Under the pieces are notes generated by a model. That model ran no database searches. It was not told the origin of the DNA and was given only the letters and a program-made list of their open reading frames with translations. Source: Lingula anatina (taxonomy: Eukaryota; Animalia; Brachiopoda). From it: a stretch of 64,000 nt of DNA. Both the position numbers and the translations under genes were made by a program. Positions 1 to 64,000 of the stretch are shown in pieces; position 1 is the stretch's first letter; the number at the start of each line of letters is the position of its first letter. The stretch covers positions 16,930,848-16,994,847 of the forward strand of contig CM120643.1 of NCBI GenBank assembly GCA_051362555.1, written 5' to 3'.

Positions 1-150
1 TTTAACTTTCAACCATTTTTTAAAAGAAAAGGCGATTATGGGATGTTTCTCCTATGGTTGCTTTCTTTAAATATCATACTCCTAAAATTTTAAGTCACTG
101 TTATATTAGAAATTATTATTTTGGTATGCAATTTGAAAGCTTTATTTTAC

Positions 151-3100
151 CTTTAAAGCTTGTAATAGGCTGATGTAACCACATCCGTGAGTTAACTTTA
201 GGCATCTTTCATTGCCCTGAAAAGATAATTATAATACATCTCAATCATTAAATTTTATCAATTAAAACGACATACAAATAAACTGATGTAAAATACTTGT
301 CATTATACTTTGGATGAATGAAAAAAACAAACAGCATTGTGCATTTAAATGATTGCAGTGTATTTCAGTAGTACCTTGTTTGCTGCAGAAAATAGTTTGT
401 TGACAGATTCTCCCAAAACTCTCACTGAGTCCATAACCTCTTGCTTGTCCTGTATATAACATGGAAATGACATAGTTAGGCAGTTAATGAGAAGCAGCAG
501 AAACCTCAGGTTGTGAAAGAAACTACTAAATCTTTCAGGAAGATTAACAATACTGCAATAGGAACATTACATTACTTCAATATCTTATCTTGAGAATTGA
601 GAAATTTACAGTTTGTTATTTAAAAATCTACCTTTATAAAGACATGTCTACATCTATCCATGGATGCTTCGTAACAAATATGAATACTGATTTATTAAAA
701 ATGAATTTTATTATTTTCCTTTTTGTTTCCTATATGAATTCTTTATTTATATAAAACACTTACAAAAAACCTTCAACCTGCTGTAGCTATTTGCTTAGAT
801 AAACAAGGCTCAACTAACCAGTGGAATGTTATTTAAATGTGTGCTCAGTGCTGCCTCCTCGTAGTTCTCATATCTCTGTACATATGACCTATAGGGGGCG
901 TATATGGCCATGGCCAGGGTGGTGGCGTATTCACTTCCCAGAGGTCCCTCTGCATGACTTTCAAGAGCGGTCTCGATACTTTTTGCAAACCTTTCTGAGA
1001 CCTAAAATATTCATCATTTCATAGCATCATTAAATTAAACCAAACAAAAATTAGTATAAATGTGTGTATATAGTAGTCAATTGTAACCTACATTTCTATT
1101 GAAATTTTTCATGACCTGAATTATTATAAGGTTATTTCTGCAGGTTTTAATTGAACTAAATAAATAAATAGTATCAGTTTATGCTTATTGTAGTGAAGGG
1201 CAATTCATGATTTAATTTTTTGTGTCCACATACTTGAAGCACCTCCATCAATGCGTCCAATGGGCTGCTTTTGCTTTCCAGGAAGTTAGCAATGCAGTAT
1301 GGGATAGATGGTTCCATGGCCGCCAAAGTTTCTGTTAACAACTGGCTGACAATCTTCTCTGGTTCCTTGAAAACCTGACTGCACCACTGCACCTGATGGC
1401 AATAAATTTGTAAAGAATTATTAAAAAATGAATCAATATTTAATTGGATGAGCCAAAATTGTGGATGGTAAGGTGTATTCACGGGATGGATGCAAATTTT
1501 TTCTCTAACAATGTCTCTTCCAGACAGAGCTAGTAAATGATAAGTGTGGATTTGTACAAGGTTGATGTGCATCAGTTAGGAGGGCAGGGAAGGCAAGTTG
1601 AGGTCACCAATGATGAAAGGTCATTGGTCATTGATAAGGAAATCCAAGAGGAAAAGACCGTCTGAAAAAGTTACAAAAAAAAAAAAAAAAAAAAAAAAGA
1701 AAAAAAAAATCCACCACTAGACACTCGCAACCCGTCCTAAATCTCCACACCTGCACTCACCTGTGTGTGCCAAGTTGAAAACATCTGGTCATAGAACTCT
1801 GACAGCCACTCTACCACAGTCTCTTCTTGGTTGGTCTCCACTATTGTCTTCCACTGATTTAGCAGCTGAGTCTGGAAAATAAGTAGGAAATAGAAAACCA
1901 GGTCCAATCTAAAATTATGTGCATCAGTTCAGACTTGTGATATTCCAAGAGAAATTTGGCTACTCAATCCCATGGTTATGACTAGCTTTTTGGGCTCCTT
2001 GACACATTTTCACAAATCATGACCACCACTGTCAAACAAGGGGACTTGAAGTGACTCGCTGTTTTTGGTTTGGGGCTAAAAAGACCTCAAAATTCAAATA
2101 TGGTGGTCTGGATTACAGAGTTAATGACAGTCATATTTAGTTTACTTCTGAGTCAAAAAAAAAAAAAAAAAAAAAGATCTTATAAATCCCACAACAGACC
2201 CTTTGTTCGCAGTTTAAGTTTTATATCTATAATAATATGACTCACCTTGTGGCACTTGTGATAGTATTTGTAAAGCTGTGGCAATCTGTCTATGTTGGAG
2301 AAGATTTTTACGTAAACCTGGGCAGATTCTGAGGAAAGAGAAAAAAACTTGTAAATACCTCCTGGTCAGCATTATCTATTTAGTTACAGGAATATCTACC
2401 TCCTCTTACCTAATTTGTTATATTTCATTATTCAAATCTTTTTAAGTGATTATAATATTCAAAAATTAAGTTTCATTCAACACTTTCCCAAAAGATTTTA
2501 ATCCAAATCTAATGGACAATAATAATCAACAAGTGGAGAAATCATGTAATTTTTCATAGAAAATCCAAATTTTTACAATAATTTTCAGTCTTATAAAATC
2601 TGAAGTATCACCTAAAGACTTTGCGTTGAAAGCTGCTACAACTTGTGGACTCAACATGGCTTCCAGTCTATTTTTTAGTTTTTCCAAGTGCTGACACCTA
2701 TCTTTGTAATCAGGGACATCTACCAGGATTTGCTGGAATGAAACCATATTTCATATTTTCTGCTCCTTATAGGAGGGTTGTGTGAAGATGTCCGAGTGAT
2801 TTTCTTCAAAGTCAATGTTGCTATTCATTAAGCAGTTCAACATAAAATCATATAAAGAAAATAAAAGATTTTCCAACAATAAGATCAATGACCTTGAAAA
2901 TGGCAATGCTAATTATCTCTTTTGGATAACTTAATGTTCACTTGGATAAAGGATCACAGACCCAAAACATACAATTATAAATATCTACTTACCAAACTCT
3001 GCTGCATTCCAACCAATTTTTCTGCTATCTATAAAAGGAAAATGGAAGAATCATCAAAAAACATCTATAAATATTACACTAGACTGATAGAAGTTACGCA

Positions 3101-5715
3101 TTGTAAACAAGGTACCTGCTACCTATATCACGTCCATTAAGTTCCCATTTAAAGCAGTTTTATTTGCATTATGTAAAACAGTTCTCCAGTGAATAAAAAT
3201 ACTTTGCCACTATACCAAGTGTCAACTGGTATATTCTGCCTGTGCACCAGAAAGGGGGGGGGGAGCAGTTTGATACCCAGAGTTTTACCTCTAACACTAG
3301 ATCTGCTTGTGAATGATGTTAAATCAATAAAATAAATAGCATGTTTCAGATCAAAACAACTTTAAAATTGTTACCATGTTTTACATAAAGCTTGAGAATT
3401 AAACGTTATACTTATAACAAATTCAGTATCCTGAGTGATGATGTCCATGGAAAATGGAATAATGTTAGGGCTCTAACTATCTGTCCCATGTAAATGCTCA
3501 GAATGAGAATTTGTTTGTTCTTCATTTGATTGAAATTACTACTGACTGAATCCAAATATATATACACGATGATAACTTACCACATTTATATCCTGAGAAT
3601 CAAAAACTTCTTCAATGTCAGCTGAGAGAGTAGACCAGTTATCGGCTTCCTACAGAATACAATACGAGTCACACATTGGTTCTAAAACATTCTTGCATTT
3701 TAATGTTTAAACATTCTAAAACATTTACCAATATTATCCATACTTTTACGTATTGATTCATAACAAAGTCAAATAAAAGTTAAAACTTGAACAACTCGGT
3801 TCATATGTATATTCCAACTTTTTAAATTGTCTTATTGTGTTAAACAAGAGGCAAGTGTAGCCTGAAAGTGACTACATAGCTTGTAGATTAATTTGTTTCA
3901 AACCACTCAAAATGTATGATGTGGCTTTTCTGTTATTTGCAAATTGACTACGGTGTACATGATTTCATTAGAACCATTCAAGTATTTGGCTAATATGATA
4001 TAGCATGCTAATTGTAAATTGAGGAACAGCCCTGTTGCACAAATACCTTGAGAGCATTAGAAGCAGCTTGCATTCTAGATTTGATGTTGTCCAACTGTAG
4101 CAGCATCTGCATGCTTTGCGAGGTGTCATGTTCTACCTGATAGGAAGAATATAAAGGGATTTTCTTCACAAGGACAGAACCAGTGGGAAATTATTTGAAA
4201 TCCTTTGCTGAGACAAATTAGAGGACACACACTACTGTATGCTTCTGGCATGTTTGGGACTTACCCATGACATCACTGTGTGAATCTACTACTTGAGTGT
4301 TTGAGAAATTAAAACATACTTTTCAAATCAATATATTAAAATATCGTATGTCATTCTTAAGACCAAATTTAAATATGTGTATGTGCAATTAAGTTTTGCA
4401 GCTATTTTCTCTACTCATTTGCTATCTTAGATAAATATAAAATATACTAATGCAATTTTCATTACACTGAAATTGTAATGTCAGTGATGTATTTGTCTAC
4501 ATCAGTGCATCTATATTTAAAATATATTTTTCTATTCCTCCACACCTTCTGAATGTCCTCTTTTACCATCCTCATCTGGTCCTGCAGCAAAGATGCTTCC
4601 TGTTTTACTGCTTCTATCTCACGGATTACCCTACAATTAAAAAACACTACTGCATGATACACTGATTGAACCTAAGACTTATTACAATGTCACAATACCC
4701 ACGGAAATCATTTAAAGTATTATGAATTGCCCTCTTATTGTTATATTTCAAGAAAATATTTATATAGTCAACATTCTGAAATTAATAAAAGCATTTACCC
4801 ACTTATATCAAGACATTTGAACTACCAAAAAATCACTTGAATATATAAAAGAAAATAAAATAAAAAGCATCAATGTCACAATAACAAGTACATTTCCCCA
4901 GTGAAGCAATCTTGATTGCAACCTCGGTCAAGATTACCTGGGTAAATTCTGAACAGCCTGCTGACTTGCTTCCTCAATGACATTGTTCACTTCTTGTATG
5001 AACATCTGTAGCTTCATCACCATGGTAGTGGCATATTGCTGAAATTACATTGCATCAATTTTATCAACCAATTGCAAACATAATAAAAAAAAAGAGTCAA
5101 ATAAAAAACAAAGACAAGAAGGAAAATTCAACAAGGAAACTGAAAACTAATAATGAAAAAAAGAAAAAACTGATCAATACATGAAACTGAGAATATACAG
5201 TTTTTAAGCTGTTAAAAACAGCCATGAGTTTATTCTTTTATTATATTAAAATATTGTTTTAAATTGAATTTTAAACTCGAATGTGATTAAAACTGCTTAC
5301 AGTAAGGCTGCAAATTTGGATATGTTCCTTTAAGATGCTTACACAAATATGCTGTGGTATATGCAATACTCACATCCTTTTTGACTGTTGGATCCTTCTG
5401 GGACTTAAAGGCAGCATTAACCCATTCCTTTATGTCAAAATTTTCATCCAGAAATTTAGAGAAATCCTATGAAATACACATAATGATGTTTTTTTAACAG
5501 ACAGGACAATAGCATGTATATTATGGTTCATTTCTGTTCTTAATTGCACACTTAAATATGGAGAGAGAGAACCAAATGATATAAAATTAACAAAATACAA
5601 GTTTAAGAAATGAAACGGTTTCAACCAAATTATTTATTCGTGCATCTTCATGCAGTTCATTTACTTGTTAAACATTCTAGAGACACATGGTATATTGAGC
5701 TCTTCAACTTACCAT
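151..5715 (-). CDS. COG7: Conserved oligomeric Golgi complex subunit 7, 5' part (gene continues beyond window start)
   Basis: Minus-strand GT-AG exons with matching phases: 5713-5715 (ATG), 5374-5466, 4938-5038, 4546-4630, 4047-4136, 3581-3649, 2993-3028, 2612-2732, 2246-2328, 1761-1871, 1234-1392, 819-1001, 375-449, 151-216. Translation [22 protein letters not shown]...[14 protein letters not shown]...[43 protein letters not shown]...[16 protein letters not shown]...[21 protein letters not shown] is the recognisable COG7 N-terminus. Confidence 0.95.
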
Positions 5716-5830
5716 TATCATGCATCCCTTAATTGTGTTTTTTGGGCAATTAGTCGTAGGTTTTTCCCCACCACTCACAAGAGATACTCGTCCTTCTTGT
5801 TTGCCACACGTCAATTAAGTACCCACTTAC

Positions 5831-6110
5831 GGCAGCGGTGAAAATGACTCGAGAGTACCGTTGATAATTTAACAATTAATTTTGACTTATGTGATCACCA
5901 AATTGAATATTTGGTATTAAGTATGAAATAAAAATAACATATTAATGATGAAAAGTGAACGAAATGTATGAATATATCATAACTAGGCCAAAAGGTATAC
6001 TAGATAGATGCATGGAAATATACAACCCTTTTCGCGCTATTCTCAACATGTGTTACAAGAAGGCGAAGCCGAAAATCAGTTCAAAAAGTTGAAGATAAAA
6101 GTCTATTTAA
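5831..6110. promoter_or_regulatory. Compact bidirectional promoter region between COG7 and TANGO6
   Basis: Minus-strand donor (CC|GTAAGT) at 5830 and plus-strand donor (AAG|GTAAGC) at 6111 bracket about 280 bp; local CpG enrichment; E2F-type site TTTCGCGC at 6030-6037. TSSs are not visible from sequence. Confidence 0.65.
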
Positions 6111-6584
6111 GGTAAGCACAGGTGAGCAAAATTTGCTGTGAAAGACCCATGACTGTTCAAAGCACGGTGTTTAATTTTATGGAGATCCTTTCACCAGATT
6201 TAGCCAAACTGCATCAGGAGTTGCCACAGTTTTCGGCCCCCCTACCGGTTCAGTATGGTTGTAAACATGTTAAGTACCACTGTATCTGTAAGGCCCAAAT
6301 AGTGGCAATTTTGAACGGCCAACAGTTCACCGCAAAACATTAACATGATGCAACTTGTTGACCATTTATATAGTTCCATTCGTTGTTTGATTTGAATTTT
6401 TATCATTCTCCCTTGAAAGTTAGCATACTGGTACGTAACAGTACTATTCCTTTTAATATTTTTTTAATTAAATCATACACCATAAAGTATAATATGCTGT
6501 CTTGAGGACACTGGCTTATAACTAATTATTTGTGCCATTATAATTAAATTTATGTGACATTTTACTTTTTACCTTTCATTCCAG

Positions 6585-13638
<7,054 letters not shown>

Positions 13639-13874
13639 CATTCAAGAAAACATGGTGGATAGGGTGCTCTAGATGAGTTTCAGAAACTGTGAAGCTTTGT
13701 TCTGGTGAGCTCGCATTTGAAAGTCAGAATGTGCTGGTGTCCTAGATAATTTTTAACTTTTATTTTTTATCAAAATTCTGAATGGGCTTTAAAATAAGGC
13801 AGTGAAATCACCATTTCTAACTGAATCATCCTACCACTTATAAAAAATGTTCTTTTTTTCTGTAAAACGAAAGC

Positions 13875-13880
13875 AATAAA
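13875..13880 (+). terminator. Candidate polyadenylation signal AATAAA of TANGO6
   Basis: First AATAAA after the stop at 13638, followed by T/GT-rich sequence. Confidence 0.55.
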
Positions 13881-13913
13881 AAATCAATTGTGCAAATATT
13901 TTCATATGTATGT

Positions 13914-13919
13914 TTTATT
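13914..13919 (-). terminator. Candidate polyadenylation signal AATAAA of the RhoGEF gene
   Basis: TTTATT on the plus strand about 1.35 kb downstream of the RhoGEF stop codon; one of several possible signals in AT-rich DNA. Confidence 0.35.
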
Positions 13920-15267
13920 ATTTATAAGAATTTTTTTCATATTTTCCCCACAGTAGTAGTGTGTTTGATCTGGCAAATACCCAAACCACTGCATCAGCAC
14001 ATTTTAAATATATTAACAGCATGCCTCTTGCATAGCAAAGTTTTTTGTTTCAAAAATAATATCATTATTTTAATAACAACAGTTGTATTTATATAAAATC
14101 TAGATGATATATACACTACACATACATGCGTTTAATAATAATAATCTCATCAGATCTGTACATAAATATACAAAGCTAACAACTTGCAAGGAAAAACAGT
14201 TTGAATTTCTTCTACTGATTTCTTCACAGTATCAACAAAAATAATTATCATTTGTGATTTAACTCAATTAGCTTCCAGATCACATATTTCAGCAGTCTGC
14301 TGATTAATGCTAACATAGGATAAGACCATTCTTAAAAGTTCTTATTGCTTAGTCCATTTCTTTCAATAATTTTAATAAAAAATGGGTTCATGTTTTCTTA
14401 TTGCTTTACACGTGGTTATATATTTCCGGCAGTAATATCTAAGCAAAACTAAGAATCTCTGTCTTCATCTTTGGATAAAATTCAAATTATCCACCGACAT
14501 TTGCATTGATATACTTCACATTTGCATTTGGAATTTCAGAAATTTGTTCTACATTGCACTCCAAGTTCGCTATGTATGAGGTAAAAACTGCAACAGATGT
14601 ACAGGTGTATAAATAACAGGAAATGTGATTGTAAATCAAAATAGTAATAAAAAACTTGTTCTAATAACAACAACAAAATAACAGTAAAGATACCTTTACA
14701 GGCTGAGAGCTAGCCTGCAAGTCAAACCAAATGCATTAGTTAAATCTCCCATGTTTTCTATTTGTTTTATAAAATAAAGCAAATAAACTTTCAGTTTTAA
14801 AATACTTTCTGGGATTTTTTAAAATTGAATTTCTGCTTTTAATAAAGCAACTAAGACCTTGCTGCTTAAACAAAAGACAGCAAAAAGATTTTAATTACAA
14901 TTTGTGGTTCTTAAAAGATCCTGTATTCATGATTTAAATAAATACCATTCTGGTGCTTGAATGCTGCTTTGAAAATGATGTAGCATTGTTGTTTCATGTC
15001 AAGTTTCGAAATTCACTGTAATTCCAATTTTGCAATGTATCCATCTCCATAGTGTCAAGTGTCACCACCAGAAGGTGATTACTTCCAAGATAAGCCAATG
15101 TAGTACCTTATGTTTTCTGGAAATCCCACCTCAGTTTTACTTGTTGGCAATGATAAAGGATCATATTTGGATGAAAATATTGAGTTCTACAACGTCCACA
15201 CACCATCGTGTCATGTCAGTTGGCACTTTGAAATTCACTTCAGTTGATCATGCACATTATACTTCTT

Positions 15268-18200
15268 TTATACCTGAAATGTAAGAAAAAACACAGTAAG
15301 TGGAAGTAAGAGCATTGTTCTACTTTGAACCTTTCATTTATGAATGAAAAATGCTGGCATATATACATCAAAGAGAATTTTCATTTTTTTTTTCTGCAAA
15401 TTACTAGCAAAATGCACAGATCTAAACTTGCCACAAAGTCCAGAAAAGCACATTTTATAAAGATAATTTTGTCAATGGCAAATATTTTTTCCAATCATAC
15501 TAATGGACATTACCTCTGTCACCATAGAGCTGGATGCCATGGTGGATGTTGGTGAGGCTTGCAGCGTGTAAGAGCTGACAGATGCTCCGCTGTCACTTCT
15601 CTCCACGTCGCGTTTACTGGTCGACTCGCTGGATTCTGTGCTCATGTCTGCACAAATACCACTCTCTGAAATTTGAAAAAAGAATGTTAAAAAAACTTCA
15701 CTTTTTTCCCCTAGGAATGTACAAAACTACCTCAAGAAAATATCTGTACATTTATTACTGTTTTAAAAGTCACAGAAGTTGTTTGAGTATCTCCGTGCAA
15801 AAGGACACTAATCAATTTTTACTTTTGAATCCGTGGCACCATGATAAATCATTGCAGATATGGGTTAGCATTTCATGTAGAAAATCATCATTTTTACCTA
15901 AAGTGTCTTCTGGTGGGATTGTTTCAAAGGTGCTAACTATTTTAATATCAACAGATGCTTAAAACATTCAAAACATAACCAGATCTGTCCCTCACCTACT
16001 GAACACAGTGTATAAGACCTGCAGGGTTTGGAGAAGTCATCTTCACCCTGCTCATACAGAGTCACATTGAGTGTACCAAACATGTTGCCTTGGTAACTGG
16101 ACTGACCGCTACTGGACGATGACGTGCTACTGACTGAGATAATGGAATGTGGACGTTTGTTGCCGTTTTTTAGATGGTCAAATGAAGAAACGGCTATTGA
16201 ATTCCTGGTGCGAGCTGGAAAATTAAAAGTAAAAATAATGATAATTTGAATAGATATGAACTCAAATAATAAGAAAAGAAATATGTTAATTCTCAGTTAA
16301 TCAAAGAAATTGGAGGTTATTTGGTTGTGCTTGACGTCAAACAGTTGCCTTTAAATTAGATATAAGTAACCCTGACAATTAGTCCAAATTTAGATTTTTT
16401 ATTTTTTTACCGGACTAATTTATGTAATTTAATGACATAAGCAAACAGCAGAAAAATGAAATCTGTTTTATGACTGACAAAAAGTATTCTAACATGGCAA
16501 AAATGTTGTGTGGAACTTGGACGATGGCTTACGTTTATTCCCCATGGAAATGTTTACCAGCCTGTCACTGATGTTGTCTTCACTCTGCTTCAAGTCAATA
16601 CATGGCTTACTGCCAATTCCCATTGATGTCATTTCTGCTTGGCGCAGTTCTGAAGGAGAAAGGTTATTATAAATTTATACATATTGTAATTACTTTACTT
16701 TGCTACATTGTTCAGTTTCTTTTATTGTACCCCAAAATGCATTGTTCTTTTTCTGACATTATAAGCAACAGAAAACATTTCATTGATATGGGTTTATTAA
16801 AATGTTTACTATAAACAAAAATAATTGTTTTACTACCAACCTCTATTTCTGATGGCCTGTCTCCAGAGAATGCGAGAGATGTCACGCACCCAGGCATTTT
16901 TCGAATCAGAGGATGCAGCTTGCAGGACATAAGTGTCGCCATGATTCAGTTTGCGAAACCAGATCTCGAACCTGTAGCCACTGTCTCCCACGTTCTCTGT
17001 CATCCCAATGTCTGTTGTCTGAGGGGGCAAAATGGATGACTTTTGATTAGTTTTGATAAACTTAACACATAAATACAAAGTGCATAAATTTCAGAAATAT
17101 TATTAGTTATCTAACTTTAAATGAGTCAATGAAAATATTCAAAAATTGCACATTCAAGAAAACTTCAAATAATTTAACCATCTTTTGATCTGACCTGCTA
17201 CAGAATACTTTTACATCTTGGATGAATAATGATAGTACTTCAAACAAATAAACTTCTACTTCAAATAAACCACAACTGAAATAGAAAAAAATCTCACCTT
17301 GATACTGCTCTTATAAATGTAAGCATCATGACCAAAGGCACTTCTCTTGGTCTTACTGAATAGTATCAGATCCTCAAACAGAAACACATGACGCACTGAT
17401 TTCCGTCGACCCTGCCAGACAAGGAAGCTCTCTTGACGAAGCAGACGACCTTGTTCAGGAAGGTTGACATCACATCCTATAATGGCGTCCATGGCAAGGA
17501 GATCATTTCCATGACGAAGTTGGAACTTCACCATTTCCTCAGCAGCCTGCAGAAAAAAATGGTGTGTGACTGATAAATGTGATGTTTCTGACCTGAGAAT
17601 AAATACACACATTTCCTTTGTTTTGGAGAAAAAAATCAAAATAGGAGCTTCTTCTAACTTATAAAGCAACACATCTGATTAAACAAACAGCTAGGCAATT
17701 TAAAATTATGATACTATTGCTGAATTTTAAATCAACAACATTCTCTGTCATACTTTTCACAAAAGACCTTTTGAAAAAGCCAGCCATCCCAAGAAGTAAA
17801 CATTTGTTCTTAATCAAAAATGGCACTCTACCTTTAGATCCTGGTACTCTGGCTCCGTCTCTGGGCACTCCTTGATGATCTGTTTGAGCAGAAGGGCATA
17901 CTTCCCCATCCTCTGGACTGGCTTTAACAAGTAGCTTCCCAGGTCCATTCTGTCCCCTAGCTCCACTTGCTTAGCCTGGGGAACACAAAATATATGTCCA
18001 ATAATATTATAATAGTTTGAGGATGGTCGTAACAGAATGTGTCAGTTCAAAGAGATGAAGAGCTAGATTTTTGGATGAAAAGTACTTGACTAGACTGTGT
18101 GATGGTTGAAAAGATCTAAGATAGATTTTCTTTAAATGAGAATTTTACAGTGGGACAATCTTTTCAAATTCATTGTGTTTTCATACCAATATCAGATTTG

Positions 18201-21200
18201 CTTTAAAGAAGATTATAATGGTCTGGTGCTAAATTTGTTTGATGACATGAATGAAACAAAATTTCTGGTAAAAAAAAACTAAAATTGGTTAGTATTACTC
18301 ATCACTGCCATGAGGCATGGCTGCATCAGAGCACAACATCTATAGAAACAATTTTTCCCCAACTAGTATCTATCTCCTCCTGTTATCACTTGCTGAAATT
18401 ATTTTTCATTCAAAGTTGTTCCTTACCCGAAAGAACCTGCTGCCATAGTCCTGCATTAAGGCATCAGACTTGGGTTTGTTTTTATTGTACAAGGCATACA
18501 GGTAAAACTGAGGTTCCTGAAAAATAACCAGCAAAAATTTATACATAAAATTTCAATTACTAAACACAAGGTAGTGGTTTCCAGTGGTAGTTAATTCAAG
18601 TTCGTATTTGTGCCAGGAAAATAAAATCATGTTCTGAAAATAATTATTTTATAAGAAATATTACATAATATAAATTGTCAAAGATGGGGAAAGCTCCTTA
18701 CATGTTGTAGAAAGAATTGGCACACTTGGAATGGAGACCCTTCACTCTGCTCCAGTTCTTGGAGAAAATATTGGCTGTGGAACTGGTAGATCTTCTCAAT
18801 ATTGCCGAAGATGAGGTTGCGTTTGCCCCTCAGCGCCTGAGGCACGTCATCCCGCTCCAGCTCCGGAATGTAGTTTTGGATCACATATTTGAGGGACTGG
18901 ACATAGTCCCGCTCCGTCTGGACCATCTCACGCATGACAAGGTTCAATGTTCTGAAGTCACAGGTGGAATATTGTTAAACAAATTGAAAGCATTTCAAGA
19001 AGTAAATATTTATTTTATTGTACCCTTCCTTCACAAAATTATTCAACGTGTAAGTCATTTCAAGTTTATGCTTTCTCTAATGCCTTCATTAACAGATTCT
19101 ATCCAAAATTTATTAAAATAAAAAAAAAAAAATCAAAACTGCAGAGTGTAAAGCCTAGAGTAATTATAGTAAAAAAATTCCTTACACATACACAAAATTT
19201 TTGTAGGTAGTACTTAAATAAGTTCATTCAAGTGTTGTAAAAAGGTATTTTGGCATTTTGTGCATTATTTTGAGTCTCTGAAACTTAAAAAGGCCAAATA
19301 ATAGAAAATGTGAGACATTCAACAATATTAAGCTATTGCTGTATTTGTGTGTATTCTATGATAAATCAGCACCTACCGTCTGCTCTTGATCTCCGCCTCT
19401 GTCAGCCTGAGATCAGACATGGAGCTGTGATGGGGTTTACTGATGAGATGTGTGTTCACAGGAACTGGGGACCAGCTCTCCTTACGGGGCTCTGTCACCT
19501 GGGGTTCCTCTTCTTCTGGTAGACTACATAACAAAGACATCAAAACTCAATGTCAAATTGGACTCTCTGTTAGTTGGTGGCTACATTCAGACCACAAATA
19601 GTTGCCATGAATATTCAGAATCAAATTCAACTTTCCTCTTCATTTTGGTCACTTATGGAAATCAATTGAACAAGCTTGTATCACCTGACTCCATGAATGT
19701 TGAACAGAATACATGGGAAATTCATGTTACTCAACAGTACATTTCACAAGGTAAGAGTCACAATTCTAGGAAAACACAATTTTAATGACACTGGAAAAAA
19801 ACATATATGCCTGTACATGCCTAGCCTAGTTACTCACCTAGGTAAGCTGTCAGAACTCCCTGTAATTAGACTGATGGATTTCCCTTGCCTCTTCTCTAGC
19901 AAACTATCAGCCTGCCTCCTCTCCACAATTGGCGCCATCTGCTGGACACACTGCGGAGATAATGAGGATGATGACGCTGACGTTGACATTGAAGAGTTAG
20001 CACCACCTAAGTTTGTGAATAGAGGCATACTGTGTGTTTTTATCATTTTTCTAAGAGGCTTCAAAATCCTGTCTTTTTTGTTCATTGACACCGTGGTTGA
20101 GGATGATGTTGTTGTGGATTCGGAAGAGATGCTTGCGGAATCCACATCATCTTTGGTAAGGTTTTCCCGTGAGCGTGGTCTGGGAATGGACGTCACCACC
20201 CTGTGTGACATATCCTCAGTGATGAGTCCTTCGTTAAAGAGTTGCTCCTCATATTCAGAGAGATTCATTCCAATGCTGTCCCTGTACGTGGGAGGGGAAA
20301 CCCCGAACATTTGAACACTGTTTCTGCTCCCTGGCTGCATCAGCTGAGAGGAGGGCATTCCTGCATACGACCTCCGCCGAATATGCGCCAAAGATTGCTG
20401 CTGACTAACAGGCGTACTTGAAGATTTTGGCAACCACACTTTATTATTATCTACACCGTCTGATGCATGACTATATCTCCGTCTCATCTGTGGTGTTTCT
20501 GGCATCACCAAGGGCTTTCTCCCTTCACTGTCTTTTTTCATTTGAGTTACAATTAACTGATCCTTGGCTTTACATAGTGTAAGCTGGCGTACCCGTAATA
20601 ACTCCCCGGTCTCTAAACACCGAGACCGTGCCACTTTGCACTGTTCTTGGAGTTTCTCGTTTTTGAGCCTAACGGCTAAGTCTTGCATCTTATCAAAGGT
20701 GTCTCCCCCTATAGGGGGGTGGTTCTTTAGGTATGATGCTAAACTGGTGCTCAATGTTTCAAGGCCTTCAATGGTGTTGCAAGTGTCCATTTTCATGCTG
20801 GCAACATATTTCATGGCTTCCAATGCCCATTCATAAGCCTGTGGAAAGAAAGAGCGTACATTAAATTCTTGTCTGGCATCTTATTTTCTGCTAAATCGAG
20901 ATAATTTGTTGCATCATTTTAGCAATATTGTGCATAATGCTTGGCAAATTTAAACCAAAAAACCCAAAATTATGACATCAAAACAAATTTGCAGCTGCAA
21001 TGTAAACTACCACAGAAGACTTAAAGCACAAGACTCGTTTCATTCAAGCTGTGAGCGAATGAACCTCAAAAATTTCAATATAACAGGCTCCAGCTGTTGT
21101 TGAACAGACAGTCAAGCAGATCTCCTGTACTGGTAGTTTTCTGCCAAATGACATGGAGCTACATGTGTACCTGACATTGCTCAAGTTCTACACATTCATA

Positions 21201-24200
21201 ACTACCAGAAAATTTAGACATCTCCATGTTGTGATGCAACAAACCTGTCACAAACATCTGCTCCATGTAACTGTCTAGATTTTTAATAAAGCTGCTCTCC
21301 GTGTTCTAAAAGTTTTCATTGAAACAGCTGCCACATCAAAATGACGTAGACAACTGCATGCCTGTATCTGCCTACATGCACACATAACTGTCACTGACTC
21401 ACAGTCATTTCAAAGCTGGGTTTGTGAACAGCTGCCACAGCGGCCATTAAACTATGACCTTGGGATCACTTTCTACACATGACAGGCGTCTGCTGCAAAA
21501 TGTCGGACTCTTCAGAAAGCAAATAATTTTTTTTTGAAACACAAGTTTACTGACAAGAAAAGATATGGTTCCAAAACATACTCATAAGAGAAAAAAAATG
21601 ACCAAACTCTTTCATAACGCTTTAACTTGTATTTCTACTGTATTGCTATTTTCAAAAGAGGCCAAAGCAGAGGTTTACATTAGTTAACACTTAAGAGTAT
21701 TACTATTAATCAAATTTATAAGTTGTGCACTTTGTGCTGAAAATCCACTTAGTTCATCCAATGTCTAATCTTGTTTGGCAAAAATAAAATGGCTTACTTA
21801 AAGTTGGGTGGTGGTCGTGGAGTTGGAGGAAAAGAATGTAAATTGGGTTAACTAACAATATCATGTTACTTTTTTTCCTTTGTTAAGCTATTCAACTTGT
21901 CAATGGATCTTAAATAATATATGTATTTTTCATATTTTGATGATTTCATCAAAGATTAACTTTTGTTCAACTTTCTCATCAGTAAGTGCATGTCTTTATG
22001 AAAGCACTGTTTAATTTCTTTTGCTAAATGCACAAATTTGAAGTATTTCTGTTAATGTTAAAACTATACAAATGGATGAAGAAAATTTGCTTTGCCCCCC
22101 CCCCTCCCCCCGCAATTAAAAAACAATACGTAAATGAATAAATAAATAAAAAAGAAAGCACTCTCACCTTATCCAAGAGATGATAACACTGGGACTGATC
22201 CTCAATCCTCTCCCGCGTCTCTTCCACGCGACTAGTAAAGTGATGAATGTGTCTCTTCAATGTGCGTGCAACCTCACGAATACCCGTGTGCTCTTTGAAG
22301 GACTCGGACTCTGCAAGCAGACTGGCTTCTTCTATCAAGTCTTGGCACTTCTCCAACTTAGTCTGGAGGTTGACAGAAAATATAAATATAATTTAGAAAT
22401 TCATCAAATTTGGATGAAAACATATGATTGCAATACAACTCAAAAAGTAATACATGTTTAGTTTCAAGAGTACATTTTTACCACCAAACATACAAGTTTG
22501 AATCTAATTATGTTTCAAGGAATCCAATTTCCCTCCAAAATTGAACACTGGAAGCAGACGGCAAAAGACATCACCACCAGAGGGCAGGCCAGTTATAGGT
22601 CACATGTCATTTCTCTGACAGCCAATCTTGAGCAGACATTCTTGCTAGCCATTAGCAACCCACTGTGTCCCTGATAGCCCACAGTTTAAAGTCTGGTCAC
22701 TCCAACTGTGAGGACTCTGTCCACAGTAAAACAATCACAAAACACCAAGCAAAGATAAACAGTCATAATTGGATTTCAGTCCATTAGCTAAGCCAAACTA
22801 TGCTTTCACATACACGTTTTGCAGAGTACTCAAAATGCCTTTTTGGGCACATTTTAAAGAATATGTCAGCTGTCCATTAAAGAATTTTTAGACTATTATG
22901 GATATATGACAATATAAAATTATCAAAATGCACTAAGTTACAAAAAGATTTTCTTCAGTATGAAAAATATCCTTTTTTAATGTAAAACCTACTTCATTGG
23001 GAACAGTTTCTTTTCAATATATCAATAACAGATTTGCAAAAAAATTACAGTAACCCACCTAAGCAGACGTGACAACCCTCACTGCTCACTCACTAAGGTT
23101 AAAATAGCTGGAATGTGCTCACAACAAAGACCTGAACTTTGCATCCTCATTTCCACCAAAAAAATTTGTATATTGTTACACCATGTTCCTTAAACTATCA
23201 GAAGTACTGAAGTGTTTCTAGGCATTACCTTCTGTTTCCACAGCAACCATGAGGTTGGGCCACTTTGTTGGTTAAAAAAACTCTGTTATCTGTCATAAAC
23301 AATGCTGAGAGGCTTCCATTTAAATGGTCCTGGCAGATGAAAAATTTCTAATGGATTTTCTTGTTTTAAATTACAAAAACAATGTTTTGGTCTGAACTCT
23401 TTGTCCTAAATGTTCTTAAGCAATCCCATCCCAGTTCAGGTCTTGAAACGGTATGAAAATATATCTGACTAAGTAAACTTTTTCTTCTACTGCCTAAGGA
23501 AATGACAAATTTAACTTAACCATACCAAAGGTACTGAAAAAAGAAAATTTCACCAGAGAAAACTAAACAAGGATATCATGAGGAAAATGTTCAAGTATTT
23601 CCTCCTCCTCTTTCTCTCTCCACATCCTGACACAATAAAAATGACAGGACATCCTTCTTTCAATCTTCTGCGTTTCTCAAAACTATTGCTCAACTTTATA
23701 AGCATCAAATCCAGCATGCACAACAAATTTTTTCAGGATTCTTAAAAAAAATTCCTAATTTAAACTGTTTGCAGAGAATCTGCCTTTGCTAAGCAACCAA
23801 CATAAACATGGGTAATAAAGTAAGAGGATTCAGTACTATAACTGACACAAGCAACATCAGCTGTCTCTTAATCTCATACTCTACTAAAATCAACATTTTT
23901 CCCCCTCGAATACAATTTCCACTGAGAGAGAATTATCACATAAAGTTACTCAAGCCATATTACTTGTACCTTTGTCAGTTTATCTTTGTCCACTGTAAAT
24001 TTAAACTGTCTGAGATGATACCCTGCCATGTTTACCATTTCCAACATGTCTGCCAGCACGACATTACACACGAACTTCCACTGAGGTCTTCTATGAAAAT
24101 CCTGTCAAGATGGCTGGCCTCTATGTCTGACCCTGTCATGTTTTTAGGGCTCACATCTGCCGTTTTCAAATTCTAGGCGACACAATGTCAAAATCTGTTG

Positions 24201-26479
24201 AAGATGTGTTGCCCTGACATTATCATCTCATTCCAGTGTGAAAAAAGGTTGGCCTTCTGCTGTTTCAATTGAAGAGTTTGAAAAATTTAGCTCTGTAATT
24301 CCTATCCAAATATCTTCTCCTTTTTTTTAAAATCCTCTGTTGTGTACAGCTTACGACCAGGTTATACTTAGCTCCAACATTCTTGGAAATGAACTTTTTT
24401 TTTTTTTTGCAATAAGTCCCAATTTCAAGTAAAAATCTGCCAAAATCCACCCCTAATCTTAAACCAATAGCATGGAATACTTAATGCAGTTCTACATTTT
24501 TTCATCCAAAAGCTTTAAGTCCCAAAATTCCAGAAAACATTTGGTAAATCCAATTTTCATGAAATACCCAAGCTTAGACTGAGCACTCCTTAAACTAGGT
24601 CCTCTCTCACAATGCAATATGTTTGAAGGTGCTATCACATTGTTAAGTCAACACATAGACACCAAACTTGGAGATCTGTCAAATACCACAGCAGACTTCA
24701 ATGACTTCAGGTATGTACCTCTTTTTTGTTTTCGGAAGTCCAATGATCTGCTACCTAACTGAGCATTGGCTAGGTTTCGAATTCAAAGAATACCCAGCAT
24801 GCACGGCATCTGCAAATGTCTTTGCAGTAAAGGTACTTTCCGTGCTTTAGCACTGTATGGGCCCTTCCATTCTGTATTCAGGAGGTTAATGGGAACTGTA
24901 CATTTGTCCAGACCTATTTTAACTTGACCTTTATACAATTCAACATTAACATCTGACCATTAAACCTATGTCTTAAGCCCTTACAATATTTTATATTGTT
25001 TTGGTACAGAATCTAGATGACATTTATAGCTATTCATTCTCAAAGATCCCTCCATACCTCCTCCAGTCTTAATATTTCAATGGACCAACCAAAATTGTAA
25101 AACATGGTTGATTATCCCCAAAAATATCCCTGATAGGACGAGAATACCCCTGCCTTCCAATAATAAAAACAACCAAAATACTCCACCTCTTTAACCAGCA
25201 GTTTTACCAGAAGGGAAAGACATAAAATCTGGATGCTACTGACCTTTCCTAAGGACAACCGCAAATTTTAGAAGTACGAAAAAGCTGACAGTGAAAAAAC
25301 AAATCTCTTTCTGGATTCATCCTACGATTTTTTGTTTGCATTAGATAGTTGTCTAGAATTACATTTTGCTTTGCCAAATTATCAATTTAAAGCAACAGCA
25401 CAGACAACTAGGGGTAAAACTACTCCATATGTTTACATTCTTCACCCCAAAGCAAATCACTTTTTAATTAAGGCATCAATTAAAATAGTCAATGACCCCA
25501 TTTCCAGAGATTAGATCGATCTACTTTAGATCGACCTAACTCCCTGGGGGTTCACGCTAAATAGCTGTCAGCCGAGCGGACACCAAAGTTAATTACCCCC
25601 TTACAGCTTGTAGTAGGCGGGACGGACATTTAAGCCGGATTATCTGACAGTAATCTAGTGAGACTCCCCACGGGGATAGATCGATCTAAAAGCTCTGGGA
25701 ATACAGCCATAGTCTGAGCTACCCCAAACTGTAAACTAAAAGCATCAGTATTCCTACCATTGCTGCAAAGTATCCCTTCTCAAATTCCTTCTGCTGCTTT
25801 CTTAAAGCCTTCAGGTTGTCACCCACTGTGCTGTGTTCCTGGATCAGAGCCTCTCCGTCTTTTCTCAGCCATGCTATCATCTGAATATGAACATATTACA
25901 TGGTTAGAAATTAAGTTTTTTATATATGGTCCTGTATTTTCTATATTTATTGGGCACCTTTTAAATGGCCATAACAGTTTTGTCATAGTCAATGTTTCTT
26001 GTCAGCGAAATATAAAGTGGCATATCCTGTAGTCAAAAGTTCTTCATAATATTGTCTGTTTCCGTTCTTGTCAGGTTGAAATGTGAATGAAACAGGAATT
26101 TTGCAATATTTTAATTAAAGATATTTTTCATGATTGGGGTTTCTCCTTGAATTTGCTCATTGTTGGCAAAATAGATGAATAAAGAGACCAAAGTTAAAAA
26201 TCAAGCTGTTCAGATGTTTCTTTTTTCTAAATTTGCAGCACGTCTTGAAAGATATAAAAAATGTTTTTGTACCTTTGCAGACTGTTCCTCAAACTCTCGG
26301 AGCTGCAAGCACTGCTCTAACCTCTGCACTCTGGTGGATGCTAGCTTGGTCAGTCTGGCCATGCATTCGTGAACCTCTGTGTATACACCATTCACCAGGT
26401 CCATAGCATCCCTGTAAGAACAAGTATGTGTCATAAATAGCAGTGGTTATCAACACTTGTCTAAATGCAAAATAAAAGA

Positions 26480-26526
<47 letters not shown>

Positions 26527-29500
26527 ATTCATCGGTAAATATGCAAAAAAAAAACATAATAAAATTAAAACATAAATAAGGATTAGTTCCACTACTACCT
26601 CAAATCTCCAAAGCAATTTAAAAAACAAAAATAAAAGTGACACCTTTCTACTAGTTTAAATTGTCAGCAAAGTAATTAACTAACCAAGTGAACAATTTCC
26701 TCACCTGTAGTCCTGACTGTGTCCAAGTGTAGGCTCCAGCTTGTTCATGAGTCCCAATATGGCCGTCCCCTCATTCTGCAGGCTGATCAACCTTGCGTCT
26801 TCAAATGCCTTCCGCACATACTGTTCGTGTCTTTCGATGACCTTCTTTGTATCGACAGATGTCTGCGGCATCCCTGTTATAGAGGTCATCTCACGCATGA
26901 TGGCCAGAAGAAACTTGGCTGCACTGTGACAGTTGGACAAAAATGGCTCCAGTTGCTGGAAGGTAAAAGTAGCAGACATGCATGTTAATATTGGGAGACA
27001 GTGAAAATAATTATATCAAATTGGAGAAAAAGATACCTATACATGGTACAAAAGACAAGTTGGTAAAAAAATGCATGTTCTCTACCCTCCGGGTAGCAAC
27101 TTGGGCCGTACAGTGACTGCGTACCATACATATTAATCATGTGCCTATTTGCAAAATTTTCAAATTTCTCCCTGAAGCAAAAGAATTTACACAAAAATAT
27201 CACTTAAATTAATAGTTTAAATTCCAAACCATTTTCAGGGTGACAAGGGCCTCTCATTTTGAAAAGAAAAGTCAATTGGGTTCATCGGTACAGATAAATT
27301 TTCTCCGGAGGCATGCATTGCACTGCCTACCACTTCCCTCTAACACCATGTCCAGTGACTGCATATCAATCATATATACCCATGTGCAAATTATTTAACC
27401 TAGTTCCTCCCTGCAGCGGAACTGTTAACACAAAAATCACCAAAATTAATAGTTTAAATTCCACACCATTTTCTGGGCAATAAATATATCTTACATCCAA
27501 AAGAAAAGTCAACTGAGTTCATCGGTACACAAAGATAACATTTTCTCGGAGGGCGTGGATGACACTGACCCCCGCCCCCTCTTAACCCACAGAGTTATCA
27601 CCACTTGGTCCTAGTTGACCGGTAATTAGTCATCTCTTGACCCTCAGGTAGCTCAGGATGACCATTATTTCTTTCAAAAACTTCAAACAAAGGAATGATG
27701 TCAGGATGACCACTACTTCTTCCAAAAACTTCAAACAAAGGAATGATGAAGTTTTTTCCCTAAACACTCGTCCAGGTTCTAATTCGAAATTACACTGTTA
27801 AACATAGGGATGAAATTATATATTTTGTTTTTTTCCTAACAGCACAAGTCTATTAATGAAACAAAATCATTATCTACAGCATTTCTTTCACAAAATTCAA
27901 AGAAGAGATGGGACATTCTGTGGTATTTGTGTCCTGGACATAAAATTTAAAGCAAATTTAAACTAACATGTACTTTATTAAAAAATACATGGTTCCCAGT
28001 CAGGCTAACATATGAATATGTAATAAATATGCCTTCAATCTATTTTGTTCTTCTATCCATTTCCATAATATCATAAATGCTTCTGATGTAAATCAACCTA
28101 AAAATATGTTTTTGAAGTACATCTTTTAAGGAAATGCACATTTCTTGTTTAACTTGTGGACTAGTTGTCATAAACTTAGTAGGCATGAGTGCTATCAGGA
28201 TATGCACTATTAAGCTTGCAATATCACCTAAATCTACATCCTTTGAATAGAATACTAACCAACCACTTGTTTGTTCAAAAAGCAAAATTTGAAAAAGCAA
28301 AATTTACCTCAAAATTACAATAATTTCTTCACCACAACAGCTCAAATCAGAGGAACTAACACTCTGTAATTCACCAGTCTTCAATCCAACATTAGACAAG
28401 AGGGAAGCAGTTATTGCAATCTTATCATTCCTTGTCTGAAAACTCGGTCTTTTCCCCCTATGAGCTCACCGGCATCCTGTCTATCCCATTTACTGTCATA
28501 GATTGACTCTTCTCCCCCATCTCTCACGGAATCAACGGACCGAATGATGATAAATTACGATATGGACGCAAACGCCATAAACCTGTGTTTTAACAGTACA
28601 GGTTTGCAGAGATGGTCACCAGCGTTCATCAATCACCTCTCCAATCAAAATGGGGATGTGACGTCAAAGTCACAGACCCTTACATAACCCTTCCTTTCTA
28701 CTGTGATGTACAGCCCTGGTTACTAAGTGAAAATTTAGAATGTCCTTACTGAGCTAGATCATTAGAAATATTAAGGTTTTACAAGTGATCATAACTTATG
28801 GGGACAAAAAACATTATATAAATTGATATCCTTTTTATAATCCTTTTTTACATCATAGTATACTACAGATCTTCACTTCAAATCACTGTTCAAATCTGAC
28901 GCCTCTCTGAATACAGAACTTCAACAATCAGGCACTAACATCAGTGCAAGTCTCTCCTACCACAACTTCCACATATGACTGCACCACAAACTTTAGGAGT
29001 CTCAGGGAATTAAAACGTACTCATAAAAAAATGACCCGTTCCAGGAGCGAAACTGTGTGAACAGAACATCTTCAATGTTCCATACCCAAATGACCCCATC
29101 AAGCCCCTTATTGTGGACATAACAGTAATGGCAGGCTTGGGTGACACTATCAATTGTTCACTAATGACAGTACCGTCCTATGGATTATTGTCCGTCACAG
29201 GACAATCAATGACAGTTGTTGGCTAATGGTGATGCAGTTCCACCCTTAATATGCACATGTATGTGACACCTAATTGTCCCTTCCTATGCCTGTTGTAAGT
29301 CAGATTATGTAAGTTCCTGTGCTATTTGAAAGCACTTAGTTTTTGAACCCAGTCACCCTTTTCCAATCTTTTCTGCTCCCCTGTGTTCAGGTCCATGCTT
29401 GCTATAAATATTGTCTTATTTTAACAACAAGTACAAGCTTTATGAACCCCTGGATCCCAAAAAACAATGAAAAAACCTGACAGAGTTACGCTAAATAAAA

Positions 29501-32500
29501 AATTTATCATTTATTTTTTTTTAAGAGGTGGGGTAGGCATCAGTAGCCATCTTGTCCACATTGATATTTGTAGATTTAAAAAAAAATAATCATCACATCC
29601 AAAACTTACCATTCTAAAAGTAATCCAATCTTCGTGATTGTAGGAAAAGTAGCCACCTAACTCTATCGGCAGTTGCCTCTTCTCCACAAACCGACACAAC
29701 AGGTCTTGACTGGATACCAGATCCAACTGGAATAATAATAATAATTGCATCATTATTTCTGAAAATTATACTTCACTCAAATCATTATCAAGTAATTAAA
29801 TTAAAAAGTTCAATTTCTAAAATTTTCCTCTCAAAAGACTAACTACCATCACTTCATCAGCACCATGTCCAGTGGCAACAGCCCAATGTGTGATTGTGTT
29901 TTATCAAGTTATATCTGCCTTATCTATCACTTACATATGTCAGAATTCAGAATTTTCTCTTGCATGAGGGTAAATTTGAGAAGAACAATGATCTTATCTA
30001 TCAACAATTGTTCCTTGTATCCTGTGGTCTTCTCTAATGGTTTCTTTATTTTTCAACATGATAGGATCGAAATGAACTGATTTTTTTTTTTTTTTTTGTT
30101 AAATCATATCTAATCTTATCCAACATCAAGTTTCGGTTAATTGTGAATATTCATTCTGTCTTTCATTAAATATTTCCATCATTAATATTTTTTAAGTGGA
30201 CCTTTTAGTAATTACAATGCTGCGGTGTTTAACAAAAAGTTACACTTTGCTCCCCCCACCCCACACCCTTTAAAAATATTGGGTTTTAAGCTCAAATTTT
30301 TGCTTTGACTTCTTAAATGAGAAAAGGCCCTGGGCTCCTTTTGTGCAGAGGCCCACAATATAAGAATGTCCTGTTCATCGCGATTACAGTTTCCTTTATC
30401 TTTATTACTGTTCCTGATCTTAACCCACACAACTCCAGAACTGCACCAAAATCACTGATGATCTCAGCAGATACAGGGAACACACTGGTACTTATGGTAC
30501 TCCATAGGAAGGTGCATTTCATCAGGGTTTTTTCTATTGTTTAGAATTACTTTTCTATTCAATGGACTCTTTTATCAGTTCCTTTTCTGCCTTTTACTAA
30601 TGAGGTGATTATTTTGCTGGTTCTACATGATAATTCAAATGGAAGCACCATCTTTCTTTCTTAAATACATTTGAATTACATATCACATTTTAATTCATAT
30701 AATTTTTTCCTTTAGCAACATCTTAAAGTGACAAATATCCTATAATTCATTTATGAACATGGTACATTACAATTTTTGCATTTATGTATTGTGGTCCATC
30801 CAATACTCAGTGCACTGTACTTACAAAGAGAAAACTACTTTTACAAGGTGTAAAACCAATAATTATATAACAAGACACCTTATAAAAACACAAATCTTTC
30901 AATCCTATCAAAAGATTTCTAGCTGATAAACAAATATTCAGATGTTCAGCATATGTACAAAACCTCAAAATGATCACAAGCACAAGTGATAAGTTGGTAT
31001 TTGACTTCAGGCTCAACGATGCATGTTTGGAATACTAAGATGACTGCTGATAAATTACAAGCATTTTTCCTCTATTTTCTAACAAAAATTATAGACCAAG
31101 AAGAAAGGTGTAAACAAATAATTTTTCTGAGTTTAAATTTTTTTAAAATCACAGGAGAGTCCATTGGCCAATCTAAAATTATATGAAATATTAGGGTAAT
31201 GATGATAAAATATATGAAAATATTCAATATGCTCAATTATACTCCACTAAGTTATCATATTTTACAGTATCACAAGATGTAAGAATTGATGTATCTCTGA
31301 TATTGACTTGACATATAATCTAATTTAAAATACTTTTCTATATATTCTTGTCAAATAGCACATTATTATGATAACTTAATTCAAAATCCCTAAAAGAATT
31401 TCAAGCCAAATAAATAACTAAAAGCCATCAGAAATGGTTAGTCTAGGGATGAGGGTGACAGGCCACTCTATAATAAATTATAACAGATTGCTGACATCTC
31501 AATGTGATCATTCACTGGCATCAATTGTCCTCTCTAACACTGGTCTCCACCCATTCAATTCATTTTCTCTCTCTTTTTTTTTATGCTTCATAATTCTTTA
31601 CTTCCTTACGCTCCTCACAAAATGAAGTATGCTCAACTGATATTGCTGCTGGCCTGTTATACCTTTCATCATCAGGTTCAGTTGAGAATGTTGATTTTCT
31701 TTTATATAGCAACTCGAGAGCACTAAGAGAGCACAGGCCTTTGCCAAAGGGAAATATAAATTATAATCAATTTTAATAATTCTTTAATATATAACAGGAA
31801 ATCCAGATTCAGTTGAAACTGTAATCTCTTCTTTCCATTCTGAAAAACTGTCTGTCCTCAGAATTTCATCAAGATTTGTGAAAAACTTATTTGGTAACTT
31901 TTCCACCTAAAAACAAACAAACCCTAAGAAAACAACTTCTTCACTGGTTGAGTTAAATATTCTTATTCCAGTGTATTCTCCAACTCCATGTCTTACCTTG
32001 AAGCCTATCTCTGGTCTTAGTGCGGGGGAGTTGAGTAAAATTCCCTGCGCTGCGGAGTCGACCAGAATGTGTATGATGTAAATGGACCCTGGGATGTGAA
32101 CCTGAAACAGGTGGAAAAGAATTGGTAACAACTGGACATCAAGATTATTGTCATCAATCAAAGCAAAAAATCTCATATAAAATGCTAAAGAAAATACTCC
32201 ATTTTTTCCAACCTTACAACTGCACCTTCATACTAAAGTTATACATTTGAGCTGAATTCTATTACATTCACTGACAAATGATCAACACATGCAATTCTCT
32301 CCTTTTTGAAAAATTGAAACAAAATATTTGAGTCAATGGCAAATATGATTCAGTAAGTGGTAAACAGAAAAGAAAGTTTTTTCTATTTGTCTTAAAAAAA
32401 AAAAAAACTGTTCCAAGATGTTTTTTTTTTTTTTTTTTTTTGCTTTTAATACAGTCCTAGCTGATGCTTGGAATAAACAATACACAGACAATTAAGCTGA

Positions 32501-35500
32501 TTACATAGACAACACTAAGCGAGGTTTTCTAACGTGTTGGACCAATCCAACTAGTAAGGTGGGTTTATCTGGATGCTCCCTAATAGAATATTTTTCTAAG
32601 ATGTGTGATTATTCACAATACAAAGTACCAACACAAGCAAAACAAAAAACTTACTTCCAAAATGTGAAAGGCCTCCAGTAAGTTGTTCAGCACCAGTTCA
32701 CTGGCACCTTTAGCCTGGACCAGAAACGTGGATCCTTTCTTTCTGATCTCCTCCCTGAAAACACAAAATAATTGATTTATCAGCTGATTTCTACAAATAA
32801 CATTTCATTGAGATACAACATTGATACAAAATATAATGTAATGTTTAACTTTTTCTTTGTAATTTTTTTTTTTACCTTTTTGGATGAGATGAGATGCGAT
32901 ATTTGACTCTTAATTTTCTGAACATCTGCTTGTACCAAAGATTATACATGATTTTGACTTTCTTGGGGGGGGGGGGGGGGGAATATATAGTGTAGAAGTT
33001 GGTATGTCATTGTTAACTTAGTTGTTTCAAAGTTTGTACGTTTTCATGTCTTCAAACAAACCCAAAAACAACTTTGCTGCCAAAAATGATGACACTTAGG
33101 CGTGTCATATCTGTTTGACAATGAGCTAATTGATCAAAACGAGCTGTCACCCTGAAAGGTGGAGGGTCACATCTTTTGTCAGATCTTGCTCTGCCATCGT
33201 TATTCACACAGGGTGCTAAACTTGGCAACTGTATTGTACTTATGTCCTCTCTCCTCTCCTTTTTACTTTGTTCTGTGTGTGTGTGTGTGTGTGTGTGTCT
33301 GTGTGTCTGGCACTGCTGAAGAAAAGGGAACAATTCAAATGCCACTTTTGTCTACCTTCAGAAAATTATCACAAACAATTTATTTATCAATTGACTTATA
33401 ACAAAAATTAAATCAAATGTTTTGTACATGAATTTCTTTTAAACATTTAGAACTAGTTATGTGAGATTCATTTTCTCAGCAAGCACAGCATATACTACAG
33501 CAGCTTGTAGGACCTACTGAAACTCACTGTTCTGTAATTGTTTTGTTCTTACCTCGGAACAACATAGTAGTACATGAAGAGCCGCGCCAGTTCTGAACAC
33601 CTGAGGTCAGCACTGTTCCACTGTGGTAAATGTGTGTGTACTACCACCACGCTGCCGCCACGACTGTCTCTGGATCCTGGAGAGAAAAAAGAAAAATGTA
33701 TAATAATAAGCAAAAGACTATAAACTTTGATTACTGGATTACATTTCAAATAAAACCCAGTTATCTTTATCTGCCTTTGGTATTCTTCTGCTATATCTCA
33801 AATGTAAAGAAATAAATTAATGGGTTAACACAACAGGGATGGACTGTGCATGAAAAAAAGAGGAGAGAGATTTATTCCACTGTAATAAGGGTTTCACAGT
33901 ATCACATTGCCCTTCATCTCAACAGAACTTAGGGTTTCTAAAATAATCCTAATTACTTTTAATTATTCCTTTCTCCAAGATTTCTGATAAAGTATACATA
34001 TTTTTTCGTTCTAAAATAACAGAGATGAATGAACAGTATTTTCTTTTTTGCATAGTTTATCAGATACAGCAACGGATCATGTACCCCTTTTACTGCGTTC
34101 AGTTTGCACTCCATTTCTTCACATAAAAACCCTTTTTGGCAATACAAAGAAATCCGTGAGAATTAAATCAGAAATTTGTTTTGACAGAATCACATACTGT
34201 GTAGAGCTTTATGCCTCTGCCATCTGCAAAGCACATTTGGCAAACAAGGTTCGAGGTTTTATCCCCCCTCTCCCCCTGCTCTCCTTAATGCTTTCTTTGA
34301 CTACAGATTCAAGCTGATACAATAGAGGAACTGTTTTTGATGTCTTTCTCCCATTTTTCTTTATTATATATACTAATTTGCTCTTAGAACAGTTACTATA
34401 TTTGTCAGTTTCTTATTATTGCCCTCTAAGCACTTTAACTTGAGATTTCACTGGTTCAATTTGTGCAGCTCTTACCAATTGTTATTTCTCCTCCAAGCAG
34501 GAAACTTTCAAATGTAGCCTTATTGTTTCATGCAAGTCATGTTTTTTCCTACTTAGGATCTCTATCTCAAAAACATAACTTCAAAAGCTCATTTCAAACT
34601 AATTTGTAACCAGAGAGTCAACGTTAAGTCATGCAGCGGCATTCCTGTGTCAATCAGTGACAAGTTTTGAATTAATTCACTTCTGATTTTCCAGCAGCAA
34701 GAACATGACTCACTAAATATTCTGTATCTTCCATTTTGATGTATTTCTCCTGCAATTCCAGAATCCAGCATGCCTTTTTTGGTATAAACCTTCCTTTTTT
34801 TTTTCGACTCACCATACATTAATGCATAAAATGTACAACATAAAGTATTTCCTAATCACTTTTCTTACCTGTGTCTAGTCGTCTTTTGCAAGCAAAGTGT
34901 AGGCACTAAAGCTACGGTTCTTAGTAAGCAACAACCACCAGCAACAGACATAAATTCCAATTGAAGTTTTACATCCTTTCAAAACTTGTATACTCAATTT
35001 GCTGAACTCCTATAAGTATGCATATTAATATACCAAAATTGTAGCCAGTTTCTAAAGATTCATTAACCGAGATCTGATAATATTGTGAGTTCACAGCCAA
35101 AGATCAGACAGATCCAATCACACCTTTTTGTTCTCTAACCGCAAACTAGAACCATAACATAAGATACAGCTGCCCTTAATATCTGCGTTATCTAAACACA
35201 ATATCTGACTATTACTTTGCATTGTTGTCATTGTTGGGGCTTTCATGATGTTATTGTTGCTTGGGTACAAATGAATGGCTATTACTTTACACATGCAATG
35301 ACATACCATTGCCTTCTATGGTCAGTGCTTTCAGATAATGCTGTATAACTGTTAATCTTTTTGATCATTGCACCCAAACAACCCACACATGTGGAAGTTT
35401 CATTTTCTGGTCTGATGCACCAGACTTTTGAGGGGAATTTGGTGATTTTTGTGATTTCTTAGCTAAATGTCTCTGAAATAAATTCATCGTGAAATTTCTA

Positions 35501-38500
35501 ATTCCAATTGTTTCCCCTAATCATTTGAAATGTATGTAAAAGAACTTCCAATTTGTGCTGAGGAATCCATTTAAAGGATTGGTGTTTTCTTTTTCTTGTC
35601 AATATGCTTCTTAAACCATTTAATAATTGATGAAACAATGGTCAATTTGTCTTCAGACATACAAATATATATAAATGGATTTGACTTTGCAGTTCCAAAA
35701 CCTAAATATTTACTCATTCATTTGATAAAAATAGAAACAACATCTCATTCTTTCAAAGAAATTAATGTGGACATTTTAACTTCATGGTTCTTTCTCAAAT
35801 CATTTATAATTAATTACAGAGTAGCAACATCATGGCTTTTTATCAAGACTGGTTACAACCTCAAAAGAAAATACTTTGACAATTAATTTTTCAACTCTAC
35901 TTCTTTTTGTTTTGTTTATATATTTTGCAACTTTTCAAATTCAGCAAATTTCAGAAAAAGGCTTCTTAAGCATTGTTTTTAAGCTTCGTCAATTTAAGTT
36001 ACTCAAAACAGAACTTCGCAATGTCACAACCATTTCCAGGTTCATTTTTTTTAGAAACTTGAGATGTCTGTTTAGAATTTATCACAGTTTCAGTAGGCAT
36101 ACATTTCTTTTTATCAAAAATACATCAAGTTTTTGCCTAACATAAAAAACAGTGAACATTCAACAAAAAATGCAAAACTTCTAAATCTTACTTCAAAATA
36201 TCTCAGGGGTTTTCAACCATACGACGGGATAATAAATTCTTTGGAAGAATTTCTGTTCAAAACCAGTCTCCAGTATGTCACAAACACACCTACCCTGTTC
36301 TGCCTACTCAATGTCCATATTCAGACATATTTTGAATCTTTATACATCCTGCAAGACCTTATTCTTCGAATTGAGTCTATAAAGCAAAAGTGTACTCCAC
36401 CCTTGTAACTACAGAGAAACAACCACTATTTAGGAAAAATACTTTTCTCATGCAATGTGCCTAAGCTTCTTCAATTCAATTCTATTTTTTACACTCTTCA
36501 TGTAAGAAAAAAAACAAGACTTACCAATCACCTTCACCTTGAATACCATCATGTACTGATCACAGCCAGTAACTGAACAGAAGACAGTCCTGCTGATATC
36601 AGAGACAGACACTACTACAACTTCTGCTTATTTTCAGTCTCAACTCCCCCCATAACCAGCCACTATCTGGGAGGATCAATTCCTCAATCAAGGTGGAAAT
36701 ATAGGTGTCCAACAAGTGCACAAACAAACAGATTGGTAAGAAAAATAGTAGTATCACCAGTAACAGCTGTCCAGCTTTTACCTTCTAACGCCTAAGCTTA
36801 TCTCTCACTTACACTTGTGAAAACATAATCAAGAAGTTCTGTTTGATGAACTCATCAGCCCAGCCCACTCATACATACTCAGGGCTTAATTTGAAAGGTA
36901 GCGATGTGATCATGAATATCTTAATGAAATATTGCACAGGATAAAAATTCCATAAGGTGATGTGTAAGCATGAATTAAATCTATTGAAAAAAAAATGACT
37001 ACATCCTTTAACCTACATGCTTTACCTCACCATTATCTCATCATAGCATATAGGAGGGGCAAAATGTGCTGATTCAGGGCCTATGATTTCTGCAATAGGG
37101 CCTTCCATGTGTATGACAAACAGCACTTAAGAATCCAGACAAGGACAGCAGGTAAATTAGAAGAGGAAGTGATAGTTTAGAGGTACACAGACAATAAACC
37201 CCATTGTGCTATAGCAGAGTTGTTGACATAAGCTGTGTACTTAACATTAAAATCCAATTACAACTGACCCTATCCAGTAATTAGCCAAGATGACACCCAA
37301 CCTCGCTCGCTCTCCACGGTACGACTAGTGAAAAAATTCCTGTAATGCTTTGTACTGTTACTTTTTGTATAAATTTGAATGTAATTAGGCCAGTTCATTA
37401 TTGGACATATTGTAAGTGCATGCAGTTAATTTGTTTCCGTGCGTTTTAATTGTTTTTAAAATGTACCCATGTACATAGTGCTGATAGTGTCTTGGCAAGG
37501 GTTATATGGTGCTTTGAGTTTATTAAGAGAAGTCATCGCCATTCAGGAGAGACATTATCAAATAAAGACACATCTCGTGCAATTTATAGCAGATGATCTG
37601 CAATTCACATCAATTTTGATAAATGCCATGAATATCTAAATAAATTCACGTGTTAACAATTTTATGCTTGATTGAAACTGTTCACAGTTACAAAAAAAAT
37701 ATATCCAATGTTTGCTTTGTTTTGCTGGCACATTTGTCTTATGGTTTTGGGTGTCTACAAGTCAAAGGTTTTCCAGAAACTTTCAGTCATCACTGATGCA
37801 AACCTTACAGGTCATAAAATTTTTATTTTGATGACTTTTTTTCTCTAGAAAGAGCACATGCTATTTCAAAGCAAAAACAATAATGGAGTTTTAATCTAAT
37901 TTCCAAGCTGTAACTCATGGGTCACAATGTGTCAAGATCTTGAGATTGAACAGATTTCAAAAATGGAGTGAACTACACCAAGCTCTTCTCCAACAACCTG
38001 TTAGTAAAAAAAAACAAAAGCCGTTTTTATAAACAAGTTGTTTTTCATTACAAAATGGGTGGTCTTTGGGATATAAATATCCACGTCACATTCAATTATT
38101 CCAATATGATATCAAAACCAGAAAAAACAATGGTTCCAATTTTAATTCTCCACCCACAGGAACGGTAAGTCTATCTCCATGGTTGAAACATAACAAAGAA
38201 AGATCTGTTTATCGCAGCTTGGGGATTTCATTGCTATGAAACAAAATTGATTGACTACTATTCCTAGAATATCCATTGTGTCTCTGTTTCACTGGGATAA
38301 CAAAAATAACCGCAAGACAAGTATCACAAGTGGTTTTCATCTTGGAAACAAAGAAATGGGGCATACACATACTCCTGTTGAGAACCAAAAACAAAATGGG
38401 TCCATTCTCACCCAAATCCTGTATCAAACTGTGAATACAACAACAGACCCGGAAGACAAACTCAACTAATGCTACAAGGTAAAGAATACTGAATACTTTC

Positions 38501-41500
38501 GTCAAACCATGCAGAAAGAATTTTTTGCAAGGGACCTTTCATAAAACATGAAGTCAAAGCTGCAGAATGTGTTGCACAATTTGAAAGTATCACCTTGTCC
38601 CCTGCTCTCTCTTTCTCTATCTGTGTGTGAGTGTGTGTGTGTATGCATGTGCATGTGTTCTAACTGTCATCCTTTCAACTTTTTCCTTTTCCCAAAACAA
38701 ATCCCATCACATTTGTACCTAACAGAGCAATCTCAGTTGAAGTTAAACCAAACAGAAGACTCCACTTGGTTTCATCTTTCAATCACCTTCTTTCCTGGAG
38801 AACAAAATCATTTTAAAGATCCCAAAAGGAGGAAATGTCACCAACAACACCTGTCATCACTGAAAAAGTCCATTTTACATAAGAAACCATATAAAATAAT
38901 TTCCACTCACCTTGCTGTGATAATAAAACCCTAGTCTGATAAAAAGGCATCATTGTCCCTGGCAGAGTAAAAACCATCTTCAATCAATGTAGAACTTGAA
39001 TAACACTCTCAAGTCTGCTTCCATGGCAACAAGTAAATATTTCACTTTCTCTTTGTTAATAGTTTTTAACTATCTGCACACTATACAAGAAAATACAGCT
39101 TATTAAAAAAAAAACTGATCCTACTATCTATAAATCTATGCAAAACCTCCACAGGTGTCCTGAGAGATACCGACTCCTAGACTTCATCAGTACTCAATGA
39201 AAATGATCACAGAATCAGTGCATTACCTGCTACTACTACTACTACATAGAAGGTATATAAGAAAGAAGGCACTGTACTGAACAGTGGATGCAATGACAGT
39301 TACTGTAATGCACTCCCTTTTCTAAGGTCGCATTCAGAAAGACTCTTACAAGCATGGACTTAGTCCTAACTTTAGGAAGGCTTTAGAGGTTTGATTGCAA
39401 TCACTCATTATGTCATACCATCTGCAATGCCTAAAATTACAGTGATTGCTTTTCAGAGGGTTGAACACATGTAAATCTTGGAGGTAAATTAAAAACTTTT
39501 TTTATGAAAACTGTCTTGAATGCGGCCACTGTCCCCTGTGGAATGACAGTGATACCTGCTCTCATGTCATTTGACCATGACTTTTACGTAGGAATGTAAT
39601 TTAGTGTACCGAATATGAACTTGATAACACTGACAAAACTGTTTCATCATAAACTTACTCATCATAAACTTACTCATCATTTTTAAAAATATTTTAACAT
39701 CCAATTCTTTTATTCTATTTTTTCCTCTTAGTTCCTCCCCCCCCTCCCCCATATAAAATGGTTTAGAGAGCTGATAAATGTGACAACATATAACTAGAGG
39801 ATCAGAGAGGCGATACCGCCTCCGAATATTGTACCACCAGCTGGAGCAAGCGCATTCGTATAGACCCCCACATACACAAAATAAGGGACACAGCCACCAG
39901 TTTTGTGCTTGACAAGCTGTAAAAATGCAATCAACAAGAATTTTTAAACTATTGCAAAAAACATATATGGTACAATCAAATTTAAGTTCTTCGTAAGGTA
40001 GGTCAAGGGTCAATTTCAAGGTCACAGTAAATTGCCAGTATATGACTTCATATTCAAGTTCAAGAATAACTATGAACCTATCTCTGTCAAGTTTGAAGTT
40101 AAAAGAGAAAAAAAGTTCAGTTCATGATAAAAAGTAGGTCAAAGGTCAATTTCAAGGTCACACTTATATTGCCAGTATAGGACTTCCTATTCAAGTTTAA
40201 TAATAACTATGGACCTATCTCTGTCAGTTTTGGAGATAAAACGGAAGCAAAATTTGCAAAATTCAGTTCATGGTGAAAAGTAGGTCAAAGGTCAATTTCA
40301 AGGTCACATTTAGATTGCCAGTATATGACTTTCTATTCAAGTTCAATAGTAACGATGGACCTATCTCTGCCAGTTTTGGAGATAAAAGGAAAGCAAAATT
40401 TGCAAAGTTCAGTTCATGGTGAAAAGTAGGTCAAAGGTCAATATTAAGGTCACATTTATATTGCCAGTATATGACTTCCTATTCAAGTTCAATAGTAACT
40501 ATGGACCTATCTCTGCTATTTTGGAGATATAAGGGACTAAATGTTATTATTTTGGAGTTACCATAATGTGCCTTAAATTTCGTACAGAAAAAATTAATTA
40601 AAATAAAGAAAATGTCATTTTGGTCAAAATTCTTGAAATAGGAGGTGCTCTGAAGTTTCAGAAGTTCAAGTTTGATGAAATAATGTCATTTTTGAACACA
40701 AGTTGTCTGCTTTGCCAAGCCTTATGTTTTATTTTTCCAGAGTTCAAAATTTATTATCCATTACCGTACTGCACATTTTGCTTTTACCACCAATATGTGC
40801 TTTTTGATACAGCGTAACTCGAAAACCGTATGGAATAAAAAAAAAACCCGAGACCACCTCCAGTATTGGGCTTTACATGCAAAGTTCAGTTCATGGTGAA
40901 AAGTAGGTCAAAGGTCAATTTTAAGGTCACATTTAATTGCCAGTATATGACTTCCTATTCAAGTTCAGTAGTAACTATGGACCTATCTCTGCCAGTTTTG
41001 GAGATAAAAGGGAAGCAAAATTTGCAAAGTTCAGTTCATGGTGAAAAGTAGGTCAAAGGTCAATTTTAAGGTCACATTTAGATTGCCAGTATATGACTTC
41101 CTATTCAAGTTCAATAGTAACTATGGACCTATCTCTGCCAGTTTTGGAGATATAAGGGACTAAATGTTATAATTTTGGAGTTACCATATTGTGCCTTAAA
41201 TTTCGTACAGAAAAAATTAATTAAAATAAAGAAAATGTCTTTTTGGTCAAAATTCTTGAAATAGGAGGTGCTCTGAAGTTTCAGAAGTTCAAGTTTGATG
41301 AAATAATGTCATTTTTGAACACAAGTTGTCTGCTTTGCCAAGCCTTATGTTTTATTTTTCCAGAGTTCAAAATTTATTATCCATTACCGTACTGCACATT
41401 TTGCTTTTACCACCAATATGTACTTTTTGATACAGCGTAACTCGAAAACCGTATGGAATACAAAAAAACCCGAGACCACCTCCAGTATTGGGCTTTACAT

Positions 41501-44500
41501 GCAAAGTTCAGTTCATGGTGAAAAGTAGGTCAAAGGTCAATTTTAAGGTCACATTTAATTGCCAGTATATGACTTCCTATTCAAGTTCAGTAGTAACTAT
41601 GGACCTATCTCTGCCAGTTTTGGAGATAAAAGGGAAGCAAAATTTGCAAAGTTCAGTTCATGGTGAAAAGTAGGTCAAAGGTCAATTTTAAGGTCACATT
41701 TAGATTGCCAGTATATGACTTCCTATTCAAGTTCAATAGTAACTATGGACCTATCTCTGCCAGTTTTGGAGATAAAACGGAAGCAAATTTTGCAAAGTTC
41801 AGTTTATGGTGAAAAGTAGGTCAAAGGTCAATTTTAAGGTCACATTTAGATTGCCAGTATATGACTTCCTATTCAAGTTCAATAGTAACTACAGACCTAT
41901 CTCAGCCAGTTTTGGAGATAAAAGGAAAGCAAAATTTGCAAAGTTAAGTTCATGGTGAAAAGTAGGTCAAAGGTCAATTTTAAGGTCACATTTAGATTGC
42001 CAGTATATGACTTCCTATTCAAGTTCAATAGTAACTATGGACCTATCAGTTCATGGTGAAAAGTAGGTCAAAGGTCAATTTTAAGGTCACATTTATATTG
42101 CCAGTATATGACTTCCTATTCAAGTTCAATAGTAACTATGGACCTATCTCTGCCAGTTTTGGAGATAAAAGGGAAGCAAAATTTGCAAAGTTCAGTTCAT
42201 GGTGAAAAGTAAGTCAAAGGTCAATTTTAAGGTCACATTTAGATTGCCAGTATATGACTTCCTATTCAAGTTCAATAGTAACTATGGACCTATCTCTGCC
42301 AGTTTTGGAGATAAAAGGGAAGCAAAATTTGCAAAGTTCAGTTAATGGTGAAAAGTAGGTCAAAGGTCAATTTTAAGATCACATTTATATTGCCAGTATA
42401 TGACTTCCTATTCAAGTTCAATAGTAACTATGGACCTATCTCTGCCAGTTTTGGAGATAAAAGGGAAGCAAAATTTGCAAAGTTCAGTTCATGGTGAAAA
42501 GTAGGTCAAAGGTCAATTTTAAGGTCACATTTAGATTGCCAGTATATGACTTCCTATTCAATTTCAATAGTAACTATAGACCTATCTCTGCCAGTTTTGG
42601 AGATAAAAGGGAAGCAAAATTTGCAAAGTTCAGTTCATGGTGAAAAGTAGGTCAAAGGTCAATTTTAAGGTCACATTTATATTGCCAGTATATGACTTCC
42701 TATTCAAGTTCAATAGTAACTATGAACCTATCTCTGCCAGTTTTGGAGATATAAGGGACTAAATGTTATTATTTTGGAGTTACCATAATGTGCCTTAAAT
42801 TTCGTACAGAAAAAATTAATTAAAATAAAGAAAATGTCATTTTGGTCAAAATTCTTGAAATAGGAGGTGCTCTGAAGTTTCAGAAGTTCAAGTTTGATGA
42901 AATAATGTCATTTTTGAACACATTGTCTGCTTTGCCAAGCCTTATGTTTTATTTTTCCAGAGTTCAAAATTTATTATCCATTACCGTACTGCACATTTTG
43001 CTTTTACCACCAATATGTACTTTTTGATACAGCGTAACTCGAAAACCGTATGGAATACAAAAAAACCAAGACCACCTCCAGTATTAGGCTTTACATGCAA
43101 AGTTCAGTTCATGGTGAAAAGTAGGTCAAAGGTCAATTTTAAGGTCACATTTAGATTGCCAGTATATGACTTCCTATTCAAGTTCAATAGTAACTATGGA
43201 CCTATCTCTGCCAGTTTTGGAGATAAAAGGGAAGCAAAATTTGCAAAGTTCAGTTCATGGTGAAAAGTAGGTCAAAGGTCAATTTAAAGGTCACATTTAG
43301 ATTGCCAGTATATGACTTCCTATTCAAGTTCAATAGTAACTATGGACCTATCTCTGCCAGTTTTGGAGATATAAGGGACTAAATGTTATAATTTTGGAGT
43401 TACCATAATGTGCCTTAAATTTCGTACAGAAAAAATTAATTAAAATAAAGAAAATGTCATTTTGGTCAAAATTCTTGAAATAGGAGGTGCTCTGAAGTTT
43501 CAGAAGTTCAAGTTTGATGAAATAATGTCATTTTTGAACACATTGTCTGCTTTGCCAAGCCTTATGTTTTATTTTTCCAGAGTTCAAAATTTATTATCCA
43601 TTACCGTACTGCACATTTTGCTTTTACCACCAATATGTACTTTTTGATACAGCGTAACTCGAAAACCGTATGGAATACAAAAAAACTCGAGACCACCTCC
43701 AGTATTGGGCTTTACATGCAAAGTTCAGTTCATGGTGAAAAGTAGGTCAAAGGTCAATTTTAAGGTCACATTTAATTGCCAGTATATGACTTCCTATTCA
43801 AGTTCAGTAGTAACTATGGACCTATCTCTGCCAGTTTTGGAGATAAAAGGGAAGCAAAATTTGCAAAGTTCAGTTCATGGTGAAAAGTAGGTCAAAGGTC
43901 AATTTTAAGGTCACATTTAGATTGCCAGTATATGACTTCCTATTCAAGTTCAATAGTAACTATGGACCTATCTCTGCCAGTTTTGGAGATAAAACGGAAG
44001 CAAATTTTGCAAAGTTCAGTTTATGGTGAAAAGTAGGTCAAAGGTCAATTTTAAGGTCACATTTAGATTGCCAGTATATGACTTCCTATTCAAGTTCAAT
44101 AGTAACTACGGACCTATCTCAGCCAGTTTTGGAGATAAAAGGAAAGCAAAATTTGCAAAGTTCAGTTTATGGTGAAAAGTAGGTCAAAGGTCAATTTTAA
44201 GGTCACATATAGATTGCCAGTATATGACTTCCTATTCAAGTTCAATAGTAACTATGGGCCTATCTCTGCCAGTTTTGGAGATAAAAGGGAAGAAAAATTT
44301 GCAAAGTTCAGTTCATGGTGAAAAGTAGGTCAAAGGTCAATTTTAAGGTCACATATAGATTGCCAGTATATGACTTCCTATCCAACTTCAATAGTAACTA
44401 TAGACCTATCTCTGCCAGTTTTGGAGATATAAGGGACTAAATGCTATAATTTTGGAGTTACCATAATGTGCCTTAAATTTCGTACAGAAAAAATTAATTA

Positions 44501-46605
44501 AAATAAAGAAAATGTCATTTTGGTCAAAATTCTTGAAATAGGAGGTGCTCTGAAGTTTCAGAAGTTCAAATTTGATGAAATTATGTCATTTTTGAACACA
44601 AGTTGTCTGCTTTGCCAAGCCTAATGTTTTATTTTTCCAGAGTTCAAAATTTATTATCCATTACCGTACTGCACATTTTGCTTTTACCACCAATATGTAC
44701 TTTTTGATACAGCGTAACTCGAAAACCGTATGGAATACAAAAAAACCGAGACCACCTCCAGTGTTGGGCTTTACATGCTCTACAAAATGCAAAAAAGAAT
44801 GGGTCTCTAGCATTAACGGTTCCCGAATTAGAGACAGTTTTCAGTTTCGGTATCTTATGGCCGCTACTCCCGTGAAAATGCACCGATTGACCCTAAATTC
44901 ATGGAGATGAAAGATGACCTGAAGGGTAACACTTTCCAATAATATTATTGGTTAAGTCTGTGTGGTGTCTGAATAACAGGGCAAAAAAATTTTTTTTCGT
45001 AAAAAATTTCATTTTTTTGAAAATTTTGGCCCATTTGACCTTGAAGTAAAGGTCAAAGGTCAAATCCAAGGGTATATTTGAAATCTACACATATGACTTT
45101 TGGAAAGCCGTCTATAGAAATTTTTCCCATAACTCCTTCCGTAGGGTAGATAATTAGCATTTAATTTTGCCATTTTTAGACAAGGGTGCATTGCAATGAG
45201 TGCCACACCCAGACCCCAATACCGACAAAGCCCAAATTTTACGTGGAACGAGTTGAGATTATAGGTGACCTAAATCCATGAGATGGGTATGGGGGGCCTT
45301 ACCGTCTAGGAGGAGAAGCGGTAACGGTAGCCGTCCGGCGGAGCCGGCGGAACCGGCGGAGCCGGCGGAGCCGGCGGAACGATCCGGACGAGACCGAAAC
45401 CATGTGTACCGCCAGCGCTAACGCTGGTGGTACAATGATCTATTTTTACGATATTTATTTTGAATATTTACTAATATTAAAGCAGGTGTTCTTTGCATAA
45501 GTGTTCAAAGAATAAAAATCATAAAAAGCCTTGTTTTAGGAACAGCTGTAAAATGAACCACTGTCACATCACCCAATACTACTAGTGCTAAAAAGGGGAG
45601 ATGACAATGATCAGTTTATCATTTAATCCATCTTTCAAATGTGAGCTAGATTTGTTCACTCCCTCTGTACTAGCTGAGATAGCTCACCTGCCGCTTGAAA
45701 AAAAAAAAAGCAAGCCACATTCCACTAATTATAAAACACTGATAAACAAATGTAGTAATTACATTCGAGAAGGAAATACACACAGATTGTACATAACACC
45801 CTATACCTTGGAGCAGCATCACAATAGGACTTCTATTTCTACAACTTAATTCCTTTGCATGGGCCTTGGATCAAAGAGCATAACTTGATCTATCAATCTT
45901 TTCATCTCTGTCATAAACCTGGCCGTGGCTGTTCCCACTGGATTATAGCCAAGTTTAAATTAGTTATCAGACAGACGCTGCTAATTGCTGGAGCCGGCTG
46001 ATTACAGGGTGTGTAGAGAAGTGTGAACAGCTGTATTATGGGGCAGTAGGGGGTGGTAGGACTGGCAGAGCTACTTGTACAGCAGGGACACCTGTTTCAT
46101 GAAATGGCTAAAGCTGAAAAGAAGTTTTGGCAAAGACTGCTTAAAATTCAAGCCAAATTGCATTGCCCGAATTATTGAAAAGGGTGCTTCTTTAGACAAC
46201 CAGGACCGCGCTATTTTCACTAATTTACAACTGCCTGGACAATGATTTTAACAATTGTTTGTATCGATAGTCCATGTAGGTATGTCAAGTTGTCAAAAAC
46301 AGCGTTTGCCAATCTTTTATAAAAATAAGAGGGCCAGTTCAAATGCACAATGCAGTCAAACAATTTAGATGTTATAAAGAATGTGGCCCACTATATCACA
46401 ATGTGTAATAAGGAAAGAAAAAATATTCTCAACCAACCACCACCTAGTCAACCAAAGTAACTGAGCGTATACTGCAATTGTAAAATCTGATCACAGTTAT
46501 TGTATAAACAATATTGTAATTTACTATTGTAATTTTAGTTATATGATTATATAATGTATACTGTTAGGTCATAGTCATTGTAAAAAATGTACTTGAACTG
46601 CAATA

Positions 46606-46639
<34 letters not shown>

Positions 46640-49600
46640 CACTCTTACAATATCCCAAAGTCAGGTTCACAAAACCAGGTACAAATTTATTATTCTGTTT
46701 TTTTTTTTTTTAGAATGTTTTTTTTTTATTTAGAGAACAATTACAATCACAACAAGGGTGACTTCAGTGGCTGCCAAAAATTGGCCTTCAGGTCCAAGAA
46801 TATGGCAGTTATACAACTGAAATAGCCAAAAATCACTGCAAGCCAAGATTTGGTTTTAACCAGCACAAAACTGATGGATTGGACAGTGACAGTGACAGAT
46901 ATACAACAGACTGGCACATTTACTCGGCCGGAAAATAACTACTGCAAGTTAAGTGAAGTCATTACTGCAGATGTTGATTTAATTTCAATTAGATGAAATA
47001 TGAGAAGTTAAATAGAATGGAATAGACTTCTTTGGTCCCTTTTTGGTTGGGGTGTTTTAGAAAGTTCCATCAGTGTCAGCGAGTGCAACAATCTGAACAT
47101 AAAAGTTAAATGTCACATAACATATTGACTGACTTTGCACGTATTCTCTCTTCTCCAGGAGCGATGTTTTTGAAAGATCCATCAATGCATTGGTAAACGC
47201 TTTGCCTTCAATTAATGGGCTCATCTATAATTTGATGCCATATTTACACAGGACACATACAGGGATTGATTTTTCTTTTTATCTACTACTTTTCATCTTT
47301 ACCTTTCTGAGTGACCCACTGTTAGTTTAATGAGGGATATTCATGAAGTTTTGTACCACTGTTTATTCCTAATACACTGGTTCTGGGGAGTTCAGAAGTA
47401 ATGTGAGAAAACTTGTTGGAAGAACAGCCTGGGTTTTTACATTCGTTTTCTGAAAGTTCTTACTTTTCAGTTTTTCTCACAAAGTCTGCATGTTGAATTC
47501 TAGCCACCTTCCCTGGTTTTAACTTTTTTTTTGTTGATTATCAATGTTACTTTTTTGCACTTGTCTTCAATAATGGAAAGTCTGTTGAATCCTATCCACA
47601 TATTTTTTACCCACAACCTCATTGACGCAGCTTTTTACTTTCTGGTTCTTCTGTCCTCCATCCTGCTATCTTCCTCTCTCCATCCCTCTTTCTTTTAATA
47701 TTTTACAACATAATTCTAGATTCTAGCATACACTTATGGGTGCCTCTGCAGGGGCGGATTTAGGCCGTCTTCTGGGTCTTCCGGAAGACGGTCAGAATTT
47801 CAAGTCTTTTCAAGATTTTATATAGACGGGTATCTAACTTTTTCTGTCGGAAGACGGTCAAAAATGAGGATGGATCAACAAAGATAATTTGGAAGACTGT
47901 CAGAAAATATATCTGGATCCGCCCCTGCCTCTGCATGCCCCCCCCCCCCCCCCCCCCCAACCCTGTACCAGAAAAAGTTCTGCTCTGGGTACATTTAAAT
48001 TAAGGTGCATGAAGGTTTCACAGTAAAAAGGTCCACTTTTTCATAAAAAGACCCTTCCCCCTTGAAATTGCGAGCTATAAGCCCACCTAACGAGAATGAA
48101 CTTCTTCTCAGAACTCATTTCAAGTGCAATACTATAAGCCTCCACTGATAAGAAACAACGCAGTCTCTCACTCCCCTTTCATTTAGGACCTCGTACACCA
48201 TCATTACAGTCCTTTTCAAATCAAAGAAATACAGAGTGGACATTAGATCTTCATCCCCCAGGGCCATTCATCACGGTCGTTTGAGCAAAAATGACAAACG
48301 AGACAAAGAGCAGAGGCTGCTTATGGAATGATAGTTGGCAGTGATTGTACAGGCAGATAGCTTCTATAATAGTCGTAATTCTATGTTATTATAACATAGA
48401 CAGCAAGGAGGTTGTGGAGATATCATTCAATTACTATATTACCTTCTTCCTCAATATTCTTCATGGTTTGTCATGATGATGGCACCAAAAATAGCTGTAA
48501 CATTGAACCCCACTATTTTATGTTTAAATTTAGCATGATGTCTGAATATAATAATGGTTTTACTTGGAGCATTAGGTTAAATTTAACATGAACTTGAGCC
48601 TAATGCTTTTAAAAATATGGTTGTACTTCAAGGCTGACAATAACAATGATAGTTCTTTAAGTAAAATAGACAGCATACAAGATTGTAATGGTCTAAATCT
48701 TCCTTATTTTTCTTTTTAGAAAGCCTAATGTCTTAAAACAAATTACACTCAGTCACAAGATGCAGCATAGGTGAAAGTGTTAGTTAATCACTTTCCGTCT
48801 TTTCCATTTTAAATAATTTCCTTCCTTGAGCTGGCTGTGTTCAGAATAGACCTATTTTAGCAGAGATTCCAAAATGAACAAAATGAAGCAACATGAACAA
48901 CATCATAGACTACAAAGTTTGTCCTGACTTTACCAGGTACATCAAGTTAGGAGGGGGTGTGCCAGACAGTTAAGCTGATTACATTGACTACACCTTAGCA
49001 AGAATCCCTGTGGAGATAGATCGATCCTGCTAGTACTATAACCTCTATTCTCAACACAATCTTAATCTTCCTTTTTTTTTTTAGAAAGACTTTTAAGTTC
49101 AAACAAATTACACTCAGTCACAAGATGCAGCACTGGTGAAAGTGTTAGTTAATCACTTTCTTTTTTTTTTCCTTTTTAAATATATTTCTTCCTGGAGCTA
49201 TTTGCAAAGATATAAATAACATTTGACAGTATCAGTGCAAACTGTGCATAATGTTCCCTTGCATTTTTTCCCTCTAAAAGATATTTCCATGTGTCACTCA
49301 GTGAAAATACAAAGACGATATCCATATCGTGTTGGAGCCACCCCCCTCTCTCCTGGTGGTAATAGAACAGTGCTGTCTTTCTAAACAATTCTCCATTCTG
49401 AAGATCTGATGTGGATTATCTAACACACTTAAATAACAACAAATAGCTAATGCAAGTCAGGTTTCTCCAACACTCCTGTGCATGCAGTGAAAAATGCACT
49501 GCAGTAAGAAAAAAGTTACCACTCCCTTTGGATGTCACCGTTATTCAAGGATTTCCGTTAACATCTCTGAGTTTTTATTAGTAAAGATCTTATGAACGAA

Positions 49601-52600
49601 AACCAAATAAAGTTGCACCTCTTTGCATTTTCATTTTATGCAGAAAAAGTCAAATAAATGAATAAATAAATACTGCAAATAGTTGGTTGCAATCTTCTAT
49701 ATTTCATGTTTGAAATACCTAATATAGATAAAATTCAAAACATCCTGTCGCAAGATAATACCTGCATACTTCAGTAATTGCTGTTCAAATAATATATATT
49801 GATAACTGATGCCGTTCTATCCACACCCATTTTGAACAGATAACTTAAGTCAACAGTGATGGTTTATCTGTGACTCTCTATCTCTAAAATGTACTCACAT
49901 AGACATCATAATACAGGTCACTCTAACCATGTGAAAAGTTTGACAAATACTTTACACCATTTTACTTTGGGCAAAGAAAAAGAAAAAATTATCACTTGTC
50001 ATTTTATCACTTATTTTCGGTAAAATTGTACATTCCCTGAATGAAACAAGAAGTATTTTAGATAGACTCAAGATCTAATGACCTTGTATTCACTAAGCAG
50101 TTGTCACATCAGCCTATCATAAAAACAATCTAGACATGTGGTGGTTTATTTTTGTACAGAATCTTACCAGCAGTCAAAATAAAGATACAGAACAACATAA
50201 AAACATTCCCACGCTTTCATCCCTTTTTTAGTCACGGCACCAATGATATTTAATATAATGCATACATGCATGACAATATGGGTTCCCTTTAAAATTTTAA
50301 AAAAATTAAATTGCATTGAAAATTATCTTACATAACTATTCCTAAATCATTAAATACCATATAAAATGCATCTTATCTGAAAAAAAAAAAAAATAATAAA
50401 TAATCAACAGTTTCAAACAATACTGGGCTACCCTTGCTGATATCCATCAATATTTATCAGGTATAAACAATAATGAAAGACAAAATTGTTCAAAAAATTT
50501 ATCAGCGTTATTCTTATGTACACATTATTCTAACTTACCTGGAAGAGTTGCAATTCCTGAACTCAACACATCGTAGTTAACATCCAGAACCGACTGCGGT
50601 AACTCTAACCTAGGAGTTGTCACCGTGCCACCATTTTCTTCATCCTCCTCATTTGTTTCTATAATAAAATAAATAACATGCACACCATCAGACTTGGCAG
50701 TTGTCATGTTAAAATTGATCAACTAAGTTGACAGTTGTCTACAGGTATTTGTTCTTTTGCAGATTATTGGAATAGCATCCTTAAAAAGTCCAGAATATCC
50801 ATCGTTTTAGTCTGTCTTTGAAAATAAGCCTAGCTCTGATGTTACACTTTTACTGTCTGTGAAGAAACCATTTCATCTCTGTGTATGATATTATATATTG
50901 TCTGAGTTTCATTCAGTGTAAGTTCATGTTCACAGTCCTCAGTTTATCAAATTTCCTTTGCTATCTGCTAGGACAATTGGCTATTGTTCGATGTTTCAAA
51001 CGGACAATGAATTACTGGTCAAGAATGACCTCAGCAGGACACAAGTAAGGTCAGTTTCAATGGTCCACTATGTGGTATCAAAATACAGCTCCAATTTCAA
51101 TGGTATCACTCCAAAGGTTGTGCAACAGTTGTCAAATTTACAGATTCAATTTCACTTGCAATCCTAAACTGTCCACTCCAGTGATAGTGTTTATGAACTG
51201 CAGATCTAGAGTCAATGACAATATAATATCATATTTTCAGTAACATCCTTGAATAAATCACCATCTCCCTTCACTAGAAGTAAGTTTTTTTCATCTGAAC
51301 TTATAGCTTCACAAGGATTTCCCTTGGTTAACTTCCTTTCGTCCAGACAGACAGATCAAGTATTTCACCATAAATCTTACTTTCTAGACAGGAAATCCAC
51401 AACTGCTTAAAACACTCCCCTTTCTACTTCTCCCTCCTTCTCTCTCTACCACACTTATTTCATTCACGATTTTCAGCCGCCTGCCTCCACTTACTGCTGC
51501 TGATTGTCAATTGGGTCATACCATTTGATTTCCAGTAGGGAGGACAGGTTGGATGTTGGTTTGGTGGGGACGAGTCCATGTTTATAATTAAGTGCATTGC
51601 ATCTGCTGCTGAGATAAAGTTTCAGCAATGAAAAGAACTAACATTTCAACTTTCTTACTAATTCATCACTCACATAAATTAATTTTGCAAGGGCCAGAGA
51701 CCGTCATTGAACCATGGCATTTTGATTGGGGAGGAGGAGGAGGCTACCAAGTTCACAGATGTAATCATTTTTCTATTAACTACTCTTCTCTCACTTAAAA
51801 CAGATTGAAATTAATTTTGGACAAATTATTAACAATTTAGTTGAAAAAAAAAAAAACGAATTTTTTAAATTTTGCTTTGGTCAGATTCATCGACTGAAGG
51901 CCATGGATGAAAAGTTTATGTTAGTTTAAGCCCTGGAATGGACAGACTAACAAGGCAGAGATTGCATAGTAACTGACCAACACTAAGTACTGTTAAGCAC
52001 CTTCATTGATTGAAAACTATTGATGTTTTCCACAATGTTGCTTTTGCAAGGCCCTTATGTCCAAGGAAATGCACCAATGCCAATAAACTAATGTAAGATT
52101 GTAGAGGTTTATCAAAGATGGGAGCGATCCAAAAGTGATGTCCAAAAGTGCTGCTAGGTATAGAAGAAAGAACATAAACAAATATGCAATGAAACTGCCA
52201 GCATATTTGATTGACACATAATAAATTGTTATTGGGAAGCTTTGAATGCTATGTGATTTTGGACATTGTTTGTATTGTATAATGTAATCAATTTTGATAA
52301 AATAAATTTGCAATGAGTTTTTTTAATCATTAGTGTGTATTCTACCATGAGTTGCACAATGCCTTTTTTTCCAACAAGGGTAACCAACTTTTAATGAAAT
52401 AGTCCTAATCCTTTTTCAAATCACATGGATAAGCCTGCTGCATAATCAAAACAATTTGTAAAAAAGACAATGATGTTGTTTAACAACCATTCAATCATGT
52501 GTAATGAAATCCATTCTTCTTTCATGAAATATTGTTAATTCATTATGGCATTGTCCCAATTTAGATGATTAAGTCACTCCCATTTGTTATGAATCTTGAC

Positions 52601-53948
52601 AATGATTAAAATTTTCTATGCTAAACAACCATGGAGATTGGGCAAAAATTTCATTATCGAAAAACACAATACAATTAAGAAAAATTCAATTAGAAAAACT
52701 GGAAAATTAGTACAGAAAATGAACACTGAATGTAAATTCAATTCATACCAAATATGATATCATTATCATTAACAGTGTTGGAGTTGAATTCAAATTCGGA
52801 AAACAATACCAGAGCATCTTTCCCTTTAAAAATGAGCATCTCACTGGAAGGAGGGTTTTCTTAAAGATAATATTCCTATATTCAACTACATCATCTTCTC
52901 AAAAGTAAGAGTAATTCAATTCTCATCCAGACAAACTGGATTTCTTTTAATTTCAGACTGGGTTAGAGTTAAACAAAGGAGCCCAATAAATCCTACGGCA
53001 CCTGAAATAACCCGGTCCCCAAGCTCTGACACCATTTATTAACACACTATTTGAATTTATCACATGCCATGTAATAAAAAATTGGATCCAACTAAGGCCT
53101 CTCTAAGATTTACCACCCAAATTTTAAAAAATCATATTCAACAATTCATTTTTCAATTTACATGAGAAGGAAGTCTCGCATCTATCAAATGAAATTCTCA
53201 TACACTATTGTCAATGATTACCAATGTATTCTGAAAAAATAAATAAATAAATATCAATGAACATTCCAGACCTACCTACCTACCTGTCCCCCCTTCTTTC
53301 CCTCACCCTTTGGTTCACTTATTCTAGGTCCATACCTGAGCAGCTTACCTGTGCAATAGAAGTCTAATTAACACCTCTGTTATCAGGGCTCACTGATAAG
53401 CCACTGGTGGAGGACTGCACCCCCCCCCCCCTTAAATAAGACTGCTCTAAACTTTACTCTGAAAGTAAGGGCTATTAACCCTTTTTTCAGCAATCTAAGT
53501 GAAAAAACATTTTGTGAAACATCCTCCTTGCTCATAAAATACCTGAGAGAAGGGTTACGGGGGGGGGACTAGATTGAGGTCATTGGGCAGAAAAAATATT
53601 ATTTCTCAGCCTGCGATAGTAAGTCTGTCTACAGAAAAGCAACGTATCAAAATGATGCTGACAGTGGGTGGAAAAACAGGGAGAAGATTGACTCGACATG
53701 ATCTCCATAGTGTTATCAGCAACTGCATTTTTCACACCTATCGTGAGAACACAATCACATCCCTAGATAACCATGCTCCTGCTCTCAGCAGGCACACTGT
53801 GGGTCAGATCTTCACCTAAAGATACATATCTCTGTATAACAATATACACTTCACTAGTACATTTTTTATACTAAATACTAAAAATATTCTTATTATCTTG
53901 AGGAGAAAAAAGGAGAATGTTTGAACAATTTTTGCTTGGATGAGATGG

Positions 53949-53987
<39 letters not shown>

Positions 53988-55714
53988 TTAAATAGCCACC
54001 AGTTTTACAATGCAAAACCTTACATTCTCTCTTTAATAAGGTGGACTTTTACTGGTCCGGTGAGAGTCCATTCACTATGACACACTATCTCATGTTCCAG
54101 TGTCAGTTTAATTGCCACCCAAATATTGAATGCACCTAAAACTCCCCTGTAAACACCAAGTGTGTCAGGTCCAGTTTAATCCTGTCAAGTTACAATTAAT
54201 AGATGTGGTTTAGATAAGATAGAAACAATCAAGAACAAATTATGGCTGTCACCTCTTATTAAGAGAAGTATGGAAATTGAAGGGCACTGGTTAAGGCTTA
54301 GGTGATGAAGGTTATAAGGTTATGTTTTCATAAGCATTCAGTGCACTAATAGTATCATTCTTTAAAAAAAGTTTTTGCCAAACATTTTCTATTGCTTTAA
54401 TTCCCTTCACAAATAAGATTCTTTAAATATTGACAAATATATCCATAGAAGCACTGTTATTTAGTGTATCTATTTAACACCCCCTTTCTCACAATTCTCT
54501 AGAGGAATTTGTATTTCAAGCAATGTGTCTCGATACATGTGAATAACAAATGCTCGTTGACATATCATGCTTCCGACAACATGTTAATGTTCCCAGGAGA
54601 CAAATCATTTAACAATTTCCACCACCTGTGCATTAGTGCATTGGAGAAAATCTTATCAACATATCAAAGTTTCAGTGGTACTTTGAATTTGGGATACAAA
54701 TGTACCTATCCTTCGTTTTAAAATGATTAAGCCATCTGAGCTTGTTCGACAGCCTTGTTTTATTACTAAATAGCATATTAGGGAGTCATTTGTGTCCAAT
54801 CTAGGTTTTGGATCAGGTAGAAAAGTCTGTATTCAGTAACTGTTACCAAAAAGAACATGGGAAGTAGATAGATTAAAACATGGTCGCAATTGCTCCTCCC
54901 TTTCTGACAACATAAAGTCAAGATAGCTTTGTTCTTCTTATTTCCAATATTTATGATTTTCTAGGGCATACATTTTTAAAAGCAAATTCCACCTATTATT
55001 TCAATCTGCTTGATTCATCTTGAGTAAATTTTAATAACAGGAACAGATATATGTACAGGTAGAGACAGCCAAGATAAAATGACAATGTGCAATTTCCTTT
55101 TAAAAATCATGGAAAATTCAAGATTGTTATCACTCCTCATTATTTGACTGGAATTTTACTTCAGATTTCTTTTTTCAAAAACATTAGCAAAAGTACGATT
55201 TATCAACTACATATCATCATGATACCAACTTACCAGTACTGTTTTCCTGTACTACGCTATCCACAATGGCGGCAATGGGAGACTGATATTCGGCACTTCC
55301 AGACACCACCTCGTCCCAGCGTAATCTCTGGACTCCCTGTTCCACCGCCAAGAGGCAATGGCGGAGCACGACACGCAAATTACTCCCATCATCCTTCAGT
55401 GTATATATCCCAGACATCTTGAATAAATTGCGGACGTCTTCAATACCGATATCCTGAAGTTGATCATTTGGTGAGGAGTATCGCAAAACTAATCCAATAT
55501 CGGCACTGTTGTTACTGCTGGAGCTGTCTTTATGGTTGCTGTTGTCGTTTTCAATAACATCAACGCTGTCTTTAATATTGCATTTTAAACAAAGGTAAAA
55601 GTCACCGTCCCGTAGTAAGTTCCTAGGTGGATCGTTTAAATGGATAATGACACAGTTTTCCCAGCACAACGGCCAGCCTTTATGTGCACTTGCCAAGTGA
55701 GTGGAAATATTAGC
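15268..55714 (-). CDS. PLEKHG4: Puratrophin-1-like Rho guanine nucleotide exchange factor (PLEKHG4/PLEKHG4B/ARHGEF40 family: N-terminal family domain, Sec14-like, spectrin repeats, DH, PH); true first exon not certain
   Basis: Minus-strand exons with matching phases: 55234-55714 (HKGWPLC...LLRDGDFYL), 50539-50658, 33553-33676 (joined: SGIATLPGSRDSRGG), 32655-32754, 31997-32101, 29610-29726 (RQLPIELGGYFSYNHEDWITFR), 26705-26955, 26273-26411, 25758-25880, 22168-22362, 19838-20838, 19377-19523, 18702-18951 (EMVQTERDYVQSL, IFGNIEKIYQFH), 18427-18516, 17832-17975 (YLLKPVQRMGKYALLL), 17298-17546 (QLRHGNDLL, RHVFLFEDLILFSK), 16841-17018, 16533-16649, 15996-16214, 15514-15665, 15268-15273 (GTA TAA). 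One-to-one orthology among the vertebrate paralogues cannot be fixed without phylogeny. Confidence 0.9.
16841..18951 (-). other. DH-PH catalytic module of the RhoGEF (five exons)
   Basis: Dbl-homology CR1 (EMVQTERDYV) and CR3 (LLKPVQRMGKYALLL) motifs, followed by a PH domain ending in KNAWVRDISRIL. Confidence 0.92.
25501..25701. mobile_element. Fold-back MITE-like element with long imperfect terminal inverted repeats
   Basis: Left TTTCCAGAGATTAGATCGATCTA versus reverse complement of right end TTCCCAGAGCTTTTAGATCGATCTA; imperfect pairing continues inward to CTGTCAG/CTGACAG; perfect palindrome TAGATCGATCTA at 25512-25523 and 25677-25688; CpG-rich relative to flanks. Confidence 0.65.
26479..26528 (+). 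repeat. (TAAA)n microsatellite
   Basis: About 12 tandem copies of ATAA, read directly. Confidence 0.95.
27190..27567 (+). repeat. Diverged tandem duplication, period about 238 bp
   Basis: 27190-27325 and 27428-27567 share AAATTAATAGTTTAAATTCCA.ACCATTTTC and AAAAGAAAAGTCAA.TG.GTTCATCGGTACA. Confidence 0.8.
27653..27748 (+). repeat. 48 bp tandem duplication
   Basis: TCAGGATGACCA...CAAAAACTTCAAACAAAGGAATGATG at 27653-27700 and 27701-27748 with 3 mismatches. Confidence 0.9.
28641..28666. promoter_or_regulatory. CCAAT box plus perfect CRE (TGACGTCA): candidate internal promoter
   Basis: CCAAT at 28641-28645 and TGACGTCA at 28659-28666, upstream (minus sense) of a candidate first exon at 28470-28520. 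Confidence 0.4.
33274..33298 (+). repeat. (TG)n microsatellite
   Basis: Direct read. Confidence 0.95.
39985..44778 (+). repeat. Higher-order satellite array: 146 bp monomer A and ~345 bp block B in order A4-B-A2-B-A9-B-A2-B-A5-B
   Basis: Monomer period 146 (e.g. GCAAAGTTCAG at 43097 and 43243); B blocks at about 40530-40878, 41153-41500, 42752-43096, 43372-43717, 44430-44778; identical short ORFs in the track recur at 40620/41243 and 42842/43462. Confidence 0.95.
45335..45379 (+). repeat. (CCGGCGGAR)5 GC-rich tandem repeat in the Helentron terminus
   Basis: Five 9 bp units read directly. Confidence 0.95.
46606..46636 (+). repeat. (AAT)n microsatellite
   Basis: Direct read. Confidence 0.95.
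47749..47927. mobile_element. 179 bp MITE with TIRs and target-site duplication
   Basis: TIR CAGGGGCGGAT / ATCCGCCCCTG; flanking direct repeat CCTCTG at 47743-47748 and 47928-47933; internal motif GGAAGACGGTCA repeated three times (one with a mismatch) plus inverted partial copies. Confidence 0.9.
48696..49160 (+). repeat. ~100 bp direct repeat pair (48696-48795 and 49064-49160)
   Basis: Shared AAACAAATTACACTCAGTCACAAGATGCAGCA..GGTGAAAGTGTTAGTTAATCACTTTC. Confidence 0.9.
53952..53984 (+). repeat. (TC)n microsatellite
   Basis: Direct read. Confidence 0.95.
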
Positions 55715-57130
55715 CTGCAAAGAACGAAAGAATAAGATTTATCAAATGGCTCTCTCTCTCACATCATAATACATTCCTTGATTCTAGATTGTCTGCCTAA
55801 CGTCACCTTTTTTTACCCCTCCTCTACACTGATGTTCTTGATACAGACAGTGCAAGTCTGGGCCTGAAATTAATAGTTTGTTTTACATACTTCAAGTTAA
55901 GAAGAAGAAAAATCAGAATAAGCACCAAATTCAACACTACTGCTTAATATCAGTATTCTGTTGGAAATAGCATCTAAAACCACGCCATTACAAAAACAAT
56001 AACAACTGTTACAATAAAAATAACTGATCATCCAATTTCAATTCTGTGGCCATAAGATTAAGTTCAATATCTTTTAATCATTCATCAAAATGACATACAG
56101 AGAGAAAATGAACAACATATCAAACAAATAAATAAAACCCTGTATCCTTTACTTTCCATGCTACTTATCATAACAGGATTCATATTGAGTATTAGCATGT
56201 CAACTTCACATAACCTACCACATTAGGACAAACAGGGATAATATTATTGCACAGATCTGTAAAATGAACTCTTTAAAAATGTTGCATGGATGTTCTATGT
56301 TGCACTTCTCCATATTTGGTAACTAGTGTTTGGGAACTTTGTGGCAATTTTCCCTCCTTAAGAATTATTCACCCCGTGTTTCAGTTATTACCAGAAACTA
56401 ATCTCTACGATCAGCTGAAATGGTCATTTCTCTGTAGTCTTTGAGACTTGAGATGAAACTAGTGTGTTTACTCGCAATTTTCCTCTTGAACATTACTGGT
56501 GAAACCCATTGAATCATCAAGCAAAGAAGATGAGTAAATACGACCATTAACCCACTTAGCATCAACTTTTGCCAACTTAATCAAATCTTAATGAGAAGCC
56601 TACATTGCAATGATTCCGTCATCAAATGTAAGAAATGGAAATCATCTGATCAACAAGTGAGCACTTCTTATATGCGTACTTAACACAAACATTCCCACAC
56701 ATCAACATCTAAAAACACGTACACACATGCATGCACGCACATTTGTGCACACACCCACACACAGTGGTATTCATTTGATATGACTGATGAATACAAATAA
56801 CTTCACAATCTCCATCTAATAATGAGAACCTGTATGTGCTGCATTCATTAAAACTTAAATCACATCTTTCCTCAACCATCATAAATCATAAACCTTATAC
56901 CTAGTAAGTGGTTTTTCACCTGACTTTAAAGGCACGGCTCTATTTTTTGTGTCTCTTAAAGGTGAACAATATTAATAAACTGCACTACAGCTTCCATGCA
57001 TCATAGTCACTTTAGTGTACACCAACCAGTTAAATTAGAAAACTCCTTCAGAAGGTCACAAATATCCAGCAAAGTTATTCCTATAATAATATTCCACAAC
57101 CATTTGATAAAAAAAAATATCTAAAAAGAA

Positions 57131-58972
57131 ATACCTTGGAAACTACAGAAGAGAAAAAGGTGCCTCCTATCTCCCAGCCAGCCTGAGTGGGACAAGGTCT
57201 TCTCTCAGAGACAGAGTCATCTCTTGGTAACAATTCTGACTGGACTCAACTTTTACAGTACTACCAGTAATGTAATAAAAATCTAAGACAAGTGTGGTGC
57301 AGTATGATATTAGAACTATTACCACAAATTATATGACAGGCTTGAAATCTAATACTGTTCTTCTTGTCTAACCAATTTCTTTCCTAGGTATCATATAAGG
57401 CAGGAAAAACCATCTTTGCCTTCAAATGTCAAATAAAACGTACATATACAAGTCAGTCCACTATATCACCTACAGCACTGACAGTGAAACCTAAGTCTCG
57501 TGTCTCCTCAAATGTCCTTACACAGGTTTTATATGTCATCAACAACATGTAGTTTACCCAATACTTTGCCTGCTGTTTATCCTGTGTAGCCTTGCATTTC
57601 TCACAGCAATTTCCGTGTCAAGAGAGACACCGTAGAGATGACACTGGCAAGCATTGTCCCCTCCACAAATCTACCTGTTAGGTCTTGTAAACTGATCACC
57701 TTGGTGTGACACACGTGTATTTGGATCAGATGTCAAATTGGGTATATATTACCTCGCCCAGAGTCTCATTAAAGATGCTTGATTAAGTAAAGGGATAGGT
57801 CTGGCCTCCTAAATGATAGGATCTGTCAACATTGACCCCAGACTTACAGGGAAAGGGAGGCAAATTTGACCATCTGTCATTCCAGGTGATTGACACCTGC
57901 AATTTTCATATCAATGTCAATATATAAGTGTAATCCTATGAAAGTACACTTCTCCATATGGCATTAATAAGGCTGAATAGATCTACAAATATTATCCAGG
58001 TCATCTTTATTTAATTTTTTAGTCCCATCTGTTATTTCTCTTTTTTTGCCTTACTGGTCTCTCTCTCTCTCTCTCTCTCTCTGTGTTCAGACTTGCCATC
58101 AATTCCAAAGGAAAGAGAGATAAGGTATTTCAATCAGACCACAACAGACAGTTTACTCCTTTTTTTGTCCACCTGTTGTCTCAGTCAACAAGTTTTTCAA
58201 CTTACCTGTTATGTTTTCCAACCTTAGATGATCACAACAACCGCCATGGTAATGCATGGATCAGTGGAAGAGTAACTCTGATTTGAGTAGAAAGAAAAAC
58301 CCAAAACATCCTCATATTCCATTATAGGTCACTGTCATTTTACTCAGTTCTTCAAACCTTGATTACAAAACTACTGTTGAGGCAAAGTAGATCAGCAGAG
58401 GACTAACTTCAAATCGAAGCTGACCGAAAAACCACTGTTCTCTTTGAATAGGTCACTATACACACTCCTGTGGTAGTCAACAAGCAGGTGTATAAGGCAC
58501 ATGTCAGAGTACACAAATGGAGAGAGAGAGAGAGGGAGAGAGAGGTGACTTAACTTTAACTCTCCTGTCCCGTTCCACCTGTCACCTCAGAGGAATAATT
58601 CATGTCACATGTTGTAACACCTTGGAAAAGTCTGAGTCACCTGAGGCGCTATGTAAGGTGACAATGTTACATGTATACTAAACCGTCAAAATGTGCACTG
58701 TTTAGATGTGTGTTGTAAGCCTTATGTGACAATGAGGGAAGTGTCAGTTTATGAAAGGGACATCCCAACTTTACTCCTCCGTAACATCTATGGCCTCCAT
58801 GATAAAATCTTGCGCCTTCTGTTCTTTCCTGTTGATTTAAAGAGAGTCAAGATAATAAATGGAGCAGCTCAGCTCTTTTTTCAAGTTCTATTTTTTAGGG
58901 ATGAAGAAATACAGAAGCTTTGAGGAATATACCTTGGAAACTACAGAAGAGAAAAAGGCACCTCCTATCTCC
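57131..58972 (+). repeat. 44 bp direct repeat pair 1.8 kb apart (57131-57174 and 58929-58972)
   Basis: ATACCTTGGAAACTACAGAAGAGAAAAAGG(TG/CA)CCTCCTATCTCC, 42 of 44 identical. Confidence 0.9.
58059..58082 (+). repeat. (TC)n microsatellite
   Basis: Direct read. Confidence 0.95.
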
Positions 58973-60628
58973 TATATACAGAGACTGTTTAATAAATGAA
59001 ACATTTAACTGTCTAGTAACACTGTGAACCAGACATCATCAAGGCCATAAAAACATGGTGAAAATATTATATCTGTTGCTCTAAATACACCAAATGAACA
59101 AAGAAATACCACATGAGGTGTCTCACTACATGACAAGGTCACAATGACATTAAGTCCATCAACTGTGAATGGTAACAAAAATTTATAGAAATAAAATATC
59201 TAAGGCATGGTACTGCAAGTATTGTTGATTTTGATTCAGAATACACTGTGGCAAAATTATATAATACTGTTGTATAGTTGCTTAAAAAAATGCAATGTTG
59301 CAGCAATGAAAAAAAAATACAAATTTGATTCCACTTCCTGGATTACCTTATACATGTCTGCTTTTACAAAAAAAAAAAAAAAAAAAAAAAAAAATCACCT
59401 GTCACACCAAGCTCAAATGCTACATAGAAATGCCATTATTTTCACCTATAATACCCAGTGTCCTTACATTCAGAATAAGTAAAACAGACTTGAAGAAATA
59501 TAGTGTTCAAACACTGTCAACCTAATTTCCAATGTACATAACTCTCTTTTATGCAATAATCCCTTGGCAATTCTGATCAAAATTGCCATAAGAGCACTAA
59601 TCTATATGCCGCAGTCCTCCACTTTCAAAACCTGCATTGTCACTTGAGTAAAAACATTGTTATCTGTGACTTTTAAATGCCCCTTTCACACCCGATCCAC
59701 TATTGTGAGAGGAACAGACGTCAATCGTTAATATTCTAGTCTGCTGTCACTGTACAAACACGACAACACACTATTCTGACACACTATTTCACCAGTTCAA
59801 ATGTATAGCACTAGAGGACACTTGATGTTGTAAGTTTAAACACTATGAAGAAATCTTGATCTTACAATTTTGAGCTTCATTTTCTACATGTCTCAGACTC
59901 CCACCCTGCGTCTTACCCATGATCCAATTTGAAATGTGGGCAGATTTCAGCTGTTCATCTACGGAGTTCTTCTGCTTGTCATACAGACACCACTAAAGGC
60001 CAAACATCAATTATCACTCCTGTCAAACTCGTGTCTTACCAACAAGAGATTCTCTCATCCACCAAAATCCAAGCCACTGAAAACTTAACCAATGAATCCG
60101 TCTTACCTGACACCTGAGTCAAACCAATAATGCGACCAGATCAATAAAAACAAGCCAAAATGTCACCGCAAGTCCCCAGCCCTTCTGTGTCACCCAACTG
60201 TCTGTGTCACCAAACTCCCTTCCAGTTCAATACTCAGCAGTGTGCACCCCGATGACACTACAATAACAACAACAATAACTCTGTTCCTCTTTGATGTCCT
60301 GCTGTGTCAACACATTAGCCTGGACTACACACACAGTGTTGAAACAATGCCGCGTGATATACAGATACAAAGCACATCCTGCCACCAGTGCGTGAGTTGA
60401 GAAACGCTATAGGGGTTGCACCTTGGGTGTTAATGAATAATCTTTTTTTTAAGCATGTGTATGTATATGTGTGACAATCCAGTGGGCGACCTAGAAAATT
60501 GTTAAATGTGACTCAGCTGGTATTGGATTTAAAATTCCAACAGGTTACAAACACTAGCACATAATTCTTGCATATGCATTTTTTTTCTTCCCAATTTTTA
60601 TACTTCCCAACAATCTCCCCCCCCCCCA

Positions 60629-60630
<2 letters not shown>

Positions 60631-60662
<32 letters not shown>

Positions 60663-60670
60663 AGAGAGAG
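60631..60670 (+). repeat. Compound (AC)n(AG)n microsatellite
   Basis: Direct read. Confidence 0.95.
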
Positions 60671-63600
60671 TAACTTGCCTTTGCAACTGCATTAAAACTG
60701 CGCCTTGGCCTTGCACATAATCTCTTAATTTCCACACCTTTGACAAATTTGGCAAGCTGCTAAATGGTAATCCATAGATCCACCAGAAGAGACCATCTCC
60801 TGCTGTGCTTTATACAACACTTTTGCAGCCTTTTTAAAACTGGGACAAAATTTTTTTAAAACAAAGATTCCTGGCACCACAACCAGAGCCTAAAAAATGC
60901 GTGGGAATTTGAAAACAAACTTCAATTACCTGGTCATTTTGGCAATCCTCGGGTCATGTACATCCACCTTGACCATCGATCACCAACTAGGCAATTTGCC
61001 GAGCTCCACTTCCTATCAATGGATTACACAATGAGACCCAAAGTTCCAAAGAAAACGGCCCTTGTAACCCCCCCCCTCTACATTTGTGACTTTGGGAAAT
61101 TGGCGCTAGGTTTTCCTTTGCTGTTTGTATTGTAACACAAAACGTGTGTATTTAGGCCCTTCATGCTCTCATTGACTCGGAGCAGTGGTGGACGAAAAAC
61201 TTCTGTGATGAAACAAATGCTGTATTTTCACCGGAACCAATACTTGGGAAAATAGATGAATAGAGTTTAATTGAAAAGCCCTCTAACTCTTCATTATCGA
61301 GCATTATACTCTGGCTCTGAGGCAATTACGGACACTTTTTTCATAGCTGGGAGGGCGATAAGTGTAAAAACATCAATGGAACAGCTAAAATTGGCAATTG
61401 GCTATGGGCCACCAAATTTTCAGCCTGGCCAATAAATTTTAGATATAGAATGGTACATTATGTAGGTGGTAAATAATGCTTTTCTCCCATACATAATCAA
61501 CAAGACTGACCCAAAGAAAAAAATTGAATTTCTTCCTTTACTGGCACATAAGGAGGACTGACTGTAATATCAATCTTACATCACGCTTTTTCAACAGACT
61601 TTCTATTTATAAATCATTATAGCTGTGAAAGCATTCAAGTTTTCTTTCCATTTTTCTTTTCTCAATAATTCTGCAAGCAGGGGGGATTTGATTTCCTATT
61701 CTTGTTACTGGCGCCATACACCGGGTGGTAGAAATACCAGAATGCTCACTTCCATTTTTTAAATAAACAAAATGTAAAAGAGAATAAAGAAATAAAAATG
61801 ACAAAAATCTAGCAAGGTACCGTGAAAATTAAAATGAGAATTTCTCTTTTTTAACTTTTTTTATCACCAAAAGATCATTAGCAATTCTTTTCTCTCGGTT
61901 GACTATCATCAAATTACAATCAGTAATACCATCAAAAACCCCTGCCAATTTTTATTCTATTTGATCAATTTCAAAGTCTAGCTGATTAAACAAAAAATAA
62001 AGGTCACTCAAAAGTTCCCTGCACCAGAACAATAGAGCAGAAAGAAAACCGAGCCAGAAAGCACTTGCTGACTTTGCGGTCAGGTGACAACATTAGTGTA
62101 GATTGTACCTGAAATATCAAAGTGTCAAGTTGCCCACAAGTTCAGTTTCCTAAATAAAGTATCAAAGGAAGTGTCATATCCAACACAGGATTTCACAGCG
62201 GGGGAATCAAGTTTATGGTGTCCATCAAAGCAAACTTGTATTTGTCTTTCCATCGCTGCAACAACTAAGTGTCACAGGTTCCCCATTCCCGTGGAAGGAA
62301 AGACAAAACAGTCATGGCAATACACATGCCTTTTCGCTAGAACCTACACATTTCCATTGTCGTGCACTACTGCAATTTTACGTTAACATGGGCAAGGCAT
62401 GCCAACGGGAATACAACATGCATAAAGGACACCCGAGACCTTGACTTATATCAAATCTGCTTCATTAACCGCACCAATGGTTCCATTGGTCATACCTCTC
62501 TCGGACCACTGACCAGTTGCTCTTGGATGGCCACTGGTTTCTTAAGGGTCATCCCACTTCGATGACCTCAGTAAAGAAGCTGAATTCCATCAGGGGGGGC
62601 AGTAGTATATTCAACTTCTATCCAATACGCCACACTGATCAGCTATGCCCAACAGTTATGTTTCTAAGGTTTAAACTCTGCTGATCTGGATAAAATGGTC
62701 TTTAAAGCCCCGTATTTATCAGCTTTTGTGACTCTTTGCCTGTTGGGCATATAAGGCACTTTAAGGGGGGTATATATGCGGTATATTCTCTCTGTATTAA
62801 TTCGATGAAAAGAAGATGTAATTATCGTGAAATTCTCCACAGTCAAAGTCATAATAGTGTAACAGGCACCACAGTGCCCTAGAGAGTACCACCTGATACT
62901 TCTTCTAATTTGTCAAAGAAACGTAATAAGCCAGAAATATTTAGAATTTCTATTGAGACCAATGGAAGGCATCTAGCATGGGCATAAGTGCCAATATGGT
63001 CTTTAACTGCTTTTAAATCACTGTTTAATATCTTTTCCTAATTAACTTATTGATTTCATAATGACAGATTAGATTTTAAATTTTGGACATTACTTACTTG
63101 CTGTTCATTCAGTTCTCACCATTCTGCTCAATACCATGACCAGATAATCTGCAACATTTCCAAAGACAATGACTAATATTCCGCAATGAAATATTCATTC
63201 AAACATGATGACTAGACAAGGGAAAAACTTCTTTCCCTTTCAAGTCTGTCACCAAAAAATGTTAAGAACTTGATGAATAACAAAAGAGACCCCAAGAGTC
63301 AGTTACAATCACACACACAAAAGCTACCTGCCTCAGGTATTAAACTGGGGAGATTGACATTTACGAGGTTCTGGGTTTATCCCACATTTGCCGACCTCTC
63401 AAAATTGGCAATTATGAGAGAGGGGTCAAGGACAAAGTCAACAAGCTGCAAACTTCTTGCTTGTTTTTCTCAAAAGATGAAGCCATGTCCGGGCAATTAA
63501 AACTCCCTTATCCAGACAGATGTTATATCAATAAATTTGCTATTAAATCTCAGGAGCTATTAGCCAAAGGTATAAAAGGATTCAAGAAATAGCGTCCAGA

Positions 63601-64000
63601 TTAAATTGTCCACATATAACCATGTCATGACTTTTAAACTGAAACTTTGCAGTGCCTAAAAATGTCAAATGTCACAGAGTTACTCAAATTTGCAATGTCA
63701 TTTTCACTACTCAGTCTTATGAGTGTTGAAAATTTCTGAAGTGCACCAAGTATGTTGCAAACCTAACTTTCAAGGTTTATAATTAAACAAATATCACTAT
63801 ATGTGTAAATTCTAGGCATCCATTTGAACAGCCCAGAGGGTTTTCTCAGGATTCAAGAGAGCCAAATGTTGCTATGGAAAGGGTTCACTGAAAATCAAAA
63901 TTTTAGCTCGGAACTTTGTCATTTCCCCAAGTTAGTAAAGTAAGGGGAATTAAGGTTGACTTTTTTCTTAACAAAAAGGTCCCTCTCCCCTTGGATTGCA

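What the first reader, a model, noticed from the sequence alone, without database searches (positions are those of the whole stretch)
39995..45062. Transposon-borne battery of 20 perfect composite nuclear-receptor response elements (RORE + DR1 + third half-site, with GATA motifs)
Seen: 20 of 22 monomers contain exactly AAAAGTAGGTCAAAGGTCA, nearly always followed 6 nt later by a third AGGTCA. Each full monomer also has AGTTCA half-sites and a TATCTC...GAGATA inverted GATA pair. One more DR1 with an everted TGACCT lies at about 45037-45062. Known: AGGTCA-A-AGGTCA is the DR1 consensus for RXR, PPAR:RXR, HNF4, COUP-TF and TR2/4, and AAAGTAGGTCA is the ROR/Rev-erb (HR3/E75) monomer site as in the Bmal1 promoter. 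Inference: the element is a mobile, copy-number-tunable nuclear-receptor docking cassette (enhancer, silencer or receptor sink), about 60 AGGTCA half-sites in 5 kb. If repeated genome-wide it would be a rolling-circle-distributed hormone or circadian regulatory system. This is the best candidate for a novel system here. Caveat: TGACCT-rich repeats are common in mollusc transposons and may serve the element or host silencing rather than this gene.
Basis: partly seen in the sequence, partly recalled or inferred. Interest (0 to 1): 0.85.

Follow-up and report, generated by a model that had tools for sequence, protein, structure and literature searches.

The report
Jumping repeat carrying receptor-type sites
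The array is the repeated middle of a very common non-coding rolling-circle jumping element in a lamp shell (Lingula), so the 20 perfect sites are copies of one unit; that unit likely docks a host nuclear receptor that drives the element's own RNA, but nothing here shows binding or a hormone or clock response.

Summary
The motifs are real: 20 of 22 monomers carry the 19-mer. They are one 146-bp unit amplified recently (97% alike) inside a 5.64-kb non-autonomous Helentron (HINE; 39792-45436, minus strand) with subTIRs, both hairpins, a microsatellite and TT ends. The host is the brachiopod Lingula, not a mollusc. Contig depth is about 10^4 times the flank, and an empty allele is inferred in one of three animals. 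The copy sits in PLEKHG4B, 815 bp before an annotated alternative start codon. For constraint: an older relic monomer keeps the DR1 at 13/13 against 58% elsewhere. In one RNA run, reads on the element are 44-68:1 one-stranded. No binding or hormone evidence exists. Best reading: a selfish element with likely receptor-docking sites for its own transcription. Known analogues are Helitron HSE arrays and ISX. The scan noted the same idea in another genome (e1-9264066).

The parts
39792..45436 (-). Whole non-autonomous Helentron (HINE), about 5.64 kb; ends uncertain by 1-2 nt because of the TT at each junction
   Evidence: Depth steps at about 39790 and 45436 in 3 DNA runs; loose ends at 45436 in 35-45 contigs per run and at 39791/39792 in 101+313 RNA reads
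45423..45436 (-). 5' subterminal inverted repeat, 14 bp
   Evidence: 100% complementary to 39828-39841 (I12)
45405..45416 (-). Short inverted repeat pairing with the 5' subTIR (5' hairpin)
   Evidence: DNA fold of 45395-45445: -13.3 kcal/mol, z -5.4, 0 of 200 shuffles as good
45335..45378 (-). Microsatellite, 9-bp unit x 4.9
45028..45185 (.). Relic (older) monomer in the 5' module; keeps the DR1 (45050-45062) and most of the GATA pair; TGACCT at 45036
   Evidence: DR1 13/13, GATA pair 10/12, RORE extension 1/5, third half-site 4/6, rest 77/133; homology beyond the DR1 reached by 2 of 1000 shuffles
44428..44778 (.). About 350-bp spacer, contiguous with the 5' module; four more copies at 40528-40882, 41151-41504, 42750-43100 and 43370-43721 split the monomers into blocks of 4, 2, 9, 2 and 5
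39979..44427 (.). Central array of 22 monomers of 146 bp (one truncated to 101, the first diverged); each has AGGTCA-A-AGGTCA, a third half-site 6 nt on, and TATCTC-N11-GAGATA
39828..39841 (-). 3' subterminal inverted repeat
39807..39822 (-). 3' palindrome (6-bp stem, 4-nt loop), 15 nt from the end, followed by CTAG and TT
38909..38977 (-). Alternative first coding exon of host PLEKHG4B (annotated isoforms X5/X6); start codon 815 bp beyond the element's 3' end, same strand
   Evidence: tblastn of P0043/P0044; names
33681..50536 (-). 17-kb intron of the long PLEKHG4B isoforms that holds the element
   Evidence: P0011 exons at 50659-50537 and 33680-33546

Best explanation
The array is the tandem middle of a high-copy non-autonomous Helentron (HINE) of Lingula, and its AGGTCA cluster likely docks a host nuclear receptor that drives the element's own transcription rather than a host hormone or clock circuit. 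Steps: (1, shown) one 146-bp monomer and a spacer were multiplied inside the element into a higher-order array. (2, shown for spread; inferred for mechanism) the family is dispersed in thousands of copies with sharp common ends, and is presumably moved by the RepHel of an autonomous partner that was not seen. (3, inferred) this copy is a recent, segregating insertion at a TT. (4, inferred) the DR1 core is kept by selection on the element. (5, shown in one run, polarity assumed) several copies give RNA of one strand that crosses the 3' end into different flanks. (6, untested) a constitutive NR2-type homodimer on the DR1, or a monomeric receptor on the extended half-site, supplies the activation. 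Any effect on PLEKHG4B would be a by-product of this insertion.
For: HINE anatomy matches PMC4067079 and PMC7492417 feature by feature. Depth ratio element/flank is 7,800, 14,900 and 12,100 in runs X1, X3 and X6. The X6 flank contig runs 106 letters past 39793 without entering the element, which fits exactly onto 45436-45541. The relic monomer keeps the DR1 13/13 against 58% (binomial p 0.0008). Within the array 2 of 24 RORE+DR1+third-site columns vary, and 8 of 146 circular shifts of the mask do as well. The one listed common variant in a DR1 (40007) leaves RGGTCA. The family majority at 40153 is C, giving TCAAGGTCA. RNA run X22: first-mate +:- is 68:1 on the 3' module and monomer 1 and 44:1 on monomer 2; 414 reads cross the 3' end into mixed flanks (agreement 0.43-0.48). 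Human RXR, COUP-TF2 and HNF4 homodimers bind DR1 (PMC3384313 passages). Precedent: HSF-1 sites in Helitron1_CE drive its Rep-Helicase mRNA (PMC6927752 passages).
Against: No binding, chromatin or reporter data. The genome-wide variant check is not significant: 0 of 9 listed polymorphic sites in 24 motif columns, P=0.19, with only 40 of 80 rows shown. The AGGTCA hexamers alone give 26 of 146 shifts. The motif set was picked by a reader looking for invariant text, which biases the within-array test. Gene conversion could keep the relic's DR1 identical. Only 1 of the 6 listed RNA runs of the species was laid, about 6% of it, with no control gene for strand polarity. A few strongly expressed host transcripts could give the bias. 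No RNA read covers this locus's flank (39690-39769). Most HINE families do without the cluster: in oyster TCAAGGTCA is nearly confined to 1 of 13 clusters, and the exact DR1 occurs once in 3.35 million characters. The tool warns that contig depth is no copy number.
Confidence: 0.44

Rival explanations
1. The half-site cluster and the TATCTC/GAGATA pair serve transposition or array growth: RepHel or replication-factor docking, or preferred joining points. The likeness to receptor sites is incidental.
For: The GATA-like pair is as invariant as the DR1 (0 of 12 columns vary, 4 of 146 shifts; 10/12 in the relic). The monomer-to-spacer junction falls right behind it. An oyster HINE monomer of the same length also has an AGGTCA cluster, in other spacings (DR0, everted), and by eye a similar TATCT...GAGA pair.
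Against: TCAAGGTCA is nearly absent from 12 of 13 oyster HINE clusters, which are dispersed just as well. The HINE papers name the terminal structures, not the array, as the likely transposition signals. This reading does not explain one-stranded RNA.
Confidence: 0.2
2. Neutral hitch-hiker: an ancestral monomer captured or evolved a half-site cluster once, and amplification with gene conversion copied it.
For: All copies descend from one unit. The genome-wide variant test is not significant. Look-elsewhere effects weaken the shuffle p-values.
Against: DR1 13/13 in a relic that is 58% alike elsewhere; four more RGGTCA half-sites in the 5' module outside the relic's DR1.
Confidence: 0.18
3. The sites recruit repressive NR2C/NR2F receptors (TR2/4, COUP-TF) that mark copies for silencing or cluster them, as with variant repeats of ALT telomeres (recalled, no call).
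For: COUP-TF2 binds DR1; DR1 constraint.
Against: Element RNA is abundant in the one run laid: 7,955 of 9,506,110 records on 581 bp. A selfish element would be expected to lose a site that only silences it.
Confidence: 0.12
4. One reading: a host-co-opted, copy-number-tuned hormone or circadian regulatory network spread by rolling circle.
For: Genome-wide spread is real. This copy is 815 bp from an alternative start codon. Lingula has an RXR entry, and another brachiopod's RXR responds strongly to 9-cis-RA and TBT (PMC7225927 passages).
Against: The RORE extension and the AGTTCA sites are not conserved. The insertion seems to segregate. There is no evidence of gene-class enrichment, fixation or ligand response.
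Confidence: 0.06

Closest known systems
HINE / DINE-1 non-autonomous Helentrons (PMC4067079, passages)
   Same: 12-15-bp subTIRs, 5' IR, microsatellite, central tandem repeats, 3' palindrome, TT ends without a clear target duplication, no coding capacity found
   Different: Autonomous partner not seen; 9-bp microsatellite unit; long higher-order array with a duplicated spacer
Cg_HINE elements of Crassostrea gigas, above all Cg_HINE_6 / CL6 (PMC7492417, parts 1-3 of 7 and supplements)
   Same: Same modular order; 146-147-bp monomer; CL6 monomers are rich in AGGTCA/TCAAGGTCA
   Different: Other subTIR; CL6 has DR0 and everted spacings, not DR1 or RORE; oyster arrays average about 4 monomers, this one has 22; compared by eye only, so homology is untested; no comment on receptor sites in the parts read
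HSE-bearing Helitrons of Caenorhabditis (PMC6927752, passages)
   Same: Rolling-circle elements that carry dense clusters of a transcription-factor site, drive their own transposase mRNA and rewire neighbours; strain-specific insertions
   Different: There binding and induction were shown by ChIP and RNA-seq; here the factor would be a nuclear receptor and nothing is shown
ISX/ISXR helitrons of Drosophila miranda (PMC4384637, passages)
   Same: Rolling-circle element dispersing a regulatory site
   Different: ISX is domesticated, 77 copies with a demonstrated site; this family has thousands of copies and a segregating insertion
DTC84 of Donax trunculus (PMC3879986, passages)
   Same: Core repeats plus microsatellite between short inverted repeats, AA at the ends
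   Different: At most five core repeats; receptor motifs not seen in the passages read

Membership tests
HINE (non-autonomous Helentron) | Pair of 11-15-bp subTIRs, one at the 5' end, one some 38-60 bp inside the 3' end | tested here: met
   14 bp, 100%; the 5' copy is at the terminus, the 3' copy 36 nt from the end, slightly nearer than the mite range
HINE (non-autonomous Helentron) | Short IR next to the 5' subTIR | tested here: met
   45405-45416; hairpin z -5.4
HINE (non-autonomous Helentron) | 3' palindrome 8-35 bp from the end | tested here: met
   39807-39822, 15 nt from the end; z -2.5 for the 66-nt stretch
HINE (non-autonomous Helentron) | Microsatellite after the 5' module and central tandem repeats | tested here: met
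HINE (non-autonomous Helentron) | Insertion at TT / T-rich sites without target-site duplication | tested here: met
   TT at both junctions on the element strand; other copies' 5' flanks are T-rich. The inferred empty allele has one TT, so at most a 2-bp ambiguity; its letters were not seen.
HINE (non-autonomous Helentron) | Interspersed, high copy number | tested here: met
   Depth ratio about 10^4 with sharp shared ends in 3 of 3 same-species DNA runs laid
HINE (non-autonomous Helentron) | No coding capacity | tested here: met
   Only short frames of at most 120 aa lie within it; 2 were scanned, with no Pfam hit; no Rfam hit
HINE (non-autonomous Helentron) | Autonomous RepHel-endonuclease partner sharing the subTIR | not testable with these tools
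   No genome held
Functional nuclear-receptor response element (DR1) | Consensus AGGTCA-N-AGGTCA | tested here: met
Functional nuclear-receptor response element (DR1) | Selective constraint on the half-sites | tested here: inconclusive
   For. Not significant.
Functional nuclear-receptor response element (DR1) | Receptor binding and effect on transcription | not testable with these tools
   Needs EMSA, CUT&RUN or a reporter
RORE / clock element (consensus recalled) | Conserved A/T-rich 5' extension before AGGTCA | tested here: inconclusive
   Present in 20 of 22 monomers but 1/5 in the relic monomer
Domesticated TE regulatory network (ISX-like) | Insertions fixed and enriched at target genes | tested here: not met
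   For this copy only: an empty allele is inferred in X6, and flank contigs stop at the junction in X1 and X3; other copies not testable

The most novel reading that the evidence does not exclude
About ten thousand rolling-circle elements have seeded the Lingula genome with RXR-class DR1 arrays whose strength scales with monomer number. They fire transcripts out of their 3' end into neighbouring DNA, so segregating copies such as the one 815 bp before the PLEKHG4B X5/X6 start make individual animals differ in retinoid- or organotin-responsive expression. AGGTCA-loaded HINE monomers in oyster and other animals would be independent recruitments of the same receptor class.
Probability: 0.12. Interest if true: 0.78.

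Novelty: new member of a known kind. Interest (0 to 1): 0.4.

Why it matters
The element class is well described, and rolling-circle elements that spread transcription-factor sites are known (HSE Helitrons, ISX). Not found in print by searches is a nuclear-receptor reading of HINE monomers. If the sites are bound, they would explain why AGGTCA clusters turn up in HINE arrays and how such non-coding elements come to be transcribed. The apparently polymorphic copy next to an alternative first exon offers a ready allele-specific test.

Tried and rejected
No genome was held for the window, so copies could not be collected, and the autonomous partner and motif constraint over thousands of copies were not tested. 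No second copy of the element lies in the window. Coding or structured-RNA readings were rejected: no Pfam hit for 2 frames, no Rfam hit, and the monomer folds no better than shuffles (z 0.07). AGTTCA as functional half-sites was rejected: 6 of 17 columns vary, and 142 of 146 shifts are as low or lower. The spacer and 44780-44990 as further relic monomers were not supported (112 and 589 of 1000 shuffles). The sigma-70 scan has no bearing on an animal and was ignored. Run X10 (organism B) holds a 99% contig of the 5' module at depth 10.7; carry-over and a related species cannot be told apart. X1's right-flank contig begins with 4 unlaid letters, which the simple full/empty model does not explain. 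Ellison and Bachtrog 2013 was not held and is cited only through PMC4384637. The oyster CL6 monomer was not aligned to this monomer, so common ancestry is open. The whole array was never laid with reads, so a contig or read spanning this copy was not seen. Look-ups of earlier findings by sequence and by genome returned nothing.
Full report
OBSERVATION. The motifs are as described. There are 22 monomer anchors between 39998 and 44325, 20 with the exact 19-mer, and none elsewhere in the window; 65 AGGTCA lie on the + strand in 39995-45062. The third half-site follows 6 nt later in 21 of 22 monomers. TGACCT at 45036 and a DR1 at 45050-45062 are present. The monomers are 146 bp and fall into blocks of 4, 2, 9, 2 and 5, separated by copies of a roughly 350-bp spacer. 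Monomers 3-22 are 96.8% alike on average, and a 2,085-bp block is duplicated at 96.5%, so the count of 20 is one event multiplied. One monomer still beats chance: an exact DR1 arose in 4 of 20,000 dinucleotide shuffles and three AGGTCA on one strand in 6 of 20,000. The de-duplicated element has 8 AGGTCA against 0.78 expected (two of them in a relic monomer).

WHAT IT IS. Read on the minus strand, the array lies within an element running from 45436 to 39792. In order it has a 14-bp subTIR (45423-45436) with an adjacent inverted repeat that folds back on it (z -5.4), a 9-bp microsatellite, a 5' module, the array, the second subTIR (39828-39841), a 6-bp-stem hairpin (39807-39822), CTAG and TT. 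These are the features listed for HINE/DINE-1 non-autonomous Helentrons in PMC4067079 (passages) and for oyster Cg_HINEs in PMC7492417 (parts 1-3 of 7; supplement 1). Two of its short frames gave no Pfam hit, and Rfam gave none. The autonomous partner could not be sought (no genome).

HOST AND PLACE. Neighbouring exons are 96% and 98% identical to Lingula anatina TANGO6 and PLEKHG4B, so the host is a brachiopod. The element lies in the 17-kb intron between exons at 50537 and 33680 of the long PLEKHG4B isoforms, in the gene's own orientation. Annotated isoforms X5/X6 begin with an exon whose start codon is at 38977, 815 bp beyond the element's 3' end; X7 appears to begin at 36552 on a 10-residue match. 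These are database gene models; their transcription starts are unknown.

SPREAD AND AGE. Of 24 runs listed, five were laid, on two stretches that leave out most of the array. In X1, X3 and X6 the summed contig depth over the 5' module is 7,800-14,900 times the single-copy flank. The tool warns that this is no copy number, so I read it as thousands to about 10^4. Depth drops at 45436, where 35-45 contigs per run go on into unlike flanks, T-rich on the element strand, and at about 39790. At this site the left-flank contigs of X1 and X3 stop at 39793, and X3's right-flank contig starts at 45434. X6's left-flank contig runs 106 letters beyond 39793 without following the element; with the usual 30-nt overlap (k=31, recalled) these letters fit 45436-45541 exactly. 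I infer an empty allele in X6 and probably a full/empty heterozygote in X3. The letters were not shown, and X1's right contig has 4 unlaid letters that the model does not explain. The insertion is thus likely recent and segregating, with only a TT ambiguity and no longer target duplication.

ARE THE MOTIFS CONSTRAINED? Four tests. (a) Within the array, monomers 2-22: 2 of 24 RORE+DR1+third-site columns vary, matched by 8 of 146 circular shifts; the three AGGTCA alone 26 of 146; the GATA pair 0 of 12 columns, 4 of 146; AGTTCA 6 of 17 columns, 142 of 146; all claimed motifs together 18 of 146. An earlier Fisher test gave p 0.007 for all motifs without monomer 1 and 0.038 with it, but its mask missed one AGTTCA. 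The motif set was chosen by eye for invariance, which biases this test. (b) A relic monomer in the 5' module (45028-45185; homology beyond the DR1 reached by 2 of 1000 shuffles) keeps the DR1 13/13 and the GATA pair 10/12 against 77/133 elsewhere (p 0.0008), but the RORE extension only 1/5 and the third half-site 4/6. Monomer 1 is uninformative (p 0.14). (c) Genome-wide variants on monomer 2: 0 of 9 listed polymorphic sites fall in the 24 motif columns, P=0.19; only 40 of 80 rows were shown. The family majority before the third half-site gives TCAAGGTCA (T in 20-26% of DNA depth), and the common variant at 40007 keeps RGGTCA. (d) Oyster HINE arrays (supplement 2 of PMC7492417, search hits only): TCAAGGTCA or its complement occurs 2,211 times, nearly all in cluster CL6, also a 146-bp monomer; the exact DR1 occurs once and AGTAGGTCA four times. 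What recurs is therefore a cluster of half-sites, in a minority of families, not the composite RORE+DR1. The labels RORE, ERR/FTZ-F1 element and NBRE are recalled; DR1 binding by human RXR, COUP-TF2 and HNF4 is from PMC3384313 (passages).

RNA. One RNA run (X22, about 6% read, 85% likeness) was laid on 39690-40270: 7,955 of 9,506,110 records fit. First mates lie on + over - at 68:1 on the 3' module and monomer 1 and at 44:1 on monomer 2. In the usual library this means RNA in the element's own 5'-to-3' direction; polarity was not checked on a control gene. 313 and 101 reads cross the 3' end into mixed flanks (agreement 0.43 and 0.48), and 2,224 reads join monomer to monomer at the two best-supported joints. 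No read covers 39690-39769, so this locus is not shown to be a source. Passive read-through of randomly oriented copies would give about 1:1. Element-driven transcription is the simplest reading, but a handful of strongly expressed host RNAs is not excluded.

MECHANISM. Most likely (0.44), this is a selfish HINE whose monomer carries half-sites for a host nuclear receptor. The sites are kept because they get the element, or its autonomous parent, transcribed, as HSF-1 sites do for Helitron1_CE (PMC6927752, passages). Shown: anatomy, amplification, spread, one-stranded RNA in one run. Inferred: RepHel mobilisation, the segregating insertion, selection on the DR1. Untested: binding, the identity of the receptor, any ligand. 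Rivals: sites for the transposition or array-growth machinery (0.20), neutral hitch-hiking with conversion (0.18), receptor-mediated silencing (0.12), and a host-co-opted hormone or clock network (0.06). The last keeps some footing because Lingula has an RXR entry and another brachiopod's RXR answers strongly to 9-cis-RA and TBT (PMC7225927, passages), and because helitrons have been domesticated before (PMC4384637, passages). PMC7827873 (passages) cautions that vertebrate ligand labels carry over poorly to invertebrates.

NOVELTY. This is a new member of a known kind: every structural HINE feature that could be tested is met. Searches for Helentron with nuclear receptor (0 papers), Helitron with AGGTCA (11 listings, none on this by title), and searches found no description of receptor-type sites in HINE monomers or of this family; most subscription papers are not in the library. 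It is no independent support, and my oyster check limits it to a minority of families. PMC3879986 was seen as passages. Interest 0.4: an ordinary element class, with a real, partly constrained motif, an unexplained strand bias and a convenient polymorphic test site.

Noticed in passing
window 39792-40270 (run X22): Element RNA is 44-68:1 one-stranded and crosses the 3' end into mixed flanks. RNA depth is about 5,200 on the monomer against about 500 on the 3' module (some 10 monomers per end), against roughly 2-4 in DNA contig depth; long arrays may be transcribed more, or contig depth misleads.
   Followed up: partly
window 38909-38977 and 36523-36552 (minus): Alternative first coding exons of PLEKHG4B (isoforms X5/X6; X7 on a 10-residue match) inside the 17-kb intron; the first lies 815 bp from the element.
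   Followed up: partly
window 46298-46500: A second high-copy repeat begins here (depth about 10^3-10^4 against 60-100); not characterised.
   Followed up: no
window 44790-45328 (run X10, organism B): A 770-nt contig 99% like the 5' module at depth 10.7 in a run of another organism: carry-over, a sister species or transfer.
   Followed up: no
window 27108-27567, 27653-27748, 48692-49199, 57131-58972: Local duplications: 226 bp at 73%, a 48-bp tandem pair, 143 bp at 83%, and 44 bp at 95%.
   Followed up: no
window 6585-13635 (+) and 15511-55714 (-): TANGO6 and PLEKHG4B lie tail to tail, their last coding exons about 1.9 kb apart.
   Followed up: yes
monomer, e.g. 43102-43247: Monomer length 146 bp equals the nucleosome core length (recalled) and the oyster CL6 monomer length; a 9-bp block with an imperfect half-site (TGACTT) is also unchanged in the relic monomer.
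   Followed up: no
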